Source of the DNA: an uncultured archaeon
GTDB taxonomy: Archaea > Nanohalarchaeota > Nanosalinia > Nanosalinales > Nanohalalkaliarchaeaceae
Reading direction: 5' to 3'
Assembly: GCA_964617945.1 (NCBI GenBank)
Contig: CAZTXA010000001.1
Coordinates: 1-60,846 of the forward strand
Length of the DNA stretch: 60,846 bases
Part shown: piece after piece, positions 1-60,846 of the stretch
Layout of the letters: each line of letters opens with the position of its first letter
How positions within the stretch are numbered: the first letter of the stretch is position 1
The notes under the pieces: model-generated
Told to the model about the DNA's origin: nothing
The model's input: the letters and a program-made list of their open reading frames with translations, nothing else
Databases searched by the model: none
Program-made: the position numbers and the translations under genes

Positions 1-248
1 ATTTCGAGATACCGCACGTCGACGACCTGTCAGACGTCCTCGCCGCGCTCACCACCAAGTACGACAAAGTGTTCTTCGTCTCCGACGTCCCTGCGGAACT
101 GGCCACCGCCAACCAGTCCGGCGCGTTCACCGTCGGCCTTACATCCGAGGAGAACGATGCCCAGCAGCTCAGCGGCATCGGCCCGAACTACGTGGTAGAC
201 ACGTTCAACGAGCTGGAAGAAGTCCTGCGGCTGGAAGGGATCACGTAA
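1..248 (+). CDS. HAD-superfamily hydrolase, C-terminal fragment (5' end lies outside the window)
   Basis: The frame is open from the window edge (codons from nt 3) to TAA 246-248. It reads ...KVFFVSDVPAELATANQSGAFTVGLTSEENDAQQLSGIGPNYVVDTFNELEEVLRLEGIT, which resembles the motif IV/tail region of HAD phosphatases. It is absent from the ORF track because it has no start codon. Confidence 0.5.
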   Translation, partial: FEIPHVDDLSDVLAALTTKYDKVFFVSDVPAELATANQSGAFTVGLTSEENDAQQLSGIGPNYVVDTFNELEEVLRLEGIT

Positions 249-1121
249 CTACTGGTTCTGCTCCCGGATGTGGTGGAACATGTACTGCTGCGCGTACCCC
301 GCGTAGTCGCCGAAGTAGTCGCGCAGGTTGTCCGCCGTCTCGTGGTAGTCCTCGTGGTGGTGGTCGGGGTAGTGCTCCTCGATCGCACTCCACGACCACG
401 TGTCCAGCGGGAACGCCTCCAGGTAGCCCAGCGAGAATAACAGCACGCAGTCCGCGACCTTGTCCCCGACCCCGTTAATCTTCTGGATCTCCTCGTGCGC
501 TCCCTTGTACCCCATCTCCTGCAGCTCCTCCTCCTTCACCTTCCCCTTGATCAGGTGCCGGATTGCGCTCTTCACGTACTTCGCGCGGTACCCGAGCCCC
601 ATCCGCCGCAGTTCACGTTCCGACACGTCGGACAGTTCGTAGAGCGAGGGGAACTGTTTGAAGGTCCGATCCCCGTATTCTATCGTGGTGCCGTACTTGT
701 CTGTGATCGCGTCGAACATCTCCTTGATCCGCGGGATCTCCATCTGCGGCGAGCACAGGTATGAGATCAGCGTTGGAACGAAGTCGTCGTTCACCAGGCG
801 CAGCCCGCGGTGCCGCTCCGTCGCCTCCTCCATCAACTCGTCCTTCCGGATCTGTTCCAGGACTGAGTCAAGGTCCTCGTGCAGCCGGAGAAAGCTCTCC
901 ACGTCCCGTGAAATCTCCCCCGACATCTCGTAGTGGAGTTCGTCATCCTCCTGCCACAGCATCACGACCTCGCCGTCAACCGTCGTATAGTACTTCTCGT
1001 CGGGCGAGGACTCTTCGAAGAACGGTTCGCCGGAGACCTTGTGCCAGCAGAAGGTTTGCCCGCACTGCATCGTCGTATGGAGATCAAGTTCGTCGCCCTC
1101 GAGATCGATAACGCCCTGCAT
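249..1121 (-). CDS. ogg: 8-oxoguanine DNA glycosylase/AP lyase (Ogg1-type, HhH-GPD)
   Basis: N-terminal OGG_N-like CGQTFCW motif. HhH-GPD signature INGVGDKVADCVLLF, with a Lys matching the catalytic Lys of GVGTKVADC in hOGG1, and a downstream PLDTW Asp. Confidence 0.85.
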   Translation of the reverse strand: MQGVIDLEGDELDLHTTMQCGQTFCWHKVSGEPFFEESSPDEKYYTTVDGEVVMLWQEDDELHYEMSGEISRDVESFLRLHEDLDSVLEQIRKDELMEEATERHRGLRLVNDDFVPTLISYLCSPQMEIPRIKEMFDAITDKYGTTIEYGDRTFKQFPSLYELSDVSERELRRMGLGYRAKYVKSAIRHLIKGKVKEEELQEMGYKGAHEEIQKINGVGDKVADCVLLFSLGYLEAFPLDTWSWSAIEEHYPDHHHEDYHETADNLRDYFGDYAGYAQQYMFHHIREQNQ

Positions 1122-1186
1122 CGCTTGTCCTACACCCTGACTCTGAACTTCAAAAGGTTACCCTCGTGCAGTAACCACCGCCCTGG

Positions 1187-1369
1187 TTACCCTTCCCCAT
1201 CTTTCGTGTACGTGAAGAACCCTTCCTCTCCATCCTCCCCCGGTTTCTTCTCCACGGTCTTGGCGGTCCGCCGCTTGTAGCTGCGACCACACCGGTGGCA
1301 CTTGATCCTGTCCACCGCCTCACTCTTCTGCTTGAACCCGCAGTCCGGACACTGGTAGTACACCGCCAT
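1187..1369 (-). CDS. small zinc-ribbon protein (DUF1922-like)
   Basis: 60 aa with CPDC...CHRC four-Cys ribbon and an acidic tail. GC3-rich codons. Confidence 0.55.
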   Translation of the reverse strand: MAVYYQCPDCGFKQKSEAVDRIKCHRCGRSYKRRTAKTVEKKPGEDGEEGFFTYTKDGEG

Positions 1370-1404
1370 CGATTATATCTTCCGCGTCAAGCATCTTAAA
1401 TCCG

Positions 1405-4086
1405 CTACGCCGCCGCACCCTGCCGCGGCCGGAACACCCGGTCCTCGACGAGGGTGAAGGCGACAAGCAGCGCGATGAACGCGACGAGCGACACCCCGAT
1501 CAGCGTCCACTGGTCGATACCGAGCGCGACAACCTTGAACAATCCGTTCAGCGGCGTGTACAGCACCAGTCCCTGCAGGACGAGCGACGCGGCGATAGCG
1601 ATCCACAGCCACTTGTTCGACAGTATCCCTGAGCCGTACTGGTAGCGGATGGTCTGGATGCCGAACATCTCGAACACCACCAACGCGGTGAACGCCACCG
1701 TCTGCGCCACCTGCAGCTCCGGCAGCTGCAGGAAGAAGATGGGGAGGATCACAAGGGTCATGAACGAGCCGATACCGAGGATCGTCGCCATCATCCGTTT
1801 ATCGATGACCTGCTCGTCCTCGCCGCGTGGCGGCCGCTCCATGATGTCATCCACCCGCGGGTCCGCGCCCACCGCGAGCGCGGGCAGCCCGTCCGTCACA
1901 AGGTTGATCCACAGCAGCATCACCGGCGTGAGGATGAGCGCTTTGCCGCCGGACTGGAAGATATCCGGGAAGAACAGGCTGCCGATCAGGATGCCGAAGA
2001 ACACGAGCAGTACCTCGCCCGCGTTGTACGACAGCAGGTAGGAGACGAACTTCCGGATGTTGTCGAAGATGCCGCGGCCCTCCGCGATCGCGTCCCGGAT
2101 CGTGACGAAGTTATCGTCCCGCAGGATCATATCCGACGCCTGCTGCGCCACGTCCGTCCCCCGGATGCCCATCGAGATACCGACGTCCGCGTTCTTCAAT
2201 GCCGGGGCGTCGTTCACCCCGTCCCCGGTCATCGCCACGCTGTGCCCGTTCGCCTGCAACGCCTCGAGGATACGGACCTTGTGCGACGGCGACACCCTGG
2301 CAAATATTTCCGTCTCCTCCACCGCCGCCTGCAACTCCTCGTCACTCATCGCTTCAACGTCGGCCCCGGTCAGCGCTCCCGACGGGTCGAACCCGACCTG
2401 TTCCCCGACCGCCTTCGCCGTCTCGACGTTGTCCCCGGTCGCCATCACGACACGGATCCCCGCCGCCCTGCAGTCCGCCACCGCCTCCTTCACCTCGTCC
2501 CGTGGCGGGTCGATCATCCCTTGTAGCCCGAGGAACACCATGCCGGACTCGATATCGTCCGCGTCCGCCTCTGGATCGTCGACCGCCTTCCGTGCAAACC
2601 CGAGGACGCGGAGCGCGTCACCCGCGTAGTCGTGCGTGGTCTGGATAAGCTCCTCACGCTTCTCCTCCGTCAGTTCCTGCTCCTCGCCGTCGACGAGGAT
2701 GCGGTCACACCGCTCCAGCACGGTTGCCGGTGCTCCCTTCATGAACGCCGTCGTACCATCAACGTCGTTGACAGTGGTCATCCGCTTCCGGTCGGAGGAG
2801 AACGGGATCTCCCTGAGGCGTTCAGCGCCGCCCTCGATGCCGGCCTTCGCTGCCGCGATCTGGATCGCCACTTCCGTCGGGTCGCCGTGGAACTCCCCGT
2901 CCCGCTCCTCGACGTTGTTGCACAGCGCGCCGCACCGCAGCAACGGTTCCAGCCGCTCCGGGTCGACCTCCGCTCCGCCCTGTTCGAACGTTCCCTCGAC
3001 CTCAGCGCCGCCGGTGACCTCGAACGTAGCGTTATCGAACCAGCACCGTGTCACCGTCATCCGGTCCTCCGTCAGCGTCCCTGTCTTGTCGGTGGCGATG
3101 ACATCGACCCCGCCGAGCTCCTCCACGACCGGGAGCCGCCGCACCAGCGCATCCTTCTCCACCATCTTCTTCGAGCCCAGCGCCAGTGTCAATGTGACGA
3201 CCGCGGGCAGTCCTTCCGGCACCGCGGCCACCGCCAGCGTGATGGCGACCAGCAGTGTAGACACCCACGAGGCACTGGTGAAGAAGAACTGGACCGCGGC
3301 GATGACCGCGATGAGGGCGATGATGCCGTACCCGATCTGCTTTCCAAGGTGGTCGACCTCCTCCTGGAACGGGGTCTTCCCCTCGTCCGCCTCACTGATC
3401 TGCTCCGCGATATCCCCGACCTCTGTATCCATCCCGGTCTCCACCACCACCGCCGTCCCACGGCCCTTGACCGCGGTCGTGTTCATGTACACCATACTGG
3501 ACCGTTCCGCGATCGGGGTGTCCCCGTCGACGGTACCGGGTTCCTTTGCGACCTGCGAGCTCTCCCCCGTCAACGCTGACTCGTCTGTCTCCAGGTTCGC
3601 ACTCTCCAGTACCCGGGCGTCGGCCGGGATGGCATCCCCCTGGTCGATGACAAGGATGTCGCCAGGGACGACCTCCGCCGCGTCCACCTGCACCTTCTCC
3701 CCGTCCCGCAGCACTGTCGCGTCGGGCGAGGACAGGTCTTTCAGTGCGGCGATCGCTTTCTCCGCCTTGTAGTCCTGGATGAACCCGAACACGCCGTTCC
3801 CGAACAGGATGAGGAAGATGAGCGCAGCGTCAACATACTCCGGTTCATGCCCCGGGAACAGGCCGACCGCGAGCGACACGATGGCCGCCAGGATGAGCAG
3901 GTAGATGAGGAAGTCGTGGAACTGGGAGAGGAACAGCCGGACCGGTGAGACCTCGTCCTCCTCTTCCAGCTCGTTCCGACCGTACCGTTCCAGCCGCGCC
4001 TCCGCCTCCGCAGCTGACAGCCCGTCCGCGTCTGCATCCAGCTCGTCAAATACGGCGTCCTCCTCGGCCGCATGCCACTCCGTCAT
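1405..4086 (-). CDS. P-type cation-transporting ATPase, P2 (Ca2+/cation) type
   Basis: Motifs [28 protein letters not shown] and [22 protein letters not shown], plus an N-terminal [20 protein letters not shown] moved the start to ATG 4086 ([10 protein letters not shown]...). The 43 upstream codons of the track ORF are R/P-rich and run into the HD gene. A TATA-like ATAAAT lies about 25-30 nt upstream. Confidence 0.9.
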
Positions 4087-4115
4087 ACCAATCCCTTGTC
4101 CAATCCCCCTATTTA

Positions 4116-5081
4116 TCAGTGGCGTACGATACGGAGCGGGACGCCGCCTGCAATGTCTTCCCGGTGTTCCGCGATGCGTCGCCGGACGGCGTCCGAGTAC
4201 TCGGTCACACGGCACCGCTCCCCGTCCTCGACCACCAGTGGGTCCACGGCCCGCGGCTTCGTCTCCCCCACCAGGTCGGGGTCCTCCGCGTCGATCTCGA
4301 CAGTGAACCCGTCGTCGAACAGCTCCAGCACCTCTCCAACCCGCTCCACGTCAGACTGCCGCAGCTGCTGCAGCACCTCCCTGTCGGTCCCGAACAGGTC
4401 GTCCTCCGACAGTTCACCTGCGTCCAGTGCGGCCCGGATGGCGTCCGCGAACAGTTCGAAGACTGCGATTTCCCGCGGGTTCGCCCACCACCGCTCGTCC
4501 GCCTCGATGTACCGTAACGCGTATTCCTCCGCGGTGTCCCTGTCGGTCAATACAAACCTGTCGTCGTGGACGGCCAGTGCGTCGATAAACTGCTCAAGCC
4601 GTTCCCCGGTGTTCCCGTGCCAGTCCCGCAGGAAATAGTCGATACGGTCCGCGCACAGGTCTGGCAGGTCGCGCTCCAGCAACGGGAACGCCGACTCGTC
4701 CAGGATCTCCTCCAGCCCGAATCCGTGCCCCTCCAGGATATCAGGGATCTCTGACCCCCTGATAACCTCCTCCATGAACCGTTCATGGTATTCGTGGTCT
4801 TCATCGTCGAATACGAAGTCCGCGACGTGGGAGAACGCGGTGTGCGGGACGTCGTGCAGCAGGCCGGCGACCTGTTCCCGGAGCGGCGCGTCGAACCGTT
4901 GCAGCAGGAGCATGACCCCGATCGAGTGGTCGTACCGCGTCACCGGTTTCTCATCGATCAGGGAGACGGGGCCGGCCTGGTTCACGTGCCGCAGCCGCTG
5001 CACAGGACTGGAGCGGATCAGGTCAGTGAGGACAGGACTGTCTACCGTCACCGGTCCGTACACAGGATCATCGATCTCCAC
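4116..5081 (-). CDS. HD-domain metal-dependent phosphohydrolase
   Basis: RYDHSIGVMLL ... GLLHDVPHTAFSHVADF (H...HD...D pattern). I set the start at in-frame GTG 5081 (VEIDDPVYGPVTV), 4 nt after the upstream gene's stop. The upstream 52 codons of the track ORF are R/S/T-rich and overlap the 5086-5721 CDS. Confidence 0.75.
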   Translation of the reverse strand: MEIDDPVYGPVTVDSPVLTDLIRSSPVQRLRHVNQAGPVSLIDEKPVTRYDHSIGVMLLLQRFDAPLREQVAGLLHDVPHTAFSHVADFVFDDEDHEYHERFMEEVIRGSEIPDILEGHGFGLEEILDESAFPLLERDLPDLCADRIDYFLRDWHGNTGERLEQFIDALAVHDDRFVLTDRDTAEEYALRYIEADERWWANPREIAVFELFADAIRAALDAGELSEDDLFGTDREVLQQLRQSDVERVGEVLELFDDGFTVEIDAEDPDLVGETKPRAVDPLVVEDGERCRVTEYSDAVRRRIAEHREDIAGGVPLRIVRH

Positions 5082-5085
5082 GGTC

Positions 5086-5721
5086 TCACCCGACCACGCA
5101 CTGGATCGGCTGGTCCTGCAACGCGTCACAGATGAACGATCCGAGCTCGTCGCGGTCCACGGTTTCAAGCCGGAGCGGGCCGCGCTGGAACCCTGTCGCG
5201 GCGACCCTGTCGTCCATGTCCGGGTACGGCGCCACATACACCCACGTCCTGTCCGAGTTGTACGTCGAGGCGATGTCTGACAATGCTGCGACAGTGTCCG
5301 GGCAGTCGCTGCAGCTGTACTGCAGCAGCACGGACTGCTGCGTCAACAGGTACAGCTGGACATCCTCGGACAGCGGGGTATCCGAAACAGCGCTGGCCGG
5401 TAGATCAGCCTCGCTTACCCGTGGGATGTCGCCTTGAGACTGGATGGTGTATCCGACCGGCGGCGACGGCTCCCTGGACGACGCCCCGCCGGACCCGCCC
5501 GGACTGCCAGGGGAGAGGGAGGAGGCGAAGAACACTGTTCCCATGAACAGGGTCGCCATCAGGAACACCCCGCCGAGCACGGCGAACTGTTTCAACGTGA
5601 GGTCCGGGACCGTGAACTGCAGGCCCTGGAGACGGCTGCGGTCACTGTCATGTTCGTGCTCGTCCCGCGCCTCCTTGCTCTTGAATACTTCGCCGCACGC
5701 GTCACAGACGTACCGGGGCAT
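5086..5721 (-). CDS. membrane protein: N-terminal C2H2-like zinc knuckle, one TM helix, extracytoplasmic DUF3105-like domain
   Basis: Start ATG 5721 (MPRYVCDACGEVFKSKEARDEHEH). TM helix FAVLGGVFLMATLFMGTVFFA. The C-terminal part (LLQYSCSDCPDTVAALSDIAS...WVYVAPYPDMDDRVAATGF...DRDELGSFI) resembles DUF3105. The family assignment is tentative. Confidence 0.6.
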   Translation of the reverse strand: MPRYVCDACGEVFKSKEARDEHEHDSDRSRLQGLQFTVPDLTLKQFAVLGGVFLMATLFMGTVFFASSLSPGSPGGSGGASSREPSPPVGYTIQSQGDIPRVSEADLPASAVSDTPLSEDVQLYLLTQQSVLLQYSCSDCPDTVAALSDIASTYNSDRTWVYVAPYPDMDDRVAATGFQRGPLRLETVDRDELGSFICDALQDQPIQCVVG

Positions 5722-5746
5722 GATAGGGACTGCGGGCTGCAATTCA

Positions 5747-5753
5747 TTTATAT
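5747..5753. promoter_or_regulatory. single TATA element (TTTATAT) shared by the divergent genes starting at 5721(-) and 5777(+)
   Basis: This is the only A/T-rich element in the 55-nt spacer. It lies about 26 nt from each start codon. Confidence 0.45.
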
Positions 5754-5776
5754 TCGTCGCAGCCCGCACGCATGTT

Positions 5777-6298
5777 ATGCAGAACGAGTACGTGGCGGCC
5801 GGTGCCGCCGCAGTCATCGTCGCGGTTGCAGCCGGGATTCTTGTCGGAGAAGTTATCGTGGACCGGCAGGCATCGACCCGCGACGCCATCGGCCAGCCCG
5901 GTTCCACCCATCTTCATGCCAGCTTCGCCGTCACCGTCAACGGTTCGGAGAAGGGGCTGGGCGGGCCGTACATCGAGCGCGCTGCACGGGCGCACCTCCA
6001 CGACACAGATAACGTGCTGCACGTCCATGCCGAGAACGTCGATCTTGACTATGCGCTCCGCACCCTCGCCATCGGCGTCAACCAGTCATGCCTCCAGTTC
6101 ACCCCGGAGAACGAGACCGTGTGCGGCGGGCAGGCCGGCATACGGGTGAACGGGGAGCAGGTGGCGGTCGAGGACGCGCTGGACAGGGATATCAGGCAGG
6201 GAGACAGCATCGTCGTCTGGGTCGGTGACCCGCCGGAGGGCCTGGACCTGGAACTGCCGCCCGCGTACCAGGAATCCGTGCCGGGGCAGAGCGTGTAA
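5777..6298 (+). CDS. membrane-anchored extracytoplasmic His-rich domain protein (paralogue 1 of 3, uncharacterised family)
   Basis: Start ATG 5777 (MQNEYVAAGAAAVIVAVAAGILV, a TM helix). GSTHLHASFAVTVNG...AHLHD...LHVHAENV...GVNQSCL...C...IRVNGEQV...IRQGDSIVVWVGD aligns with the CDSs at 10230 and 10941. Confidence 0.65.
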   Translation: MQNEYVAAGAAAVIVAVAAGILVGEVIVDRQASTRDAIGQPGSTHLHASFAVTVNGSEKGLGGPYIERAARAHLHDTDNVLHVHAENVDLDYALRTLAIGVNQSCLQFTPENETVCGGQAGIRVNGEQVAVEDALDRDIRQGDSIVVWVGDPPEGLDLELPPAYQESVPGQSV

Positions 6299-6300
6299 CC

Positions 6301-6951
6301 ATGGATACGGAAGCGGTCATATTCGACAACGACGGCGTGATAGTGGATTCCGAACAGTACTGGCGCCAGGTCGCGGTCGACCTGTTCCAGGACGCGACCG
6401 CTGAAGAGATCGATCCCACGGACGCGCTGGAGGACGCCCTCGGGATGAACTACCGCGACATCTACGACCTCTTGGCGGACCGGTACACTGTAACGATGGA
6501 CAAGGAAACATTTCTGCAGCGGTACGAAGATGCTGCCGAGCAGGTATACACGGAGAACGTTGAAATGATGGACGGATTCCACGAGCTGCTGGATACGGTG
6601 CGGGAACACGGATGCAACGTGGCGATCGCGTCGTCATCGCCGCGGCGCTGGCTGGACATGGTGGTGGACCGGTTCGACCTGGAGGTCGACGAGGTCGTGA
6701 GCGCGGACGCGTTGAAGCAGGCCGGCGACATCGACGCCGGCAAGCCTGACCCCGGCGTGTACCAGGTGACTGCGCGGCGGCTCGGGGTCGACCCGGAACG
6801 GTGTCTCGTGGTCGAGGACTCGACAAACGGTATCCGGGCGGCGAACAGGGCGGGAATGGTCTGTATCGGGTACAGGAACGAGTCGGACGAGGCGGACGCG
6901 ACAGCGGCCACGCCACAGGAACTCCGCGAGGAAATCCTGGACCGGCTGTAG
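6301..6951 (+). CDS. HAD-IA family hydrolase (phosphatase/beta-phosphoglucomutase-like)
   Basis: Motif I FDNDGV, motif II IASSS, motif III KPDPGVY, motif IV VVEDSTNGIRAANRAGM. It starts 2 nt after the upstream stop. Confidence 0.85.
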   Translation: MDTEAVIFDNDGVIVDSEQYWRQVAVDLFQDATAEEIDPTDALEDALGMNYRDIYDLLADRYTVTMDKETFLQRYEDAAEQVYTENVEMMDGFHELLDTVREHGCNVAIASSSPRRWLDMVVDRFDLEVDEVVSADALKQAGDIDAGKPDPGVYQVTARRLGVDPERCLVVEDSTNGIRAANRAGMVCIGYRNESDEADATAATPQELREEILDRL

Positions 6952-6999
6952 GAGAAGGTTTTTAACTCCCGGCCCGAACAAGGTGTGCAGTGACAGCAC

Positions 7000-7617
7000 A
7001 TGGTTGACTATGAAGAGGTTGTTGAAGGAACTATCGACGAGGTCAAGGAACAGGTCCAGGACGACGACCTCGACCCGGAGAAGGTTCTGGAGGCAGAGCA
7101 GGCGAACAAGGACCGTGTAACACTTGTCGACTGGCTTGAAGAGCGTATCGACGAAGCGGAGGAAACCGGTACAGATACGACAGATGCGGCGCCGTCCGGC
7201 GATGCCGGTGAAGGATTGCCGGGCCGCATCATCCGGGGGGCGACCAGCCACCTCTTCATCATCGGCCTCATCATCGGGGTCGCGGTCGCACTCGCTGTCG
7301 GTCCGGCCGGCGGCGGGGCCGGGATGTCTGGGGCCGCTGTCGGCGATAGCGTGGAGACATACTTCTCACAGAACGCTGACGGTGTCCCGCTGGAAGGCGT
7401 CCAGGTGCAGCAGGTCCAGCGGCTGGAGGGTTCGGACCTGTACCAGCTGGACATGGTGCTGTCCGCACAGTTCCTGAACAGGACTGTCGAACAGAACCAG
7501 ACCGCGGTCGTCTCTGCAGACGGGCGGTACATCTTCCTCAGCCAGCCGATCGACACTGAACGGCCGCTCGCCGACCAGCTCGGCGGCGCCCAGCAGACAC
7601 AGCAACAGGAGCCATGA
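7000..7617 (+). CDS. membrane-anchored protein with an acidic cytoplasmic N-terminus and an extracytoplasmic DsbC/DsbG-N-terminal-like domain (tentative)
   Basis: TM helix HLFIIGLIIGVAVALAV. The C-terminal part (LYQLDMVL...VVSADGRYIFLSQPID) resembles the DsbC/G dimerisation-domain pattern (LY.v.....vyvs.DG.y.f). Its stop overlaps the next start (ATGA at 7614). Confidence 0.55.
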   Translation: MVDYEEVVEGTIDEVKEQVQDDDLDPEKVLEAEQANKDRVTLVDWLEERIDEAEETGTDTTDAAPSGDAGEGLPGRIIRGATSHLFIIGLIIGVAVALAVGPAGGGAGMSGAAVGDSVETYFSQNADGVPLEGVQVQQVQRLEGSDLYQLDMVLSAQFLNRTVEQNQTAVVSADGRYIFLSQPIDTERPLADQLGGAQQTQQQEP

Positions 7618-8009
7618 ACCAGAACGCAGTGATTGCCGTAGCCGCCGTCGTACTTGTAGGGGTCGGCGGATACGCACTGCTCGGTGGTGGCGGCGATGGT
7701 CCGACGGGCGATATCACAGAGGAGGACCTTAACGACTTCGCCCAGTGCCTGGCAGAGAATGACGCCACGTTCTACGGCGCCTACTGGTGTCCGCACTGCA
7801 ACCAGCAGAAGGCGGTGTTCGGTGACGCGATGCAGCACGTTGACTACGTGGAGTGTTCACCGGACGGGCAGGAGGCGCCGCGCGCCGAGATCTGCGACGA
7901 GAAACAGATTGAAAGTTATCCGACGTGGATTATCGACGGCGAACGGCACACCGGGGTCCAGAGTCTGCAGGAGCTGGCCGGGGCGACCGGGTGCGAACTC
8001 CCACGATAA
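7614..8009 (+). CDS. membrane-anchored thioredoxin-like protein of the VKOR-partner type
   Basis: N-terminal TM helix. ATFYGAYWCPHCNQQKAVFG...YVECSP...C...IESYPTWIIDG..H.G...LQELA matches the Trx-like domain that is fused to VKOR in cyanobacteria and plants. Confidence 0.8.
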   Translation: MNQNAVIAVAAVVLVGVGGYALLGGGGDGPTGDITEEDLNDFAQCLAENDATFYGAYWCPHCNQQKAVFGDAMQHVDYVECSPDGQEAPRAEICDEKQIESYPTWIIDGERHTGVQSLQELAGATGCELPR

Positions 8010-8042
8010 CCGTTTTATACAGCTGGAGAACGTGATAGTGTC

Positions 8043-8537
8043 ATGGAGCGGGACACAGTCCTCCGCATCATATTGGGATTGTCCATCGTCGGGCTGGGGG
8101 TCGCGGCGTACCAGACCTACGAGCACTACTTCCTTACGACTGGTATGTGTGACCTGTCATCAACGTTCTCCTGCTCTGTCGTGACAGAGTCACGCTTCGG
8201 CGAGTTCCCGCCGAACTCCGGGATTGCGACCGCGGCGTGGGGCATGGCGTGGTGGCTTGGTGTCGCCGCACTCTCCTACACCGAGGTGAAAGGCGGTGAA
8301 TGGCTAGAAAACCAGGAGTTCTACCTGTTCTCGTATATCGCGGGCGGGATGGTGTTCGTGGTGTACCTCTTGGTGGTGGAGCTGTACATCCTTCCTGCAG
8401 AGACTGGCGCCCTGATCATCTGCCCATTCTGCACAGTCCAACACGTTATAATACTGGCACTCCTCCCGCTCTCCTACATCCGTCTGGCCAAACCGTTGAA
8501 AACATATATCGAAGACGTATTCTCCATGGAAGCGTGA
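8043..8537 (+). CDS. vitamin K epoxide reductase (VKOR) family membrane thiol oxidoreductase
   Basis: Four to five TM helices. Loop cysteines CDLSSTFSC and an in-membrane CxxC (IICPFCTVQH). TATA TTTTATA lies 24-30 nt upstream. Confidence 0.8.
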   Translation: MERDTVLRIILGLSIVGLGVAAYQTYEHYFLTTGMCDLSSTFSCSVVTESRFGEFPPNSGIATAAWGMAWWLGVAALSYTEVKGGEWLENQEFYLFSYIAGGMVFVVYLLVVELYILPAETGALIICPFCTVQHVIILALLPLSYIRLAKPLKTYIEDVFSMEA

Positions 8538-8608
8538 CCCGTGGCTGCGGTACCTGCTTGGGTAAACCATTTAACCGCAGGCTGTACAACAACGACCTGT
8601 GATACCTT

Positions 8609-8791
8609 ATGACCTTCCTAGGAACTGACGGCAAGTGCGACAACTGTGGCAAGGACCTCGACGACGTCGACGAACCAGTTACAAACAGCAACCATGAGTT
8701 CTGCGGTGTCGACTGCAAGGAAGAGTACCAGGCGGAACACGACCACGAGGATGACGGTGAAGAGGAGGCAGAGGTCTGCGAGTTCTGCTAG
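8609..8791 (+). CDS. small TRASH/zinc-ribbon-like metal-binding protein
   Basis: 60 aa with CDNC-x18-CGVDC (TRASH-like spacing), then a His/Asp/Glu-rich tail ending in CEFC. Confidence 0.5.
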   Translation: MTFLGTDGKCDNCGKDLDDVDEPVTNSNHEFCGVDCKEEYQAEHDHEDDGEEEAEVCEFC

Positions 8792-8835
8792 AACGCCGCA
8801 GGGTATATAAGAGTTCAAGTAGCCACGAAGAGACA

Positions 8836-9606
8836 ATGTCTGACGACAGTAGCGTTACACTGGAGTTCAAGACAACGCACGCCCTTTTCATGGCGTTCGT
8901 GGTCGGCGTGTTCGCCGGCGGGTTTCTCATGTCGGCAGTGACCACGGTCACAGGCCCGACAGGCGCTGCCGTCCAGGACGGACAGACCGCGCCGACACAG
9001 CCGACGGATACAGGTGACAGTCCCTCCCCGTCTGGCGATCAGGGCACTGAAACCGTCAGTATGGACCAGATAGAGCTGGAGGGAGAGCCGACCATGGGGA
9101 GCAGTGACGCGCCGGTCACCCTGGTGATGTATGAAGACTTCGAATGCCCGTTCTGCCAGCAGTTCGAGCAGAACGCGGTCCCCCAGATCGTAAGCAACTA
9201 TGTTGAATCCGGCGACGTCCGGCTGGTCTGGAAGGACTTCCCGCTGGCACAGCTCCACCCATGGGCGACACCGGCCGCGGAGGCGATGGAGTGCGTCTAC
9301 CGGCAGGACGAGGACGCGTTCTGGACGGTGAAGGACCGGATATTCGAGAACCAGAACACGCTGTCGACCAGCAATGTACAGGACCAGATCAAGTCCTGGG
9401 CCGCCGAGGAAGGCGTGTCTGAGAGCGCGGTCCAGTCGTGCATCGACAGCGGCGACGCCACACAGGAAGTCGAGGACGACCAGTCCGAGGGGCGCACCAT
9501 CGGCGTATCCGGCACACCGTCAGTGGTTGTGAACGGCGAGTTGATCGTCGGTGCACAGCCGTTCAGCCGGTTCGAATCAGCGATCGAATCGGCGCTTTCC
9601 GGATAG
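8836..9606 (+). CDS. DsbA/BdbD-family thiol:disulfide oxidoreductase, membrane-anchored
   Basis: TM helix. APVTLVMYEDFECPFCQQFEQ, WKDFPL, and the cis-Pro region GVSGTPSVVVNG. TATA TATATAA lies 26-32 nt upstream. Confidence 0.85.
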   Translation: MSDDSSVTLEFKTTHALFMAFVVGVFAGGFLMSAVTTVTGPTGAAVQDGQTAPTQPTDTGDSPSPSGDQGTETVSMDQIELEGEPTMGSSDAPVTLVMYEDFECPFCQQFEQNAVPQIVSNYVESGDVRLVWKDFPLAQLHPWATPAAEAMECVYRQDEDAFWTVKDRIFENQNTLSTSNVQDQIKSWAAEEGVSESAVQSCIDSGDATQEVEDDQSEGRTIGVSGTPSVVVNGELIVGAQPFSRFESAIESALSG

Positions 9607-9654
9607 TACCTGCAACATTTACATAGTTCTTCCAGCCACCTGTTTATACCCGAT

Positions 9655-10206
9655 ATGAAGGTCGCTGTCCCACACCCGGCCACTGCCGGTCGCCGCTTCC
9701 ACGCTGCAATCGGTGGCGTCCTCTATTCTCCGGTGTACGTTGCCGCAGCGGTTATCCTGACGGCCGCGGTGTACACGCTTTACACGCTTACAACGTTTCC
9801 CCAGTACAGCTGGCAGCTACTCTCCGCTAATCCTGTCTATATCACACAGGCGGTGTCTACACTTACTACCGGGATGTACGCCAGTATCGGGGTGCACGGT
9901 GTCCTCCTCGTGGCGGCGTACTCCGGGTTGACCGCGGTCGCCATCCTCCACGTCATCATCCAGTTCCGTACCGGTGGCCTCGCCCCCAGTCTCAGCGGTG
10001 CGGGCGGTACCAGCGGCGTCCTCCCGGTCTTCCTGGTTGGTGGCTGCGCCGGGTGTGGCGCTGGCCTCCTCGGATTATTCGGGGCCGCCGGTGCACTCGC
10101 CGTCCTCCCGTTCAACGGGAACGGGATCCGTCTCGTCAGCGTCGTCTTCCTCGTCGGCCTGCTGGGGTACGCCGGTGACCCGAGGACCTGCGATTTCGAC
10201 CGGTAA
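9655..10206 (+). CDS. polytopic membrane protein with an intramembrane CxxC (GGCAGCGAG)
   Basis: About 5 hydrophobic helices. The motif VFLVGGCAGCGAGLLGLFG sits inside a predicted helix. I do not recognise the family. Confidence 0.55.
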   Translation: MKVAVPHPATAGRRFHAAIGGVLYSPVYVAAAVILTAAVYTLYTLTTFPQYSWQLLSANPVYITQAVSTLTTGMYASIGVHGVLLVAAYSGLTAVAILHVIIQFRTGGLAPSLSGAGGTSGVLPVFLVGGCAGCGAGLLGLFGAAGALAVLPFNGNGIRLVSVVFLVGLLGYAGDPRTCDFDR

Positions 10207-10229
10207 CCGTTTAAAGGCTAAGGCGCCGG

Positions 10230-10880
10230 GTGGTAGATGTGAAATGCGATAAGTGCGGCCGACAGGTCGACTCCCGGCAGGAGGAGGTCGAACATCTTCT
10301 GGACCAGCACGACGACACGCTGACCTCCCATAAACGTGACGAGCTGAAACGGGAGCTGAACCAGATGGACAGCGGCGGCGGCCGGTCGCTGCCGCTGCGG
10401 ACGATAGGGATCGGTGTCGCAGTGCTGGCCGTCATCCTCGGCGGCGGGTTCGCACTCTCATCGGCCGGGATCGTCTCGTTCTCGGCTGGCGGGTCAAACG
10501 GGCCGACCGGGGCCGCAGTCGGTCCCGCAGGCTCCACGCACGAGCACGCCCAGTTCTCTGTGTTCGTCAACGGCGACGAGATTGACTTCTCGCAGCCCCG
10601 GTACCAGGTCGGGCAGACCCAGAACCGGCGCATCCACTTCGAGGGCGGTGACGGGTCCCGCATCCACAAGCACGCGACCGGGGTGACCGTCGGGTTCGCA
10701 CTCGAGTCTCTGGACATGGGGATCAACCAGACCTGCCTCTCTGTCCACGATGAGGTGTACTGCGAGGACGGGTCTGCGCCACTCACCGTGACGGTGAACG
10801 GGAACGAGATCGAAGATGCTGCATCACATGTCATCCGTGACGGCGAGGTCATCCGGATCGCCTACGGGGACGACGCGTAA
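10230..10880 (+). CDS. N-terminal zinc knuckle + TM + His-rich extracytoplasmic domain (paralogue 2 of 3)
   Basis: GTG start (GTG 10239 is an alternative). CDKCGRQV...VEHLLDQH, TM helix IGIGVAVLAVILGGGFAL, then GSTHEHAQFSVFVNGDEI...RIHFEG...RIHKHATGV...GINQTCL...C...VTVNGNEI...IRDGEVIRIAYGD. Confidence 0.65.
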   Translation: MVDVKCDKCGRQVDSRQEEVEHLLDQHDDTLTSHKRDELKRELNQMDSGGGRSLPLRTIGIGVAVLAVILGGGFALSSAGIVSFSAGGSNGPTGAAVGPAGSTHEHAQFSVFVNGDEIDFSQPRYQVGQTQNRRIHFEGGDGSRIHKHATGVTVGFALESLDMGINQTCLSVHDEVYCEDGSAPLTVTVNGNEIEDAASHVIRDGEVIRIAYGDDA

Positions 10881-10940
10881 CACAGCCGCAGGTTATATAG
10901 GCGTCCGACGTCACCGTGACGGTATGTCGCGAGGTGGCCG

Positions 10941-11846
10941 ATGATGCAGGTATTCCGGTACGTCCTCCTTATCTACGCAGCCGGCGTGGCAGCGGTACTG
11001 TACGCTATCGCCCGGTTCCCAGCGGCGACCTTCATCGATGCGGTCCCGGCGGTGATGAAGCTCGGCACCGTGGCACTGCTTGCCGCGGTCGCTGCCGCGT
11101 TATTCTTCAAGGACAGGGTGTCTGACCGGGGGCAGCGCATTATGATGGGGGCTATCCTCCTCATCGTCCTCGTCCCGACCCTGTACGCTGCCGGGGCGTG
11201 GATTCACGCCATGGCGACGTCGTGGAGTGGCGGCGAGGTCCACTACCACGCGGACTATGAGGTCGTGGTGCAGGACGAGAACGGTGCGTACCACCAGCTC
11301 GACCTGATCGACCCGGAGGAATTCTGCCAGCAGTCACAGCACGAGTCAACGTATATGTGCCGGTTGAACGACCGCGTCGGCACAACGGAATACCACGAGC
11401 ACAACGACCGCCGCATCCACCTCGAAGGAACGTTCAAGCAACGGGAGGACGCGACACTGGCCGCGTTCTTCGCCACGTTCGGCGGCGAACTGTCCAACGA
11501 CAGGCTGGTCTACCCGACGAACGAAGAGGATTGGACGGTGTCGGACGACGGGGAACGGACGGTTAAGATCCTGGTGAAGAAAGGTGTCGGCGGGACACGG
11601 CACTGGTGCGCCATCGGCCCGGAAGAAACTGTGACAGCGGAACAGGTATGCAACGACCCGTATACAGGGACTCCGGCGCGGTCGCCTGACCAGTACATCA
11701 TCTCACCGTTCCAGCGCGGCCCAACACTCGACGATATCTGGATTGTCTACGACAACGCGACAGTTACCGGGGCATTGAACGACCTGCAGGAAGACGACCG
11801 GTATAAACAGTTCGAACAGGAGAAGACCGGGGAGGGGTACCAGTGA
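10941..11846 (+). CDS. multi-TM protein with a divergent His-rich extracytoplasmic domain (paralogue 3 of 3)
   Basis: Three N-terminal TM helices, then EVHYHADYEVVVQDENG...EYHEHNDRRIHLEG...TLAAFFATFGG... The stop overlaps the GTG start of ccdA (GTGA at 11843). Confidence 0.6.
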   Translation: MMQVFRYVLLIYAAGVAAVLYAIARFPAATFIDAVPAVMKLGTVALLAAVAAALFFKDRVSDRGQRIMMGAILLIVLVPTLYAAGAWIHAMATSWSGGEVHYHADYEVVVQDENGAYHQLDLIDPEEFCQQSQHESTYMCRLNDRVGTTEYHEHNDRRIHLEGTFKQREDATLAAFFATFGGELSNDRLVYPTNEEDWTVSDDGERTVKILVKKGVGGTRHWCAIGPEETVTAEQVCNDPYTGTPARSPDQYIISPFQRGPTLDDIWIVYDNATVTGALNDLQEDDRYKQFEQEKTGEGYQ

Positions 11847-12553
11847 CGGCGGCAAACCTTCCGACGGTGTCCGCAGTCATCGTGACGGCAGCCGTCGACG
11901 CCATCAACCCGTGCGCGATCGGTGTCGCACTGTTGCTGGTCGCGACGATGCTCAAGCAGGGCCGCCGGAAACAGATGCTGACCGTCGGCGCACTGTACGT
12001 CGCCGCCGTCTATGCGACGTACTTCTTCGCCGGCGTCGGCATCCTCCTGTTCTTCGTGAACATCCCGGTCAAGATAGCCAACATCGTCACCGTCATCGTC
12101 GCACTGTTAGTCGTGACCGGCGGCCTCCTCGAGATAAAGGATTACTTCTGGTACGGGAAGGGGACATCGCTGATGATCCCGGAACAGTACGCGACAAAGA
12201 TTGCCGACCGGATGGAGGACCTGACCGCGCCCGCCGCCGTCTTCCTCGGCGTGTTCGTCGCGCTGGTGGAGCTGCCGTGCACCGGCGGCCCCTACCTGGC
12301 TATCCTGACGGTGATTGCACAGCAGGGCGTGAACATCTGGGCGTACGTGTTGATGGCGCTGTACAACCTGATATTCGTCGCCCCACTCATCTTCATCGTG
12401 GTCGCCGCCTACCTCGGCACATACACGGTCAGCGAGATGAAACAGTGGAAGCACATGAACCGGCCGCGGATGCGGCTCGCCGCCGGCGTCCTGATGATCC
12501 TGCTCGGCTGGGTGTTATTGGTGCTTGCGACAGGGATTATACGGTTCGGATGA
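11843..12553 (+). CDS. ccdA: CcdA/DsbD-family transmembrane thiol-disulfide electron transporter
   Basis: Six TM helices with the two family half-motifs AINPCAIG and ELPCTGGPY. Confidence 0.8.
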   Translation: MTAANLPTVSAVIVTAAVDAINPCAIGVALLLVATMLKQGRRKQMLTVGALYVAAVYATYFFAGVGILLFFVNIPVKIANIVTVIVALLVVTGGLLEIKDYFWYGKGTSLMIPEQYATKIADRMEDLTAPAAVFLGVFVALVELPCTGGPYLAILTVIAQQGVNIWAYVLMALYNLIFVAPLIFIVVAAYLGTYTVSEMKQWKHMNRPRMRLAAGVLMILLGWVLLVLATGIIRFG

Positions 12554-12557
12554 TACC

Positions 12558-12833
12558 ATGGACGTCCTCATAACACGTGACGGCGAAAAAGAGGAGTTCG
12601 ACCAGCGGAAGCTGTACTCCTCCATCTACTACCCTGCCCGCGTCGCCGAGTACGACGAACAGGCGGCGGAAGACCTGGCGGAAGATGTCTGCGAGGCTGT
12701 CGTCAACTGGATGGAGGACCAGGACGACACGGTCGTCACGTCCGAAGAGCTACGGGAGAAGACGATCGAAGAGCTGGAGGAGCGCGACGAAGAAGTCGCG
12801 TTCCTGTACGACACCCACCTCGACATCAACTAG
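12558..12833 (+). CDS. stand-alone ATP-cone domain protein
   Basis: Start ATG 12558. MDVLITRDGEKEEFDQRKLYSSIY matches the ATP-cone N-terminus (v.KRdG..e.Fd..Ki..si). Acidic tail. Confidence 0.65.
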   Translation: MDVLITRDGEKEEFDQRKLYSSIYYPARVAEYDEQAAEDLAEDVCEAVVNWMEDQDDTVVTSEELREKTIEELEERDEEVAFLYDTHLDIN

Positions 12834-14203
12834 TCGGAGAACCACTCGCCGTACCGGTACAGTGCATGCATCGCGGCCGCGGCACGGTCCGGGGCAGAAT
12901 ACGCCGCGACCTCGTTCTTCTCAAGGTTCTTCGCATGCAGGTCCGTGTACTCGCCGCCGGTCATGCACACAACGAGCGGCTTATGGAACTCCTCGTTCAC
13001 GTTGACGATGGTATCGATCACGTCCGAGTCCAGCGGCAGCGGCTGCAGCAACGGGATGACGATCAATCCATCGATGGCGTCGTCCGTCGCCAGGATATCC
13101 AGCGCCTGCTCGTACCGTTCAGTATCCGCGTCCCCGACAAGGTCCAGCGGGTTCTCCACGTTCCCGTACTCGGGGACCACGTCCCGCAGCTGCTCCCGGG
13201 TCGCGGTCGAGAACTCCGCCAGTTCAAGCCCGCGGTCCTCCAGCGCGTCGGCCGTCAGGACGCCGAACCCGCCGCCGTTCGTCACCACACCGATATTCTT
13301 CCCGTCGAGCGGCGGGTTGTATGCGAGGGCGCGTGCATAGTCGAACAGCTCCTCCACCGTCCCCGCCTCCAGCACCCGCGTCTGTCTGAACACGCCCTGG
13401 TACACGTTGTAGCTGCCGGCGAGCGACCCGGTGTGCGAGCTGACCGCGGACTTGCCGGACCCGGACTTCCCGCCTTTCAACGCGATGACAGGGGTCTCGT
13501 CGGTGACCTCTCGGGCGGTCTCCATGAACTGTTCCCCGTCTGACACGCCCTCCATGTATACCGTGATGGCGGCGGTCTCGTCGTCCTGGTCCAGCCACGC
13601 CATCAGTTCGCGTTCCGCTACGTCGGCCTGGTTCCCGTAGCTGATGAACCGGGACACACCGACCTCCATCTCCGCCAGCAGGTCCATGACCGCGGACCCG
13701 AACGCGCCGCTCTGCGTCACGATAGCGATATCGCCCGCCGGCGGCCGCTTGAGCTTGTATGAGGGCAGGAACAGCGTGTCGACCCGGGAGAACGCGTCGT
13801 ACACCCCGAGACAGTTCGGCCCGATCAACCGCGTATCGGTTCCCTCGACGATATCCTTCAGCTCCTCCTCCCGTCTCTCCCCGTCCTCACCAATCTCGCT
13901 GTACCCGGAGGTGACAACGATAACAGCCTCGACACCCTTGTACACCGCCTCCTGGACGACCTCGTTCGCCACCGATGGCGGGACGGAGACAACAGCCAGG
14001 TCAACAGCGTCGTCGATATCGAGGACGGAGTCGTACGATTCGAGACCGAGGATCTCGTCCGCGTTCGGGTTCACCGGGTAGACTTCGCCCTGGAAGTCTT
14101 CCTCCACGAAGTTCCTGAGGATAGAGTGTCCGACCTTGCCGCCGTCCCTGGACGCGCCGATGATAGCGACACTGTCCGGGTCGAAAAATTTTTCCAGGCT
14201 CAC
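12830..14203 (-). CDS. acdA: acetyl-CoA synthetase (ADP-forming), alpha subunit (CoA-binding + CoA-ligase domains)
   Basis: FFDPDSVAIIGASRDGGKVGHSILRNF, VYPVNPN, VDLAVVSVPP, SHTGSLAG. Its start overlaps the stop of acdB. Confidence 0.85.
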   Translation of the reverse strand: MSLEKFFDPDSVAIIGASRDGGKVGHSILRNFVEEDFQGEVYPVNPNADEILGLESYDSVLDIDDAVDLAVVSVPPSVANEVVQEAVYKGVEAVIVVTSGYSEIGEDGERREEELKDIVEGTDTRLIGPNCLGVYDAFSRVDTLFLPSYKLKRPPAGDIAIVTQSGAFGSAVMDLLAEMEVGVSRFISYGNQADVAERELMAWLDQDDETAAITVYMEGVSDGEQFMETAREVTDETPVIALKGGKSGSGKSAVSSHTGSLAGSYNVYQGVFRQTRVLEAGTVEELFDYARALAYNPPLDGKNIGVVTNGGGFGVLTADALEDRGLELAEFSTATREQLRDVVPEYGNVENPLDLVGDADTERYEQALDILATDDAIDGLIVIPLLQPLPLDSDVIDTIVNVNEEFHKPLVVCMTGGEYTDLHAKNLEKNEVAAYSAPDRAAAAMHALYRYGEWFSD

Positions 14204-14841
14204 TGCATCGTCACCAGTGCGTCCGCCGCATACGCGCCGTCGGCGTTGACGAACAGCGGGTTTATATCCAGCTCCTTGATCGGCTCCTCCTGCACCAGGT
14301 CCGACACGGCCAGGAGGACATCTACCACCGCATCGATATCCGCCGGGTCGTCACCGCGGACCCCGTCCAGCAACGGCCGGGCCTGCATCTCGTCCACGAG
14401 TTCACGGGCGTCGCGCTCGGTCAACGGCACCGCGCGGAAGTTCACATCGTGCAGGATCTCGACGAAGATCCCGCCCAGCCCGAACATGACGACCATCCCG
14501 AACTCCGGGTCCTCGTTCACGCCCACGATCATCTCGTGCCCGTCCAGGTGCTCCTCGACGAGGACGCCTTCAACCTCTGCATCCGGCACCGCCGCCCGTA
14601 CATTACCGGTAACAAGCTGGTACCGTTTCCGTACCTCCTCCTCGTCGTGCGCGGTCATCACCGCCCCGATATCCGTCTTGTGCTGGACGTCGGCGGAATC
14701 GATCTTCAGGACGACCGGGTACCCGAACTCGTCCGCAGCCGCTACCGCCGCGTCAACGTCGTGCACCAGTTCGTGCGCTGCGACAGGGATACCGGCGTCC
14801 TCGAACAGTGCCATCGCCTCGTGCTCTGGCAGCGACCGCAT
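14200..14841 (-). CDS. acdB: acetyl-CoA synthetase (ADP-forming), beta subunit (ATP-grasp)
   Basis: Start ATG 14841 (MRSLPEHEAMALFEDAGIPV...GYPVVLKIDSADVQHKTDIGAV). TATA ATATAAAA at 14865-14872 lies 24-31 nt upstream. Confidence 0.85.
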   Translation of the reverse strand: MRSLPEHEAMALFEDAGIPVAAHELVHDVDAAVAAADEFGYPVVLKIDSADVQHKTDIGAVMTAHDEEEVRKRYQLVTGNVRAAVPDAEVEGVLVEEHLDGHEMIVGVNEDPEFGMVVMFGLGGIFVEILHDVNFRAVPLTERDARELVDEMQARPLLDGVRGDDPADIDAVVDVLLAVSDLVQEEPIKELDINPLFVNADGAYAADALVTMQ

Positions 14842-14922
14842 GGTAGGAACCGACTGCCGATTGCATATAAAACTTCCTTGCCGCCCGAAACCGACTAAAA
14901 GGAGGCAGTCTAAAACCACTGT

Positions 14923-15663
14923 ATGTCGGAGGTCCACGTCCACAACCAGGTCGACATCGATGACGGCGTCTTCATCGAGGGAGTCCCGGGCGTCGGCCTG
15001 GCGAGCAAGATCGCGACCGACCACCTCATCGACCGCCTCGATATGACGTTACATGCAACGGTACGGGCTGACGGGATACCTGAAGTGATGATATTCGAGG
15101 AAGGAAGCAGGGCGCTGCGGTCACCGGTCCGTATCTTCGCCGACGAGGAGACAGGGATGTACGCGTTCACAAGTGACGTGCTGATCTCTCCCGTCAACGT
15201 TGACGGGTTCGCCGCATTACTGGTCGACTGGATGGAGGAGAACGGGGTGATGCCGCTCCTGCTCAGCGGACTGCCATCGAATCAAGACGATGAGGACAAG
15301 CGCCTGTACGGCGTCAGCACCGGCGACGCAGACGAGGTCCTGGAGGAGGCGGGGATCGATACCCCGGCGCAGACCGGGTTGATCGGGGGGCCGACCGGCG
15401 CGATGATGCACGAGGCATCGGACCGCGGTCTGGACGCGGTCGGACTGGTGGCGGAGACAGACCCGCAGTTCCCTGACCCCATCGCCGCCCGCCACCTCAT
15501 CGATGACGGTGTGGAGAAGATTGTCGGGTTCGACGTGGAGACTGATGTGCTGGTGGAACAGGCCGAGCAGATCAGAGACCAGAAACAGCAGCTGGCGGAG
15601 ATGATCCAGAACGCGGAGAAGCACGAACGCAGCCAGGCCTACCCGGAAGGCATGTACCAGTAG
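14923..15663 (+). CDS. PAC2 (proteasome assembly chaperone 2) family protein
   Basis: FIEGVPGVGLASKIATDHLI is the typical PAC2 N-terminal motif (G.PG.G..g.ia...l). 246 aa. Confidence 0.7.
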   Translation: MSEVHVHNQVDIDDGVFIEGVPGVGLASKIATDHLIDRLDMTLHATVRADGIPEVMIFEEGSRALRSPVRIFADEETGMYAFTSDVLISPVNVDGFAALLVDWMEENGVMPLLLSGLPSNQDDEDKRLYGVSTGDADEVLEEAGIDTPAQTGLIGGPTGAMMHEASDRGLDAVGLVAETDPQFPDPIAARHLIDDGVEKIVGFDVETDVLVEQAEQIRDQKQQLAEMIQNAEKHERSQAYPEGMYQ

Positions 15664-15691
15664 ATTCTCAGTTATCCGTTGCGGATAGCGA

Positions 15692-16153
15692 TTAGACCTC
15701 CCAGAACACGGCGGACAGGAACACGAGCGCGGTCACGCTCTGCACCAGCGTGTTCCCCGTGGCGACCGCGGCAGCTGCGAGGAGTGGGACGGCGAGCCAC
15801 GGCAGTTTCACCCGGTCCGGCCACGCATCGAGATCCAGCGGGGTCGGCTCCGGGACAGGGCTGTCGCTGACCCGGTAGACGGTGGCCGCGAATACTGCCG
15901 CCCCACCGATCAGCACGCCGGCAGGACTGCCAAGCGTCAGGACCGGGACGCCGCCGGCCAGCAACCCTGCGACCGTGTACACGCCGACGTGCAGCGTGTA
16001 CGACCGCTGGCTGGTGATGACGGTCGCTATCGAGATATCGTTGCGGGCGAGCCCGTACCCGAGGAACCCGAGATACAGCAACGGTATAACAAGCAGTGCG
16101 AGCTGCCAGGCCGCGTCAAGGAGCTGTACAGTGAGACCGGGGAGCGTCGCCAT
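15692..16153 (-). CDS. hypothetical polytopic membrane protein
   Basis: 153 aa with about 4 hydrophobic helices. No recognisable motif. Confidence 0.45.
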   Translation of the reverse strand: MATLPGLTVQLLDAAWQLALLVIPLLYLGFLGYGLARNDISIATVITSQRSYTLHVGVYTVAGLLAGGVPVLTLGSPAGVLIGGAAVFAATVYRVSDSPVPEPTPLDLDAWPDRVKLPWLAVPLLAAAAVATGNTLVQSVTALVFLSAVFWEV

Positions 16154-16193
16154 AGTCGTATACGGATGAGGCAGGGGTTAAAAGTCTGCGGCG

Positions 16194-16523
16194 TCAGAGC
16201 TCGGTCTCTTCGACCTGCTCTTTCTCGTACCGTTCCTCCTCCTCGGCTTCCTGTTCTTCAGACGTCTTGACATCGCCCTTGAAGTGGTCGATCATCACGA
16301 CGTCGTCGATCGCGTTCACCATGGAGAACGGGACTATAACACCCTTCTTACCGCCAACCTTTTCCGCGAGGTAGGAGCCCTGTGCCGCGTCTACAACGAC
16401 TGCACGGACCTTGAACTTTGGCAGGTCGAGCTCGATGTCGCGCGCCTTGCCGCAGTACGATCCCTGAGAAGTGAAGACGTCCTTGCCTACCACGTCGGTC
16501 ATGTTCTCTACGTCCGTGGCCAT
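16194..16523 (-). CDS. PRC-barrel domain protein
   Basis: VVGKDVFTSQGSYCGKARDIELD...VVVD...IVPFSMVNAIDDVVMI, plus an acidic tail. This is the typical archaeal PRC-barrel architecture. Confidence 0.65.
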   Translation of the reverse strand: MATDVENMTDVVGKDVFTSQGSYCGKARDIELDLPKFKVRAVVVDAAQGSYLAEKVGGKKGVIVPFSMVNAIDDVVMIDHFKGDVKTSEEQEAEEEERYEKEQVEETEL

Positions 16524-16615
16524 CCTATCACGACACGGTCTGTGTGTTGCATATTTAAATACCTTAAGCGGCTCCGCGCCGGATGTTCTTAAAATTACGT
16601 CAGGACGGTAGCGAC

Positions 16616-17584
16616 ATGGGACGTGGGACAGGTGTAGCCCGGTACGTAGCAGACAGGACAGGTCTCGCCCGCGACGCGTTCTCAGGGGTATACCGCGGTG
16701 CCAGGAGCGGCGTCCGGGAGCGGTGGACAGCCCTCACACCGGGCGACGAGGCCGCACTCGCACCGTCGCTGACCCGGTCCGATGACTACTACGAGCAGGC
16801 GGACGCGGTCGCCGCATACAGCGACGCCCGCCGCCAGCACATCGACGACTACCGCGACGACCTCGTTGAACGTGCAACCGATGGAACGCTCAGCGGCAAA
16901 CAGTACATCCTGGCGAAGGAGATGCGGCAGATCGAACAGTTCTTCGAGTCTGAGGGATATGACATGGACGAAGATGCACCGCTCGACGGCGTCCGCGTAC
17001 TTGACGCGCCGTGCGGCGACGGCTGCTTTTCCCGTGCGCTCGCGAACTGGGGGGCAGACGTTATCAGCGCTGACCGGTCGTGGGAGATGCTTGAAGCCGC
17101 GCAGGAGAAGGAATACTGGGACGAGGCGATCAACCCGTTGCGCGAGGACGCGCCAGGGAGTATCGTGTACCGGGAGGAGGACGTGACCGATATGGACCTG
17201 ATGGACCGGGTTGACTACGCGGTGATGTGGCGGAGCGCCCACGTCATCGGCGACCTTGCGGCGCCGCTTCAGGAGCTGGCGGACGCGGTCGAATCACCGG
17301 GAGCAGTCCTGTTCGACACGTTCCACCGGCGCAGCGGCCGGCGCCTGTACACCTCGCTGCTGCGGATGGACAGCACGCTGCACGGCCGGGACGAGGTCCG
17401 CGACGCTGCACCTGCCGAGGCGAGCATCGAACGCCGGGACTCCGGGTTCGTCCTCCCGTACGGGGCGTTCCGTCCCATCCCTGCCGGGCACCGGTGGATG
17501 GAGGGGAACGTCCGGTGGAACGAGCGGATGGAGGAGAAGCGGCCCGAGTACGCCTCTGTGGATTTCTGGACGCTGTCGACGTGA
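16616..17584 (+). CDS. class I SAM-dependent methyltransferase
   Basis: Motif I VRVLDAPCGDGCFSRALANWGADVISADRS. Start ATG 16616. TATA TTAAAAT at 16589-16595 lies inside the track's upstream extension. Confidence 0.7.
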   Translation: MGRGTGVARYVADRTGLARDAFSGVYRGARSGVRERWTALTPGDEAALAPSLTRSDDYYEQADAVAAYSDARRQHIDDYRDDLVERATDGTLSGKQYILAKEMRQIEQFFESEGYDMDEDAPLDGVRVLDAPCGDGCFSRALANWGADVISADRSWEMLEAAQEKEYWDEAINPLREDAPGSIVYREEDVTDMDLMDRVDYAVMWRSAHVIGDLAAPLQELADAVESPGAVLFDTFHRRSGRRLYTSLLRMDSTLHGRDEVRDAAPAEASIERRDSGFVLPYGAFRPIPAGHRWMEGNVRWNERMEEKRPEYASVDFWTLST

Positions 17585-17607
17585 CGGCTCGGCACCGGTT
17601 CAAGGAC

Positions 17608-17614
17608 TTAAAAT
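17608..17614 (+). promoter_or_regulatory. TATA box of the tRNA-Ser gene
   Basis: TTAAAAT lies 28-34 nt upstream of tRNA position 1. Confidence 0.45.
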
Positions 17615-17641
17615 GTTCCTCGCCAACTATATCCCGCGGAT

Positions 17642-17731
17642 GTCGGGGTCGCATAGCCTGGCCTAGTGCGGTGGCTTGCTAAGCCACTCGGCGTGTATGC
17701 GCCGACGCGGGTTCAAATCCCGCCCCCGACG
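17642..17731 (+). tRNA. tRNA-Ser (anticodon GCU), class II with long variable arm, no encoded CCA
   Basis: Folded by hand. Acceptor GTCGGGG/CCCCGAC (7 bp). D stem GCAT/GTGC. Anticodon stem GTGGC/GCCAC with loop TTGCTAA. Variable arm CGGCG-TGTATG-CGCCG. T arm GCGGG-TTCAAAT-CCCGC. Discriminator G. Confidence 0.85.
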
Positions 17732-17815
17732 CTGGACACATCCTTTCTTCGAGACGGTCGAACCGGAAGCTACCCGGTCGGGTTCAAAAACATCTCCAGT
17801 GCAGCACGTTGAGCT

Positions 17816-17974
17816 ATGGATCCCGACTACACGTGTGCGTTGTGTGAGTGGAACGGTGACGATGCGGAAACAGTGGACGGCCGCTGCCCGGAGTGTACCG
17901 GGCGCGTCCTCGCGGTGGCAGAATGCCCGGGGTGTATCACAGGGCCGGCGGTCCTGCCCGGCACGAGGCGGTAG
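17816..17974 (+). CDS. small zinc-ribbon protein (52 aa; below the ORF-track cut-off)
   Basis: MDPDYTCALCEWNGDDAETVDGRCPECTGRVLAVAECPGCITGPAVLPGTRR has three CxxC pairs. GC3-rich codons. It lies in an otherwise empty gap. Confidence 0.45.
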   Translation: MDPDYTCALCEWNGDDAETVDGRCPECTGRVLAVAECPGCITGPAVLPGTRR

Positions 17975-18020
17975 CAGGCCGGCGGCACCGATTTAAATTC
18001 TGCGACGCCGTGTTCTATAC

Positions 18021-18335
18021 ATGGTTGAGATCGCAGTGGAAGGTGTCGCGGTGCAGGTCGGTACCGGCGCCGCACTCGGTCTTATCTCCGGCTACGCTGC
18101 GAAGAAGGTGACGAAGATTATCGCTGTCGTCGCAGGGATGGCGCTCATCGCGGCCGCGTGGCTCGAGTCCCGTGGTATCATCCCTGTAGACTGGGCCGGC
18201 CTCGGCACTGGCGCGGTTGACGCGGGCGGTGCCGCCGCTGAGACCGTTCCCCCTGTCTTCAACGCTGTCGCCTCGACTGCCGGTATCGGCGGTGGGTTCG
18301 TCGCAGGGTTCCTGCTCGGGTTCCGCCGCGGCTAG
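18021..18335 (+). CDS. FUN14-family membrane protein
   Basis: GAALGLISGYAAKKVTKIIAVVAGMALIAAAWLESRGIIPVDW matches the FUN14 pattern. TATA TTTAAAT lies 23-29 nt upstream. Confidence 0.6.
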   Translation: MVEIAVEGVAVQVGTGAALGLISGYAAKKVTKIIAVVAGMALIAAAWLESRGIIPVDWAGLGTGAVDAGGAAAETVPPVFNAVASTAGIGGGFVAGFLLGFRRG

Positions 18336-18568
18336 AACACGGACTCGATCTTCTCCGCCAGCCAGCGGAACGGCTGGACCTCCTTCCGGTCCACGATAAG
18401 TTCTGACAGCGCGGCGAACGGGATGGCGACGAGCACGATGATGCCGATGACCTGTAGATCGATGGCCGCCCCGGTGGCGAGCCGGACCGCGATCACGTCC
18501 TCTGTCACGCCGAGCGCGACACCGATAACGAGAAATTCGAGGAACCGTTCAACTCGCCGTCGCTCCAT
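18332..18568 (-). CDS. small two-TM membrane protein, hypothetical
   Basis: 78 aa with two hydrophobic helices. It shares its stop (CTAG) with the FUN14 gene and shares a TATA with the rhodanese gene. Confidence 0.5.
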   Translation of the reverse strand: MERRRVERFLEFLVIGVALGVTEDVIAVRLATGAAIDLQVIGIIVLVAIPFAALSELIVDRKEVQPFRWLAEKIESVF

Positions 18569-18591
18569 ACGAACTCCTTCGGTGGGGGAGG

Positions 18592-18598
18592 TTTAAAT
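18592..18598. promoter_or_regulatory. single palindromic TATA element (TTTAAAT) shared by divergent genes 18568(-) and 18623(+)
   Basis: 54-nt spacer. The element lies 24-31 nt from both ATGs. Confidence 0.45.
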
Positions 18599-18622
18599 CC
18601 TGCCGGATAGTATAACAGTGAT

Positions 18623-18946
18623 ATGGTCGACACGATTTCACGGTCGGAGCTGAAGGAGAAGATGGACCGCGGCGATGATTTCACCCTTGTAAACGTTCTT
18701 TCAGAGGATGACTTCGAAGAGGAGCACATCCCTGGATCCATCAACGTCCCGCTTGACGAGGTAGAGGAGGAGTTCCCGCGGCAGTTCGACCGCGACGAGG
18801 ACATCGTCGTCTACTGCGCGTCCGAATCCTGTCAGGCCTCGCCGAAGGCGGCAGAGAAGCTGGAGTCGATGGGATTCACGAACGTCGCCGATTACGAGGG
18901 CGGCCTTGCTGACTGGAAGGAGCGGTACGAGACCCAGAGCTCCTAG
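18623..18946 (+). CDS. single-domain rhodanese (sulfurtransferase)
   Basis: FTLVNVLSEDDFEEEHIPGSINVP and the active-site loop VVYCASESCQAS. Confidence 0.85.
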   Translation: MVDTISRSELKEKMDRGDDFTLVNVLSEDDFEEEHIPGSINVPLDEVEEEFPRQFDRDEDIVVYCASESCQASPKAAEKLESMGFTNVADYEGGLADWKERYETQSS

Positions 18947-19205
18947 CATCCTCCCGCTCCTCCCCGCGTTCCTCGTCCTCGTCTGACTGCAGTACACCGT
19001 ACAGTCCGGTGACAACCCCGGCGGCGATGAGGATACCGGCCAGTCCGAACAGTACGATACTTGCCGTCCCCATCAACGCGCCGTAGTCAACGACCGGGCC
19101 GGTTGTCGCCCCGGTGGCGGTGAAGATGACGTCACCGATCACCCGGATTGCCGCACCGGCACCGCCGATGATGAGGCCTGCAACAACGGTTTTCGCCGAC
19201 TGCAT
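18876..19205 (-). CDS. small membrane protein, hypothetical
   Basis: Two Gly-rich hydrophobic helices followed by an acidic then basic tail. The 3' end overlaps the rhodanese 3' end by 71 nt. TATA TATAATA lies 21-27 nt upstream. Confidence 0.45.
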   Translation of the reverse strand: MQSAKTVVAGLIIGGAGAAIRVIGDVIFTATGATTGPVVDYGALMGTASIVLFGLAGILIAAGVVTGLYGVLQSDEDEERGEEREDARSSGSRTAPSSQQGRPRNRRRS

Positions 19206-19276
19206 ACCGCCGTTTTCAGGATTCTGTATAATAACTGTTTCCCCGTCTGAAAGGGATTATAAAATCAGCCGCCACC

Positions 19277-20215
19277 ATGTACCGTGGTATGGAGGCGGGA
19301 CAGGTCCTCGACGGTGTGGAGACATGGGTGGACGACAGCCCGCTGCACAGCGGCGAGGGTGGCGGCCCGGTCCTGGTCTATACCTGGCGGTACGCGGATC
19401 TGCAGTCCCGCCGTTCCCTCGAGGCGGTGCAGGCGTTGCACGACGCGTACCGTGATGCAGGGCTGCAGGTAGTCGGCGTCCACACCCCGCGGTTCTCCTT
19501 CGAGGCGGACGAGGACAATGTCGCTGACGCTGTCTCCCGGTACGGCGTCGACTTCCCGGTCGGGATACGGATCGATACGTCCATCCCGGCCGGACCGGCA
19601 GGGGAGCCGTCCGCAGTCCTCCTCGGGCCGGACGGGGATATCAGGGCTGAGGAGACCGGTGTCGACGCGCTTGAACCCGCGGTGCGGCAGGTGCTACGGC
19701 GGCACGGCGCCGCCCTTGACAGTCCGGTGTTTGACGGGAGAGCTGGTCCCCAGTCACCGGTCGCTGGCACCGTCAGCGCTGACGTGTACGCGGGCACTGC
19801 CTACGGCGGCCCGCTCGGCAACGACCACCCTACTGCCCCGCACACGACCGTTACCTACGAGGAGGACGGCGACCGAGAGATGGGGGTTCTCTATCTGGAT
19901 GGGGCGTGGCGGCGGGAGGACGAGTACGTCGCCGCCGACGGTTCCGGGGGATACGCCGCGGTCCGGTTCACCGGCCGGGAATGCGGGATCGTCGTCGGCC
20001 CTGCGGGGGCGGACTGTGCGGTGCAGCTGTACGGCGGCCCGGTCCCGGACACGATGTACACTGACGAGGTCGTTGTGGAGGGGAGGGAGACCAGGGTTTC
20101 ACCGGACACCCCGGGACTCTACACGGTGATGGAGCGGGACGAGCCCCGCATCAATGAACTCAAGATACTACCGCGGTCGGATGATTTCCGGCTGTACGCG
20201 GTCTGCTTCGGCTAA
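19277..20215 (+). CDS. DipZ C-terminal-like protein: thioredoxin-fold lacking CxxC, plus a beta-sandwich domain
   Basis: LQVVGVHTPRFSFEADEDNVADAVSRYGVDFPV...VLLGPDGDIR matches the redoxin part of DipZ-type proteins. The expected CxxC position reads WRYADLQS. The C-terminal part (YLDGAWRREDEYV...) matches the appended jelly-roll domain. ATG 19289 is an alternative start, because a TATA lies only 13-20 nt upstream of 19277. Confidence 0.65.
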   Translation: MYRGMEAGQVLDGVETWVDDSPLHSGEGGGPVLVYTWRYADLQSRRSLEAVQALHDAYRDAGLQVVGVHTPRFSFEADEDNVADAVSRYGVDFPVGIRIDTSIPAGPAGEPSAVLLGPDGDIRAEETGVDALEPAVRQVLRRHGAALDSPVFDGRAGPQSPVAGTVSADVYAGTAYGGPLGNDHPTAPHTTVTYEEDGDREMGVLYLDGAWRREDEYVAADGSGGYAAVRFTGRECGIVVGPAGADCAVQLYGGPVPDTMYTDEVVVEGRETRVSPDTPGLYTVMERDEPRINELKILPRSDDFRLYAVCFG

Positions 20216-20248
20216 CCATTCTTAAACGTCCGGGTCGGTAATGCGGGT

Positions 20249-20737
20249 ATGAAGCACGTTGCAGCGGCCGTGTTTGTGGTGCTCATGGCGGGAGCCGTGG
20301 CGGCACACGCAGGACACTTCGACGATACCGGGACAGAGGCGCCGGCATCGATCGATGACGCTGTCGACGAGATAGATACCCTCGCCGCCACGTACAACGA
20401 GAACGCTGACAGCGTCCCGTCACTCGTTGAAAGTCTCGTCGCCGACGAACGGGTGAATGTTCACATCGAGACGGGAGACGATGATATCGTCATCGGCGTG
20501 GTCATGGACGACGCCCGGATGACGACGGTCACCCGCGGCGGCGTGGAGAACGTCACCGTCGACCTCTATACGGATGAAGAGACAGTGTCATCTATCCTGG
20601 CGGCGGAGGACTCCCCGGCCCGCGCCGTCGAAGCGTTCAACAGCGACCACATCACGTACGAGGCGCACGGGTTCGGACGCTCGATCAAGTTCGCCGTCAT
20701 CTCCACCGTGTCAAAGATACTCGGATTCCTGCTCTAG
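20249..20737 (+). CDS. secreted acidic hypothetical protein
   Basis: Signal peptide MKHVAAAVFVVLMAGAVAAHA, an acidic mature part and an amphipathic C-terminus. Confidence 0.5.
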   Translation: MKHVAAAVFVVLMAGAVAAHAGHFDDTGTEAPASIDDAVDEIDTLAATYNENADSVPSLVESLVADERVNVHIETGDDDIVIGVVMDDARMTTVTRGGVENVTVDLYTDEETVSSILAAEDSPARAVEAFNSDHITYEAHGFGRSIKFAVISTVSKILGFLL

Positions 20738-20904
20738 AATGTCCACCGGTCCTCCACAGTCGTGCCGCACCCGTTGCAGGCGTACACGTCCGTCTCGCCG
20801 AACACGCCCTCCCGCTCTTCGAGGAACACCATCTCCACGTCACAGTCCCCGCATGCAGGGGTCTCGTCTGTGTCGCGGAACGTGTAGGATGGCTGTCCAG
20901 TCAT
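20734..20904 (-). CDS. small zinc-ribbon protein (56 aa; below the ORF-track cut-off)
   Basis: The reverse strand reads MTGQPSYTFRDTDETPACGDCDVEMVFLEEREGVFGETDVYACNGCGTTVEDRWTF, with CxxC...CxxC. GC3-rich codons. It shares a CTAG stop with the 20249 gene. Confidence 0.5.
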   Translation of the reverse strand: MTGQPSYTFRDTDETPACGDCDVEMVFLEEREGVFGETDVYACNGCGTTVEDRWTF

Positions 20905-20931
20905 CGGTAAGAAGCGGGTGACGCGGCCTTT

Positions 20932-21930
20932 TTATTCTATCGAATACCGGAGCTCTGCCGCGATCCCGCCCAGCGATGCCAGCTTCTTCCCGGCGTCGTG
21001 GTCCTCGTGCACCAGCTGCACGGTGCCGTCCTGCTGCTCCACCTGCTCCACGAGCTCCTCCTTCTCCCGGATCATCCGGTCCGTCACCAGCAACCGTTCC
21101 ACCGCCCCCATCTCCACCGCCTCCTGCACCGGGTCCTCGCCGTAGGTGACATCGCCGTCGCTGTGCAGCTCGTCCAGGAACCGTTCCACCGCCTCCGTCT
21201 CATCTGATATCCGGGACTGCTGCCGCACACGGTCGACCGCCCCCCGCTTGATCACCTCCTGGACACCGGCCATACCGGTCGTGCTGGCGTCCTCGACCGT
21301 CACCACGTCCGCCAGCTCGTCGTCTTCGATCCGGTCAACAAGGTTCTCCTTCTCGAACCCGGGGCCTGCAACGATGATATGGTCGACACCGGTGTGTTCG
21401 GACAGGACCGCGATAACCTCTCTGTAGAATTCTTCCTGGCTCTGGGCGTCGTCCCGGTACATCTTCCCCGACGCACCGCTCCGGACCTCGGACAGCTCCC
21501 TGATACCGGTCTCCGTGATGACGGCGAAATTGGCGCCGTCACTGTCCACCATGCAGACCAGGATCTCGTACTCGTCCGTGTCCGCCGCCTGTTCCACCCG
21601 GTCAAGCTGGTGGTCGTCCCACCGCTCCTTCCACATCTCCACCGTCACGCCCGGTTCGAGGTTGAACGTGTGGTACCCGTGCTGCACGTCGTCCGGCGCA
21701 TGCGTTATCTCTCCCGTGGCGCGTAACCGGCCTCCCTCGTACTCCGTCTTCTCCACCTCCAGCTGCAGGGTCGCGTACCGCTTCTCCCCGCCCTCGATCG
21801 TCGTCCGCTGGTCGTCCATCCGCAGTATATCGCCGGGTTCGACGACATGCCGCAGATGCCAGAGATCCGCATCTGACTCTATCTCCAGCTCCATATACCC
21901 TTCCTTCGTATCCTGGTCCAGAACGTTCAT
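20932..21930 (-). CDS. pelA: Pelota (Dom34) mRNA surveillance / ribosome rescue factor
   Basis: The whole length resembles archaeal Pelota: MELEIESDADLWHLRHVVEPGDIL, IVAGPGFEKE, and an eRF1-like C-terminal domain. Confidence 0.9.
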   Translation of the reverse strand: MNVLDQDTKEGYMELEIESDADLWHLRHVVEPGDILRMDDQRTTIEGGEKRYATLQLEVEKTEYEGGRLRATGEITHAPDDVQHGYHTFNLEPGVTVEMWKERWDDHQLDRVEQAADTDEYEILVCMVDSDGANFAVITETGIRELSEVRSGASGKMYRDDAQSQEEFYREVIAVLSEHTGVDHIIVAGPGFEKENLVDRIEDDELADVVTVEDASTTGMAGVQEVIKRGAVDRVRQQSRISDETEAVERFLDELHSDGDVTYGEDPVQEAVEMGAVERLLVTDRMIREKEELVEQVEQQDGTVQLVHEDHDAGKKLASLGGIAAELRYSIE

Positions 21931-21993
21931 TTTCGGCTTTCAGGAAGGAGTTTCGACACTTTTTTATTAAAAGGTAGCACACTACGAGGTGGT

Positions 21994-23136
21994 ATGGCGT
22001 CCGAATTTGTCTACGTACTGGCCGCTGGCATAGCAATCCTCGTGGTCGGCGGCGTTCTCGCCGGTCTGACCGATGAGGTCGGCGTAGGAGGGCCGGACGG
22101 CGATACAGTCGGACGCCAGCTCGCGTCATACTCTCCAGGGACCATCGGGGCGATCGATTCGACGTCACGCACCCTCCAGTTCGGTGACGTGACCGTGGCG
22201 GACGAGTCGCCGAACGTCACCGCAGCGACACGTGGCACCGTTTCAGTGTCGTCCAGCGTGCTTGACAGTTCGACAGAGACAGTAACGTTCGAGTCCCAGT
22301 CCCCCCAGCGAGTGTTTATCTCCTTCACCCCGTCACAGGCGGCCGACCCTGACAGCCTCATCATCACGGTGAACGGGGAAGCGGTTGATATCCCTGACTT
22401 CGAGGTCGGCGAACCCGTGACGATCAGTGCGGAGAGCGTACAGTCCGGGCGGAACAGCATCGTGTTCCGCGCCGAGGATCCGGGCGCAGCGTTCTGGCGG
22501 CGTCCGTCCTTCACGCTCGACGACGTTGAGGTAGTGGTCGAGGACGCGGCGAACGCGGGCACTGTAGAGACGTTCCGCGCCTACCAGTACGAGGTCGAAG
22601 GATTTGACCGCGGCGAGCTCAGGTTCTCGGTAACGGAGGACGTGGTCCGGGACGAACCCCTGCGGATACAGATCAACGGGAACACCGTGGTTGAACGGTC
22701 CCCGGTCACCCGTGCCCTCCCGTACACGGCGACGTTCTCAGCAAACGAGACCGGGATCTCGGCCGGTGAAAACGTGCTGGCGGTGCGGACCGGTGGCGAT
22801 TCCCGGTACACCCTGGACAACCTGCAGATGACGCTGTACTTCTTCGCCGGGACGGAACGCCGCACCGTAGAGCGCGAATTCCAGATGCCGCCGTCGACGT
22901 ACCGAAACCTCGGCGATGACGGTGGGAACATCACTATCGAGGTGGACCGCGTAGGGCTGCAGCGACCGGTCACCATCGAACTCGGGAACGCGACGTTTAC
23001 ACGGACGCTGGACGTCGGCGAGAACGTTATCCGGTTCGGCCAGTCAGATGTGGGGAAGGGGACGAACACGGTACGGATATCGACCGACGGATCCTACCGC
23101 GTCCCGCGGATAACGGTTTCTGCGGCTGATGGATAA
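21994..23136 (+). CDS. N-terminally anchored surface protein with three repeated beta-domains (uncharacterised)
   Basis: TM helix FVYVLAAGIAILVVGGVLAGL. Three modules of the type ITVNGEAV..SGRNSIVFRAEDPG / IQINGNTV..AGENVLAVRTGGDS / IELGNATF..VGENVIRFGQSD. Confidence 0.6.
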   Translation: MASEFVYVLAAGIAILVVGGVLAGLTDEVGVGGPDGDTVGRQLASYSPGTIGAIDSTSRTLQFGDVTVADESPNVTAATRGTVSVSSSVLDSSTETVTFESQSPQRVFISFTPSQAADPDSLIITVNGEAVDIPDFEVGEPVTISAESVQSGRNSIVFRAEDPGAAFWRRPSFTLDDVEVVVEDAANAGTVETFRAYQYEVEGFDRGELRFSVTEDVVRDEPLRIQINGNTVVERSPVTRALPYTATFSANETGISAGENVLAVRTGGDSRYTLDNLQMTLYFFAGTERRTVEREFQMPPSTYRNLGDDGGNITIEVDRVGLQRPVTIELGNATFTRTLDVGENVIRFGQSDVGKGTNTVRISTDGSYRVPRITVSAADG

Positions 23137-24157
23137 CGACAGCCGCCTCAACCTACTTAAGGCCGAGATACACATCTACCAGCAGGAGAAACCTCTGAAA
23201 TCATCCTATCTCAACACCATGGCCGACGATAACAGTGATACTGCTGCTGCCGAGGAACCGTCTGGACAGCGATCAGGCCTGAACCATGAGATGGCGGAAG
23301 CGGTGCGGGATACGGGCGTCACGGAAGAGGTCCGCGAATCGATTACGGAGGATGTGGAGGAGCGGGTGGAGGGCGAGGAGCAGGGCCGCGCCCGCATGTT
23401 CTCGAAGGACCAGATCATCCACGAGGCGGCTATCCTGGCCCGTGGTATGTACGGGACCACGAGACCGAGCCTGGAGATGGATACCTACGGGGAGCGGCGG
23501 AAAGAGGAAGGATACTATGACCTGGTGGACTGCTGGCTGGTCGTCGCCCACAGGCTCGACGACAAGTACCATGAGACCTTCCTCAGGCGGGCGACACCCT
23601 TTCCGTGGAAGGCCAGGATGAACCGGTACCTGATCCCGAACTACTACCTGTTCGCGTTGGAAGGTGTTGACCGCGCTATAGAGGAGAAATATATCAGCCC
23701 CCTCTTCAGCGATAAGCTGGAGTACCGGTTGGGCGCACATACGTCGTTCCCCTTCCTGGTTGTCGGGCCGCCGCTGGCGTACTTCGACTGGGCCCCGTTC
23801 GGACCGACAACGGAAGAGGCGCGGGCCTACGCCGCGATTGAAGATAGTTCTGGGGCTGACGCTGATGTTGAAGAGATGAAGGAGGACCTGGAATACTACA
23901 AGCGGCGGGTATACGAGCTCGGGAACACCGTTGAACGCCACGAGGAGAAGATCGATGAACTCGACCGGATTATCAGGTCAACGAAGTCAAAACGTGAAAG
24001 CGTGCCGGAGGGAAGCGACGAGGCGGCGGACCTGGAGGACCGCTTGGACGAGCTGGAGGAGCGGCGCGACACGATAACCGCCGACATGGAGGACGCGATG
24101 GAAAAAATGGAGGCAGCATACGCCAAGTATGAAGAACTGGCGGACGAAACACCGTGA
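23129..24157 (+). CDS. acidic cytoplasmic protein with C-terminal coiled coil (uncharacterised)
   Basis: No TM helix or signal peptide. C-terminal heptad-rich region EMKEDLEYYKRRVYELGNTVERHEEKIDELDRII...LEDRLDELEERRDTITADMEDAMEKMEAAYAKYEEL. ATG 23129 overlaps the upstream stop by 8 nt. ATG 23219 (MADDNSD) is an alternative start. Confidence 0.55.
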   Translation: MDNDSRLNLLKAEIHIYQQEKPLKSSYLNTMADDNSDTAAAEEPSGQRSGLNHEMAEAVRDTGVTEEVRESITEDVEERVEGEEQGRARMFSKDQIIHEAAILARGMYGTTRPSLEMDTYGERRKEEGYYDLVDCWLVVAHRLDDKYHETFLRRATPFPWKARMNRYLIPNYYLFALEGVDRAIEEKYISPLFSDKLEYRLGAHTSFPFLVVGPPLAYFDWAPFGPTTEEARAYAAIEDSSGADADVEEMKEDLEYYKRRVYELGNTVERHEEKIDELDRIIRSTKSKRESVPEGSDEAADLEDRLDELEERRDTITADMEDAMEKMEAAYAKYEELADETP

Positions 24158-24184
24158 GAACAGAACCCTGCGTGACATCAACGA

Positions 24185-25093
24185 ATGCTCTGGAACGATG
24201 ACCTGAAGAAGCGTGTGAAGGAGGTCCGCAAGGAGTACTATGGCACGATAGACTCCCTGGAAGGGTCGCCCTCGTCCGCGGACTATCACTGGAAGACCGT
24301 CGTCGGCGTCTTCCTGTCAGCTATCTACATCCTCATCCTTATCGGGACCGATTTGATCACGAACAGTTACGTCTCCGTCCTCAGCGGGATAATCGCTGCT
24401 GTCGCGCTCGTGAAGGCGAGTCAGAAAGGGATAACCGCAGGATATGTTATCGGCGGGATACTCCTCCTGCACCCCGGGTACGCCGCCCTCTCCATCTTCG
24501 GCCTCGATATCAACGCCATCGCGGTCATAATCGGGATCGCTGCAGGCGTACTCTCTGTCTTCCAGGAAGGCCCGGTGCAATCCACTGGCGGCGGACGGCC
24601 GGGTGCAGATGTACAGAACGCTATTTTCAAGGCGGGCGCGCTCGCGTTCCTCCCTATATGGATCGTTGCCGGGGTCAACGTCGTCCTGTCAGCCCTGGCA
24701 GGGCAGTTCCTCAACACCGGGTTCGTCGTCGCCAGCATCGTGACCGCAGGGACCTCGGTGTTCCTGTTCACCCACGACAATATCAAGTACGCCCTTGCCT
24801 GGTACATCGGATCCGTAAGCTTCTTCGTGTCCGCGCTCGAGGTCGCGGAGGATCCGGACGAACGGACAGGACTGGACAAGATAGTGATTGCTGGCTTGGT
24901 GCTGTGGATGCTGGTGGCGATGGCGGTAGGACTCATCCGACTGACAGGGGTGTTAGGGCTGGAAGTCGAAGGAGTGTTCATCGCATTTTTCCTGTCGATG
25001 GGCGGGCCGATGGCGCTCTATGTGGCTGAACGCGCAGTCTGGAACCGTTTAGAGCCGTCAGGCGGCTCCGGTGGAGGTGGTGGCGGTGGCTAA
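24185..25093 (+). CDS. polytopic membrane protein (about 8 TM helices) with a poly-Gly C-terminus (uncharacterised)
   Basis: Hydrophobic helices run through the whole protein. It ends in SGGSGGGGGGG. Confidence 0.6.
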   Translation: MLWNDDLKKRVKEVRKEYYGTIDSLEGSPSSADYHWKTVVGVFLSAIYILILIGTDLITNSYVSVLSGIIAAVALVKASQKGITAGYVIGGILLLHPGYAALSIFGLDINAIAVIIGIAAGVLSVFQEGPVQSTGGGRPGADVQNAIFKAGALAFLPIWIVAGVNVVLSALAGQFLNTGFVVASIVTAGTSVFLFTHDNIKYALAWYIGSVSFFVSALEVAEDPDERTGLDKIVIAGLVLWMLVAMAVGLIRLTGVLGLEVEGVFIAFFLSMGGPMALYVAERAVWNRLEPSGGSGGGGGGG

Positions 25094-27143
25094 CGGGGGC
25101 AACAGTGGTGACAGTGGCTCGGACCGCCGCCAGCAGATCAGAGAAGGGGTTAGAAAAGCAAAGGCGGGCGCGCCAACCGCCGCGAAGTACGGCGGAATCG
25201 CCCTCCTTGGAATCGGGGTTGTCCTGCTAGGACTCCTCCTGATAGTATCCTTCGGAGTCTCCGTGTACTCCATGTTTGCGAACCTGATGAACGACGCCGT
25301 GTTCCTGGCGACGGTTGTCGTGTTCGCATACGGGATGGTGTTCTGGAATTTCTCGCGGCACTTCTTCGGTGAGCTTGAGGGCCCGGCAGCCCTGGCCGCA
25401 CACTACATCATCAGCATCTTCATCTTCGCCCTGTTCGGCATAGTGCTACAGCTCTTCAGCAGGGCGGCGAGCCTCGGCAGCGCCAACCCGCCGGCCCTGC
25501 TGTACCTGGTCTCGATGGCGTTCTTCGTCATCATGGTCTACCGTGTCGCTGAAGAACTCACCGAGGGCCATGAGCACAGCCGGTGGTTGATGATAGGGAG
25601 TCTGTTCGTCGCCCTGGTCCTCGTCTTTTTCATCGGACAGTGGGCTGTCGGGGGATGGGGGAACATCGGGGGCGTCATCGGGGAAGCTGGATACAACCTG
25701 GAGGACACCCTGGTCGGTGTCCCCCTCGACATCCTCGGCAATGTCTGGAGCAGTTTCCAGGCACAGCTCTCGGTCTGTAATAACCCGACTATCGGCCAGA
25801 TCCAGTGCACTGCCGACCTGTACATGGAGGGAGCGGTGTACGAGGCGGTGGCAGGGTCTGCATCGGTGTCGCAGTGTGTCCAGCAAAAGATCGAGAACCA
25901 GTGTGGCCCGGCGACCGAGAGCGAGGAAGTCACCGACCCCTTGATCGTGGAGGTGCAGGAACCGATCATCGAACCGTTGCAGGACCACGTCCGGTTCTTC
26001 GTACCGGTCACGAACACGCTCGTCAACGATATCCAGGGACGTGTCATCGACATCCCGGCGCGCGAGGTCTCCGTCGACATCGCGTTCCAGTACCTCGACA
26101 AGGTGGTGGCGTCAGAGCAGACCTCGGTCGGCGAGATACAGAACGGGGATACCGCGAACATCATGTTCAACGAGCGCGACGACGGGTCGTACTACTTCCC
26201 CCGGTTCGAGCTGAGCTCGGCCATATCCAGGACCGAGATCCAGCGCCGGCTCATCGATGTCTCGGAGGACTGTGAGAACGGGGTGGACTATCCAGACGAG
26301 GCTTCGTCGGAGTGCCAGGCCAGTGTGAACTGGTTCCTCGACGCGTTCGACGGGAACGCAGAGGACGTGTCGGACCTCCAGGAAGGCTCGTTCCTCTCTA
26401 CGGCCCGCGTCGGATTCATCGCGAAGACCCGGCTGGACCTGCCGGGGAGCTTTGAAGAAGAGTTCCCGCAGCCGCTGTACGAGGAGATAGACGAGTACCT
26501 CGGTGACAGCAACATCCTCGCGCCGGACCGTGAACACGATGTGACTATAACGGTAGATTACAAGTATTCGGCGGACGCTGCGTTCACCCAGTCCAGCCGG
26601 TGGAAGAGCGGTAACCAGCTCCTCAAGGTGTGGCGGTACGACGACTGGAACGAGCTGACCCCTGAGGAGCGGCAGGAGTGGCGGCAGCAGAACTGCGACG
26701 AGGTAACGCGCGCCGGGGAGACGTTCCAGAAGCAGCGGACCGCCTCCCTCACGACACCGATCGTCCCGGTGATGTACGCTGACTGTGGCGGCGTCCTGTT
26801 CAGCCGCTTCAGTGCGGACGCCGGGTACACAGGAGACATCCCTATCCAGGTAGCGGCGACGGTGAACGATAACGTCCGTGAACGTGTCTCCGATAAAGGG
26901 TTCAAGATCATAAGCGCTAACACGAACTGCGGCGACGGCAGCCTTGACGGGCTTACCGGCAAATGGTACAACCGGCGGGAGGAAGGCGGCTTCCAGGTGG
27001 ATCCGGTCACGATCACCCGGTCAGATGTAACGGTGGACGGCGAGCGTATGACGATAGGGTGCAGGGTTTCGATGGACGTACAGGTACGGCTCCAGGACAC
27101 GACAACGTTCCAGGAAGGGGGTGACGAAGAATCAGACGGATGA
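25071..27143 (+). CDS. large membrane protein: about 5 N-terminal TM helices plus a Cys-containing ectodomain of about 450 aa (uncharacterised)
   Basis: GTG start region 25071-25086 overlaps the upstream stop. The exact start is uncertain. The ectodomain shares strand motifs with the downstream lipoproteins (VTITVDYKYSADAAF, IGCRVSMDVQVRLQD). Confidence 0.6.
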   Translation: MEVVAVANGGNSGDSGSDRRQQIREGVRKAKAGAPTAAKYGGIALLGIGVVLLGLLLIVSFGVSVYSMFANLMNDAVFLATVVVFAYGMVFWNFSRHFFGELEGPAALAAHYIISIFIFALFGIVLQLFSRAASLGSANPPALLYLVSMAFFVIMVYRVAEELTEGHEHSRWLMIGSLFVALVLVFFIGQWAVGGWGNIGGVIGEAGYNLEDTLVGVPLDILGNVWSSFQAQLSVCNNPTIGQIQCTADLYMEGAVYEAVAGSASVSQCVQQKIENQCGPATESEEVTDPLIVEVQEPIIEPLQDHVRFFVPVTNTLVNDIQGRVIDIPAREVSVDIAFQYLDKVVASEQTSVGEIQNGDTANIMFNERDDGSYYFPRFELSSAISRTEIQRRLIDVSEDCENGVDYPDEASSECQASVNWFLDAFDGNAEDVSDLQEGSFLSTARVGFIAKTRLDLPGSFEEEFPQPLYEEIDEYLGDSNILAPDREHDVTITVDYKYSADAAFTQSSRWKSGNQLLKVWRYDDWNELTPEERQEWRQQNCDEVTRAGETFQKQRTASLTTPIVPVMYADCGGVLFSRFSADAGYTGDIPIQVAATVNDNVRERVSDKGFKIISANTNCGDGSLDGLTGKWYNRREEGGFQVDPVTITRSDVTVDGERMTIGCRVSMDVQVRLQDTTTFQEGGDEESDG

Positions 27144-28087
27144 TGCTACTGTTACCGGCGTTATTAGTCCTGCTGGCCGGTTGTACAGATCTTCCCGGCG
27201 GGCAGCAGACGCAAGACGAACAACCGGACGTGATACAGGTTGACCGTCCTACGTGCCAGGTCGGCGGGCAGCGCTGCTCCGCCGGCTCGGTGACCCGGTT
27301 CGCCGGCACCGGCGAGGTACGGCTCGCCCTTACAAACAACGGGGAACGCCCGATAACGGTCAACGTTGGCCAGAACGGGCGTCAGATGATGGTGTCCAAG
27401 TGTAACGATGAGCTTGTCCGGATCGGGTCCGTGACAGAAGGGTTCCGGGTGCTGATACAGGGACCGTCAGAGTACACCGAGGAGACATCGTTCAGCCCGG
27501 GAGGGACCATCGATGTGGAGGAGAACCAGCGGATGACCGCGATATGGCCGCTCACCATAGAGGCCGGACCGGACACGCTCTCCCGCCTCGGCAACTCGTG
27601 CCAGATGGACTTCGAAGTATCGTTCGACCAGACCATCGAGACCTCGCGCCAGGTACAGATAAAGCAGGACCGGGACGTCCCTGACGCCGCGAGCCTGGAC
27701 ACGACCACCACGTCCAAGCGGCCGGTCAGGCTCCGGGTCGAGGCCCCGGACTCCATCGTCCGCGCCGAGGGACGGAACCTTGTGGCGGAGGCGTTCTTTG
27801 AGAACGTGGGAGACGGCGAGATCACTGATGTCCAGCGTATCGAATACATGTCTGGCTGGGACGCCCTGTTCCAGTGTTCCCCGTCCAACAGCGATCTCAG
27901 GGTGTACGGCGAGGGCCCCCGCGAGGGACAGAGCTACCGGAAGAGCTGTTCCTTCCCGGTCGGGCCCGACGATGATGGTCCGCGGTCCACCGTGGAGTGG
28001 CTACGGTTCGAGGGAGACTACAGTTACAGGATGTCGCTCGGTACGGAAACAATCGAACTCCGGCCCGCCCCGGGGGAGGGTGGATGA
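27140..28087 (+). CDS. lipobox lipoprotein, paralogous surface family member 1
   Basis: MMLLLPALLVLLAGC-T lipobox. ATGA overlap with the upstream stop. Terminal strand WLRFEGDYSYRMSLGTETIELR. Confidence 0.65.
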   Translation: MMLLLPALLVLLAGCTDLPGGQQTQDEQPDVIQVDRPTCQVGGQRCSAGSVTRFAGTGEVRLALTNNGERPITVNVGQNGRQMMVSKCNDELVRIGSVTEGFRVLIQGPSEYTEETSFSPGGTIDVEENQRMTAIWPLTIEAGPDTLSRLGNSCQMDFEVSFDQTIETSRQVQIKQDRDVPDAASLDTTTTSKRPVRLRVEAPDSIVRAEGRNLVAEAFFENVGDGEITDVQRIEYMSGWDALFQCSPSNSDLRVYGEGPREGQSYRKSCSFPVGPDDDGPRSTVEWLRFEGDYSYRMSLGTETIELRPAPGEGG

Positions 28088-28992
28088 TGGACACGGCATC
28101 GGTGTGGAAGATGGGAGGTATGCTGCTCGTGGCCATCGCACTGGCAGGATGCACCGCGTTCCCCGGCGGGGGTTCGACATCCGACGAACCGCCGGCACGC
28201 GGACTCGTCATCCAGGAGGTGCAGCTGGAGAACAACGCCATCCCGGACGACGGGGGTACACGGCTCGTCCTCCGCGTGGCGAACACGCAGCCGGACGCGG
28301 CGGAGAACGTGAGAATCGATATCACGAATACCGGCGCGGTGCAGACAGAGCTACGGACGGAAGACAGCGATTCAAAATGCACATCGGCATTCGATAGCGA
28401 CCCGACTGATTACCCGGATATCGACGCCGCATCACAGGGCGTACCGACAGAACTCCTGTGCGTGTGGGACATCAACGGTAACGGTGCGGCGGAAGGGTCG
28501 TACCCGCTGACAGTGACGGTCGATTACACGAACACGCTCACGATGCAGCAGGAGTCGCCGAAGATAACGTTCGACCCGGACCGGCAGATCGCCGCCCCCA
28601 CGACCTCGCGGACCTACAGCAACGGCGAACTGTCGATGACCGTCAGCTACCCGCCGCGACTGCCCTCCAGCGCGAACGAGTTCGATGTTGAGACAAGCCT
28701 GTCGGACGTAGGCCCCGGCAGGGTAGTAGGACGGTCCCAGATCGGCTGTGAGGGGACATGTGCGACCATCGAGTACAGCGGGTCGCTGAAAACATCGGCA
28801 GGGTTCACCGAGTCCGGTGAACGCTGTGGTACCGCCCGGTTCCTGGAAGGTGAGAGCCAGGTAACGACCAGCTGCGAGTTCACAGGGGGAGATACAGGGG
28901 ATACGATTACGACACACAACCTCCGTGCGGACGCCAGTTACGGCTACCAGGTATCACGTGAACTCCCGTTGCAGGTCGTGGTAGACGACTAG
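28084..28992 (+). CDS. lipobox lipoprotein, paralogous surface family member 2
   Basis: Start ATG 28084 (ATGA overlap). GGMLLVAIALAGC-T lipobox. VLRVANTQPDAAENVRIDITNTG. Terminal strand LRADASYGYQVSRELPLQVVV. Confidence 0.65.
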   Translation: MMDTASVWKMGGMLLVAIALAGCTAFPGGGSTSDEPPARGLVIQEVQLENNAIPDDGGTRLVLRVANTQPDAAENVRIDITNTGAVQTELRTEDSDSKCTSAFDSDPTDYPDIDAASQGVPTELLCVWDINGNGAAEGSYPLTVTVDYTNTLTMQQESPKITFDPDRQIAAPTTSRTYSNGELSMTVSYPPRLPSSANEFDVETSLSDVGPGRVVGRSQIGCEGTCATIEYSGSLKTSAGFTESGERCGTARFLEGESQVTTSCEFTGGDTGDTITTHNLRADASYGYQVSRELPLQVVVDD

Positions 28993-29984
28993 ACGCCGAG
29001 TACAGCGCGGACGAGGTTCCGGACGCCGGGCCCCAGCCCGACCGCGAGGATGCCGAGCAGGACAAGGTTGTAGAACAGGGGGTCGTCGTCCCGGTCCGTG
29101 CCGTGCATGACTCCAAGGACTGCCAGGATGACCGCGGCCTTTGCAACCGGGAAGCTATACGGCGTCCCTGTCGCGTCCATGATGAACGCTGAGACCGGGT
29201 GCTTCTCTCCGTATCCAAGTACCGCGATGGAGAGCGCTGTCGCGCTCCCATCGATCATATGCCCGCCGAGCACTGTCCCGCCTTCCCAGGTCATAGCCGC
29301 CGACAGCCCGTCCCAGGACCGGCGCCCGTACCACGCCACCGCTACGGCTGCAGCTGTCAGCACCGCGGCCAGTCCGAGCCCCGCCGGCAGCATCCACGCC
29401 GCCGCTACTGGTTCAGCACCGGCCAATAGGAGGGTGGTGGCGGCGACGGCAACTATCCCCCCGCCGGCGATGACAGACTTGTAGTCGCTGACAACGCCAC
29501 GCCGGTCCAGTACTGCAGCGACCGCAAGCGTTACGATCACGATAGCGGCCACCGTTCCATAGATCACCGGTGATATGAAGAGATACTGTAACGGCCCTGA
29601 GAGGATGGCCGCGTCCTCCACCACGCGCACCAGCCCGCCGAAGATGATGAACGGGACGAACCAGAGGATGAATCCCCGCTCCCTGCCGAGCTCGTACCGC
29701 TGTAACACGTGGAAGAGGACGGTGATCGCGTAGATGACGATGAGCCCGTAGACGACCTCGTTGACAAGGTTGTACCCGCGCTCAGCGACAACGCCGTGGT
29801 ACGTTGCCGTCGCCTGGTTCGCCGCATCTGCCACGACCGGGCCGACAACATACTTCCAGATAACCTGGTCGTAGACGATGGAGGGAAACGCGGCGGCAGC
29901 GAGCAATACCGTCGCTAGGATAACCGTGCCGCCGAGGAGAAGTGCCTGGAGACGGGAGAGCCCGCGCATCACCGTGGTCGCCAC
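28989..29984 (-). CDS. polytopic membrane protein (DUF63-like, tentative)
   Basis: About 8 TM helices, with GGHMIDGSATALSIAVLGYGEKHPVSAFIM. GTG start 29984 (ATG 29969 is an alternative). It shares a CTAG stop with the 28084 gene. Confidence 0.55.
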   Translation of the reverse strand: MATTVMRGLSRLQALLLGGTVILATVLLAAAAFPSIVYDQVIWKYVVGPVVADAANQATATYHGVVAERGYNLVNEVVYGLIVIYAITVLFHVLQRYELGRERGFILWFVPFIIFGGLVRVVEDAAILSGPLQYLFISPVIYGTVAAIVIVTLAVAAVLDRRGVVSDYKSVIAGGGIVAVAATTLLLAGAEPVAAAWMLPAGLGLAAVLTAAAVAVAWYGRRSWDGLSAAMTWEGGTVLGGHMIDGSATALSIAVLGYGEKHPVSAFIMDATGTPYSFPVAKAAVILAVLGVMHGTDRDDDPLFYNLVLLGILAVGLGPGVRNLVRAVLGV

Positions 29985-30059
29985 TTCGCTGACATAACTT
30001 ATAAATACCCTGCAGATAATACGGCAATCAGTGCTGGACGAAGTCGTGAGGGGCTAATA

Positions 30060-30989
30060 ATGGAGAATCGTTACCTGTTTGCGCTGTCACTGGTCGCGGT
30101 CATAGCGCTGGCCGGATGCACCGCGCTGCCATCTTCTTCTGACGGCGATGATGAGCCGGAGACACGGTACCGTATCACACAGGATGACGGCCTCACACTC
30201 TCGTTCCAGTCGCTACAGAGCAGCTATTTCGAAGACGGGCAGATCGTGCTCGAGTTCACCGCCCAGAACACCGGGCAGAGCGTAGCCGAGAACGTGGAGG
30301 CGCGGCTGTACGGTGCGAGCTTTATCGCCGGGGACGAACTGGATCTTTCCCAGACCGTGCTGGACGGGGTTGACAGTGAAGCCCAGCAGGCCGGTGGTAT
30401 CGCAACGGCGACATACCAGGCTGACAACCCTGTCGACCTGAGACAGGGAGAGACCCGTTCATTCCCTGCAGGCGTCCGGGCGGCATACGACTACAACACC
30501 GACGCATCAGCCGCGTTCAGGGTTATGCCGCGTGAAGATTTCCCTGGCGGGAGCGAGCTCGTCACGACAGAGAACACGGCAGGACCGCTGAAGGCTGATA
30601 TCGAGGTCCAGTCACCGAAACCGGTCTCCCCGCCGCCGGGTGAGGACTCGGTGACAGTATCGATCCCTGTCGTGGTACAGAACGTTGCCGGTGGGAAGGT
30701 CGTGGAGGGTATCAACGGTAATCGGGGAGACGTGGATCTCACCCTTGAATTCCCGACGGCGGACTCGGAAACGGCCGAGATAACGGACTGCGGCGGTTCT
30801 GGCGGGACGTCGACCAGTTTCAGTTTCCCGCGTGGCCAGACGGAGCGGCAGGTCGTCTGCACGGCAGAGATCAGTGAGGATGTGTTCGACACCCAGCTCA
30901 CGCTGGAAGCAGACCTCGATTACACGTATTTCGAGACGACCGAGACAACGTTCCGGGTAGAAGGACTGTCCGGCGACCAGACAGGGTAA
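30060..30989 (+). CDS. lipobox lipoprotein, paralogous surface family member 3
   Basis: LVAVIALAGC-T lipobox. DGLTLSFQSL...LEFTAQNTGQSVAENVEARLYG. Terminal strand LEADLDYTYFETTETTFRVEG. Confidence 0.65.
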   Translation: MENRYLFALSLVAVIALAGCTALPSSSDGDDEPETRYRITQDDGLTLSFQSLQSSYFEDGQIVLEFTAQNTGQSVAENVEARLYGASFIAGDELDLSQTVLDGVDSEAQQAGGIATATYQADNPVDLRQGETRSFPAGVRAAYDYNTDASAAFRVMPREDFPGGSELVTTENTAGPLKADIEVQSPKPVSPPPGEDSVTVSIPVVVQNVAGGKVVEGINGNRGDVDLTLEFPTADSETAEITDCGGSGGTSTSFSFPRGQTERQVVCTAEISEDVFDTQLTLEADLDYTYFETTETTFRVEGLSGDQTG

Positions 30990-31024
30990 GATAGAAAAGC
31001 AGTCGGCACCCATCCGAGGCCACG

Positions 31025-31861
31025 ATGCGAACCCTGACCCTCCTCTTCTTCACTACACTCCTCCTTGCAGGCTGTACCAGTGCCCCTGGACAGGTGGACG
31101 GCCTGTTCGGCGGCGGTGAGGACGAGGTGCCAGAGACTGACGGGCTCTCCCTCTCCTTCGAACAGCTCGGGACCTTCGCGCTCGAGACTGAGGAGGTGAC
31201 GCTGGAACTGTCGGTGGAGAACGTGGGCCAGGCGGACGCGGAGAGCATCGAGGCGCAGGTGTTCGGCCCCTCCTGGATATCCGGCAGCCGTTCGATCGGG
31301 ACGCTGCAGGGGGTTGACCGGGCAGCCGGCCAGGCGGGAGAGAGCGCGGTGGCCGAGTGGTCGCTGAGCCCGCCGGACGTTGACACGGACACGTCGCAGG
31401 AATACGATGCAACAGCACAGGTAACGTACGTCTACGAGACGACCGCGACCATATCAGCGGCGCTGTCGCCAGAGGGCTTTACCACGTCACAGAGCACGGT
31501 GGAGGCCGGGATGACAGACGGACCGGTCCAGATGTCCACAGACCTGGAGACACCGATCCCGACGCAGGGGGAGACAAGTCATACGATCCCGCTCACCATC
31601 ACAAACGCTGGCGACGGCGTTATCAACAGCCAGGTCGACCTGACCGGGCAGCTCGTCGGTGCAACAGGAGGTATATCGCTGACAGGGTGTGATACCACCG
31701 TGTCGGTCGACGAGGAGGCGGACGTGACGTGTACACTGGAGACGCCTGAGGACGGCGTTTCAGTGGATACGACGGCGGATATCCGTATCACCGCCCGGTA
31801 CGAGTACCAGGAGGAGACATCGACAACGGTAACAGTCCGCGGCGTGCAGGGCGCAGAGTAA
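31025..31861 (+). CDS. lipobox lipoprotein, paralogous surface family member 4
   Basis: LFFTTLLLAGC-T lipobox. DGLSLSFEQL...LELSVENVGQADAESIEAQVFG. Terminal strand IRITARYEYQEETSTTVTVRG. Confidence 0.65.
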   Translation: MRTLTLLFFTTLLLAGCTSAPGQVDGLFGGGEDEVPETDGLSLSFEQLGTFALETEEVTLELSVENVGQADAESIEAQVFGPSWISGSRSIGTLQGVDRAAGQAGESAVAEWSLSPPDVDTDTSQEYDATAQVTYVYETTATISAALSPEGFTTSQSTVEAGMTDGPVQMSTDLETPIPTQGETSHTIPLTITNAGDGVINSQVDLTGQLVGATGGISLTGCDTTVSVDEEADVTCTLETPEDGVSVDTTADIRITARYEYQEETSTTVTVRGVQGAE

Positions 31862-31901
31862 CGACCAATGTTTATGTACGTATAACCCCCATACGCATCC
31901 G

Positions 31902-34232
31902 ATGCGCCGTCACTACATTGCCGGGCTGGTAGTGGTCCTCCTTCTTGCAGGGTGTACCGCGGCCCCGGACGGGGGCACCGACGGCGAGGAGTCAACACGG
32001 ACAACACCCAACGACGGGCTCACCGTCCAGTTCGAACCGGTGAAATCGACGTTCCAGGAGAACGAGGTGCTGCAGTTCCGGCTGAGTGTGGCCAACACCG
32101 GCGCGGCGGAAGCCTCCAATATCGAGGCCTCCACGTTCGGAAGCCCGTTCGTCGACGTCAGCGGCCGCTGCCCGACTCCGCTGGTCGGCGACAACGGTAT
32201 CATCCCGTCGGATATCGGTGCAGGGGAGCCGCCCGAGTCGACCGATAGCTGGCAGTGCGTACCGCCGTCAGCCGGGACAGACTATGGCGGCGATACGTCA
32301 GGTGTGAATGTGGGCCAGCAGCTTATCGACCTGTCCACGGGCGCGACCGACTCGTACGACGCAGGGCTGGAGGTCGCGTACGATTACAGTACGAACGCCA
32401 GTTCCCGGGTGACGGTGACGACGCCCAGCAGGATATCCTCTCCGAGCCCGGTCACTACCGAAAACGATGCCGGCCCGGTCAAGGCCGAGATCAACATGCA
32501 GAGCCCGCAGACGGTCAGAAGCGACGGAACGATGGACATCCCGGTGACCGTCCGTAACGTGGGCGACGGAGAGACCATCGGTGGGAGGTTCGAGGGGAAG
32601 GACGTCAAGGTCACGGTGACGTGTCCGCAGTGTTCTGGTGGTGACGGGTCGTCGCAGACGGAACGCATAAATCTTGTCGACGGCCGCCGGCAGGTCGTCG
32701 TCTCCCTGGACGGGTTCACCCTGCCGGAGGATGCTGACAACCTGGAGCGGTCGTACCCGATCGATATCTCTCTCGAATACCGGTACCGTGAACGGGTGTC
32801 CAACAGGTTCACGATCGGTGGGCAGCCGGGTGGCGTCTCTCTTGAGACGCTTGAACAGGCGCAGCTGCCGCCGGCAGATGACGGGGACGCAGTGGATGTG
32901 GACGATGGGGACGAGGGGGACGACAGGGAGGGAGAGACAGTGACGCTGACTGTGGGCCGCAACGACGATGCATCGGCAGATGCATCAGAGTACAGCGTCC
33001 TGTTGAGGAAGAACGAGGGAGAGCCTATCACGGCCACGATACGGGCAGGTACCGGTTTCAGCGACCAGTGCGACGCGCGTGCGACCCTCGACGTTGCCGG
33101 GGGGTCAGCGACGATACACCAGGATTCGCGGATGGAGGAGATTTCCGGCACCGAGGACGCCTCCGGCACTGTTGATATATCGCTCAGCGACTGGGAGTGC
33201 AGGGAGGGAGGAGAGGAGCCGTTCCAGCTCGGGTGCCTGCCACCTGACACGGCGTCGGTGGAGCTCGGCTCGTCAGAGCAGGAACGGTCTGTGACGTGTT
33301 TCAGTGGAGGGGTAACGTACGATGCGACCATCCTCTTCGGGGACAGCCCGGTCAGCGAGGCCCGTGTCAGCTATGAAGGGTCCGGTCGGAAGGTGGCGCC
33401 TGCGGAGGACCCGCCCCAGTTCAGCTTCTCGGGGGAGGAGATAGGGACGACGGTGCCGTTCACTGCGACGGAGTTAGACGGCTGCGCTGACACGTCGCTG
33501 GACGTTGTCATCGGGCGAAGCGGGGGTTCGACAGGAGTGACCTGCAGTACAGAGGCGATAAGCAGGCTGTCCGGTGACACTGTCTTCGCCGTCGATCTCG
33601 TGAGTGGGAGTGTGGCCGACCCCGATATCGGCACACAGTACTCGGTGACGGCAGAGAAGGGGACGGAGACCGTCGAGGAAGAGGGCGAGGAGCGGGAGCG
33701 GACAGTGCTCGACGTGTCGGTAAGGGACAACGAGGATCTTGGCTGTGGAACCGGGAACGGTGCGCCGCAGGTTAGAGTGAACACGCGGATAGAGTGGGAC
33801 GGAAAGCCGTGGCTGTGGGGCGGTACGCTCACCATCCCGACAGAGGAGGGCGGAGCATCGCTGGCCGATGTACGCTGCCCGGACGAACCGGCCGTCGCCT
33901 GTCTCCCCATCGACGAGGAGATAGATCCCAGCGAGATGGAAACAGGGGCTTCGAGGACGTTCACGACCACGTGTTTCGAGGGGGCTCTGCCCTATGACAC
34001 CAACGTGTTTGACGGAGGGACACAGGTGAGAGGCACGGTCGCTCTGGGAGATACAGAGAAGGAGACCGGCGTAAACAGGGGCTCCGTATTCGAGGTCGGA
34101 GGACCTGACAGCCGGTGGAGCGTGGGAGACACAGTGCTCTTCTCAGTGTCCTTCGTCGAGGACTGCGAAAACGATACCGCGGAAGTGGTTATCGGGAGCG
34201 ACGGGAACACGAAGGAACTGACCTGTGAATAA
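31902..34232 (+). CDS. large lipobox lipoprotein (776 aa), paralogous surface family member 5 with an extended C-terminal region
   Basis: MRRHYIAGLVVVLLLAGC-T lipobox. DGLTVQFEPV...FRLSVANTGAAEASNIEASTFG. IDISLEYRYRERVSNRFTIGG. An acidic linker DDGDAVDVDDGDEGDDREGE, then about 450 further aa with paired Cys. Confidence 0.65.
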   Translation: MRRHYIAGLVVVLLLAGCTAAPDGGTDGEESTRTTPNDGLTVQFEPVKSTFQENEVLQFRLSVANTGAAEASNIEASTFGSPFVDVSGRCPTPLVGDNGIIPSDIGAGEPPESTDSWQCVPPSAGTDYGGDTSGVNVGQQLIDLSTGATDSYDAGLEVAYDYSTNASSRVTVTTPSRISSPSPVTTENDAGPVKAEINMQSPQTVRSDGTMDIPVTVRNVGDGETIGGRFEGKDVKVTVTCPQCSGGDGSSQTERINLVDGRRQVVVSLDGFTLPEDADNLERSYPIDISLEYRYRERVSNRFTIGGQPGGVSLETLEQAQLPPADDGDAVDVDDGDEGDDREGETVTLTVGRNDDASADASEYSVLLRKNEGEPITATIRAGTGFSDQCDARATLDVAGGSATIHQDSRMEEISGTEDASGTVDISLSDWECREGGEEPFQLGCLPPDTASVELGSSEQERSVTCFSGGVTYDATILFGDSPVSEARVSYEGSGRKVAPAEDPPQFSFSGEEIGTTVPFTATELDGCADTSLDVVIGRSGGSTGVTCSTEAISRLSGDTVFAVDLVSGSVADPDIGTQYSVTAEKGTETVEEEGEERERTVLDVSVRDNEDLGCGTGNGAPQVRVNTRIEWDGKPWLWGGTLTIPTEEGGASLADVRCPDEPAVACLPIDEEIDPSEMETGASRTFTTTCFEGALPYDTNVFDGGTQVRGTVALGDTEKETGVNRGSVFEVGGPDSRWSVGDTVLFSVSFVEDCENDTAEVVIGSDGNTKELTCE

Positions 34233-34242
34233 CTTCTCTGGC

Positions 34243-35505
34243 TTAGAACGCGTCCAGCTGTTCCTGTACCTGTTCGTACCGGCACTCCAGCTCCGCCGCC
34301 CGGTTCTCCTCGATGCGTTCTTTCTCTCCCTCGTCGCTCGGGATAATCATCTCTCCGTACTCACCGCCTCCGCCTGGAACCATCACGATCTCGTCCTCCC
34401 GGAACGTCCGTACCGCCTCGCCGACCTCCTGGTTGACCGACTTCAGCTCCTCGATCGGTGTATCTGTTAGCATCGTGATCTCCGACGTAAACTGTTCCTG
34501 GAACCGGTCGTAGATGTCCTGCACGGTCTTGGTCGTGGGCGAGGCGTGCCCGACAACGTGCTGTATGATCTCTGCCAGTGGGAACAGGTGGACATAGTCC
34601 GGCCGGTGTCCCGGCGAGTCACCGACCGCCGTGTCGGACAGCTCCTGGATCCGGTCCCGCACACCCTGCTTGACCGTCCCGCCGCACTCCGCACAGTTCC
34701 AGCCGAACTCCTGCGCCTGCTCCATCGTGTACGGCTGGTAGCAGTCGATGCACGCGGTACAGTGGTACTTCCCTTCCCGCGGGTTGAACCCGGCGTTCAG
34801 CGTGGTGCCGCGGCCCCCGTCCCGGTCGAACGCCTTCTCGATCTCCCGGAAGGACGGTTCCTGCACCTCAAACCGTGTGAACTCGCGGCCGAGCCGGTGC
34901 GGCCACGGCGAGTGTGCGTCCGAGAAACTGGCGAACGTCAGGTCGTGGTGGGCCGTGATCGAGTCCGCCAGCGCGGTGTCTGCGGACAGCCCGAGCTCGA
35001 GGAAGGACAACACATCGGTACTGTTCCCGTAACAACCTTCCAGGGCGTCGAACTCCTTGTATATAGCAGTCCACGGAGTGAATGCGTGCGCCGGACCGAT
35101 AAGGACGCCATATCTCTCGCATATCTGGGCTATACGCTCGCCGCTGACGTCCAGCCGCGGTCGGCCCTCATCGTCGATATCGGATGAAAACCGGCTGAAA
35201 TCCTCGTATGCGTCCTCGACCGCGCCGAACGACGGGAACAGGAGGAGGTGGTGGATACGGTCCGTATCTTCGACCTCCGTGGTCAGCAGGAACGTGGTCC
35301 CGTCCTCCGCTTCGAGGATCCCGTTACCACGGTCTTCTGTCGTCTCCTGGATGTGGTCGCGCCACGCAGGGTTGAGACAGTCACCGGTGCCGACCAGGTC
35401 CAGTCCCTTGATGTCGGCCTGCTCCGCGATCACCGGGATCTCCATCCTGTCCGAGACCCCGCCGGAGTGAAGGCCGTGGAGGTGGAGGTCAGCATCGATC
35501 TCCAT
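34243..35505 (-). CDS. PHP-domain protein of the archaeal COG1379/TIGR00375 type
   Basis: MEIDADLHLHGLHSGGVS...KGLDLVGTGDCLNPAW, then a Cys cluster CTACIDC...CAECGG. Start ATG 35505 is preferred over GTG 35529. Confidence 0.75.
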   Translation of the reverse strand: MEIDADLHLHGLHSGGVSDRMEIPVIAEQADIKGLDLVGTGDCLNPAWRDHIQETTEDRGNGILEAEDGTTFLLTTEVEDTDRIHHLLLFPSFGAVEDAYEDFSRFSSDIDDEGRPRLDVSGERIAQICERYGVLIGPAHAFTPWTAIYKEFDALEGCYGNSTDVLSFLELGLSADTALADSITAHHDLTFASFSDAHSPWPHRLGREFTRFEVQEPSFREIEKAFDRDGGRGTTLNAGFNPREGKYHCTACIDCYQPYTMEQAQEFGWNCAECGGTVKQGVRDRIQELSDTAVGDSPGHRPDYVHLFPLAEIIQHVVGHASPTTKTVQDIYDRFQEQFTSEITMLTDTPIEELKSVNQEVGEAVRTFREDEIVMVPGGGGEYGEMIIPSDEGEKERIEENRAAELECRYEQVQEQLDAF

Positions 35506-35539
35506 ACTGGAGAGAACCGGGTGGAACACTTAACTTCGT

Positions 35540-37129
35540 TTACTCTTCCAGCTGGTTCCTGATCTCGTTGATAACAGTGTTCCGGTTCTTCCCCTGCTTC
35601 TCCTCCTCCATCAACACTTCCAGGAACTCGTCGCTGAGATTGTCGTCCCGCAGCCCCTTGACCACGGTGTTCGTGTTCTGGTCGAGGACGTCGTCCGCGG
35701 ACTTGTGGTAGTCACGCATCTGGGTGGATGGCGTCACTCCGACCTCTTCACGCCGGAGGAAGTAGTACCCGCCGATGAGGAGGATGAGCGCTGTCACGAT
35801 GACCGCGGCGATGCCAGACGACTGGCCGGTGATGCGCCCGACCGGCGTCCGCGTCCCGGCCATCTCAAGCGTGACGGTACCGTTCCGGGCTGTCGCGTTC
35901 ATCTGTACTGTGTTCCGCACCCCCTGTCCCGAGACGACCATCGTCGCCGTGTAGGTGCCGTCGCCGAAGAAGTCTGGCGCCATGTACACGTATACTGGTG
36001 CTGTGTCGTTGGGCTCCAGCGAGACGTTGGCCGGCTCGGCGTCCATCCAGTCCGGCCCGTCGAGCTCCACGGTGTACGTATTCGTCTGTGTACCGTTGTT
36101 CGTCAGTGCGAACTCGACCAGCGTCCGGTTCCCTGCCTCGGGGGCGGTCGTCACCGGTTCAAGGGAGAGGTCGTGGCACCTGTCGATACTGACCTCCGAC
36201 ATCGCGGAGTCCTGCACGCGGGCGAGGCTGGTCGATGTTGCGGAGACCTGGATGTTCCCGGTGATGTCCGCGGCCGGGATCGACTCCTCCACGGTTACAG
36301 TCTGCCCGGCGGCCACGGAGACGTTCCGTGTCTCCCCGCCGATCGCAACGCGGTACGTATCATTGATACGGCCGTTGTTGGCGACGGTCGCTGTAAGCAG
36401 GAAGTCGTCCGAGTTGCACAGGGACGCGGTCTCCGGGGCGACGGACACGTCTACGTCCCGGCACGCCTCTGCTACAAATTCGATGTCAGTGGTATCCGTT
36501 GCATAACTGGTTGTAGAGTCCGCGCGGACCCGGACAGTTCTGTCCATCTCCTCGGTGCTTGACAGGGTCAGCGTCACCGTCTGTTCGTCGCCGGAATCGA
36601 GTGTGACGGTGTCGGTGGAGAGCTGTCCCGCATCAGCGGACAGTTCATAGGTCTCCTCGACCTGCCCCTGGTTCTCGATATCGATCCTATACACTGCCTC
36701 GTCGCCGCGGCATACCTGCTGCCGGTCCTCCACTGTTTCGAGCGCGACGGAGCGACAGCTGAGGACGTTCAACGTGCCGGGTTCGATTGCTGTATCCCCG
36801 TTGTTGGAGGAGGTTGCGGACACGGTGAACTGGTGCTCTCCCGGTGCGGCGGTCTTCGGTGCCTGTACCCACAGCGGGATGCGTTCCGTCCCTCCGGGGT
36901 CGATCCGGACTGTGTCTGTCGGGAGGGTGGACGCACCTGTCCACGGCCCCTCAACATCTATCGTGTACCTGTCTCCCGCCGGGCCGGGGTTATGTAGCTG
37001 GACGGTGTACTGGCCGCTCCCGGTCGGACACGCCTGCCCGTTCCCCGTGTTCACGGATAGCTGCGGTGTCCCAGCAGCTGCAAGCGGGACAAGGAGGAGA
37101 ACGGCGAACAGGGGGAGGACACGCTTCAT
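35540..37129 (-). CDS. secreted, C-terminally TM-anchored multi-domain (CARDB/NEW3-like) surface protein with a cytoplasmic tail
   Basis: Signal peptide MKRVLPLFAVLLLVPLAAAG. Repeated beta-domains (YTVQLHNPGPAGDRYTIDV, YRIDIENQGQVEETYELS, ATVANNGRINDTYRV, FALTNNGTQTNTYTVEL). Many N-x-S/T sequons. TM helix IAAVIVTALILLIGGYYFL. Tail of about 80 aa. Confidence 0.65.
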   Translation of the reverse strand: MKRVLPLFAVLLLVPLAAAGTPQLSVNTGNGQACPTGSGQYTVQLHNPGPAGDRYTIDVEGPWTGASTLPTDTVRIDPGGTERIPLWVQAPKTAAPGEHQFTVSATSSNNGDTAIEPGTLNVLSCRSVALETVEDRQQVCRGDEAVYRIDIENQGQVEETYELSADAGQLSTDTVTLDSGDEQTVTLTLSSTEEMDRTVRVRADSTTSYATDTTDIEFVAEACRDVDVSVAPETASLCNSDDFLLTATVANNGRINDTYRVAIGGETRNVSVAAGQTVTVEESIPAADITGNIQVSATSTSLARVQDSAMSEVSIDRCHDLSLEPVTTAPEAGNRTLVEFALTNNGTQTNTYTVELDGPDWMDAEPANVSLEPNDTAPVYVYMAPDFFGDGTYTATMVVSGQGVRNTVQMNATARNGTVTLEMAGTRTPVGRITGQSSGIAAVIVTALILLIGGYYFLRREEVGVTPSTQMRDYHKSADDVLDQNTNTVVKGLRDDNLSDEFLEVLMEEEKQGKNRNTVINEIRNQLEE

Positions 37130-37163
37130 AGGAATTTATCTACGCCACAATAGTTAAATACGT

Positions 37164-38894
37164 TCAGTACTGGGGCTCGATAACCTCTCTCCGCCGTCTG
37201 CGCCAGTAGAGGAGGATGAGGAGCAGGACGATCCCGCCGGCGCCGATGACAGCCCATTTCTCGCGTTGCCCGAGCTCTGTGAACTGTGCCCTCGTGTCTG
37301 ATGCCCACTGTGCCGCGCCCCCGATGACCGGGTTCTTGAGCGCGGGGTTCTCGACGGCGAGCACCTCGACCTGTGCCTCGGTGAGCACGGTGTCCTTGTT
37401 CGAAACAGTTATCGTCCCCGTGTACCGCCCGGTCTCGTCCGGGACGGCGCGGACGACTGCCGTGGTCGATCCCCCCGCCCTGAGGTTCACGGTACCGGGG
37501 GACTGGATCGATAGATCCTCGAACCCGTCGACACTGATATCGAACTGCCGTGCCGCGAGCCGGTCGTTGTCGATACGGACCTGGAAGACGCCGGCCTGCC
37601 CCTGCGTCAGGGTGAGCTGGTCAGGGAAGACCTCTGTCGAGATACCGGTATCAACGGTCTGGACCGTCCGCTCCGCGGACGCTGACGCTGCGCCTGCGGA
37701 CGCCTCGACCCTGACGGTGTGGTCGCCGCTGGACGAGACGGAGGTGGAGAAACAGTGTTCCGTCTCCCTGGCGACCGAGACGGTTTCAGTCTTCCTGAGC
37801 TGGCCGTCGACGAGGAGCCGGAGCGTGACCTCGCCGCTCTCCGACCGGCTGACGCGGCTGCAGACATCGAAGATGCTGCCGGCCCCGGCCCGCTCTGGGA
37901 CGGAGACCTCACTGATATCGAGCTCCGGCTCCACCGTCAGGAACTTCTCCACTTCGGCCGTGCCGACCCGCAGCGTCACCCGATGCACGCCAGCCCGTTC
38001 AGGGATGATGGTATGGGTATAGTGGCCGCCCTCGTCAGAGAACACCGGCGCCTCGAACCGCCCCCCGTAGTAGAGGTCGGCACGGGTGTTCCGCCTGCTC
38101 AATATCCCGGAGACGGTGACGTGGTCGCCGACCGTGACCTCGCTCTGTCGCAGGTTCATCGTGGCATGGACCCGGGACACGACCAGGGTGGCGTTCATAC
38201 TGTCCCTGTCCCGGAACGTTGACGCCTCGATCCTGATGGTCTCCCGGTCCCGGGTGGCGGCAGGGACGGAGAGTTCGATCGGCACTGTCCGCGTGGACGT
38301 TCCGTCGAGACGGCCGACCTCTTCAGTCATCGTCCTCCCGAACGCGTCGACGGCGACATGGAGCTGGCTCATGTCCCTGTCTCCTGTATTCCGGACAGTG
38401 ACATCGACTGTCGCGGTCTGGCCAGCCATCACCGTTGCAGGCATCGACACAGACTTGATACGGAGATCACCCTCCTCTGGTTCGACGATGGTACCGCTCT
38501 CCCCGACATCGATGGACACGTTCCGCTGCTCCCCGCCGATGACGCGGCCGTCCCGGTCACGCGACTGGACCGAGAGCGTGACTTCGTGCGTCCCCTCCCG
38601 GTCGGTCGGCGTGTCGAGGTAGAAGATAACCCGGTCCTCCTCGCCAGGGTCCAGCCCCCAGAGGTTCTCCTCCTTCACCTGGTTGAACCCCTCGGCCTTC
38701 ACCTCCATGTGGTACGCGTCCTCGTCGTCCGTGTTCTTCACGGTCGCGGCGATACGCGCGGTGTCACCGCTCTCAACGAAATCAGGCGCCTCTATATCGA
38801 GGATGTCGACGTTGGCATCGGCCGCCGCTGTACCGCTGAATATCACGGAGAGGCAGAACAGGGTGAGAAGGGCCCGGTGCCGCACCGTAGCCAT
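37164..38894 (-). CDS. secreted, C-terminally TM-anchored multi-domain (CARDB-like) surface protein
   Basis: Signal peptide ...LFCLSVIFSGTAAADA. Repeats such as IAATVKNTDDEDAYHMEV and VDVTVRNTGDRDMSQLHV. TM helix WAVIGAGGIVLLLILLYW followed by RRRRR. Confidence 0.65.
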   Translation of the reverse strand: MATVRHRALLTLFCLSVIFSGTAAADANVDILDIEAPDFVESGDTARIAATVKNTDDEDAYHMEVKAEGFNQVKEENLWGLDPGEEDRVIFYLDTPTDREGTHEVTLSVQSRDRDGRVIGGEQRNVSIDVGESGTIVEPEEGDLRIKSVSMPATVMAGQTATVDVTVRNTGDRDMSQLHVAVDAFGRTMTEEVGRLDGTSTRTVPIELSVPAATRDRETIRIEASTFRDRDSMNATLVVSRVHATMNLRQSEVTVGDHVTVSGILSRRNTRADLYYGGRFEAPVFSDEGGHYTHTIIPERAGVHRVTLRVGTAEVEKFLTVEPELDISEVSVPERAGAGSIFDVCSRVSRSESGEVTLRLLVDGQLRKTETVSVARETEHCFSTSVSSSGDHTVRVEASAGAASASAERTVQTVDTGISTEVFPDQLTLTQGQAGVFQVRIDNDRLAARQFDISVDGFEDLSIQSPGTVNLRAGGSTTAVVRAVPDETGRYTGTITVSNKDTVLTEAQVEVLAVENPALKNPVIGGAAQWASDTRAQFTELGQREKWAVIGAGGIVLLLILLYWRRRRREVIEPQY

Positions 38895-38953
38895 GTTGTT
38901 ACTTTTAAATCAGACCAAGTTTTAAATCTGTCGCTACTCGGCCGCGCCCGCTC

Positions 38954-39787
38954 TTACCCGGTGTTTTCAACCCGTACATCGAAGCACACCCGTTCTACGG
39001 CCGGGTTGTAGTGGCCGCAGACAACTGACTCCTCGATCTCTACCGTTGCGCCGTGCTCGGCGAACAGCTGCTCCACGTGCATCTCCGCTTCGTCCCACAG
39101 CTCGTCCTTCGGTACGAACCGGTAGAAGTGGATAACGCCGCCCTCGTTCACATGGTCCAGCGCGAGGTCGACGAACTCGTCGCTGCTCTCCGGCAGGTTC
39201 ATCACGACCCGGTCCGCCTGCACACCCAGTTCTGGAAGGTTGTCCCGGACATCGCCGCCGAAGACCTCGACCCGGTCTTCAACGTTGTTCAGCTCCACGT
39301 TCTGTTCCAGGTAGTCGACCGCCGCCGGGTTCACCTCGAACGCGTACACCATCTCAACGCCAGCGTTCCGTGCCAGCTGGACGGTGAACGGGCCGACACC
39401 GGCGAACATGTCGACCACAGTCTCCCCTTCTGCAGCCTGTTCAACCACGCGCTCCCGCTCGTGGCCGAGCCGCTCGGAGAAGTACACCGCGGTCGGGTCC
39501 AGGGCGAACCGGCAGCCGTGCTCCTTGTGGATCGTGTCTGTCGCGTCGCCGCGCAACAGTTCATACTCGGCGACGCGGTACTCGCCCGACCGCTCCCCGG
39601 TCTTCCGGAGAACGGTGTTGACGTTGGTGTGCTGCTCCAGCACTGCCTCCCCGATGACATCCTTCTTCGCCTCCAGCTCCTCCGGCACCTTGATGATGGC
39701 GATGTCGCCGACGATATCGTACGACGTGACAAGGTGCTCCAGCTCGTCCTCCGTCAACGAGCCCTCCAGCCGGTCTTTCAGGTCCAT
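38954..39787 (-). CDS. trm5: tRNA (guanine37-N1)-methyltransferase Trm5/Taw22 family (Met-10+ like)
   Basis: YDIVGDIAIIKVPEELE, FALDPTAVYFSERLGHERERV, VVDMFAGVGPFTVQLA, VMNLPE. Confidence 0.8.
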   Translation of the reverse strand: MDLKDRLEGSLTEDELEHLVTSYDIVGDIAIIKVPEELEAKKDVIGEAVLEQHTNVNTVLRKTGERSGEYRVAEYELLRGDATDTIHKEHGCRFALDPTAVYFSERLGHERERVVEQAAEGETVVDMFAGVGPFTVQLARNAGVEMVYAFEVNPAAVDYLEQNVELNNVEDRVEVFGGDVRDNLPELGVQADRVVMNLPESSDEFVDLALDHVNEGGVIHFYRFVPKDELWDEAEMHVEQLFAEHGATVEIEESVVCGHYNPAVERVCFDVRVENTG

Positions 39788-39817
39788 GCCGGTGCCTGTT
39801 CCCGAACAGTTAAAGGG

Positions 39818-40282
39818 TCACTGCTGCAGCGCGTCCCGGACGGACACGGAGCCGTACTCCGTGACCGCGTCCAGCACCACTTTCGTCTTCGTGTCCGCGA
39901 TCCCGCCCTCCTGCTGCAGGTCGCGGATGAAGTCGTACATGTGCTGCCGGTCCACGAACTTGCAGATGAGGACGATGTCCGTGTCACCGGTCACGACGAA
40001 CTCGGACAGGATCTCGTCCCGCTCCGACATGTCAGGGACCAGCTCGTCCTTGTACCCGGCCTCGACGCCGATGTCGACGACCGCGGTGATACCGAACCCG
40101 ATCTCCTCGTAGTCGAGCTTCGGCTGGAACCCGTCGATGACACCGTTCGATTCCAGCTCGTGGAACCGGTTGCTGACCGTGGATGGTGACAGATCCAGTT
40201 CGTCCGCTAGCTCCCGTAACGATGCCCGTCCGTCCTTCTGGAGGTACTCGATGATCGCGAGGTCAGTTTCGTCGATGTCCAT
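39818..40282 (-). CDS. lrp: Lrp/AsnC-family transcriptional regulator
   Basis: Start ATG 40282. HTH MDIDETDLAIIEYLQKDGRASLRELADELDLSPSTVSNRFHELESNGVI, followed by a RAM domain. Confidence 0.85.
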   Translation of the reverse strand: MDIDETDLAIIEYLQKDGRASLRELADELDLSPSTVSNRFHELESNGVIDGFQPKLDYEEIGFGITAVVDIGVEAGYKDELVPDMSERDEILSEFVVTGDTDIVLICKFVDRQHMYDFIRDLQQEGGIADTKTKVVLDAVTEYGSVSVRDALQQ

Positions 40283-40317
40283 GTGTCCACACACCCACCC
40301 AACAGTTAAACATATTG

Positions 40318-40331
40318 CGAACATATGTTCG
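40318..40331. promoter_or_regulatory. perfect 14-bp palindrome CGAACATATGTTCG upstream of lrp (candidate operator)
   Basis: Read directly from the sequence. It sits just upstream of the putative lrp TATA (GTTTAAC on the minus strand, 40305-40311). An extra half-site AACATAT lies at 40309-40315. Confidence 0.4.
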
Positions 40332-40386
40332 AGGTTAGATATATGATTACAGGATGCGTATAGTGTAAACGGTGAGAACTGTGGGA

Positions 40387-40542
40387 ATGTGCAGAATTTG
40401 TGGCTGCCTCGTGGCAACCCAGGATGTCGAAGAGGTCAAGATGGCCGGCCGGGATCACACGGTCTGCAGCTCCTGCGCCGACAAGAAGATCCCGATGCTG
40501 TCCGGCCTTCCAGGCGTGGTTATCGGTGGACGCGATGTGTAG
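40387..40542 (+). CDS. small zinc-ribbon protein (51 aa; below the ORF-track cut-off)
   Basis: MCRICGCLVATQDVEEVKMAGRDHTVCSSCADKKIPMLSGLPGVVIGGRDV, with CxxC...CxxC. GC3-rich codons. The overlapping track ORFs 40389/40400 are in other frames and are R-rich. Confidence 0.4.
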   Translation: MCRICGCLVATQDVEEVKMAGRDHTVCSSCADKKIPMLSGLPGVVIGGRDV

Positions 40543-40626
40543 GACGTGTACCGCTGCAGAGATCACGGTCGCCGCAGCGTGGCGGCCCCGCTGACGGTTT
40601 AAAGCGCCCGGTCCACAGGTAAGGGT

Positions 40627-41301
40627 ATGCTGGTCGTGTCAGATATTCACGGGAATCTCCCGGCGCTTGAGGCGGTGCTGGACGACGCGCCCGGTGCGGA
40701 CACGGTCATCTGTTGCGGCGACCTGACCGGATACTACCCGTGGCCGGACGACGTGGTCGGGATAGCCAGGGAACAGGGGTTTCTCGCTGTACGCGGCAAC
40801 CACGATGAGGCGATCATCACCGGGTCGACGTTTGGAATGGCAGGTGCCGCTGCCACTGCTGCCCGGTGGACGACCGAGGCCATCGCCGACGACACCAGGG
40901 CGTTCCTGGAGAAGCTGCCGTACACCCGCCGCGAAGCTGTCCACGGCGTGGATGTGCTGGTGGCGCACGGCTCGCCGCGTGCCCCGGTGGAAGAATACGT
41001 CTACCCGGACACGGTATCGGAACAGTTCCTGCAGGAGCAGAACATCGACGCGGACATCCTCTTGCTCGGCCACACCCACGTCCCGTTCGCGAAGACCGTG
41101 GCCGACACGCTGGTGGTGAACCCTGGCAGCGTCGGGCAGCCGCGGGACGGCGACCCCCGTGCCGCGTACGCTGTCGTCGACCTGGCGGAACAGACCGCCG
41201 ATATCCACCGCGTCGAGTACCCTGTGGCGGAGGTGCAGGAGGCTGTACGCGGTGCAGGCCTCCCGGACGAACTCGCGGCCCGGCTTGAGCACGGCCGGTG
41301 A
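40627..41301 (+). CDS. metallophosphoesterase (YfcE/MJ0936-like)
   Basis: VVSDIHGN, CCGDLTGY, RGNHDE, LLLGHTHVPF, VNPGSVGQPRDG. Confidence 0.85.
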   Translation: MLVVSDIHGNLPALEAVLDDAPGADTVICCGDLTGYYPWPDDVVGIAREQGFLAVRGNHDEAIITGSTFGMAGAAATAARWTTEAIADDTRAFLEKLPYTRREAVHGVDVLVAHGSPRAPVEEYVYPDTVSEQFLQEQNIDADILLLGHTHVPFAKTVADTLVVNPGSVGQPRDGDPRAAYAVVDLAEQTADIHRVEYPVAEVQEAVRGAGLPDELAARLEHGR

Positions 41302-41342
41302 CCCTGTCCACGCATTTAAGCCTCTCCCACACTCCTGCACCC

Positions 41343-42035
41343 ATGTTACACCTGGTCGGGCTCGGCCTCCGCGACGGCGATATCGCAGTCCGCGGCATCG
41401 ACGCGCTGGAAGCCGCGGATGCAGCGTACGCGGAGCTGTACACCAACAGCATCGACTACGACCTCGACGCACTGGCGGAACGGACAGGGACAGAGATCAC
41501 GGTACTGGACCGGGCCGCGGTCGAGGACGAGGACCGTGTCGTCCAGGACGCTGCCGACAGGGATGTCGTGTTTCTTGTGTCGGGCGACCCGCTGGCCGCG
41601 ACCACCCACCAGGACCTGCTGTTCCGTGCCCGGGACCGCGGCATCGCCGTCGAGGTGGTGCACGCCCCGTCCATCCTGACCGTGGTCGCACAGACCGGTC
41701 TCTCCGTGTACAAGTTCGGCCGCACCACTACACTCACCGTCCAGAACGGCGAGGTACCGGGATCGGTGTTCGACGCCGTCCGGGGGAACAGGGAAGCAGG
41801 GCTGCACACCCTGGTCCTGCTCGATATCGGGATGACAGTTGACGAGGCGCTCCCACTCCTCGACGATGAGATTTCAGGCGACGTCGTCGTGTGCGACCGG
41901 GTCGGCACCGCGGACCAGCAGATCGCGGTCGGTGAGATCGATGAGATAGCGGCGGACCGGTTCGGGACGCCCGCCGCGATAATAGTGCCGGGCGACCTCA
42001 GCGACAACGAGGCGGAGCGCCTGGAACACGTTTAA
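41343..42035 (+). CDS. dph5: diphthine synthase
   Basis: Start ATG 41343. MLHLVGLGLRDGDIAVRGIDALEAADAAYAELYTN, VVFLVSGDPLAATTHQDL. TATA ATTTAAG at 41314-41320 lies 23-29 nt upstream. Confidence 0.85.
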   Translation: MLHLVGLGLRDGDIAVRGIDALEAADAAYAELYTNSIDYDLDALAERTGTEITVLDRAAVEDEDRVVQDAADRDVVFLVSGDPLAATTHQDLLFRARDRGIAVEVVHAPSILTVVAQTGLSVYKFGRTTTLTVQNGEVPGSVFDAVRGNREAGLHTLVLLDIGMTVDEALPLLDDEISGDVVVCDRVGTADQQIAVGEIDEIAADRFGTPAAIIVPGDLSDNEAERLEHV

Positions 42036-42060
42036 GAACCGCCGCCGCCAAGCCTCTGGC

Positions 42061-42669
42061 ATGGAGCTGCCCCAGACGAAGCGGCCGTCACCACTGTCAC
42101 CGCACTTCTTCTACAAGTACGTGAAGTTCGGTGTGCCGGCACTCCTCATCGCGGTCGCTGTCCTCGTCCTTACTGCGTACGGGTACCTCGACGTCCTCCC
42201 GTTCAACCCGCTGTACCTGCTCGTACTGACCCTCCCGTTCCTGGGGAAGGCGCTGCAGGCGGAGATCAACCGTCACACCTACGAGTACGAGTTCAACTCC
42301 GAACGGGTGAAGGTGCGGACCGGGCGGCACACCATCCAGCAGGAGGATGTGCTGTACGAGGAGATTACAGACATCTCCTCCGAGAGCCCGCCGTGGGAGC
42401 AGCTGGTGGATGTGGGCGACCTCCACCTGCACTTGACCGGGACGGACAAAGTGGTGACGATGCTGGGGCTGCGACACCCGGACCGGTACGAGAACCTGAT
42501 GCTCGGCCGGGAATCCCATGAAGAGACCGTGACGGACAAGGAGAGTATCGAGACCGAGCTGGTCGACCTTGAACGCCAGTACGAGAACGGGGAGATCGGG
42601 CGGGCGGAGTACGAACGCCGGTACTACTACCTGCAGGGCAAACTGGACGTGCTGGAGGCGCAGGAATGA
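42061..42669 (+). CDS. membrane protein with a bPH_2 (YdbS/YdbT-like PH) domain and a C-terminal SHOCT-like helix
   Basis: Two N-terminal TM helices. YEFNSERVKVRTGRHTIQQEDVLYEEITDIS...VGDLHLHLTG. C-terminal LERQYENGEIGRAEYERRYYYLQGKL. Confidence 0.65.
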   Translation: MELPQTKRPSPLSPHFFYKYVKFGVPALLIAVAVLVLTAYGYLDVLPFNPLYLLVLTLPFLGKALQAEINRHTYEYEFNSERVKVRTGRHTIQQEDVLYEEITDISSESPPWEQLVDVGDLHLHLTGTDKVVTMLGLRHPDRYENLMLGRESHEETVTDKESIETELVDLERQYENGEIGRAEYERRYYYLQGKLDVLEAQE

Positions 42670-42914
42670 CGGACACAGCGGAACGACTGGAGGAGGAGAC
42701 GGACAAGTGGCGGGGAAAACTGCAGCAACGGATCTCCGAGGTCGAAGCGGTGGACGGGGACGGAACGGTGATCCTGGAGAACGCCCGCGCCTATCTCGAG
42801 GACGCGGACCATTTCGAGGCTGACGGTGACATGGTCCGTGCGTTCGAGGCAGTGGTATGGGGATGGAGCTGGGTGGAGATCGGGGAAGAACTGGGAAAGA
42901 TAGGAGAAAAATAA
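42666..42914 (+). CDS. DUF357-family protein
   Basis: NARAYLEDADHFEADGDMVRAFEAVVWGWSWVEIG matches my recollection of the DUF357 core. ATGA overlap with the upstream gene. Confidence 0.55.
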   Translation: MTDTAERLEEETDKWRGKLQQRISEVEAVDGDGTVILENARAYLEDADHFEADGDMVRAFEAVVWGWSWVEIGEELGKIGEK

Positions 42915-42956
42915 AGGAAGGGAAGAGGGAGGACGGCGCCTCCCTCGTTGGTTTTT

Positions 42957-44687
42957 CTACGCGAGTCGCTGATGGACGTCCGGGAGCGGGTCGACGGTCT
43001 GGCCGTCAACCTCGACCTGGTAGTTGCCGGTGACGATGTCGCTCACCCGTTCGTAGGTGGCTTCATCGTTCAGGTCGCTGTTCTCCCGTGCGTCGACGAT
43101 CTCCTGCGTGTAGGTCGCTACAGCCTCAACGTCGTCGGAGAGGCTGAGCTGGTCGCCTGCACTGAACCGGGCGTCCTGGTGGAGGTACCCGGCGTCCAGC
43201 GCCTCGTTGAGGTGCTGGGTGTACTCGGCGACCGTGTCTGAACGGTCCGTGACCTCTGCAGCGAAGGAGTCGAGTCGCTCGTGGTCGGCCAGCTGGTCTG
43301 GCTGGTCGACGCTGAGCGCGTCGTCGTACTGGTCGACCTCCGCCACAACTTCGTGGAACCGGTTCGCCGCACTGACGATGTCGTCCAGCATGCCGCCGGA
43401 GCTGAACCCGTCGCCGAGCCGGTCCATCTTCGCGTCCAGTGCGTCGTACCACTGGTCAAGCCGGTCTGTCGAAGCGGTCTCCGGCTTGTACTGGTCTTCT
43501 GTGGAGAATCCCTGGTTCTTCTCCATCCGGAGATCGACAGAGATCTCGTGAAGCAGGCCGTTCTGGCCGAGCATCTCGGCCATCTCCTGCTGGACATCAT
43601 GCAGTCGGTCGGCAAGCTCGATCTCTTCCTCGTAGAAGCTGTCGATGGTCTCTGCCGTCTGCTCCACGGTCTGGTCCATGTCCGTCAGGAGCCGGTCGTA
43701 GTCCCGCAGCAGTCGCCGATCCTGGCTCTCGATCTCGTGCTTCTTCGCCTCTGTCGGCGCCATCTGCGCTTCCCGGACGGTCTGCTGGATTTCGTCCTCG
43801 GTCGCAGCAGCCACATCGTCGGCGAGCTCGTACACGGTCGCACGGTGCTCGATGATGGAGGTGACGTCCCCGTCATCGGGGTCGACGATGCTCCCAAAGT
43901 TTTCATGCGTGTGGATCGCGTCCAGGACGAGCCGGTGCTCGTACTGTCCTTCCGGTACTTCACCGAGGCTCCGGCCCGACCCGGCTTCGTCCGCAAGGTC
44001 AGCGGTCGTCGTGTCGTCCGCCGATAGCCGGGGGACAACAGAGCGTTCCAGGAGCGTGGCGTCGAAGTCGGTCTCTTCGTCGTAGTGGTTGTCGAGGAAC
44101 CGGTCCTCGTCCATCGCGTCGTCTTCACTGTATGTCCGGTTGGTGTCCCTGTTCAGGGTCTCTCGGGCGTAGTCGTTGCGCGCCTCTTCGTGCATTCCGG
44201 ACTGGAGTCCTTCGACGTTCGCGTCCTGCACGATGTCCGCGACCGTCTTCTGCTGGTCAAAGAACGCGGCCGTTCCTGCGTCGTCGCCGTCACCGCCGAC
44301 GTCGTCGACAGCCACTTCTGTCGTGTGCCGGACCAGTTCGACACGTTCCTCTGTGCTCATCTCGTCGACGATCTCTTCCGCCTTGTCGAGCGGCGGGACT
44401 TCCTGGTCGGGCGTGCTGTCGTCTGTCGGAGGTGTCACAGGCTCGTCAGGGGTATCACCGTCGCCCTCACCTGTCTCTCCAGAGCCGTGTGCCTCTGCAG
44501 CAGAAGCGACATCGTCGTCGCGGGCCTCTTCATGTGTCCGTTCCTCGTCGGACGGTGACTCTCCGCTTCCGTCCGTCATAAGGGGTTTATCGCTGTCAGC
44601 ATCCGTGATCGGGGCGGATGCATCCGTTTCGGTCTGTTTGTTCCGGGAGTTTCCTAGCTGTTCAATCCAGTTACGCCAGTTAGGCAT
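42957..44687 (-). CDS. hyper-acidic soluble protein with coiled-coil segments (uncharacterised)
   Basis: Start ATG 44687 (MPNWRNWIEQLG). No TM helix or signal peptide. D/E content is very high. It is divergent from the 44862 gene. Confidence 0.6.
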   Translation of the reverse strand: MPNWRNWIEQLGNSRNKQTETDASAPITDADSDKPLMTDGSGESPSDEERTHEEARDDDVASAAEAHGSGETGEGDGDTPDEPVTPPTDDSTPDQEVPPLDKAEEIVDEMSTEERVELVRHTTEVAVDDVGGDGDDAGTAAFFDQQKTVADIVQDANVEGLQSGMHEEARNDYARETLNRDTNRTYSEDDAMDEDRFLDNHYDEETDFDATLLERSVVPRLSADDTTTADLADEAGSGRSLGEVPEGQYEHRLVLDAIHTHENFGSIVDPDDGDVTSIIEHRATVYELADDVAAATEDEIQQTVREAQMAPTEAKKHEIESQDRRLLRDYDRLLTDMDQTVEQTAETIDSFYEEEIELADRLHDVQQEMAEMLGQNGLLHEISVDLRMEKNQGFSTEDQYKPETASTDRLDQWYDALDAKMDRLGDGFSSGGMLDDIVSAANRFHEVVAEVDQYDDALSVDQPDQLADHERLDSFAAEVTDRSDTVAEYTQHLNEALDAGYLHQDARFSAGDQLSLSDDVEAVATYTQEIVDARENSDLNDEATYERVSDIVTGNYQVEVDGQTVDPLPDVHQRLA

Positions 44688-44835
44688 GATTTCACCATGA
44701 AGTGACAACAGGAACAAACATTTTTAAAATCGTCGGCAGTACCGCAAATATGGCGAATATAGGGCCTATAGTTGCCCGCCGGGGCCGGTTGATGCGGCCG
44801 GGGTCGCCCGCCCCACCACAACCTTTTTATATTGT

Positions 44836-44856
44836 TACTGTTAAATGATAACAGTA
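44836..44856. repeat. inverted repeat TACTGTTA-aatga-TAACAGTA between the TATA box and the start of the 44862 gene (candidate operator)
   Basis: Read directly from the sequence. TATA TTTATAT at 44826-44832, ATG at 44862. Confidence 0.4.
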
Positions 44857-44861
44857 GATTG

Positions 44862-46616
44862 ATGAGTCGACAATACGATACCAACCTGCTATCGTTCGGC
44901 CTCATGATGAAGGATCTCCGGGGGGAGAGCCGGGCGCTGGACCAGTACGACGATCCGCTGGAGCAGGCGGCCGAACTCGTCTCGGAGTACGGAGAGGGAG
45001 ATATCGGGGAGCGTGCCGATGAGATATATGAGGACCTGGTGGACCAGGAGGCATACCCGCACGACAGCGATACACTGCAGGACGCGTTCTGGATCGTCCA
45101 CGGACTCACCGTACAGGACCGCGGGCCGGACGAGATCCCGGAACTCGGTTCACAGGCATACGACGAGTTTGTACAGGATGTATTAGATGAGGCAGCGGCC
45201 CTGGGCCCGTCCGACGCGGAGCAGCGCTGGGGGTACCAGGTCAGGGGCGTCGATCTCGGGGCTGTTGAGGCGGTGCTCCGGTATGTCGGTGATACAGAGA
45301 GCGACCTGGAACCGCTCCAGCAGGACATCCAGGATATAGGCGATACTATCCGGGAGCACGAGGGATACGAGGACTGGCTCTATGACACGCTGGACGACCT
45401 TCTCGGCGGCGAGGAACCGCCGACAGGCCCTGATACGGGGGGTGACGGACCGGCTGGCCCCCATGCAGAGGCGACAGGGATCGAAGAGCTGAACCTGTAC
45501 GGCGGCAGCGTCCCTGATGAACTCAGTGATCTTCTCGACGACGATGCCACGATAGCGGTCGAAGACGGCCGGCTTTACATCGAAGGGATACCGGACTCGG
45601 TAGATATCAGCGGGTTTGACGATATCGAATCCCTCCTTGAGGCGCTGGAAGACGCAGATTTTGGCGCTGAAGCCACTGGCGGGGATGCGGCCGCGTCCAA
45701 CGTCGACGTCGACGGAACGGACACGACGCCGATCGGCGAGGGCCTCGCGGCGATAGCCGAGGCACTCAGCGAGGACGAGGACGGAGACGGGGACGACGAT
45801 GGTGACGGTGAGGACGGTCCCGACGTCCGCGAACTGGATGTCGATTTCGACATCGTGACGACAGAGTACGATCCGGCTGGGTGGTGGGACAGGCTCGGAT
45901 ACCGCCTGGGTGGAGAAGAACAGGAAGCATACGTCAAAGTGACAGGCCGGGACAGTGCAGAATATGTCAACGAGTACCTTACAGACCTCGATCAGACCTT
46001 CGATGCGGCCGTGTTCACGGAATATCGGACGCTCGGTGACGACGAAGATTCGGGGGAGAAGATTCCAGACTTCGACAGTATCAAGGAAGAACTCGATGTG
46101 GAACTGGATATGGACCCGGACGAGCGGAAAGTATTCGGGAACTCGATTTTCATGCCGATGGACTTCGTCGGCTCGCGCGCAGCCGGTAACAGGGTCTCGC
46201 TCGATCCGGGAGAATCGCTGTGGGTCGAGGGATGGATAGACGGGGATACACGCGCCGCCGCTGCCGGGTCGCGGTACGACGAGATCGAGATTCCACGGCT
46301 TGCCGGTTCAGGAGATTCGGAAGGGTACTACGACACCTGGAAGGATCTCGCGGTCGACGGTGCGAAGGCCGCCCGTTCGACGATGCACAAGATCGATACG
46401 CACCCGGTTATTGCTGGGAAGAACCCGGGCGTGTGGGGCGAGAACGCGCCGGAAGAGGACGGTACGCCGCCTACCATGGCGCAGCGGTGGGCGCGCAGCA
46501 AGAAGGATGAGCCCCAACAGCTGCGTGCGGCGGCGAATTTCGGGATGGAGCATCTCCTGAGTGGAACTGCTGCCGGTGTTTTGGGCCACGTGATAGGACA
46601 GGGCACCGGGAATTAG
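44862..46616 (+). CDS. hyper-acidic soluble protein (uncharacterised), sharing two motifs with the next gene
   Basis: Start ATG 44862 (the track's TTG 44832 lies on the TATA box). Shared motifs VTGRDSAEYVNEYLTDL...AAVFTEY and AGKNPGVWGEN. Poly-acidic EDEDGDGDDDGDGEDGPD. Confidence 0.6.
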   Translation: MSRQYDTNLLSFGLMMKDLRGESRALDQYDDPLEQAAELVSEYGEGDIGERADEIYEDLVDQEAYPHDSDTLQDAFWIVHGLTVQDRGPDEIPELGSQAYDEFVQDVLDEAAALGPSDAEQRWGYQVRGVDLGAVEAVLRYVGDTESDLEPLQQDIQDIGDTIREHEGYEDWLYDTLDDLLGGEEPPTGPDTGGDGPAGPHAEATGIEELNLYGGSVPDELSDLLDDDATIAVEDGRLYIEGIPDSVDISGFDDIESLLEALEDADFGAEATGGDAAASNVDVDGTDTTPIGEGLAAIAEALSEDEDGDGDDDGDGEDGPDVRELDVDFDIVTTEYDPAGWWDRLGYRLGGEEQEAYVKVTGRDSAEYVNEYLTDLDQTFDAAVFTEYRTLGDDEDSGEKIPDFDSIKEELDVELDMDPDERKVFGNSIFMPMDFVGSRAAGNRVSLDPGESLWVEGWIDGDTRAAAAGSRYDEIEIPRLAGSGDSEGYYDTWKDLAVDGAKAARSTMHKIDTHPVIAGKNPGVWGENAPEEDGTPPTMAQRWARSKKDEPQQLRAAANFGMEHLLSGTAAGVLGHVIGQGTGN

Positions 46617-46709
46617 CAGCGAGCTGCCCAGATTTGGCGGGTTCTACCGGTAATCGCTCAACCCCAAACACAAAACTTTATAAACAATGAATGTAATTGT
46701 TCCTTATAG

Positions 46710-47351
46710 GTGGTAACAAGAATGTCGGATGATGAGATGGATGTCGCGATGAAGATCCTCGAACCGTCGGAAGACGGTCGTATGGGGAAGAATCCGGGAG
46801 TGAAAGACCTTCTTCTCGGTGCAGCCGATGCGATGACTGGCGGTGCCGGAAGGGATACCGAAGTCTACAAGTTCACCGGCGACGATGCAGAACGATACGT
46901 CTCAGAGTACCTCGACCAGTTCGAGGTGGCGGTATACGAACAGACCGGTGAACAGAAGATGCCGGACGGGACAGTTATTCCAGACTACGATCCCGCTCAG
47001 GGCGCGGTGACAACGTTCAATACGGGGAAGGGAGACGTTACAGTCCGGGATTCTAGCAACGTGTACGTCACGCCAGAAACCTCGGTCGGAGATGAGGTCC
47101 AGGGCGGTACGTACGCGGTCCAAGTAACCACGACGGAGGATCCTGATATTGGAGACTACGAGGGTCCTGGCAAGCGGGGGGCCAGTATAGATGTCGGCGA
47201 AGACGGCGTCTCAGGTGTCGTGAAGGAGTTCATCAGCCGCAACGTTTCCGGCGCCAAGGTGTACGACAAGGCGGTCGGGGACGGTGTCGGCGACAACGAC
47301 ATGGGATCCGACCTCAGGCCGATTTATGAACGGTTAGCGGCTGACCGGTAG
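46710..47351 (+). CDS. acidic soluble protein, partial paralogue of the 44862 gene
   Basis: MGKNPGVKDLL and FTGDDAERYVSEYLDQFEVAVYEQ match motifs in the preceding protein. GTG 46710 lies 26-33 nt from TATA TTTATAAA. ATG 46722 is an alternative start. Confidence 0.6.
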   Translation: MVTRMSDDEMDVAMKILEPSEDGRMGKNPGVKDLLLGAADAMTGGAGRDTEVYKFTGDDAERYVSEYLDQFEVAVYEQTGEQKMPDGTVIPDYDPAQGAVTTFNTGKGDVTVRDSSNVYVTPETSVGDEVQGGTYAVQVTTTEDPDIGDYEGPGKRGASIDVGEDGVSGVVKEFISRNVSGAKVYDKAVGDGVGDNDMGSDLRPIYERLAADR

Positions 47352-47396
47352 AGAATCTCTCAAGGTTTAAATAGAGGTAGGAGTAAATCGGTCTGT

Positions 47397-48266
47397 ATGG
47401 GCGTCTCCGGACGTAGGAACGTGGCGAAGGCGGCGGCGGTAACGGCGGTCACTGCCTCGTTTTCCGTGCTAGCTGCTGCACAGTACGGTGGCGGGGGCCG
47501 GTTCGCCCAGATGTTAAACACGTATTTCCTCCCGCAGGGGGCGCAGGTAACAGGGCTGTCTGGACTTATTTTCAGCGTCTTCATCCCGTTCGCGATTGTC
47601 GCCATCCTCCTGGTGGCCGGGCTACAGACCATCGAAGTGTTCAACCGGCGCCAGGCATCCCTGCTCGGCGTTCTTATCGCGCTGTTCATCGTCCCCTCTG
47701 GCGGGTACAAGATAATCTCTGAGACGTTACTGGCGTTGTTCGGACTGGGTCAGACAGGTGTTTCCGCGCCCGGCCTTACAGGCACTCCGCTCGATCCACT
47801 CCTCGAGTCCCCGCTGTGGATGGGAATCCTGGCCTACTTCCTCTCTGTCTACGCGCTAAACAACTTCGTGACGGGTGCGGAGACCGGTTTCACCTTACGA
47901 GAGCACCTCGCCGGTGGTACCGTCGCCGTGCTCGTATACGTGGGACTCTCAGGGTCACAGACCTTCCTCATACTTGCGGTGTTCTGGGGGCTCATCCTCA
48001 TATTCGGCTGGAAGATGTTCAAACGCGGGACCGGTATGGGCGGTGGGACCGGGTTCCTCATCGCGATATTCGGTATTTTCCTGCTTGGTATCGGTGTGAC
48101 GCGAATGGAGATCCTCCCTGAGGAAATCCAGGCGATGGGAAGCACCGTGACCGGATATATATCGGGAGCGTTCTGGGTGCTGCTGATATTGGCTGTTGTG
48201 GCCGGGGCGGTAGCACTCGGGGTGAAGGCATATCAGGAAGGCCTGCTTCAAAAACTGATTTCGTAG
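47397..48266 (+). CDS. polytopic membrane protein, member 1 of a four-gene tandem paralogous family (uncharacterised)
   Basis: About 8 TM helices. The N-terminal helix region (LSGLIFSVFIPFAIVAILLVAGLQT) aligns with the family core. TATA TTTAAAT at 47366-47372. Confidence 0.6.
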   Translation: MGVSGRRNVAKAAAVTAVTASFSVLAAAQYGGGGRFAQMLNTYFLPQGAQVTGLSGLIFSVFIPFAIVAILLVAGLQTIEVFNRRQASLLGVLIALFIVPSGGYKIISETLLALFGLGQTGVSAPGLTGTPLDPLLESPLWMGILAYFLSVYALNNFVTGAETGFTLREHLAGGTVAVLVYVGLSGSQTFLILAVFWGLILIFGWKMFKRGTGMGGGTGFLIAIFGIFLLGIGVTRMEILPEEIQAMGSTVTGYISGAFWVLLILAVVAGAVALGVKAYQEGLLQKLIS

Positions 48267-48337
48267 GTGAGGGAGTGAGGTGATACCTGATTGTCAGTGG
48301 GATTGAGGCGTGGATCGGTGTTGCCGAGCGGACAGGA

Positions 48338-48805
48338 GTGTACGGCTACGTACTCCCGTTCCTGGTGACGTTCCTGATCATCTATGGTGTGATGGAGAAG
48401 GTGGAGCCGTTCGGCGGCGGACAGAGCAGGCTACACGCCCTGTTCGCCTCACTCGTCGGCCTGTTCCTGCTCGCATTCGCTCCTGGCGGCGTCATCGGGG
48501 CGTTCTTCTCCAACTTTTTCGGCGCCGTTGCAGTCGTGATGGTCGGGTTAGTGCTGGTGATGGTCGTATACGCGCTCGTATTTGGACAGCCAACTGCGGA
48601 CTCGGCCTTTGTCAAGGGGCTGGGGGTCATCGGTGCGACCGCTGCCGCAGTCCTGTTCCTCATCTGGGGCGGGTTCTCGCTGGTATTCCCGGAGGACGTT
48701 TCGCTATACGGCGGGCTTGGGGGGTACCTTGACGTCGTTGTCGTGCTCGGCCTCCTCGCGCTGCTCGGCTGGGCACTGTTCGGCGGCGGGAACGCGGGAG
48801 AGTAG
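48338..48805 (+). CDS. polytopic membrane protein, family member 2 (start probably upstream at a non-AUG codon)
   Basis: YGYVLPFLVTFLIIYGVMEKV aligns with FFEFGLPILFFMAVYYGLLMKT and FFKYGAPFLLMFALVFGLTTKL. See the finding on 48277-48340. Confidence 0.6.
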   Translation: MYGYVLPFLVTFLIIYGVMEKVEPFGGGQSRLHALFASLVGLFLLAFAPGGVIGAFFSNFFGAVAVVMVGLVLVMVVYALVFGQPTADSAFVKGLGVIGATAAAVLFLIWGGFSLVFPEDVSLYGGLGGYLDVVVVLGLLALLGWALFGGGNAGE

Positions 48806-48869
48806 CGGGAGTAACTACGGCAGCGGAGAAACTTATTTAAACAGGGCGGACGGTAAACGGCAATAGATA

Positions 48870-49502
48870 ATGGATATAACCCAGAAGCTGGTCGGTGCCG
48901 CTGCATCCGGGTTCCTGATGGTGCAGGTCGCTGCAGCCCAGAACCAGGGGACGATCGGCTCCGGCATCCAGTCGCTCTGGGATATCGGGTTCTTCAAGTA
49001 CGGCGCCCCGTTCCTCCTCATGTTCGCCCTTGTATTCGGTCTCACTACCAAGTTATCGATATTCGAGAACGACCAGGTCAGCGCGATCGTCGCAGTGACC
49101 GCGGGACTGTTCGTCGACGCCGCAATCCTGCAGGGATACGTGAGCGGGCCGACACTGGAGGTATTCCTGTTCCAGTTCTTCGGCGCGTTCGCAGTCATCG
49201 CGTCAGGCCTGCTCGTCGTCGTGATGGCGGCCGGGCTCGGAGGATATGAAGGAGAGTGGGCGTTCGGTGATAACGCTAAACGCGCGTTCTTCGTGCTGGG
49301 CGGTCTCGCAGCGGTGACCGCGTTCATCGGCTGGGGCGGCCTCCAGTGGCTTGAAATCTCTGCCGCACAGTCCGAGGTAGGAAACCTCGGCTTCTTCAGT
49401 AATGACCTGTTCATCCTGCTCGTCGTTGTCGTCCTTATCGTCGGTCTCGTCTGGTGGGTGACCGGTGGCGAGGAAGGCGGCGGTGGCGAAGAAGGCGAAT
49501 AG
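48870..49502 (+). CDS. polytopic membrane protein, family member 3
   Basis: SGIQSLWDIGFFKYGAPFLLMFALVFGLTTKLSIFEND. G/E-rich C-terminus. TATA TTTAAA lies 29-34 nt upstream. Confidence 0.6.
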   Translation: MDITQKLVGAAASGFLMVQVAAAQNQGTIGSGIQSLWDIGFFKYGAPFLLMFALVFGLTTKLSIFENDQVSAIVAVTAGLFVDAAILQGYVSGPTLEVFLFQFFGAFAVIASGLLVVVMAAGLGGYEGEWAFGDNAKRAFFVLGGLAAVTAFIGWGGLQWLEISAAQSEVGNLGFFSNDLFILLVVVVLIVGLVWWVTGGEEGGGGEEGE

Positions 49503-49548
49503 AACCGCCACATATAAAAGCAGATAGTATTTAATTCGTTGTAGGACG

Positions 49549-50049
49549 ATGGCAACGCCTGGATTCGAGTTATTGTTCCAGAACCTGCAGTCCATCGGGT
49601 TCTTCGAGTTCGGCCTCCCTATCCTGTTCTTCATGGCCGTGTACTACGGCCTGCTGATGAAGACCGGGACGATCAGCGACGAAGAATCCGTCAACGGGAC
49701 CGCAGCCATCGCACTCGCGTTCCTGACCACGCTCGGTATCTATACGTTCATCCCGTTCAGCATCTTCCCACAGTTCTTCGCCGCACTCGCCGTTCTGGTC
49801 GTCCTCGTCCTCGGCGGTATGATGCTGATGGGGATGCTGGGCGTCGAGGTAGGCGGTGAGATGGACGAGCGGGCGCAGCGGTTGATGGTCATCGGTGTCG
49901 TTGCCCTCCTGATAATCGTCGGCGTCCCACTGTTCGGGTCCATGGACATCGGGTTCGAGCTGACGGACGACTTCATGAATTTCATCCTGACGATCGCCAC
50001 GATCGCGGTCATCGGCTACGTCATCCGGTCGATGGGCGGCGGAGAATAA
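49549..50049 (+). CDS. polytopic membrane protein, family member 4
   Basis: FQNLQSIGFFEFGLPILFFMAVYYGLLMKTGTISDEE. Four to five TM helices. Confidence 0.6.
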   Translation: MATPGFELLFQNLQSIGFFEFGLPILFFMAVYYGLLMKTGTISDEESVNGTAAIALAFLTTLGIYTFIPFSIFPQFFAALAVLVVLVLGGMMLMGMLGVEVGGEMDERAQRLMVIGVVALLIIVGVPLFGSMDIGFELTDDFMNFILTIATIAVIGYVIRSMGGGE

Positions 50050-50050
50050 G

Positions 50051-50809
50051 CTACTCTTCCTGCATCTCCTTGACCAGTGCCGACAGTTCACGCGTATTCT
50101 CGACAAGCGACGGCAGCACCTGTTCGAACGCCTTCTCCATCCCCCCGATCCGGGACTGTGACTCGGCCAGGTAGTCCTCGATCTCCTCCACCTTCTGCAC
50201 GACTTCCTGCTGGTCCTCGTCCTCCCTGATCTCCAGCTCCTCCACACGGTCCTCCAGATCTGCGACCCGGCCCTGCAGGCTATCAAGTTCGCTGTACACG
50301 GTATTGAACTCGTCCTCCACGTCCGTGAAATGCTCGGAGACGATCGTCTCGATCAGCTCTTCCTCCTCCATCGACACGCCCGACGGTTCGCCGAACCCGG
50401 AGTCATCGTCCTCGGGGGGTTCCTCCGGTTCCGCCGGCTCCGGTTCCTGCTGCGGTTGCTGCGGGGCGGGTTGCTCCACCGGTGCAGCGGGTGACTGTTC
50501 CTCCTGGGGGGCAGGTGCCTGCGCGGTGGACTGGCCGCCCGTCGCTCCTGGAGCGGGGGACTGCCCTGTGTTCCGCGGCGCCGCCTGCTGGCCGCCAGAC
50601 TGTCCACGTTCAACGGTCCGTTCCTGGACGGCCTGGTTGATCGCCTCGTTGATCTCACCGTAGGAATACCCGCGGTCCCGCAGCTGTTCCGTTATCTCGC
50701 TCTCCGCGTAGCCGTCGTCGCTTAACCGCCGGACCTCGTCCACGGGCGGCCGGCCACGGCCCTCCGCCTCTCCCTCTTCACCGCCCCGGAACCGGTCGAG
50801 AACACCCAT
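50051..50809 (-). CDS. three-part protein: small helical N-domain, Q/P-rich linker, C-terminal coiled coil (uncharacterised)
   Basis: VDEVRRLSDDGYAESEITEQLRDRGYSYGEINEAINQAV. Linker ...QAPAPQEEQSPAAPVEQPAPQQPQQEPEPAEPEEPPEDDD. Coiled coil LDSLQGRVADLEDRVEELE.... Confidence 0.55.
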   Translation of the reverse strand: MGVLDRFRGGEEGEAEGRGRPPVDEVRRLSDDGYAESEITEQLRDRGYSYGEINEAINQAVQERTVERGQSGGQQAAPRNTGQSPAPGATGGQSTAQAPAPQEEQSPAAPVEQPAPQQPQQEPEPAEPEEPPEDDDSGFGEPSGVSMEEEELIETIVSEHFTDVEDEFNTVYSELDSLQGRVADLEDRVEELEIREDEDQQEVVQKVEEIEDYLAESQSRIGGMEKAFEQVLPSLVENTRELSALVKEMQEE

Positions 50810-51246
50810 TATTCGTCCTCCTCCAGTTCGTCAAGCTTGCGTTCGATCATTCGATTTACCTCGTACTTTGACACGCCGCCGGATCCTTGTTCCTCGAGCA
50901 TATCCTCAACCTCGCTCTCCGTCACGAACGAACTGCTGACGGGGTCCATCAGGTTGAGGTAGTTCTCGATTTCGCTGATTTCCCGTTTTGTCACGGTTTT
51001 ACGGAGGTTGCGCTGCAGGTTCTTGATATCGACCTCGAGGTTGGCCGCCCGGTCCTGCAGGCTTTCAATATTACTTTCAACATCCGAGACCTCGCTATTT
51101 AACGCTTTCGTCCGTTCGAGCAGCGTGTCCTCGACCGTGTTCACCCGTGCGTTGAGGTTCCGGACGTTCTCCTCCAGGTCACGGATCCGCCGGTTGAACT
51201 CCTTCATCCGCTGGACGACCTCGGTCATCGTCTCCTGCTGCGCCAT
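50809..51246 (-). CDS. coiled-coil protein (uncharacterised), first gene of a two-gene operon divergent from the pilus ATPase
   Basis: Start ATG 51246 (MAQQETMTEVVQRMKEFNRRIRDLEENVRNLNARVNTVEDTLLE...). TAATG overlap with the downstream gene. Confidence 0.55.
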   Translation of the reverse strand: MAQQETMTEVVQRMKEFNRRIRDLEENVRNLNARVNTVEDTLLERTKALNSEVSDVESNIESLQDRAANLEVDIKNLQRNLRKTVTKREISEIENYLNLMDPVSSSFVTESEVEDMLEEQGSGGVSKYEVNRMIERKLDELEEDE

Positions 51247-51349
51247 GTGCCACCGTTGTGGAGCCTTACTTATATTGTTCCCACCGCTGTCTCCACGGAA
51301 ACCGGCGCCACGGCAAAAGTATAATAGGTCGGCAGCCGAGAACCGTGGC

Positions 51350-53623
51350 ATGGCGGTCGAGGATCTTGACACGTGGGAGTACGAGTACGACGACGAGTCC
51401 GGGACGATCCGGGTCAACGCGCTGGGAAGCGTGTACGGGCCGTCGGTCGAGGACTATCCCGAAGTGATGGCCCGCGTCATCGATATCTTGCGTGAAGTCG
51501 GTGGGGCGTCCTCCATCGTCCTGTCCGCCTCCCGTGAATACGAGTACCCGGAGGAGCAGACCGAGCTGCTGCAGGAGGTGGCGCAGGCCATCCAGGACAT
51601 CACCCGCGGCGGGTACCTCGCGAAGGAGAACCTGCGGGCGAAGAAATGCGAGAAGTACTACCCGGTGTGGCGGCAGGACCTGCAGGAACTTGTCACCAAC
51701 GACCTCCGGCAGGACCCGGTGGGCGCGTACGTCAAGCTCCGCCGTGAAATCCGGCACAAGAAAGAGGAGATGGAGGACGCGTACCCGGAGACGAAACGGT
51801 GCTACAAGTTCTACATCCATGACATCCTCCAGCCACTGAAACAGCGCCTCGAGGAGACGCAGATGGTGCAGCAGGCGCAGGAGCACGTGACAGGGTACCA
51901 TGTCGGCGACCGTGCGCTCTACAGGGAGATGTTCCACCCGCTGGTCCGGCCGAACTTCATGCTTACCAAGTACATGTCGCTGCCGCCGGAGCAGGGCGAG
52001 GAGATCGACCGGTACACCATCGGGAACGACGTGGAAGTGGAGATATACCGGGTGCCGGACGAGGCCCAGCGCATCTACCACATGACCCCGCCAGAATTCG
52101 ACCTGTCCGAGGAGAAATACACGATACTGGACGCGGCACGCCGGTACATGGGCGAGCACCGGCCGGCATCGGAAGAATTTGCGAAGCCGGAGCGGATGCG
52201 GGACGTGTTCGCCAACATCGGCCGCGACATGCTGGTCGATATCGCGGACCAGATGAACACGTCGCTCTCCTCGGAAGAACTGGACAACCTCACCGACATC
52301 CTGACACGGTACACCGCCGGGCTGGGCGTCCTCGAACTGCTGTTCGCGGATACGCGGATTCAGGACGTGTACGTGAACTCGCCGGTCGGGATGGAACCGG
52401 TATTCATCTTCCATGCGGACTACGAGGAGTGCCGCACCAACCTCGTGCCGACGCGGGAGGACGCGGAGTCGTGGGCGACACGGTTCCGGATACAGAGCGG
52501 GCGGCCGCTGGACGAGGCGAACCCGGTCCTGGATACGGAGATGGAGGTGCCCGGCGGCCGTGCACGTGTGGCGGTGATCCAGGAGAACCTGTCGCCGGAA
52601 GGCCTCGGGTTCGCGTTCCGCCGGCACCGAGACGAGCCGTGGACCTACCCCTTGTTTATCGACAACGACTATTTCAACCCGCTCGCCGCCGCGTTGATGA
52701 GCTTCCTGATCGACGGCGGCCGGACCATGCTCATCTCCGGGACGCGCTCCGCGGGAAAGACCTCGCTGATGGGTGCGTCCCTCCTCGAACTGATGAAGAA
52801 GACACGGCTGGTCACGGTCGAGGACACGCTCGAACTCCCTGTTCCCGCCCTGCAGGACATCGGGTACAACGCGGAGCGGATGAAGAGCCGGTCAGTCATC
52901 ACCCAGGTCGAGTCAGAGCTGCCCGCGGACGAGGCCATCAGGACATCGCTCCGGCTGGGCGATTCCGCACTCGTGCTGGGCGAGGTCCGGAGCGACGAGG
53001 CAAAAGCATTGTACGAGGCGATGCGTATCGGGGCCGTCGCCAACTTTGTCGGCGGTACGATCCACGGCGAGGACGCGTACGCGGTGTTCGACAGGGTGGT
53101 GAACGATCTCGGTGTACCGGCGACCTCGTTCAAGGCGACGGACATCATCGTCTCCGCCAACCGGCTGCGTAGTCCCTCTGGGACAGACCGGTTCCGCCGT
53201 GTGACCGGTATCACCGAGGTCCGGAAGGACTGGACCGAGGACCCGGCGCGGGAGAACGGCTTCGTGGACCTGATGCGGTACGACGCGGAGCAGGATAAAC
53301 TGGTGCCGACCGAGACCCTGCTGAACGGTGAGTCCGTCATCCTCAACAGGATCGCGGACAACGTCCGGGAGTGGAAGAACGACTGGGACGCGGTATGGGA
53401 GAACATCCAGCTCCGGAAACGCGTCAAGCAGCGGCAGGTCGACCTTGCCAGCCACGGCGACCACGTCCTTGAGGCACAGTTCACCTCGAAGGCGAACGAG
53501 AAATTCCATACCATCTCCGACCAGGTGAAGGAGGAGTACGGCGAGCTTGACCCGGAACGCATCTACGCACGGTGGAACGAGTGGGCGGAGCGAACCGCCA
53601 AGCAGGGACTTGAGGAGCGGTAA
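51350..53623 (+). CDS. pilB: type IV pilus/archaellum-superfamily secretion ATPase (PilB/FlaI/GspE family) with a long N-terminal domain
   Basis: Walker A ISGTRSAGKTSL, Asp box VTVEDTLEL, Walker B/His box ALVLGEVRSDEA...GGTIHG. Start ATG 51350. TATA TATAATA at 51320-51326. Confidence 0.85.
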   Translation: MAVEDLDTWEYEYDDESGTIRVNALGSVYGPSVEDYPEVMARVIDILREVGGASSIVLSASREYEYPEEQTELLQEVAQAIQDITRGGYLAKENLRAKKCEKYYPVWRQDLQELVTNDLRQDPVGAYVKLRREIRHKKEEMEDAYPETKRCYKFYIHDILQPLKQRLEETQMVQQAQEHVTGYHVGDRALYREMFHPLVRPNFMLTKYMSLPPEQGEEIDRYTIGNDVEVEIYRVPDEAQRIYHMTPPEFDLSEEKYTILDAARRYMGEHRPASEEFAKPERMRDVFANIGRDMLVDIADQMNTSLSSEELDNLTDILTRYTAGLGVLELLFADTRIQDVYVNSPVGMEPVFIFHADYEECRTNLVPTREDAESWATRFRIQSGRPLDEANPVLDTEMEVPGGRARVAVIQENLSPEGLGFAFRRHRDEPWTYPLFIDNDYFNPLAAALMSFLIDGGRTMLISGTRSAGKTSLMGASLLELMKKTRLVTVEDTLELPVPALQDIGYNAERMKSRSVITQVESELPADEAIRTSLRLGDSALVLGEVRSDEAKALYEAMRIGAVANFVGGTIHGEDAYAVFDRVVNDLGVPATSFKATDIIVSANRLRSPSGTDRFRRVTGITEVRKDWTEDPARENGFVDLMRYDAEQDKLVPTETLLNGESVILNRIADNVREWKNDWDAVWENIQLRKRVKQRQVDLASHGDHVLEAQFTSKANEKFHTISDQVKEEYGELDPERIYARWNEWAERTAKQGLEER

Positions 53624-53626
53624 CCA

Positions 53627-55759
53627 ATGTTCGACTGGTTCGGTGACGACCACGACGAGGAGGGGGAGGAACGGATGTCGGAGGAACGGAAGGAGGAGAT
53701 CAACGACATCCTGGACAGCTACGAGCAACGGTTTGACGCAGAGATCGGTGGTGAGACGGGCCGGGTCGCGTCCCGCGACTACCAGGCGTACCAGGAGGCT
53801 GAAGAGGAGGCGCGGAAGACGACATGGTACGAGAAACTGGTTAACAGGATTTCGTTCTTCCGGTACGAGTTCGACGACCTGGAGGAGGAGCACCGGGACG
53901 CGCTCCGCCTGATCGACTACGACCTCGAGCCTCATCAGATCGTCCCTGCAGCGCTTGTCGTGGCCGCAGTCACTGCCGTGATGGTGACGCCTGTCCTGCT
54001 TGCGGAACTCCCGACGTTGTTCAAGATATTCGCGGTCTCGGTGCCGCTCGGCATGTTCTACTATATCGCCAAGTATCCGCAGCTGAAGGCCCGGCAGAAG
54101 GTTGTGCGGTCGTCGGAGAACCTCATACTCGCAATACTTTACATGGTCATATACATGCGTTCGACGCCGAACCTTGAGGGCGCCCTCATCTTCGCGTCCC
54201 GCCATCTTGAGGGACCTGTGTCAAAGGACCTGAAGCTGTTACTGTGGCGGCTGGACGTCCGGGAATATACGACGGTCCGGGAAGCGCTCGCCGACTACAT
54301 CAACCGGTGGCGGCCCTACAACCAGGGATTCGTGCAGGCGCTTAACCTGATAAAATCGGCGACAGCCGAGGCTAAAAAGTCGAAACGGAACGCCGTGCTG
54401 GCCGAGGCGATTGACACACTTCTCGAGGATACACAGGACAGGATGGACGAGTTCGCCCACCAGCTGAAGATGCCGGTCATGGCGCTGTACGCCATCGGCA
54501 TCCTCCTCCCGGTCCTCGCTATCATCCTGTTCCCGATGATTGCAGCGTTCATGGGCGGCGGCGGGATGGCGGTATACCTTGCGCTGCTGTACAATATCAT
54601 CATCCCTGTGACCGTGTACGTCCTGATGAAAAACCTGTTGATTAGCCGACCGCTGTCGCTCTCCTCCCAGACAGGGCAGCTCATGGAGACCCATCCTGGC
54701 ATGGTGACGGTGTCGGTGCTGGACCGGGATTTCAGGTTCAATGTCGCGTTCATCAGCATCCCGCTGTTCATTGTACTCGCCGCATGGCCGCTCCCACACT
54801 ACTACCAGGCGATCATAGCCGGCAGCGGAATACCGATCGCGCCGGACACGGTCACGTTCTTCCGGGAACTCCTCCTGGTACTGGCGGTCTCGTTCCCGAT
54901 CGGTGTCCACCTCGTCGGCGGGTACCGGAGCGTCGTCCGGAAACAGGAACAGCTCCAGTCGATGGAGGACGAGTTCCCGGAGGTTCTGTTTGAACTGGCG
55001 AACGCACTGGATCGGGGGAAACCAGTAGAGCTTGCGGTGGAGGACGTTGCACGGGAGGAGAAACGGCTCGACATATCGGACATGTTCGCCGCGCTGTCCC
55101 ACAACATGCGGGAACGCGGCATGACGTTCCATGACGCGCTGTTCGACGCGGAATACGGGGCGATGAGGCAGTACCCGTCCAAGCTGATGCAGACAGTCAT
55201 GGAGGTGCTGTCCGAGTCCACCGGGAAAGGCCCGGCGGTGGCGGCCAGTGCGGCGTCAAGTATCTCGGAATACCTGCAGCGGATCAAGGAGACGCAGAAA
55301 CGGCTGGAGGAGCTTATCGAGGACACCCTGTCATCCGTCCAGTTCCTCGGATACATCCTCGCACCGGTAATCGCGGGTGTAGCGGTCGGCCTCGGAGGGG
55401 TGATATCGCTCGCGTTCGACACCATCCAGCAGGTCGCCGGCGCCGCACAGCCGGGGAATGCGACGGGGAACGCGACAACACCCGGCGGCGGGTTCGGCGG
55501 CGATACGAGTCTCGTCGGGATCTTCGAGATTCACGATGCGATCCCGCCAGGCATCCTGCAGCTCGTTGTCGGGCTGTACCTCATCCAGATATCGTTCATC
55601 ATCGGGACGATGTACGTCCGGCTCGAGGAGGGGCGGAACCCGGCGAAGCGGAACGTGATGATAGGAAAGCTGCTGCTCGTGGCGATACCCTTATATACAC
55701 TGGTAACGCTGATTTTGATCGTGGTATTCGGCAGCATGATCCAGGGGATCGGCGGATGA
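53627..55759 (+). CDS. pilC: type IV pilus platform membrane protein (PilC/TadC/FlaJ family)
   Basis: 710 aa with two blocks of TM helices separated by soluble helical domains (a duplicated T2SSF-like organisation). It starts 3 nt after the ATPase stop. Confidence 0.7.
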   Translation: MFDWFGDDHDEEGEERMSEERKEEINDILDSYEQRFDAEIGGETGRVASRDYQAYQEAEEEARKTTWYEKLVNRISFFRYEFDDLEEEHRDALRLIDYDLEPHQIVPAALVVAAVTAVMVTPVLLAELPTLFKIFAVSVPLGMFYYIAKYPQLKARQKVVRSSENLILAILYMVIYMRSTPNLEGALIFASRHLEGPVSKDLKLLLWRLDVREYTTVREALADYINRWRPYNQGFVQALNLIKSATAEAKKSKRNAVLAEAIDTLLEDTQDRMDEFAHQLKMPVMALYAIGILLPVLAIILFPMIAAFMGGGGMAVYLALLYNIIIPVTVYVLMKNLLISRPLSLSSQTGQLMETHPGMVTVSVLDRDFRFNVAFISIPLFIVLAAWPLPHYYQAIIAGSGIPIAPDTVTFFRELLLVLAVSFPIGVHLVGGYRSVVRKQEQLQSMEDEFPEVLFELANALDRGKPVELAVEDVAREEKRLDISDMFAALSHNMRERGMTFHDALFDAEYGAMRQYPSKLMQTVMEVLSESTGKGPAVAASAASSISEYLQRIKETQKRLEELIEDTLSSVQFLGYILAPVIAGVAVGLGGVISLAFDTIQQVAGAAQPGNATGNATTPGGGFGGDTSLVGIFEIHDAIPPGILQLVVGLYLIQISFIIGTMYVRLEEGRNPAKRNVMIGKLLLVAIPLYTLVTLILIVVFGSMIQGIGG

Positions 55760-55878
55760 GACGGAACGGATTGAACCTGATCATCATCGTGTTCGTCGTG
55801 GCGATCCTCCTCGGAATGCTGGCGCTGTTGACGATGCTGACCGGGATGTTCGACGCGGTCGGCGGAGCCGTCGGGTGA
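55756..55878 (+). CDS. mini prepilin-like protein (40 aa, class III signal peptide-like)
   Basis: MRRNG/LNLIIIVFVVAILLGMLALL.... ATGA overlap with the pilC stop. Below the ORF-track cut-off. Confidence 0.5.
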   Translation: MRRNGLNLIIIVFVVAILLGMLALLTMLTGMFDAVGGAVG

Positions 55879-55884
55879 TATCGG

Positions 55885-56079
55885 ATGAGACGGAAAGGTG
55901 TTGATCTGTCGCTCCGGAGCATGGTTCTCATCGTCCTCGCAGGCGTAGCTTCATTCATCTTCCTAGCCCTGTTCCTCCCCGTGATACAGGGACAGGGACT
56001 GCAGGAGACGCTTATTACGGTGGTAAACACAGTTACGCCAGGCATGGCACAGCACATCCCGAACTTCTTCGGAGGGTGA
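55885..56079 (+). CDS. prepilin-like protein (64 aa)
   Basis: MRRKG/VDLSLRSMVLIVLAGVASFIFLALFL. Confidence 0.55.
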   Translation: MRRKGVDLSLRSMVLIVLAGVASFIFLALFLPVIQGQGLQETLITVVNTVTPGMAQHIPNFFGG

Positions 56080-56702
56080 TGATGGGACGAGCCGGTATCT
56101 CCTTCACCAGTTCGACCATGGTGAAGGTACTCCTCATCGTGCTCGCGCTCGCTGTCCTGTTCGGGTTTGTGGACTGGGCGGTCGGCGGCGTCTCGACCAT
56201 CCTGGGATACGTCCAGTGGGGATCTGGTGCGGAGATGGAGGTAGATACATACAACATCGATCCCAGCGCCGATCCCCCGTTCGAGGTCACGTTCACCTTC
56301 ACTAACACCGCCTCCAGTGAACAGGAATTTTGGGTGAGGGCGCGTGGCGCCAGCGGTACGGACCTCGGATCAGCCCCGCCGGACGATCCGCAGAACAACC
56401 AGCTAACTGTGGAGGGACACGGGTCGACACGCGAGAGCATATCATACACCGGCGACACCGAGGACGTCGGCTGCCAGTTCAAACTCACTGCGTTCAAACG
56501 CTGCGAACTGGCGAGCGACCCGCTCTGTGGGTGGAAAGCCGCCCACCTCAACCAGATATCGACGATCGCGACAGCGACAGTCCGCATCCCGGAGGACCGC
56601 CGCCCGGACGCCTGGGGAGAGGACTGTCCTGCCGGCGACTCGGACGATGGCGGCTTCTGGGGTGGTGTCCTCCGCACGATGGTACGGGTCGGCCCCATAT
56701 AG
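56079..56702 (+). CDS. prepilin-like protein with a 4-Cys globular domain (paralogue A)
   Basis: MMGRAG/ISFTSSTMVKVLLIVLALAVLFGFVDW. The track starts at GTG 56076. It is paralogous to the 56796 gene (VDTYNIDPSADPPFEVT versus VDSYNVDPAASPKFEVT). Confidence 0.65.
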   Translation: MMGRAGISFTSSTMVKVLLIVLALAVLFGFVDWAVGGVSTILGYVQWGSGAEMEVDTYNIDPSADPPFEVTFTFTNTASSEQEFWVRARGASGTDLGSAPPDDPQNNQLTVEGHGSTRESISYTGDTEDVGCQFKLTAFKRCELASDPLCGWKAAHLNQISTIATATVRIPEDRRPDAWGEDCPAGDSDDGGFWGGVLRTMVRVGPI

Positions 56703-56795
56703 CACCGGGCACGGCTGCCGATCCACGGGATAACTGTATTTAAGACAGGAACCCGGAACGTACTGCGTGGACAGGACAACGGGGCTGATGGTACG

Positions 56796-57362
56796 GTGAC
56801 ACGGCGACAGGGGATTCGGTTTCTCAGCGGGACGACTGTGAAGATTATACTGGTGATGCTGGTGCTGGCAGTGTTCTTCGGGTTCGTTGACTGGGGGGTT
56901 GGAACAGCGACGGTACTCCTGGAATACGTCGGATGGGGGGAACCCGGAGACCTGAATGTCGACTCCTACAACGTCGACCCGGCCGCGTCACCGAAGTTCG
57001 AGGTCACGGCAGAGTACGTCAACGAGGAGGACAAGCCGCGAGACATATGGCTGGAGATAAGCGGGAACACGCCCGCAGGATCATCCTACCTCGGCCGGGT
57101 TCCGACCGAGGCGGACGGGCCGCTCCCTATCGGACCGGAGGACGCGTCAGGCCAGCTCACGTTCGAGTACAACGGCGACCTCCGGAACCTCGGCTGCGGG
57201 TTCACCATCGACGTGCACAGGGACTGTGTCGGCATCGTCGCCCCGATGATAGGGTGTACCGGCGTACTGCAGGAGGTATCAGACTCGCAGCGGATGATGT
57301 CGAAGTCGGTCCGGCTCGAGGGCAGCGAGGTACCGCCGGAGTGGCAGGGGAAGTGTTCCTGA
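56796..57362 (+). CDS. prepilin-like protein with a 4-Cys globular domain (paralogue B)
   Basis: GTG start. TRRQG/IRFLSGTTVKIILVMLVLAVFFGFVDW. Confidence 0.65.
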   Translation: MTRRQGIRFLSGTTVKIILVMLVLAVFFGFVDWGVGTATVLLEYVGWGEPGDLNVDSYNVDPAASPKFEVTAEYVNEEDKPRDIWLEISGNTPAGSSYLGRVPTEADGPLPIGPEDASGQLTFEYNGDLRNLGCGFTIDVHRDCVGIVAPMIGCTGVLQEVSDSQRMMSKSVRLEGSEVPPEWQGKCS

Positions 57363-57405
57363 CGCGCGAGAATATTTAAGAGACGAACCGAAACGTGGTG
57401 GTAGG

Positions 57406-57567
57406 ATGCTGAGGAGAGGAGAAGGCCGTTCCATCGGGCTCGTATTCGTTGTCCTGCTTGTTGTTGCGCTCCTCGGCGCAGTCCTCCTGCTCGGAGTGGG
57501 GAAGGGACTGGCGGACACGATAACCGCGACGCTCGATTCACGTATAGCGTCTTGGCTGGTAACATGA
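57406..57567 (+). CDS. mini prepilin-like protein (53 aa)
   Basis: MLRRGEGRS/IGLVFVVLLVVALLGAVLLLG. TATA TATTTAA at 57373-57379. Below the ORF-track cut-off. Confidence 0.5.
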   Translation: MLRRGEGRSIGLVFVVLLVVALLGAVLLLGVGKGLADTITATLDSRIASWLVT

Positions 57568-58247
57568 TACAGAGGAAAGGGTTCACCTTCAATATCCGGA
57601 TTGTGATATTTCTGGCGCTGGCGTTGATGACTGCAGTATTGCTGATAACCGTGCCGAAAGGACATGCGGAGGAGACGACACAGCGCGGGACCGAGTCGAT
57701 AGAGAACGCATCAGGTGCTGAACAGGTCTCCCGCGACCAGACCCTGATAAACCCGGGGTTTGAGGTATCCGGCCAGGGAGGGTGGACCTGTTTCGGGGAC
57801 GAGGCACGGCAGGGCGTCCCCGACTCGTGCGTGTACTTCCCGTCTCAGAGCTTTGACCCGAGCGTCGACCCGCAGGAAGGCCGCAACGTCGGGTATGTGT
57901 CGCACGGTGAAGGCGCGTGCGGGATCCACGGATTCGGGCAGCGGGTTGTCGTACCGGAGACGACCACGACGCTCGAGTTCCAGATGAAGACAGAACTCGC
58001 ACTCGGCAGGGAGGCCGGCGTCTACATCCTGGACGCGGACGGTTCTCTGATGGAGTCACGGGTGAACGAGAACACGGGCAGCCGGACAGCCACCACCTCG
58101 GCGTGGGAGGAGAAACAGGTCGACCTGTCCGGCTCTGTGGGGGATGAGGTACAGATTATCGTGGGGAACGCGGAGACCGGTTCGGACTGCGACCGCGGCG
58201 GCCAGTACAAGATATGGGTCGATGACTTCAGCTTCGCGATAAACTGA
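57564..58247 (+). CDS. prepilin-like protein with a C-terminal CBM/galactose-binding-like jelly-roll domain
   Basis: Start ATG 57564 (ATGA overlap). MIQRKG/FTFNIRIVIFLALALMTAVLLI. INPGFEVSGQGGW resembles the N.gFE.g...W opening of CBM4_9-type modules. It ends in IWVDDFSFAIN. Confidence 0.6.
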   Translation: MIQRKGFTFNIRIVIFLALALMTAVLLITVPKGHAEETTQRGTESIENASGAEQVSRDQTLINPGFEVSGQGGWTCFGDEARQGVPDSCVYFPSQSFDPSVDPQEGRNVGYVSHGEGACGIHGFGQRVVVPETTTTLEFQMKTELALGREAGVYILDADGSLMESRVNENTGSRTATTSAWEEKQVDLSGSVGDEVQIIVGNAETGSDCDRGGQYKIWVDDFSFAIN

Positions 58248-58310
58248 GGTCTGGCCACTGCGCGCAGGAAAGCCGTAACTGTATTAAGAAGGAGCGGGAG
58301 ATAAGCTACC

Positions 58311-59987
58311 ATGCTGTCGCGACGGCGGCCGGGACGGGTAACCATGCATCGTCGAGTGCGGAGCGGAGCGCTCTCCCTCGGCGTCCTGTTGACGCTTCTC
58401 GTGGTCGTTATCGTGGCAAGTGTCGCAGCGTACTCCCTCCAGGGCATCGTTACCCCGGCAGAGGAACGGGTGTCGGAGCAGACTGACCGTATCCCGGAGC
58501 GTGGTGAAACCAACGGTGGCGGGGTCGAATCGACCAATATAGAGGCCGCGCAGGAATTCGTCGTCTGCCCCGCCTCATGCGGCGCTGTTATCAATACCGA
58601 TAAGGGGTCACAGACGTTCAGTCGTTCCGGGAACTACCGGTTACCGTTCCTCAGCCTCCACAGCGGGGAGACGACAACGGTGAACAGCGTCTCCGACCTC
58701 CCGGCCGGTTGTTCAGCCTGGCTGCACCAGGATCTCCGGGGCGTGGATCAGGAACAGTGGTACTCGCAGGCTCCCGAGGGCTCCCTGGAAGTCAAAAGCG
58801 GACAGGAGCTTGAATCCCACGATGCAGAGTTCGCGGTGATAGCGCCGAAGGAACAGTCATGCCGGGAGGGCCTGAGCTTGATCCGCTACGTTGTCCGGGG
58901 AGAGCGGAACGACCACGCGGTCGGAGGTGGCAAGTTGCACACCCACGTCATCTTCAGTGCGATGCACGATTCCACGCGTGATTACCGGATAACGCTGCAG
59001 AACGAGCAGTGTGAGGTTGAACGGGATACAGGATGGAACTCGTATGGGCCGAACGCGTGGTGGTGGAAGGGCTGGAAGGTCGACGACCCTGACTCGAACC
59101 TGCACCAGCCGTACCAGGTCAATATCTGGAACCGAGAGCACTCAGCGGACGAACCAGAGTTCACTTTCGTCGGCTGCGAACCCGGTGGCTCTGAATGTCC
59201 TGGAGCGACAGGGTACGGCGAGGCCTGGTGTACGCCAGGCGAGAGCGACAGCAGTCCCGACGAGGACCCGACCATCTCTAACGTGGAATACGAGAAGAAC
59301 AGCGGGAACGAGCTCGACTTCACGGTTTCGGTCGAAAACAATGATGACTACTCCATCCGGGCGATGGTGAAGTTCGAGCAGAACAACGGCGATGTCTACG
59401 GGAACTGCCCTGGCGGTGCAGGATGCCCCACCCAGCAGATCGAGGGCGGCGGGGCAGCCGTATTCGAACACACGACGAACTGGAAGTCAGGGTACGGACG
59501 GGCCGACTTTAAACCCGACTTCGATATCTCGCTCTGGGTCGAGAATAGTGACGGCGACTTTGAGCTCGTGAACCGTGAGAACTATGAGTGCTGTCCCGGG
59601 ACGGATACGGGCAGTGGAACGGAGTCATGGGACTTCACGATAAACAGTGCCGAGATCTACGAGAACGGGCATAAGGACGCGACCACACGAAGCGATCCGA
59701 AGGCAAAGGTTACCCTGGCAGACAATTCGCATGAGGAGACGAGCAAGATTGATGACGCCCAGAATCCAGAGTGGGACGCCACCCTGTTCACGGACAAGCC
59801 GCGAGAGGCACTGACCGCGCTCACAATCGACATCGACGACTACGATGATACCACATGGGATGATGACATCGGTGAATGCGATTTCAACGTGGACGACAGC
59901 AACTTCGAGGACGGCTCAGAGTTTACACTCACCAAGTCGTGCGGGACGGTGTTCGATGTGACGTTCACAATCAGTCCCGCAGGGTGA
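58311..59987 (+). CDS. large prepilin-like protein with a Cys-rich middle region and a C-terminal C2-like domain
   Basis: RRVRSG/ALSLGVLLTLLVVVIVASVAAY. TATA TATTAAG lies 23-29 nt upstream of ATG 58311. The C-terminal part (SDPKAKVTL...NPEWDATLF...LTIDIDDYDDTTWDDDIGECDF) is C2-like. Confidence 0.65.
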   Translation: MLSRRRPGRVTMHRRVRSGALSLGVLLTLLVVVIVASVAAYSLQGIVTPAEERVSEQTDRIPERGETNGGGVESTNIEAAQEFVVCPASCGAVINTDKGSQTFSRSGNYRLPFLSLHSGETTTVNSVSDLPAGCSAWLHQDLRGVDQEQWYSQAPEGSLEVKSGQELESHDAEFAVIAPKEQSCREGLSLIRYVVRGERNDHAVGGGKLHTHVIFSAMHDSTRDYRITLQNEQCEVERDTGWNSYGPNAWWWKGWKVDDPDSNLHQPYQVNIWNREHSADEPEFTFVGCEPGGSECPGATGYGEAWCTPGESDSSPDEDPTISNVEYEKNSGNELDFTVSVENNDDYSIRAMVKFEQNNGDVYGNCPGGAGCPTQQIEGGGAAVFEHTTNWKSGYGRADFKPDFDISLWVENSDGDFELVNRENYECCPGTDTGSGTESWDFTINSAEIYENGHKDATTRSDPKAKVTLADNSHEETSKIDDAQNPEWDATLFTDKPREALTALTIDIDDYDDTTWDDDIGECDFNVDDSNFEDGSEFTLTKSCGTVFDVTFTISPAG

Positions 59988-60110
59988 CCGACGGCCTGAT
60001 CGGGATCTACGCGCGGAGACCACGTTCTTATTTAATTGGCAAGTACCAAGACAAGTCCGTTGTATGGAAAAAACGGCATTCACCAGCGGATGCTCTCTGG
60101 AGGGGGCTGC

Positions 60111-60846
60111 ATGGTAGCGCTCCTCCCGATAGGGATGAGCCGTGCAGGCCGCACAACGGATGAGACTATCTGGCTATTCGTCAAGACCCTGGCCGTCCTT
60201 CTGGTGCTGTGGTCGATCGGGAGCATGCTTATCTCATTCGAGGGGCAGATTGCAGGGGCAGAGTTCGACCTGAAATCGTTCCGGGCGGAGATAGATAAGG
60301 GGTGCTCAGTCGGGCACCAGCGGGACGAGTTCCAGTACACGTTCGAGACCGGACCGGCAGAGGTCGCTGTCACCGGGGATAGCACGTACCGGATGGAGCT
60401 CGACAACGGCCGCGTGGTGACGGCGGATGCGCAGTCCTGTGAATCGGTGGAGATGCCGAACAGTCCGATGGAGGTACCGCCGGACGGCCAGGTCCTCATG
60501 AAGCTGGAATACACAGACGATAAGTCGGTAACCATCGTGCCGGGCTGTGGCGACAACGTGTGCGGGTCCGGTGAGTCGTATGATATCTGTCCGGAAGACT
60601 GTCTCACACACGCCTCCATCGACAACCCGCAGGGCATGTACCCGAGGGATAGCGGATGGTGGCTGGTCGGGAGTGGGACCGGGGAGTCGAAGATTTTCGA
60701 ATACAACGAGGACTGGTCCTACACTGGTACAAGCTATGACTTGACCAGCGCTGATTCACGGATGCGGGATATTCACGAGGCTGACAACGGCGACTGGTGG
60801 ATGACCGGGTTCGGGGAATGGGGGATGAACAGGGAGGGCGGTGAGG
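60111..60846 (+). CDS. prepilin-like/secreted protein, 5' part (continues beyond the window)
   Basis: The frame is open from ATG 60111 to the window end and is not in the track (no stop). MSRAG/RTTDETIWLFVKTLAVLLVLWSIGSML, a CGDNVCGSGESYDICPEDC knot motif, then W/G-rich repeats. Confidence 0.55.
   Translation, partial: MVALLPIGMSRAGRTTDETIWLFVKTLAVLLVLWSIGSMLISFEGQIAGAEFDLKSFRAEIDKGCSVGHQRDEFQYTFETGPAEVAVTGDSTYRMELDNGRVVTADAQSCESVEMPNSPMEVPPDGQVLMKLEYTDDKSVTIVPGCGDNVCGSGESYDICPEDCLTHASIDNPQGMYPRDSGWWLVGSGTGESKIFEYNEDWSYTGTSYDLTSADSRMRDIHEADNGDWWMTGFGEWGMNREGGE

Follow-up and report, generated by a model that had tools for sequence, protein, structure and literature searches.

The window analysed here is the whole 60,846-nt stretch of DNA from an uncultured archaeon of the Nanohaloarchaeota (GCA_964617945.1 CAZTXA010000001.1:1-60846). 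The host is a tiny, salt-loving, symbiotic archaeon. Three open reading frames on the plus strand, termed P1 (5777-6298), P2 (10230-10880), and P3 (10941-11846), are found where a preliminary description had placed them, and the motifs quoted there are present in the sequences and conserved.

P1 is a protein of 173 residues with one transmembrane (TM) helix, read from the sequence as a hydrophobic N-terminal stretch, followed by a His-rich ectodomain of predicted β-grasp fold. It is a six-His variant, in which His45, His47, His73, His75, His82, and His84 are encoded at 5909-6028 (HLH, 5909-5917; HLH, 5993-6001; and HVH, 6020-6028; plus strand), and also has Cys105 and Cys116. The partner gene (5086-5721, minus strand) is divergent from P1 and encodes a C2H2 zinc finger, a TM helix, and a DUF3105-like ectodomain with a CxxC motif (CSDC) and a C-terminal Cys pair. 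The match of this protein with Pfam DUF3105 (E 2.5e-4, 21.5 bits) is below the cut-off of 25 and covers profile positions 49-118 only. The HxxEHG segment found in the bona fide DUF3105 protein of genome G052 is replaced with the CxxC motif. The same divergent gene pair is also found in loci L094, L095, and L009. In these loci the arrangement is compact, without the genes that separate the P1 and P2 modules in the window (7000-8537, plus strand), namely those for a TM protein (7000-7617), a thioredoxin-like CxxC protein (7614-8009), and VKOR (8043-8537).

The P2 module consists of three genes on the plus strand. The first (8836-9606) encodes a DsbA-family thiol-disulfide oxidoreductase (Pfam Thioredoxin_4, 9e-35; DSBA, 2e-19). 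The second (9655-10206) encodes a polytopic protein of 183 residues with an invariant intramembrane CxxC motif (CAGC) and no match in Pfam. P2 itself has a cytoplasmic C2H2 zinc finger (Cys6, Cys9, His22, and His27), one TM helix at approximately residues 57-83, and a His-rich β-grasp ectodomain. The ectodomain carries His104, His106, His136, Glu138, His146, and His148, encoded at 10539-10673 (HEH, 10539-10547; H-F-E, 10635-10643; and H-K-H, 10665-10673; plus strand), and Cys169 and Cys178. The true start of P2 is probably the GTG at 10239, giving MKCDKCG as in homologues, rather than 10230.

P3 (301 residues) is anchored by three TM helices, and its His-rich ectodomain is divergent and contains two inserts; in this ectodomain His101, His103, His152, His154, His160, and Glu162 form the corresponding cluster and Cys129/Cys140 and Cys223/Cys237 are extra Cys pairs. 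Directly downstream lies a gene for a CcdA-like membrane protein (11843-12553, plus strand) with two Cys residues in "PC" motifs (NPCA and LPCTGGPY). It matches Pfam SfLAP above the cut-off (7e-10, 39.1 bits; cut-off 35) and DsbD_TM below it (6.5e-5, 22.8 bits; cut-off 27.1). The P3 reading frame ends with TGA at 11844-11846, overlapping the GTG (11843) at which this gene starts on the plus strand, and the translational coupling proposed in the preliminary description is therefore plausible. A gene for a stand-alone ATP-cone protein (12558-12833, plus strand) completes a triad that is also present in L007, L008, L009, L094, L095, and L096.

Homology and spread of the family

P1 and P2 are clear paralogues, with 36% identity over 121 residues in BLASTP (E 4e-17). 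P3 gives no significant BLASTP match with either, in agreement with its earlier designation as the more divergent copy; its homology appears at the profile level and through bridging sequences. The P1/P2-family and P3-family profiles align in hhalign over 119 columns (probability 98.1%, E 8e-14), and the P1/P2 profile directly matches P3-type ORFs of three other genomes (E 4e-4 to 1e-3). Furthermore, homologues adjacent to the copper ATPase gene copA match both P2 (approximately 1e-19 to 1e-23) and P3 (5e-8 to 6e-6) in plain phmmer searches. We define the family, an unnamed group of His-rich β-grasp ectodomains, by the profiles A2 and A6; the A2 profile scores P1 at E 4.5e-48 and P2 at E 8e-62. 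These sequence comparisons show P1, P2, and P3 to belong to one widespread family, within which the three diverged long ago. They are the only copies in the genome (assembly 69% complete).

The family comprises 2,242 clusters at 50% identity (E<=1e-3), and occurs in Nanohaloarchaeota, Nitrosopumilaceae, Aenigmatarchaeota, haloarchaea, and Paceibacterota. The other archaea and the ultra-small bacteria with this domain number in the thousands. The family had not been recognised in the preliminary description, and the ectodomain indeed has no match in Pfam, NCBIfam, or PDB sequences, the source records giving "hypothetical protein" only. The known periplasmic copper chaperones (CopC, PCuAC, Sco, CusF, CueP, and YcnI) were considered as relatives and rejected, as the same three resources give no match with them. 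A ThiS/MoaD/ubiquitin-like modifier was rejected as well: the TIGR01687 score of 13.5 bits falls short of the cut-off (49.5), and no C-terminal Gly-Gly is present, P2 ending in ...AYGDDA and P1 in ...PGQSV.

The histidine cluster and the predicted fold

Conservation of the cluster was evaluated with 149 representatives of pairwise identity <=50%. In P2 numbering, His104, His106, His146, and His148 are conserved in 99-100% of them and His136 in 96%. Lack of conservation of these residues had been named beforehand as an observation that would speak against the family's proposed site; the residues are conserved. In P1, His45, His47, His73, His82, and His84 occupy invariant columns of the A2 alignment. 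The six positions follow the pattern HxH, H-x-E/H, and H-x-H/E, which reads HHHEHH in 122 representatives, as in P2, and HHHHHH in 20, as in P1. P3 (HH + HH + HE) retains five His and one Glu, the Glu being shifted to the other strand of the hairpin; a shift of this kind would be predicted by an arrangement in which the six side chains all point to a common site.

The AlphaFold2 model of P2 shows a β-grasp fold (pLDDT 89.1 overall), with pLDDT of 96-97 at the His/Glu cluster and strands at residues 105-113, 135-138, and 144-147. The HxH motif lies on the first strand, and the H-x-E/H and H-x-H/E motifs lie on an inserted hairpin. Judging from these strand positions, the six residues may share one site. 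Foldseek matches of the model are all β-grasp proteins, namely the transcobalamin/intrinsic factor β-domain, 3u7z (a DUF4430 protein deposited as a putative metal-binding protein), SAMP1, MoaD, and ThiS; even the best of them are weak (E 1e-2 to 3e-2, target TM-score 0.45-0.58). A cupin metal site (HxH...E...H) was rejected, since the predicted fold is β-grasp, no cupin appears among the fold matches, and no Cupin HMM matches. The P3 model has no significant fold match in Foldseek, and its His hairpin is modeled with low confidence.

The position of the ectodomain relative to the membrane should be noted. An N-terminal membrane anchor, as described previously for each paralogue, is predicted in all three, as modeled TM helices in P2 and P3 and as the hydrophobic stretch in P1; the single anchor does not apply to P3 with its three helices. 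The cytoplasmic zinc finger, the positively charged TM2-TM3 loop, and the conserved disulfide-type Cys pairs argue for an extracytoplasmic location of the domain. The ectodomain Cys pair is 91% conserved among the 149 representatives, its two residues occurring together or not at all. Haloarchaeal members have lost it and keep every His. The pair, which had been taken together with the H-x-H pairs as a sign of a metal site or a redox-linked function, is thus not universal, and is probably a structural disulfide outside the metal site.

Conserved gene neighborhoods

DsbA/Thioredoxin_4 is the commonest neighbor family (19 loci in six lineages). The DsbA gene adjoins or overlaps the family gene in Paceibacterota, Aenigmatarchaeota, Nanohaloarchaeota, and Norongarragalinales, the overlap being found in a Paceibacterota genome. 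The genes for DsbA and the CxxC membrane protein precede P2 in a conserved order, and a triad of this kind is common to two DPANN phyla. The middle protein is likely homologous (hhalign probability 69%, E 4e-5) to a 150-residue protein that Aenigmatarchaeota encode at the corresponding place, with DsbA on one side and the His-rich gene on the other. One Aenigmatarchaeota locus has a Trx-like gene, a DsbD_TM gene, and the family gene in this order. The CcdA-like orthologue is located directly downstream of P3 on the same strand in 24/24 genomes that have it, and is thus the obligate downstream partner of P3. All three partner pairings are kept in three other genera, where the positional orthologues of P1 form one clade (support 99/94). 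Elsewhere, a TlpA-like WCxxC redoxin is fused with the His-rich domain. Co-occurrence with DsbA, CcdA, and DUF3105, proposed earlier as a check, is therefore borne out, both by the gene order kept in several phyla and by the fused proteins.

Copper genes recur beside sister subfamilies. In three genera of the same phylum, a gene for a PadR-type regulator with a Cys-rich tail is divergent from a His-rich gene, which is followed by genes for a small TM protein and CopA; a DUF305 neighbor is also present. The P3 clade is sister to this CopA-adjacent subfamily (support 99/98). In Aenigmatarchaeota, the CopA gene is upstream of the DsbA, CxxC protein, and family genes, and in G052 a zinc-finger-anchored cupredoxin gene lies between DsbA and the His-rich gene. 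Other surroundings are also observed: an NRAMP neighbor at one locus (L026); at the distant P3-type locus L008, the order Fur-family regulator, P3, CcdA, ATP-cone, VKOR, AhpC, and SOD; and no redox or metal neighbors in Halosegnis, a Woesearchaeote, and one further contig. Some copies of the domain form the C-terminal part of a large secreted protein that also has propeller, BNR, or matrixin domains.

Possible functions and comparison with known systems

The preliminary description had suggested a metal site or a redox-linked role. The His conservation supports the metal reading and the redox partners are conserved, while metal binding itself is what we infer. The explanation that we favor, tentatively and at slightly below even confidence as a whole, is that the six-position His/Glu cluster forms a metal site, most probably for copper, and that each paralogue has its own Cys-pair partner. 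P1 would work with the zinc-finger-anchored CxxC DUF3105-like protein, P2 with DsbA and the intramembrane-CxxC protein, and P3 with the CcdA-like transmembrane thiol conduit. The putative His site would capture copper or hand it over at the cell surface, and the thiols of the partner would control the redox state of this copper, of the cysteines within the domain, or of both. In P3, the conserved additional Cys pairs would be maintained in the reduced form by CcdA. The hosts are reported to be non-respiring, and thus CuA assembly would not be the purpose. The assignment to copper is based on the CopA operons, the cupredoxin and DUF305 neighbors, and the sister relationship of P3 to the CopA-adjacent clade. 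However, a site of five His and one Glu also suits Ni, Zn, Fe, and Co, and the Met or Cys residues by which Cu(I) is typically bound are missing from the cluster. The window contains no copper gene, which counts against copper, and no P1B ATPase or HMA domain is found in the 69% complete assembly; all three congeners have CopA. The NRAMP neighbor, the family genes without redox or metal neighbors, the low-confidence His hairpin of P3, and the weak fold matches also weigh against the favored reading.

Another metal (Zn, Ni, Fe, Mn, or Co) in an uptake, buffering, or structural site, with the copper contexts limited to some subfamilies, is an unlikely alternative on this evidence. A six-ligand site rich in N and O donors would suit Ni(II), Co(II), Fe(II), or Zn(II) in octahedral coordination, and the absence of a copper gene from the window, the NRAMP neighbor, and the Fur-family regulator beside the distant P3-type gene are all consistent with it. 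However, the metal genes that recur beside the family are all related to copper (CopA in two phyla, cupredoxin, and DUF305), P3 has the CopA-adjacent clade as its sister group, and thiol-redox partners and TlpA/Sco-like fusions suit copper biology. It is less likely again that P1, P2, and P3 are no more than clients of the disulfide machinery, located beside DsbA and CcdA for their disulfides only, with an unrelated role for the His cluster such as metallo-hydrolase activity or soluble-ligand binding of the type known from transcobalamin-like SLBB domains. The co-varying Cys pair and the two further conserved pairs in P3 are compatible with clients, as are the C-terminal modules in large secreted proteins and the nearest fold matches, which are ligand-binding β-domains of cobalamin carriers. 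Nevertheless, haloarchaeal members keep all His residues without the Cys pair, redoxin fusions and strict adjacency to a CcdA-like gene are not normal for simple clients, and neither DUF4430 nor another ligand-domain HMM gives a Pfam match in P1-P3 or 37 homologues.

A redox role of the metal was also considered. A redox-active metal (Cu or Fe) in the His cluster would serve as an electron carrier or terminal oxidant that re-oxidises DsbA independently of quinones, electrons passing from DsbA through the intramembrane CxxC protein to the His-rich protein, and to cupredoxin in some genomes; with CcdA the direction would be reversed. The DsbA triad in two DPANN phyla, the DsbA overlap in Paceibacterota, the position of cupredoxin, a dedicated electron carrier, in G052, and the L008 cluster all point in this direction. 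The lineages concerned are described as having no respiratory chains or quinone synthesis, and the β-grasp fold hosts a redox metal center in plant-type [2Fe-2S] ferredoxins. If true, this scheme would explain oxidative protein folding in ultra-small archaea and bacteria described as lacking a respiratory chain, and the DsbA-re-oxidising machine would be a previously unknown one. We regard it as rather unlikely. VKOR is present in the window and DsbB beside DsbA in Ca. Nanohalococcus, which leaves no obvious need for another oxidant. In addition, more Nanohaloarchaeota genomes have the CxxC membrane protein (62 of 70) than a member of the His-rich family (46 of 70), many carriers of the family are reported anaerobes, and there is no evidence for an electron acceptor.

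The favored reading, a copper site with envelope thiol partners, can be compared with known systems. The transcobalamin/intrinsic factor β-domain and DUF4430 (2pmv, 4kki, and 3u7z; SLBB-type) are the best, though weak, fold matches of the P2 model; however, they share no sequence signal with P2, the inserted hairpin with the His residues is missing from them, and their ligands are corrinoids or unknown. ThiS, MoaD, and SAMP belong to the same fold class, with sub-threshold ThiS/MoaD HMM matches over the C-terminal "VNG ... GD.I.I" segment. They are cytoplasmic with a C-terminal Gly-Gly, whereas the family domain is predicted to be extracytoplasmic and has a His cluster and no Gly-Gly tail. CopC/PcoC with CopD (YobA-YebZ) and YcnI combine a small extracytoplasmic Cu(II)-binding β domain with His ligands and a polytopic membrane protein, an arrangement like that proposed for the family, and some family members also sit in cop operons. 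Contrarily, CopC is a cupredoxin-like β-sandwich with a His brace at the mature N-terminus, the family has a β-grasp fold with an internal cluster, and its membrane partners carry Cys pairs unlike those of CopC-type systems.

The proposed scheme would parallel teams of thiol oxidoreductases and copper chaperones, as represented by Salmonella ScsB/ScsC with CueP and by CcdA/TlpA with ScoI/PcuC (PCuAC) in CuA assembly (PMC10907172, PMC6669012, PMC7558416). In these teams an extracytoplasmic copper-binding protein, DsbD/CcdA-type conduits, and Trx-fold proteins are encoded at one locus, and the pairing of P3 with the CcdA-like protein, the order DsbA, CxxC protein, P2, and the TlpA-like redoxin fusions would correspond to them. 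CueP, Sco, and PCuAC have no sequence or fold relation to the family. Their ligands are Cys/Met, whereas the proposed ligands of the family are His/Glu, and the family proteins, unlike CueP, Sco, and PCuAC, are membrane-anchored, some with a cytoplasmic zinc finger.

The ectodomain family and its His/Glu cluster

P1 (5777-6298), P2 (10230-10880) and P3 (10941-11846) are membrane-anchored proteins with His-rich ectodomains, described in the preliminary description as three paralogues. P1 and P2 share 36% identity over 121 residues (BLASTP, E 4e-17), whereas P3 has no significant BLASTP similarity to either and can be placed only by profiles. The profile of 78 P1/P2-type ectodomains aligns with that of 82 P3-type ectodomains over 119 columns (98.1% probability, E 8e-14). 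The P1/P2 profile also matches P3-type ORFs, roughly 290-303 aa long, from three further genomes at E 4e-4 to 1e-3, and a subfamily adjacent to CopA matches P2 at 1e-19 to 2e-23 and P3 at 5e-8 to 6e-6 by plain phmmer. The profile alignment and these bridging matches thus bear out the claimed paralogy, with P3 as a divergent member that carries two inserts bearing extra Cys pairs. No further family copy was found by genome search in the source assembly (88 contigs, 585 kb, 69% complete).

The N-terminal membrane anchor ascribed to each paralogue needs correction in its details for P2 and P3. The P3 anchor consists of three transmembrane (TM) helices in the AlphaFold model, and in P2 a C2H2 zinc finger, predicted to be cytoplasmic, precedes the TM helix. 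Translation of P2 probably starts at GTG 10239 rather than GTG 10230, since its homologues and a 213-aa database copy of P2 begin with MKCDKCG. The combination of one C2H2 zinc finger and a TM anchor is reused in the phylum on at least five ectodomains, namely DsbA, DUF3105-like, redoxin-DUF3105, cupredoxin and the His-rich domain (window 5086-5721 and 10230-10400; comparison protein P0145; comparison locus L103:5460-6044 and 9632-10756). This reuse suggests that redox and copper proteins of the envelope share one module for docking or sorting.

Searches of Pfam, NCBIfam and PDB sequences with P1-P3 and a 37-homologue alignment gave no match to the ectodomain; the sole matches were the N-terminal C2H2 finger and sub-threshold ThiS/MoaD/RodZ_C. 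All database names looked up for family members are "hypothetical protein", and our literature searches found no paper describing the ectodomain. The family, not recognised in the preliminary description either, is therefore undescribed in the libraries and literature searched. The AlphaFold2 model of P2, built on the 37-sequence alignment, has a mean pLDDT of 89.1, with 96-98 over most of the ectodomain and lower values at residues 121-140. Foldseek against the PDB returned only beta-grasp domains with weak scores: the beta-domains of transcobalamin, intrinsic factor and haptocorrin, then 3u7z (a DUF4430 protein deposited as a putative metal-binding protein), followed by SAMP1, MoaD, ThiS and Urm1. 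The P3 model (pLDDT 80.6) comprises the three TM helices and a beta domain with a poorly modelled His hairpin region, and at full length it gave no significant fold match in the PDB. Membership of the cupins was rejected on the predicted beta-grasp fold, that of the ubiquitin-like modifiers on the sub-threshold ThiS/MoaD matches, and that of known copper chaperones on the lack of any Pfam, NCBIfam or PDB-sequence match.

The conservation of the cluster should be noted. Among 149 representatives with at most 50% identity to each other (P2 numbering), H104 and H106 are conserved in 100%, H136 in 96%, and H146 and H148 in 99%, while position 138 is Glu in 86% and His in 13%. The supposed conservation of the His residues across homologues is thus borne out. 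P1 is the all-His variant, and H101, H103, H152, E153, H154, H160 and E162 are invariant in P3. If the hairpin strands are matched by geometry, P2 would present H-x-E and H-x-H and P3 would present H-x-H and H-x-E, giving five His and one Glu in both with the Glu strand swapped. Such a swap fits an arrangement in which all six side chains face one putative site.

The preliminary description had also counted a Cys pair among the signs of a metal site or redox-linked function, and as ligands the two Cys probably drop out. Of the 149 representatives, 136 have both Cys169 and Cys178 and the remainder have neither. Haloarchaeal members are without the pair and keep every cluster His. Present or absent as a pair, and lost where the His residues are retained, the two Cys are most simply read as a disulfide rather than a ligand set.

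The family HMM, searched exhaustively against 1.84 billion representatives, returned 2,242 clusters at E<=1e-3, 1,191 at <=1e-10 and 373 at <=1e-30. Among the named carriers are many Nitrosopumilaceae, Aenigmatarchaeota, Nanohaloarchaeota, Halobacteriales, a Woesearchaeote, Norongarragalinales and a Paceibacterota bacterium. Of 70 Nanohaloarchaeota genomes, 46 have P1/P2-type genes and 26 have P3-type genes. Propeller, BNR, TIMP or matrixin domains are found in the large multidomain members; they indicate only an extracellular location and were dropped as a functional clue. In the maximum-likelihood tree, the P1 clade (support 99/94) and the P2 clade (94/90) each contain the positional orthologues, and the P3 clade is sister to the CopA-adjacent clade (99/98). 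Haloarchaeal homologues (P0144 and P0124, from Halosegnis and other Halobacteriales), which have lost the ectodomain Cys pair, fall with the P2 clade. Because Nanohaloarchaeota are described as living on haloarchaeal hosts, this placement makes gene transfer between symbiont and host lineages possible.

Gene order and thiol-redox partners

Close homologues of proteins in the window are all from Candidatus Nanohaloarchaea / Nanohalarchaeota. The island begins with a zinc-finger-anchored DUF3105-like protein on the minus strand (5086-5721), and all following genes are on the plus strand. P1 is followed by a HAD hydrolase (6301-6951), a TM protein (7000-7617), a thioredoxin-like protein (7614-8009) and VKOR (8043-8537), which separate the P1 module from the P2 module of DsbA (8836-9606), a 183-aa membrane protein with an intramembrane CAGC (9655-10206) and P2. 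P3, a CcdA-like protein (11843-12553) and an ATP-cone protein (12558-12833) complete the island. Three other genera (loci L094, L095 and L009) have a compact eight-gene form, in which the divergent DUF3105-like gene and P1 are followed by P3, CcdA-like, ATP-cone, DsbA, the CxxC membrane protein and P2. All three modules are present in the window with the order changed, the P3 triad lying after P2 instead of before DsbA; the island is a rearranged version of this cluster. The 205-aa TM protein (7000-7617), whose stop overlaps the thioredoxin-like gene start at 7614, is a separate gene homologous to the N-terminal half of the approximately 350-aa DsbA proteins of other genera (L094:8840-9886; L009:7407-8474).

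Each paralogue has its own conserved neighbour, and the pairings are kept in the three genera with the compact cluster. The DUF3105-like partner of P1 has a CxxC. Of the 70 genomes, 24 have an orthologue of the CcdA-like gene (E<=1e-72), and in every one of them it follows P3 immediately and in the same orientation, the matched segments being about 0-250 nt apart. In the window, the P3 stop and the CcdA-like start overlap as GTGA, in agreement with the translational coupling already proposed. The triad of P3, CcdA-like and ATP-cone genes recurs in a distant contig (L008) beside a Fur-family regulator, VKOR, AhpC and SOD. The CcdA-like gene is always followed by the stand-alone ATP-cone protein of about 90 aa (window 11843-12833; L007, L008, L009, L094, L095, L096), so that a nucleotide-sensing domain accompanies a putative thiol conduit of the membrane.

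The 183-aa membrane protein aligns with a 150-aa Aenigmatarchaeota protein lying between DsbA and a family gene, with an invariant CxxC (hhalign E 4e-5, from shallow profiles). A DUF8056 neighbour in Halosegnis is unrelated to the 183-aa protein. The small polytopic proteins with an invariant intramembrane CxxC (CAGC or CPAC) form a separate unannotated family (window 9655-10206; L031:4476-4922; L036:3831-4280; L023:2256-2717). In two DPANN phyla its gene separates DsbA from the His-rich gene, and with 62 of 70 Nanohaloarchaeota genomes it is more widespread there than the His-rich family. Its members may be analogues of DsbB/VKOR or may conduct copper.

Among the neighbours at 19 loci drawn from six lineages, no family is commoner than Thioredoxin_4/DSBA, with 11 of 126 ORFs. 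In Paceibacterota the DsbA and family genes overlap, an Aenigmatarchaeota locus has Trx-like, DsbD_TM and family genes in succession, and in another archaeon a double Trx protein lies upstream. Among ten mid-sized representatives, three join a TM anchor, a TlpA/ResA-like WCxxC redoxin and the family domain in a single protein. The gene neighbourhoods in Halosegnis, in a Woesearchaeote and on one unassigned contig offered no clue to function. The anticipated co-occurrence with DsbA, CcdA and DUF3105 thus appears as conserved synteny across genera, and across phyla for DsbA. Since partners are conserved, thiol-redox neighbours recur in other phyla and fusions exist, a functional link to thiol-disulfide proteins beyond local synteny is well supported.

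Candidate metal and proposed function

Copper genes are absent from the window, and the 69% complete source assembly yielded neither a P1B ATPase nor an HMA domain. Because CopA is encoded by each of the three congeners and by 41 of the phylum's 70 genomes, this absence is likely due to assembly incompleteness. Three genera of the phylum have a family gene ahead of CopA in the same orientation, and a PadR-type regulator bearing a Cys-rich tail is transcribed divergently from it; DUF305 is also present at one of these loci. The regulators (L099:4211-4657; L100:5935-6372; L101:6044-6445) end in CxHCxC ... CCxHC and are probably a copper sensor of undescribed type. Genome G052 has a zinc-finger-anchored cupredoxin between DsbA and the family gene, with two CopA genes within 13 kb, and two related Aenigmatarchaeota loci have CopA followed by DsbA, the CxxC protein and the family gene.

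We propose that the family domain provides an extracytoplasmic metal site, probably for copper, that works with Cys-pair proteins. The CopA operons, the cupredoxin neighbour and the sister position of the P3 clade make copper the best-supported metal for the predicted site. A site of five His and one Glu is not diagnostic, and one locus has NRAMP as a neighbour instead; even so, given the copper contexts and the tree, we regard a different metal as improbable. P3 may be a direct redox client of the CcdA-like conduit, in view of their strict coupling and its two extra conserved Cys pairs, and P2 may belong to an oxidising or copper-handling relay, as the adjacent DsbA/CxxC-membrane pair suggests. 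That the domain is instead a redox-active centre serving as the oxidant for DsbA seems unlikely, if slightly less so than another metal, and we find it hardest to credit that it is a mere disulfide client whose His residues have an unrelated function.

If the domain binds copper, a major class of copper proteins at the cell surface has so far gone unrecognised. It would comprise more than 2,000 sequence clusters and span ammonia-oxidising archaea, whose metabolism depends heavily on copper, and many DPANN and CPR organisms. That the domain is so constantly paired with DsbA, CcdA-like, TlpA-like and intramembrane-CxxC proteins speaks for a copper-disulfide link in minimal-genome cells that has not been described before. 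To this picture the window contributes the three-module anatomy, the 24/24 P3-CcdA pairing, the fusions and the tree, and the Nanohaloarchaeota island offers a clean experimental entry, since each of its three paralogues has a partner of its own and the ectodomains are small, soluble and open to expression and assay.

The predicted role is akin to that of an envelope metallochaperone or a Dsb-system partner, but the modelled fold and site differ. Among the closest working analogies for a metal site acting with Cys-pair proteins are CcdA/TlpA with ScoI/PcuC in CuA assembly (PMC6669012), and ScsB/ScsC with CueP, where, according to a review passage citing Subedi et al. 2019, ScsB and ScsC bind copper and pass Cu(I) to CueP (PMC10907172).

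Follow-up and report, generated by a model that had tools for sequence, protein, structure and literature searches.

Positions 21994-34232 of the window, by which we mean the whole 60.8-kb stretch of DNA that was analyzed (contig CAZTXA010000001.1), hold a cluster of genes for envelope-type proteins. A sequence-only reading of this DNA had placed nine same-strand genes there, and all nine plus-strand ORFs are present at those positions. The features are as follows.

g1, 21994..23136, plus strand: 380 aa; membrane anchor at residues 1-32; three ~100-aa repeats; without cysteine
g2, 23129..24157, plus strand: acidic, cytoplasmic; conserved core at ~residues 88-240; C-terminal coiled coil
g3, 24185..25093, plus strand: polytopic, ~6-8 hydrophobic segments; Gly-rich tail; fast-evolving
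g4, 25071..27143, plus strand: 690 aa; basic N-terminus, five TM helices, helical juxtamembrane region, ectodomain at residues 290-681
g5, 27140..28087, plus strand: lipobox LLAGC; distant member of the two-domain lipoprotein family; 7 Cys
g6, 28084..28992, plus strand: lipobox ALAGC; member of the lipoprotein family
aliA-like gene, 28989..29984, minus strand: PF01889/DUF63 (AliA_AliB); convergent with g6 (4-bp overlap), divergent from g8
divergent spacer aliA/g8, 29985..30059: 75 bp; conserved TTATAAATA at 29999-30007
g8, 30060..30989, plus strand: lipobox ALAGC; best conserved of the lipoproteins; Ig-like beta-sandwich domains, two in tandem
g9, 31025..31861, plus strand: lipobox LLAGC; paralogous lipoprotein
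g10, 31902..34232, plus strand: lipobox LLAGC; two-domain module at residues 1-~320 plus a 450-aa C-terminal extension

The two gene groups had been taken for back-to-back operons, but the opposite-strand aliA-like gene, missed in that reading, stands between them. Within the first group, six genes had been described as chained by start/stop overlaps. The chain holds at the ATGA overlaps at 27140 (g4/g5) and 28084 (g5/g6) and at the g3 stop (25093), which overlaps the g4 GTG starts at 25071 and 25086; ATGA-type translational coupling of g4-g5-g6 was seen again in other loci. The 23129/23136 overlap of g1 and g2, however, is probably a longest-ORF effect, because all six g2 orthologues begin at the residue aligned with M31 (MADD..., window 23219), 70-110 bp past g1. 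The true g2 start is probably 23219.

The gene in mid-cluster belongs to an enzyme family, since its product matches PF01889/DUF63 with 205.9 bits, where the cut-off is 25 (E 1.9e-60; positions 12-269 of the 269-position profile); precomputed annotation names the family AliA_AliB. This family has been implicated experimentally in lipoprotein lipidation in Haloferax (Nat Commun 2025, PMC12462473), where alone its function is established. The same study reports AliA (arCOG02177) in DPANN and AliB (arCOG02178) in Halobacteria only, the AliA-type mark being two conserved pocket arginines and that of AliB histidines. Six orthologues of the present product share invariant R96, R120, E123, D124, H242, D245, K261, R322 and R326, in the product's own numbering and not that of HVO_2859. 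The spacer between aliA and g8 measures 54-75 bp across loci, and TTATAAATA, conserved in an alignment of six loci, is a candidate TATA element shared by the two genes.

Five paralogous lipoproteins

Five products carry an L-A-G-C lipobox 12-20 residues from the start; its cysteine, which falls within residues 15-23, follows a run of hydrophobic residues. All of them (g5, g6, g8, g9 and g10) show a hydrophobic h-region followed by [L/V/I] at -3, [A/S/T/V/I] at -2, [G/A/S] at -1 and C at +1, the lipobox of the Haloferax volcanii AliA/AliB lipoproteins (PMC12462473). The identical style remarked on earlier (LLAGC in g5, g9 and g10; ALAGC in g6 and g8) is kept in orthologues from related loci (L001, L003-L005 and L007-L011), with A at -3 in a few, and C20 is invariant across the 18 sequences of alignment A1. 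Lipid anchoring of the five proteins, predicted from these lipoboxes and the AliA gene, is well grounded. A six-frame scan of the window found zero lipobox ORFs beyond these five; the flanks of eight related loci (L001, L003-L005, L008-L011) were likewise without a further one, and there too lipobox ORFs flank aliA. The clustering of lipobox ORFs at aliA exceeds chance; elsewhere in the genome, outside the contig, there may be further lipoproteins or another aliA.

The paralogy proposed from the letters alone survives a real alignment. By hhalign the five lipoproteins are homologous from end to end (Prob 96-100%, E 1e-9 to 1e-68): g5 reaches Prob 96-98% against g6, g8 and paralogues, g6 reaches 98.8% against g8 and 99.4% against paralogues, and blastp connects g8 with g9 (E 1e-24 to 1e-26) and g10 (E 4e-31). 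Two motifs pointed out earlier hold up as well: 18 aligned sequences all keep G44 and F49 of the DGL[TS].xF opening seen in three of the five (g8, g9 and g10), as well as Y143/Y145 and Y288/Y290 of the closing Y-x-Y strands. The sequence-only reading had gone further, counting the membrane anchors within the beta-sandwich family and finding the lipoprotein strand motifs in g4. That part fails: g1 and g4 gave hhalign Prob ≤2% against the lipoproteins, with only 17-21 matching columns, and because they show no detectable homology the "one beta-sandwich family" is limited to the five lipoproteins.

An AlphaFold2 model of g8, for which 16 homologues were found, is all-beta, with two tandem Ig-like beta-sandwiches (pLDDT 86.5, pTM 0.79). 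Its Foldseek matches are generic tandem Ig-like ones (E 2e-5 to 1e-3, identity 8-12%) with low TM-scores (~0.2), and Ig-like folds are uninformative about function. The nearest are adhesin or scaffold domains, namely integrin alpha legs, Vibrio RbmA and staphylococcal Cna, which likewise consist of tandem rigid beta-sandwiches; the likeness is one of fold class alone, and neither sequence family nor anchoring mode is shared. CARDB, NEW3 (NPCBM_assoc) and DUF4232 E-set surface domains, all-beta sandwiches of secreted or anchored prokaryotic proteins, gave Pfam scores of 13-17 bits against gathering cut-offs of 22.7-27 (best 16.6 versus 22.7). In contrast to these domains, the two-domain unit with closing Y-x-Y strands is specific to the lipoprotein family here, and hhalign rejected homology of any cluster protein to the CARDB/FixG_C proteins (529 and 576 aa) next door, finding no profile similarity.

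The cluster proteins could be an S-layer or its membrane anchor, with lipid-anchored Ig-domain subunits tiling the surface much as Ig-like domain S-layer proteins do in Haloferax and Nitrosopumilus. The tandem fold of the g8 model, the high conservation of g8 and g1 relative to their neighbors, the predicted lipid anchoring and the conserved synteny with the adjacent CARDB/FixG_C proteins would all suit such a role. We nevertheless consider it quite unlikely: Pfam and NCBIfam gave no S-layer domain or PGF-CTERM match in any product, five small subunits with variable paralogues are unlike a one- or two-protein lattice, and the adjacent CARDB-type proteins are at least equally good candidates.

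The paralogues downstream of g8 number 0 to 4 per locus, and the 575- and 569-aa proteins of L004 and L005 have insertions between the two domains. The C-terminal extension of g10, which has no Pfam match, is cysteine-rich and internally duplicated (Smith-Waterman score 120 versus 40 ± 7 for shuffles). Compared with the L001 orthologue it is 22% identical, against 45% for the N-terminal module, 63% for g8 and 76% for pelota.

The membrane proteins and g2

The N-anchored three-repeat protein of the sequence-only reading corresponds to g1, with its hydrophobic N-terminus and three internal repeats (self-hhalign Prob 93%). Read by eye, this N-terminus (MASEF...) is without the usual charged residue and G/A cleavage motif that would mark a class III signal peptide of the pilin type. 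Orthologues of g1 in five loci are 43-59% identical, and it has no Pfam, NCBIfam or PDB match. The cytoplasmic coiled-coil protein is g2, whose residues 240-340 drew sub-threshold matches of coiled-coil type only, in Pfam and NCBIfam; its homologues number six, and those with names are Nanohaloarchaea. The protein described with a poly-Gly tail is g3, polytopic by hydropathy and ending in SGGSGGGGGGG. It is ~25% identical to the L001 orthologue, and some of its orthologues have a sub-threshold N-terminal C2H2 zinc finger.

For g4, 25 representatives were found among 1.84 billion proteins, all with E≤1e-16. Its AlphaFold2 model has a mean pLDDT of 71, rising to ~80-90 in the ectodomain, which is cysteine-rich and beta-rich; VKOR-like, DsbA and DsbD_TM genes lie on the same contig as these cysteine-rich ectodomain proteins. 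Foldseek gave no credible match to the model in PDB or BFVD. The best local matches of the ectodomain included UNC119a, MD-1 and RhoGDI (prob 0.5-0.9, 85-126 columns).

One could also imagine a machine for uptake or scavenging, for example of host lipids, which DPANN archaea are generally not known to make, with the lipoproteins as binding proteins and g3/g4 as conduit. Polytopic proteins with several lipoproteins do resemble a binding-protein-dependent or Mce-like layout, and the local matches of g4 include lipid-binding beta-sandwiches; those matches, however, have E 0.04-0.06 and TM ≤0.3 and are obtainable with any Ig-like domain. Moreover, Pfam and NCBIfam matched no ATPase, permease, SBP or MCE family in the cluster, which has no ATPase or other energy-coupling gene; the lipoproteins are without the solute-binding-protein fold; and the TM region of g4 is without conserved polar residues. 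We regard this explanation as very unlikely.

Conservation and neighborhood of the locus

The order pelota / g1-g6 / aliA (minus strand) / g8 plus 0-4 paralogues / MJ0043_C is kept in at least nine contigs, in relatives down to ~40% identity, and the convergent-divergent arrangement of g6, aliA and g8 recurs in 9 of the 9 loci that span this part. Every relative with a name belongs to the Nanohaloarchaeota, in line with the halophilic DPANN lineage guessed earlier; scans of JGI metagenomes with g8 and g1 profiles returned zero loci. Not every gene is equally constant. While g5, g6 and g8 occur in every locus, the Nanohalalkaliarchaeum-type loci (L003 and L008) lack g2, and polytopic proteins stand in for g3 and g4 there, with g1, g5, g6, aliA and g8 remaining. 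Homology of these stand-ins to g3 or g4 was undetectable.

Among the ten products, only that of aliA passed a curated cut-off in Pfam or NCBIfam scans (PF01889). PDB searches with single sequences and profiles gave no credible match for the non-AliA proteins; nor did PHROG, where g2 drew coiled-coil noise and the aliA product a match of E 0.026. The products were thus rightly called uncharacterized, only AliA falling into a known family. The companion statement that nothing resembled an ATPase, enzyme, S-layer protein or PGF-CTERM signal is correct except for the enzyme, AliA having been overlooked. Type IV pilus or archaellum genes are absent from the cluster, T2SSE and T2SSF lying 17 kb off at 51008-55759. 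The literature searched yielded nothing describing this cluster among nanohaloarchaeal lipoproteins and S-layer proteins, and SPEARE proteins were the sole nanohaloarchaeal attachment candidates found there.

Orphan families, lipoproteins and a membrane-anchored protein with a cysteine-rich ectodomain could also make up the envelope module of an integrated virus or mobile element, the lipoproteins acting as spikes or in fusion. This origin is effectively refuted and so improbable that we reject it: every locus has the cluster at one and the same position, from pelota to an MJ0043_C-family gene; base composition is uniform; neither PHROG nor BFVD gave a credible viral match; and neither an integrase nor a tRNA borders the cluster, which was empty in Rfam and tRNA scans, the only tRNA being at 17642.

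A putative AliA-dependent coat

The anatomy of the cluster is new; its function is putative. Operon structure would suggest one complex of g1-g10 reaching from cytoplasm to surface, yet co-location in an operon can mean co-regulation without assembly. Because g2 is absent and g3/g4 are replaced in Nanohalalkaliarchaeum-type loci, the cytoplasm-spanning part is not a conserved core, and the variation of g2, g3 and g4 among loci makes a single fixed complex doubtful. There is a real, if minor, chance that the genes are co-located but their products are not assembled. Co-regulation or tandem duplication would then explain why the reduced genome has its lipoprotein genes beside aliA, with g1-g4 as unrelated operon-mates. 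The loss or replacement of g2-g4 in L003 and L008, the lack of homology of g1 and g4 to the lipoproteins and the ali genes already noted near lipoprotein genes in Halobacteria (PMC12462473) speak for this. Against it, g4, g5 and g6 stay in sequence and closely coupled down to ~30-40% identity, and the slot before g5 always holds a polytopic protein with an ectodomain, even where that protein is non-homologous.

We tentatively favor, with slightly less than even confidence, a lineage-specific envelope cluster of Nanohaloarchaeota built around aliA, whose products would form an AliA-dependent, lipid-anchored Ig-like coat with a conserved membrane base and variable outward modules. In this model (i) the five paralogous lipobox proteins would be exported, (ii) the neighboring AliA-family enzyme would add a thioether lipid at Cys+1, placing the proteins on the external side of the membrane as paired Ig-like beta-sandwich domains, (iii) g5, g6 and g8 with the bitopic g1 and the polytopic ectodomain protein (g4 in this clade) would make up the invariant, membrane-proximal base of the coat, (iv) the variable-number paralogues after g8 and fast-evolving insertions and extensions such as the g10 C-terminus would face outward, possibly contacting partners, and (v) g2 and g3 would be clade-specific accessories on the cytoplasmic or membrane side.

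A bolder proposal, which we consider unlikely, sees a hitherto undescribed host-contact or host-membrane-scavenging apparatus of this Nanohaloarchaeota branch. The reduced genome would have retained AliA chiefly to lipidate its Ig-like subunits, five in number; g4 would contribute an ectodomain of novel fold, including a putative conserved binding site (SSRW...KQRTAALTTP...YTDCGG); and the variable paralogues and g10 extension would set partner specificity.

Tandem paralogous lipoprotein genes of variable copy number, with fast-evolving exposed parts, are known from the Vlp/Vsp-type systems of Mycoplasma, genome-reduced, host-dependent, wall-less bacteria. The paralogue variation seen here is analogous but not homologous; archaeal lipidation chemistry and enzyme differ, and the present loci give no evidence of phase or antigenic variation. 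In Haloferax volcanii, too, a PF01889/DUF63 gene adjoins lipoprotein genes (PMC12462473). Here, however, a DPANN symbiont has aliA within a dedicated, conserved cluster that also encodes orphan membrane proteins and five Ig-like lipoproteins, paralogues of one another, an arrangement unlike the ali neighborhoods of that study (GldA, IMPase, SpoIIM, DeoC).

The locus adds orphan families to the nanohaloarchaeal envelope: g1, g4 (with no fold match) and the two-domain lipoprotein family. The first enzymes of archaeal lipoprotein biogenesis came only in 2025 and have been studied in Haloferax alone. In this genome-reduced DPANN symbiont aliA adjoins what may be most of the AliA substrates, so few and well delimited that AliA specificity could be studied on them. 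In addition, the locus flags the surface proteins likeliest to matter for the nanohaloarchaeal envelope and for host contact.

An aliA-like gene among lipoprotein genes

The contig, a complete NCBI record of 60,846 bp at ~62% G+C whose predicted proteins are very acidic, has ten genes between a pelota gene and an MJ0043_C-family gene, as placed from its ORFs and annotation.

Genes of the cluster and its borders
20932-21930, minus strand: pelota gene, left border
21994-23136, plus strand: g1
23129-24157, plus strand: g2 (longest ORF; probable start 23219)
24185-25093, plus strand: g3
25071-27143, plus strand: g4
27140-28087, plus strand: g5, lipoprotein
28084-28992, plus strand: g6, lipoprotein
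28989-29984, minus strand: aliA-like gene, PF01889/DUF63 by Pfam match
30060-30989, plus strand: g8, lipoprotein
31025-31861, plus strand: g9, lipoprotein
31902-34232, plus strand: g10, lipoprotein
34243-35529, minus strand: MJ0043_C-family gene, right border

A sequence-only reading had described two back-to-back operons, the first chained by start/stop overlaps. Its plus-strand genes are confirmed, but it passed over the opposite-strand gene between g6 and g8, whose product is a full-length match to PF01889 (E 1.9e-60, 205.9 bits against a cut-off of 25) and whose orthologues are labelled AliA_AliB family in precomputed annotation. ATGA overlaps can be read in the sequence at both 27140 and 28084, and the g3/g4 overlap is present. 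The proposed g1/g2 overlap probably does not exist: in all six g2 orthologues the first residues align with M31 of the window protein, and this MADD... start corresponds to position 23219, 70-110 bp past g1.

AliA (arCOG02177) and AliB (arCOG02178) were identified in Haloferax volcanii as the first components in archaea that are required to lipidate lipobox proteins (2025, Nature Communications, PMC12462473). AliA was reported in DPANN and AliB only in Halobacteria, and ali genes can sit close to lipoprotein genes (PMC12462473). In six orthologues of the window protein, R96, R120, E123, D124, H242, D245, K261, R322, N323 and R326 are invariant; these residues appear compatible with the arginine-bearing AliA type.

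Each of the five proteins credited with a lipobox (g5, g6, g8, g9 and g10) does end a short hydrophobic signal sequence in L-A-G-C. A six-frame scan of the whole window returned exactly these five lipobox signal peptides and no other lipobox ORF, and the lipobox ORFs in eight related loci were cluster genes only. The best-supported reading is a lipoprotein cluster centred on aliA, in which the neighbouring enzyme likely lipidates all five Ig-like lipoproteins; they would then be held at the cell surface by a lipid anchor.

The lipoprotein family and g1 to g4

Lipoproteins g8, g9 and g10 (residues 1-310) are clear paralogues (blastp, E 1e-20 to 1e-31). When orthologue alignments were compared profile to profile, g5 and g6 also matched this group along their whole length (Prob 96-99.4%, E 1e-9 to 1e-21); between the two halves of the lipoprotein unit the link was weak. 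In an 18-sequence alignment the DGL..F opening noticed earlier is invariant, as are the lipobox G-C and both Y-x-Y strands. The AlphaFold2 model of g8 on this alignment (mean pLDDT 86.5, pTM 0.79) predicts a disordered lipobox linker followed by two all-beta domains. Foldseek matched it in the PDB to generic tandem Ig-like proteins only (integrin alpha legs, factor XIII barrels, RbmA and Cna; E 2e-5 to 1e-3, TM ~0.2), and Pfam matches of the lipoproteins to CARDB, NPCBM_assoc and DUF4232 were all below threshold. The idea of a single beta-sandwich family therefore stands for the five lipoproteins, a distinct family by profiles and by the g8 model, but not for g1 and g4, for which profile comparison found no homology to that family (Prob <=2%). 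The strand motif that g4 was thought to share, VDYKYSADAAF, aligns over only 17-21 columns (Prob <=2%).

The g1 protein is anchored at its N-terminus, contains three ~100-aa internal repeats (Prob 93%) and is well conserved (59% identity to its counterpart in L001, a related locus on another contig). The acidic g2 protein has a conserved middle region and, as its tail, the coiled coil previously noted. Multiple membrane segments support the description of g3 as polytopic; it is poorly conserved (~25% identity). Some g3 orthologues (L001 8824-9939, L005 2486-3835, L007 8468-9922) carry an N-terminal CxxC...HxxxxH motif with a sub-threshold zf-C2H2 match (E ~1e-3), which g3 of the window lacks.

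In g4 a basic N-terminus precedes five TM helices, beyond which come a helical juxtamembrane segment and an ectodomain rich in cysteine; in the g4 model, residues 290-681 reach pLDDT ~80-90 (whole mean 71, pTM 0.52). An exhaustive HMMER search with its profile retrieved 25 proteins among 1.84 billion representatives, all at E<=1e-16 and none in the twilight zone, and Foldseek found no credible fold match in PDB or BFVD. A resemblance to the lipid-binding beta-sandwiches UNC119a, MD-1 and RhoGDI consisted of a few short local matches, too weak to carry weight. In L009, a MAG contig (1758-3888), the g4 orthologue is broken into two overlapping ORFs by a frameshift or assembly error.

Conserved order and variable additions

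Conservation of gene order among relatives had been proposed as a check, and it was found. The order pelota(-), g1 to g6, aliA(-), g8 with 0-4 paralogues, MJ0043_C(-) and CARDB-type(-) is repeated in L001, L004 and L005 and partly in L002, L007, L009 and L011. The variant loci L003, L008 (Ca. Nanohalalkaliarchaeum halalkaliphilum) and L010 keep g1, g5, g6, aliA and g8; g2 is absent, and in place of g3 and g4 they encode polytopic proteins whose homology to either is undetectable. The unit of g6 facing aliA, itself divergent from g8, occurs in 9/9 loci covering the region. Within the 54-75 bp aliA/g8 spacer, TTATAAATA is conserved (window 29999-30007) and might act as a shared TATA element. Because of the conserved order and the translational coupling, the five lipoproteins may, tentatively, join g1 and the polytopic ectodomain protein in one surface structure; mere co-location without assembly is rather unlikely. 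A mobile element is effectively excluded.

Named carriers are Nanohaloarchaea MAGs, one Asbonarchaeaceae MAG and Nanohalalkaliarchaeum, all of the phylum Nanohalarchaeota. A g1 pattern scan matched 3 of 185,579 GTDB species genomes, and scans of JGI metagenome contigs matched none; these counts are lower bounds since the scans rest on short patterns.

Between the window and L001, identity is 76% for pelota, 63% for g8, 50% for g6, 47% for g5, 46% for g9, 43% for g4, 39% for g2, 38% for AliA and 25% for g3. The g10 base module is 45% identical and its 450-aa C-terminal extension, which has no Pfam match, only 22%; the extension is an internal duplication (Smith-Waterman 120 against 40 +/- 7 for shuffles). 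In L004 and L005, paralogues of 575 aa and 569 aa have a large insertion separating two conserved domains. Overall the cluster pairs a conserved base with additions that vary. Given this variability and the symbiotic lifestyle of the phylum, a role in partner contact can be speculated for the variable paralogues.

Neighbouring genes and the place of the cluster

Downstream, 35540-38894 (minus strand) encodes two large Ig-like surface proteins, of 529 aa (FixG_C/NEW3-type domains, C-terminal TM anchor) and 576 aa (CARDB), syntenic in every long locus. Both are candidates for S-layer or surface proteins. They lack homology to the cluster lipoproteins, which show no profile similarity to them. 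That the cluster proteins themselves are the true S-layer or its anchor is improbable, as is an uptake or scavenging machine.

A candidate extracytoplasmic disulfide-formation gene set (8043-12553) agrees with the abundance of cysteines in the ectodomains of g4, g5, g6 and g10. It comprises a small membrane protein, VKOR-like by eye (8043-8537), a membrane-anchored DsbA/Thioredoxin_4 protein (8836-9606, E 9e-35) and a product above the Pfam SfLAP cut-off with a sub-threshold DsbD_TM match (11843-12553).

Elsewhere, 17 kb away from the cluster, two genes at 51008-55759 form a pair like those of type IV pili or archaella: one encodes a T2SSE-family ATPase of 871 aa, the other a 710-aa product whose T2SSF (platform) match is sub-threshold. 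Before them come four small hydrophobic proteins without Pfam match that could be pilins (47397-50049). In other loci the two genes do not keep synteny with the cluster. A 558-aa protein (58311-59987) combines an N-terminal hydrophobic segment with a C2 domain (PF00168, 35.3 bits against 22, E 1.4e-8, above threshold); a Ca2+/lipid-binding C2 domain is unusual for an archaeal symbiont. Two divergent, very acidic proteins of 586 and 594 aa (~25% D+E, no Pfam match) are encoded at 42957-46616. The product of 42061-42669 is a membrane protein of 202 aa in which a bacterial PH domain (bPH_2) is accompanied by a GvpG-like segment, the latter sub-threshold.

We found no description of the cluster in the literature. 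Its g1, g4 and two-domain lipoprotein family are orphans outside all curated families tested; the lipobox and AliA components are of known kinds. The cluster is read as archaeal lipoprotein surface proteins grouped around the gene for their probable lipidation enzyme.

Follow-up and report, generated by a model that had tools for sequence, protein, structure and literature searches.

The locus occupies positions 42957 to 51246 of the window, by which we mean the whole 60,846-nucleotide stretch of DNA that was analysed, and is followed there by genes of a pilus-type machine. Nine open reading frames make up the locus. An ORF check of the window found each of them at, or within 30 nt of, the coordinates first given, and NCBI annotates matching products on the contig (proteins of 576 aa, 584 aa and, for the neighbouring ATPase, 757 aa). 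The first gene, Acid1 (42957..44687, minus strand), encodes an acidic, soluble protein of 576 aa, the N-terminal third of which is of low complexity and rich in D, E, T and G. It is divergent from Acid2 (44862..46616, plus strand; 584 aa), as a reading from sequence alone had described, across an AT-rich spacer of 174 bp (44688..44861) carrying TATA-like AT-rich boxes in both directions (TTTTTAAAA near 44720 and TTTTTATATT near 44826, read from the sequence), which are putative promoters. Acid2 opens a co-oriented run, Acid2-Acid3-Mem1-Mem2-Mem3-Mem4, which continues with the acidic Acid3 (46710..47351; 213 aa) and four genes for membrane proteins: Mem1 (47397..48266; 289 aa), polytopic with a signal-peptide-like N-terminus; Mem2 (48338..48805; 155 aa); Mem3 (48870..49502; 210 aa), with an extra N-terminal extension resembling a signal peptide; and Mem4 (49549..50049; 166 aa), all on the plus strand. 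The stop codon of Mem4 lies 1 bp from that of the convergent gene CC1 (50051..50809, minus strand; 252 aa), and CC1 in turn overlaps CC2 (50809..51246, minus strand; 145 aa) by a single base, the CC2 stop and CC1 start forming TAATG, in keeping with the coupling proposed for these two coiled-coil genes. No known domain had been recognised in any of the nine proteins, and none of the nine, Acid1 included, was assigned to a Pfam or NCBIfam family above threshold.

Across a spacer of 103 bp (51247..51349), the coiled-coil pair faces the gene for a FlaI/TadA/CpaF-like secretion-superfamily ATPase (51350..53623, plus strand; 757 aa), and the spacer carries two AT-rich boxes, CTTATATTG and AAAGTATAATAGG (read from the sequence), again candidate promoters, in keeping with the facing arrangement first described. 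The ATPase matches Pfam T2SSE above the cutoff (3.4e-12) and NCBIfam FlaI at 4.9e-36, far below the equivalog cutoff, and it carries an N-terminal extension of approximately 220 residues. Orthologues are found in other DPANN phyla with E-values of 1e-200 to 1e-285, and the ATPase is the anchor gene of a conserved neighbourhood. It is followed by a PilC/TadC-like platform protein (53627..55759, plus strand; 710 aa) with about nine transmembrane helices, which matches Pfam T2SSF at 3.6e-4 (20.9 bits, below the cutoff of 25.2). Three candidate pilin-like genes follow on the plus strand (56076..58247; individually 56076-56702, 56796-57362 and 57552-58247), the first two being paralogues of each other (phmmer 6e-32). 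Their products have no Pfam match; their N-termini contain RAGISF, RRQGIRF and QRKGFTF, in each case ahead of a hydrophobic helix, and it is this N-terminal pattern only that suggests they are pilins. No gene in the window was identified as encoding a prepilin peptidase.

Four consecutive polytopic membrane proteins are indeed encoded on one strand with gaps of 45–71 bp, but the clear paralogues among them are Mem2, Mem3 and Mem4 only. A family profile recovers these three with E-values of 4e-28, 1e-41 and 4e-36 respectively, and Mem3 and Mem4 match each other directly at E = 6e-6; close homologues of Mem3 are restricted to Nanohaloarchaea MAGs, while Mem4 is the most conserved of the set. The G/E-rich C-terminal tails that had been remarked upon are real, that of Mem3 being GGEEGGGGEEGE. 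Mem1 is found only in close nanohaloarchaeal relatives (loci L003, L006 and L009, with 36% identity to its orthologue in L006). Aligned with the Mem family by hhalign, it scored E = 0.047 with a shallow profile and E = 6e-5 (probability 65%) with a deeper one, across residues 58-118, that is TM1-TM3, and hence Mem1 is possibly a distant, enlarged relative, a remote candidate for a diverged fourth member of the family. We found no published description of this membrane family.

An exhaustive search with the Mem2-Mem4-family profile returned 2,035 cluster representatives at E<=1e-3, of which 596 pass E<=1e-10; all are about 160-220 aa long and matched from end to end. A scan of species-representative genomes located the family in 77 loci from at least seven DPANN lineages, in MAGs of Woese-, Pace-, Nano-, Aenigm-, Nanohalo-, Parv- and Micrarchaeota type, where the genes usually occur in arrays of three. 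In such three-member arrays, 613, 555 and 433 best cross-genome matches fell on the corresponding array position, against 81-273 on other positions; because best matches keep their array position, the members appear to be ancient and non-redundant paralogues. An AF2 model of Mem4 built from 80 sequences (pLDDT 82.9) consists of an N-terminal amphipathic helix and five transmembrane helices, and has no fold match in the PDB or BFVD. Loops 1 and 3 and the tail are rich in K/R, the N-terminus and loops 2 and 4 are poor in them, and the topology is therefore N-out/C-in. Invariant alignment positions are G, P, F and L, together with one K at the end of TM1. The sole family recurrently matched by members is DUF2070 (PF09843), an archaeal predicted membrane protein: five of 80 members match its N-terminal membrane region (profile positions ~32-185) at E<=0.01, with a best value of 2e-6, although all scores fall below the gathering cutoff of 30 bits, DUF2070 proteins are about 560 aa long and the Mem proteins of this window have no match.

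CC1 and CC2 lack both a transmembrane segment and a signal peptide. CC1 comprises two short helical repeats of the form GYSxxEI, a P/Q-rich linker and a C-terminal coiled coil that closes with a conserved motif, LEKAF..LP.L.E..R.L, while CC2 starts with RIRxLEE and has a conserved C-terminal motif, E.Y.DL.DP..FVT.EEVE. The archaellum motor has accessory coiled-coil proteins, FlaX in Crenarchaeota and, in Euryarchaeota, ArlC/D/E with the FlaC_arch coiled coil. Their genes neighbour those of a FlaI-type ATPase and a polytopic platform protein, and they act as a scaffold on the cytoplasmic side of the motor. CC1 has a weak FlaC_arch match (E = 0.003; score 18.4, below the cutoff of 27.8); however, FlaX is membrane-anchored whereas CC1 and CC2 have no anchor, nothing in the archaellum corresponds to the three five-helix Mem paralogues, and searches with Pfam and NCBIfam detected no FlaH, FlaF, FlaG or archaellin. 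In bacterial type IVa pili, PilM, PilN and PilO are encoded alongside the ATPase and platform and connect the motor in the cytoplasm with the envelope, and the present locus likewise brings together membrane and coiled-coil accessory proteins. The analogy is one of function only. PilN and PilO cross the membrane once and have periplasmic domains, whereas the Mem proteins have five helices and almost no soluble part, and no similarity in sequence or fold was found.

The part of the locus formed by the coiled-coil, ATPase and TadC-like genes matches loci already published. Hamm et al. (2024, Nat Commun, PMC11291902) described two loci of coiled-coil protein (CCP), CpaF and TadC genes that cluster-2 DPANN conserve, and proteomics revealed CCPs in Ca. 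Nanohaloarchaeum antarcticus; the comparison made here with NAR1_01690 and NAR1_03220 is by description. The lineages are the same (Nanohalo-, Woese-, Pace-, Nano- and Aenigmarchaeota), as is the core of secretion ATPase, TadC-like platform and adjacent coiled-coil proteins, and the window resembles Locus 2, since the Mpg, GroEL and GatE genes that neighbour Locus 1 are missing from it. The published CCPs also match reovirus sigma-1, 6GAO (PMC11291902), and the same structural analogue was recovered for CC1, whose best PDB sequence match is the sigma-1 coiled coil (6GAJ/6GAO, E = 1.7e-5), although this is generic coiled-coil similarity. Hamm et al. suggest that the CCPs may serve in attachment and liken them to viral fibres or nucleoporins (PMC11291902), whereas CC1 and CC2, with no export signal, are read here as a putative cytoplasmic scaffold. 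In its text and figure legend, that paper includes no tandem five-helix paralogues, PRC-barrel neighbour or acidic cassette.

The proposed link of the Mem family and the coiled-coil pair to a PilB-family ATPase and PilC-like gene is upheld by the genome scan. An orthologous ATPase lies at most 5.3 kb from the Mem array in 43 of the 77 loci, or 43 of the 52 with enough flank, at a median distance of 1,264 bp, and 41 loci fall within 3 kb. Among the remaining 34 loci, flanks of 6 kb or more on each side are available for only nine, and these nine have no ATPase orthologue; the question of whether the family is widespread without linkage to pilB/pilC is thus answered mostly in favour of linkage. 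Of the loci scanned, 46 contain CC1 or CC2; CC1 orthologues adjoin the Mem array in 49 loci and CC2 orthologues occur in 36-46. In linked loci the CC genes lie between Mem array and ATPase, the platform gene follows, and its orthologues stand after the ATPase in 38 loci. The neighbourhood is retained through at least three gene orders: Mem (plus), CC1 and CC2 (minus), ATPase and PilC (plus) in Woese-, Pace-, Nano- and Nanohaloarchaeota; PilC and ATPase (minus), then CC2, CC1 and three Mem genes (plus) in the Aenigmatarchaeota loci L013, L014, L017 and L020, where the CC and Mem genes, with gaps of 37-48 bp, resemble a single operon; and Mem (plus) followed by ATPase (minus) in L039 and L044. 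In L006, pilin-like genes, and not the ATPase, follow the CC pair within the 10 kb flank, and the nanohaloarchaeal locus L025 has a lone Mem copy.

Immediately upstream of the array in 33 loci, on the same strand and at a median of 35 bp, is a PRC-barrel gene (PF05239, E = 1e-5 to 6e-11), a domain tied to archaeal cell division: CdpB1-3, which are PRC-barrel proteins, take part in FtsZ-based division, and CdvA combines a PRC barrel with a coiled coil (10.1101/2023.03.28.534520). The Mem array, this gene, which stands before it in most DPANN, and perhaps the CC pair might then form a cell-envelope or cell-division module that lies beside pilus genes by inherited order only. Consistent with this, diphthine synthase and DUF357 accompany the array in Aenigmatarchaeota, in L007 and in this window, and arrays in L072 (Aenigmatarchaeota), L078 and L081 (Micrarchaeota/Parvarchaeota-type) occupy a housekeeping context with no ATPase, platform or coiled-coil homologue in the 8-10 kb flank on each side. 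Because there are arrays with no ATPase orthologue nearby, the family can exist apart from the ATPase locus, and the ATPase may sit elsewhere in those genomes. We nevertheless consider such a module unlikely, since a neighbourhood of ATPase and CC genes that outlasts inversions and reshuffling across phyla would be rare for inherited order alone, CC2, CC1 and Mem are co-directional and closely spaced in Aenigmatarchaeota, the PRC-barrel homologue of this window is 31.8 kb away, so that the link is not obligatory, and the PRC-barrel study describes no such neighbourhood (10.1101/2023.03.28.534520).

The acidic proteins behave differently from this core. The description 'hyper-acidic' mostly reflects the halophile background: D+E makes up 25.9% of Acid1, 24.7% of Acid2 and 20.2% of Acid3, against about 14-24%, and in one case 31%, of the other soluble ORFs of the window, nearly all of which have a pI of 4.0-4.9. 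Acid1 and Acid2 show no similarity (best E = 2). The repeat said to be common to Acid2 and Acid3 survives as one gapped BLAST match of 55 residues (E = 4e-4); GKNPGV is not collinear with it, and the best shared 10-mer does not exceed composition-matched shuffles, 0.145 of which reach the same level. Acid2 was its own sole match among 5.8 billion proteins, and its single-sequence AF2 model was unusable (pLDDT 39.9). The layout of L006 is that of the window, a large and a small soluble gene being followed by Mem1 and after it by the Mem array, and identity between the two is 51-65% in the flanks, 31-56% in the Mem genes, 67% in CC1 and 45% in CC2, with no match for Acid1-3. At the equivalent positions, Acid1 is dissimilar to a 400-aa L006 protein, Acid2 to a 587-aa L006 protein and to its L003 counterpart, and Acid3 to its counterparts in both. 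Hence the three are species-specific orphans, neither conserved partners of the core nor conserved parts of a machine.

Acid2 and Acid3 are probably co-transcribed with the Mem genes, with which they are co-oriented at gaps of 45-93 bp. This arrangement, the orphan status of Acid2 and the size-matched cassette in L006 would fit cargo, effectors or host-specificity factors of the adjacent machine, diverging in an arms race with the host, an explanation that we hold to be slightly less likely than a division module. None of Acid1, Acid2 and Acid3 has a recognisable signal peptide at its start, a class III signal or a transmembrane segment, no short motif is common to them above chance, and the cassette is missing from the equivalent locus of the nanohaloarchaeon L021 and from all other DPANN loci. 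Furthermore, no type IV filament system is known to export large cytoplasmic proteins, and fast divergence is equally expected of disordered, non-essential proteins; GC3 of the acidic genes (0.66-0.70, Acid3 being the lowest in the block at 0.66) is at the low end for the contig. The least likely reading is a small-solute transporter or channel, in which the Mem proteins would be the five-helix subunits of a homo- or hetero-oligomer that works apart from filament assembly and shares only its regulation with surface structures: tandem paralogous arrays of small multi-helix subunits are typical of some transporters, the best PDB fold matches are to EmrE (insignificant, E = 1.5) and sub-threshold Pfam matches to permease-like families are scattered, yet neither fold nor sequence matches any transporter family significantly, no conserved charged residue is evident within the helices in alignments, and the tight linkage to CC proteins and ATPase would go unexplained.

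The conserved core is a FlaI/TadA-like ATPase, a PilC/TadC-like platform, CC1, CC2 and usually three Mem paralogues. Because this unannotated set adjoins one pilus-type ATPase across most DPANN, Mem2-4 and CC1/CC2 are probably parts of its machine, on the basis of gene neighbourhood in related genomes that are not independent samples. 'Lineage-specific elaboration', the original proposal, applies to the periphery only, given that the core is DPANN-wide and its CCP part published. By a small margin over even, we favour reading the region as one copy of a type IV filament-like machine found across DPANN, in which a hetero-oligomeric membrane sub-complex and a cytoplasmic coiled-coil scaffold are accompanied by a fast-evolving, co-oriented cassette. 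The physical association, stoichiometry and function of the core proteins, which we infer, would be as follows. The three Mem paralogues would form the membrane sub-complex, with N-termini outward and charged tails toward the cytoplasm, and CC1 and CC2 would join these tails to the N-terminal extension of the ATPase hexamer, much as FlaX or ArlCDE rings serve the archaellum motor or PilMNO serves bacterial type IV pili. Between housekeeping flank and core, the divergent Acid1 with Acid2 and Acid3 constitute a species-specific cassette that may supply a specificity factor or a substrate, or be unrelated. ATP hydrolysis would drive assembly of a filament or conduit at the cell surface from the pilin-like proteins encoded downstream, and its site would plausibly be the site of host contact in a host-dependent nano-archaeon.

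All nine open reading frames (ORFs) that the sequence-only reading had placed in this region are present, and the NCBI gene calls agree with them in length. Acid1, the first of three acidic soluble proteins (42957-44687, minus strand, 576 aa), is divergent from Acid2 (44862-46616, plus strand, 584 aa), and the 174 bp between them contain AT-rich boxes resembling those found between CC2 and the ATPase gene. Acid2 is followed, consecutively and on the plus strand, by Acid3 (46710-47351, 213 aa) and the membrane proteins Mem1 (47397-48266, 289 aa), Mem2 (48338-48805, 155 aa), Mem3 (48870-49502, 210 aa) and Mem4 (49549-50049, 166 aa); since the gaps are short (45-93 bp) and all six genes share a strand, an operon running from Acid2 to Mem4 is plausible. 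Mem4 converges on the coiled-coil gene CC1 (50051-50809, minus strand, 252 aa), their stop codons lying 1 bp apart. As proposed, CC1 is coupled to its partner CC2 (50809-51246, minus strand, 145 aa), whose stop overlaps the CC1 start in the sequence TAATG, and CC2 is divergent from the pilus-type ATPase gene (51350-53623, plus strand, 757 aa) across a 103-bp spacer that holds two AT-rich boxes. The window is one complete contig of 60,846 bp, with a G+C content of ~62%, present in the sequencing runs SRR9010614 and SRR9010616; the nearest relatives of the window are MAGs labelled Candidatus Nanohaloarchaea, and its flanks are ordinary chromosomal genes, encoding a P-type ATPase, eRF1, an acyl-CoA synthetase, diphthine synthase and a DUF357 protein. 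No known domain had been recognized among the nine proteins, and none of the nine exceeds a Pfam or NCBIfam cutoff; for CC1 and CC2 these scans returned generic coiled-coil matches only, all below cutoff. Just left of the nine genes, 42061-42669 (plus strand) encodes a bacterial-PH (bPH_2) membrane protein, the C-terminal stretch of which resembles GvpG, a gas vesicle protein, below threshold (28.4 bits, cutoff 30.6; E = 1.8e-6), probably as a coiled-coil artefact.

The four membrane proteins had been taken for paralogues of one another. Mem2, Mem3 and Mem4 certainly are, each belonging to a single family when compared with an 80-sequence profile (E = 4e-28, 1e-41 and 4e-36 respectively), whereas Mem1 would be no closer than a distant relative, and an enlarged one. 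Mem1 has no match to the family HMM; hhalign aligns it with the family over TM1-TM3 at a probability of 65% (E = 6.2e-5), and at 1% (E = 0.047) when shallower profiles are used, while an exact look-up of its sequence returned no record. A 322-aa protein from another nanohaloarchaeal locus, L021, was considered as a Mem1 orthologue and discarded once aligned. The family is defined by column statistics through a signature in TM1, G-[FVI]-[FY]-x-[FY]-x-L-P-[FW]-L-L-x-F-A-[IV]-x-[YF]-G-x-L-x-K, and further by N..[IV]A...AF in TM2, FFxxFFG in TM3, five transmembrane segments and a short C-terminal tail, charged or G-rich, with abundant G, E and K.

Word-indexed searches recovered 3 and then 16 relatives, from nanohaloarchaea and one non-halophile, and the resulting view of a tiny family was overturned by an exhaustive profile search of 1.84 billion representatives, which recovered 2,035 family members at E<=1e-3, 596 of them at E<=1e-10. 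Almost all of these relatives are 160-220 aa long and match end to end, and many are lysine-rich and non-halophilic. A scan of one genome per species, seeded with 10 sequences sharing PFLLxFA and thus biased towards that motif, supplied 77 Mem loci, from MAGs labelled Woesearchaeota, Pacearchaeota, Nanoarchaeota/Nanoarchaeia, Aenigmatarchaeota, Nanohalarchaeota, Parvarchaeota, Acidifodinimicrobium and Diapherotrites. Arrays of three copies predominate (45 loci), followed by two (18), one (8) and four to six (6). When three-member arrays are compared between genomes, best matches fall on the copy in the corresponding position 613, 555 and 433 times and off position 81-273 times; the triplication is therefore old, the copies are not interchangeable, and we read the paralogues as a probable hetero-oligomer. 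One non-halophilic, lysine-rich relative, L007 (JGI 3300045950), carries three Mem paralogues at 241-1954 and the C-terminus of diphthine synthase (2575-2772) 620 bp from the array, with one 185-aa gene between them; the adjacency of Mem and diphthine synthase, found in the window, in Aenigmatarchaeota and in L007, is therefore old too.

An AF2 model of Mem4 built from 80 homologues (pLDDT 82.9) consists of an N-terminal amphipathic helix followed by five transmembrane helices. K/R counts per protein in the family are 2.3-2.9 for loops 1 and 3 and the tail, against 0.15-0.56 for the N-terminus and loops 2 and 4, and because of this skew the topology is N-out and C-in, with cytoplasmic tails, in agreement with the signal-peptide-like extensions on Mem3 and Mem1. 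Foldseek comparison of the Mem4 model returned nothing under E = 1 in PDB or BFVD (solved and viral predicted structures). The only recurrent family signal was the N-terminal membrane region of DUF2070 (PF09843), seen below threshold in 5 of 80 Mem members; the window proteins have no match to it, and the best of their relatives (E = 2e-6) falls under the 30-bit cutoff.

All loci were translated and searched with the family HMM and the window proteins. The proposed linkage to pilus genes is borne out, in that an orthologue of the window ATPase (E typically 1e-200 to 1e-285) lies no more than 5.3 kb from the Mem array in 43 of the 77 loci, 41 of them within 3 kb and at a median distance of 1,264 bp, while CC1 or CC2 is present in 46. 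Among the 34 loci without the ATPase, only 9 have flanks of 6 kb or more to the left and right and the remainder end too early, which makes 43 of 52 informative loci, a count that is not a probability given that the genomes are kin; simple arithmetic puts the chance of a single-copy gene lying within 5 kb of another at about 1% in a 1-Mb genome. More telling than the count is that the neighbourhood survives rearrangement. The order Mem(+)/CC1(-)CC2(-)/ATPase(+)PilC(+) is found in the window and in most phyla, Aenigmatarchaeota have PilC(-)ATPase(-)/CC2(+)CC1(+)Mem x3(+) with gaps of 37-48 bp, and two loci (L039 and L044) have Mem(+)ATPase(-). When neighbouring ORFs are clustered, exactly five families are widespread, namely Mem, CC1, ATPase, CC2 and PilC; the same clustering also yields a PRC-barrel protein, an M50-like peptidase and housekeeping genes.

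The association has exceptions. Two loci of Micrarchaeota/Parvarchaeota type (L078 and L081) and one from Aenigmatarchaeota (L072) have no homologue of the window ATPase, platform or coiled-coil proteins within 8-10 kb on each side, their Mem arrays sitting among housekeeping genes, and a Nanohalalkaliarchaeum locus (L025) has a single, lone Mem copy. In L006, the closest long relative, the ATPase does not occur within the 10 kb covered, and this is another arrangement of the same locus. There, on the minus strand (11744-20510), the coiled-coil pair is followed by five small proteins, then by large proteins, one of which is cysteine-rich and has 1,175 aa. The sequence-only reading had seen the module as a lineage-specific elaboration, which is wrong for the Mem family and its neighbourhood, since both are found DPANN-wide.

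The ATPase belongs to the secretion superfamily, scoring 46.2 bits against Pfam T2SSE (cutoff 24.9), and matches NCBIfam FlaI (4.9e-36) and TadA (1.2e-30), both under the equivalog cutoffs. The platform protein, PilC/TadC-like (53627-55759, plus strand, 710 aa), scores 20.9 bits against T2SSF (E = 3.6e-4), under the cutoff of 25.2; its size, its position behind the ATPase in 38 loci and its conservation fit the platform role, and it has about 9 TM. Downstream on the plus strand, the genes at 56076-56702, 56796-57362 and 57552-58247 encode proteins with class-III-signal-like N-termini (RAGISF, RRQGIRF and QRKGFTF respectively), each ahead of a hydrophobic helix. The first is a paralogue of the second, and none of the three has a match in the Pfam scan; from their N-termini we consider all three candidate pilins of the locus. 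Comparable N-termini follow the coiled-coil pair in L006, where three of the five small proteins begin RRGITVS, KGQLPLRF and RKGITLQ. No prepilin peptidase of the PibD/FlaK type was seen among about 40 window ORFs scanned on this single MAG contig. Right after the pilin-like genes, the product of 58311-59987 (plus strand, 558 aa) carries a C2 domain (PF00168, E = 1.4e-8), a calcium- and lipid-binding domain that is chiefly eukaryotic and unusual for an archaeon. The contig holds two further blocks. At 34243-38894 (minus strand) are three large consecutive proteins, probably cell-surface proteins, of which those at 35540-37129 and 37164-38894 carry CARDB and/or FixG_C Ig-like domains and that at 34243-35529 has no Pfam match; the 576-aa member opens with a hydrophobic leader and closes with a hydrophobic anchor and RRRRR. 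A second uncharacterized block, 21994-28992 (plus strand), comprises six co-oriented ORFs, of which the five scanned (all but 27140-28087) gave nothing above the Pfam threshold, one being a coiled coil with a sub-threshold GAS match.

CC1 and CC2 have neither a transmembrane segment nor a signal peptide. CC1 contains two 'GYSxxEI' mini-repeats and a linker rich in P and Q, its C-terminal part being a coiled coil that ends in a conserved LEKAF..LP.L.E..R.L, and scores 18.4 bits against FlaC_arch (PF05377), under the gathering cutoff of 27.8; CC2 has an RIRxLEE coiled coil and the conserved end E.Y.DL.DP..FVT.EEVE. Two loci conserved in cluster-2 DPANN have been reported to encode CpaF, TadC and coiled-coil proteins, or CCPs (NAR1_01690 and NAR1_03220), which are predicted to resemble reovirus sigma-1 (6GAO) and are detected by proteomics in Ca. 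Nanohaloarchaeum antarcticus (PMC11291902). CC1 and CC2 likewise abut an ATPase and a platform gene, an arrangement recurring in Woese-, Pace-, Nano-, Aenigm- and Nanohaloarchaeota, and the top named PDB matches of the CC1 family profile are also sigma-1 structures (6GAJ, 1.7e-5; 6GAO, 1.1e-4). We take this match as a generic trimeric-coiled-coil likeness, and as a sign, by profile match, that CC1 belongs to the published CCPs. Because Mpg, GroEL and GatE, the neighbours of Locus 1, are absent from the window, it resembles Locus 2. Within an incomplete coverage of the literature, we found neither the five-helix paralogues nor the PRC-barrel neighbour nor the acidic cassette mentioned in the main text, figure legend or supplements of that study, in the dark-matter survey of Makarova et al. 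(PMC6393860), in a preprint of 2026 that reclassifies the type IV filament systems of archaea (10.64898/2026.04.22.720090) or in cryo-tomography papers on DPANN contact structures. We regard the system as a variant of the archaeal type IV filament machine of the published CCP-locus type, the most widespread accessory family of which, the Mem paralogues, appears to have gone undescribed so far.

The acidic proteins, first to draw notice, turn out to be the least informative part. They had been called hyper-acidic, yet the D+E content of Acid1, Acid2 and Acid3 (25.9, 24.7 and 20.2%) compares with about 14-24%, and in one case 31%, in other soluble ORFs of the contig, nearly all of which have a pI of 4.0-4.9; their acidity is the signature of a salt-in proteome and no special property. 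Acid1 and Acid2, presented as a pair, are unrelated in sequence comparison. Of the motifs thought to be shared by Acid2 and Acid3, one 55-residue gapped match stands (E = 4e-4), but the GKNPGV hexamer is not collinear and the best ungapped block lies within the range of composition-matched shuffles; a GKNPGV/PGVK motif common to the acidic proteins and their positional counterparts was likewise rejected as not above shuffles. Acid2 has no homologue but itself among 5.8 billion proteins, an AF2 model made without homologues is unusable (pLDDT 39.9), and Acid1-3 match no ORF of 86 loci. Between the window and L006, identity is 51-65% in the flanks, 31-56% in the Mem genes, 67% in CC1 and 45% in CC2, and L006 has genes of 400 aa (minus strand), then 587 and 147 aa (plus strand), at the cassette position; pairwise BLAST finds no similarity between these and Acid1-3, nor between the latter and their counterparts in L003, another related locus. 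L021 has lipoprotein-like and membrane genes at this position, and in Aenigmatarchaeota nothing separates the Mem array from DUF357/diphthine synthase. GC3 in the cassette is 0.66-0.70, near the bottom of the range for the contig. Given the lack of homologues, the dissimilar counterparts and the absence from L021 and Aenigmatarchaeota, the cassette is a lineage-specific insertion, extremely fast-evolving or repeatedly replaced with its layout preserved, and not a conserved machine part; the suggestion that these proteins are parts of the pilus system is unsupported.

The locus thus has a conserved five-family neighbourhood, in which a five-helix membrane protein, triplicated long ago and with its tails in the cytoplasm, accompanies two soluble coiled-coil proteins with conserved ends. 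We suggest that the Mem paralogues would assemble into a membrane sub-complex that surrounds the platform protein or lies next to it, tied to the ATPase by CC1 and CC2 as a cytoplasmic scaffold, for which the ~220-residue N-terminal extension of the ATPase is a candidate docking site, and that the assembly may build a filament or conduit from the downstream pilin-like proteins (56076-58247). The likeness to FlaX/ArlCDE at the archaellum motor, and to bacterial PilMNO, would be one of proposed role only. The main rival to this mechanism is that the Mem array, as its link with the PRC-barrel protein would suggest, serves a division or envelope function. In 33 DPANN loci (L022, L030, L032 and 30 others) the gene directly upstream of the array, on the same strand and at a median distance of 35 bp, encodes a PRC-barrel protein (PF05239) of ~96 aa and is itself preceded by a divergent M50-like peptidase gene, and PRC-barrel proteins act in archaeal cell division; in the window, however, the PRC homologue (16194-16523, minus strand) lies 31.8 kb from the array. 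A bolder extension of the filament-machine reading, which we think improbable, is that the ATPase, platform, CC1/CC2 and three Mem proteins constitute a DPANN host-contact apparatus for which genes have so far been lacking, the nanotube between cells, cytoplasmic bridge or attachment organelle known from cryo-tomography, with the Mem hetero-oligomer as its membrane conduit or the collar of that conduit and the hypervariable acidic proteins, co-oriented with it in this nanohaloarchaeal lineage, as host-specific factors delivered or displayed through it. A provirus, plasmid or defence island was set aside because the flanks are housekeeping genes (diphthine synthase, DUF357 and metallophosphatase) with conserved synteny.

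DPANN archaea need physical contact with a host, and to our knowledge few of the genes for their contact structures have been identified. The Mem family has thousands of members and no Pfam or NCBIfam entry, and in most DPANN phyla it is tied to one pilus-type ATPase, with its platform and a pair of coiled-coil proteins. The CCP locus thereby grows from three gene kinds to a testable machine of five to seven components, which offers concrete targets for work on cultivated Nanohaloarchaeota or Nanobdellota.
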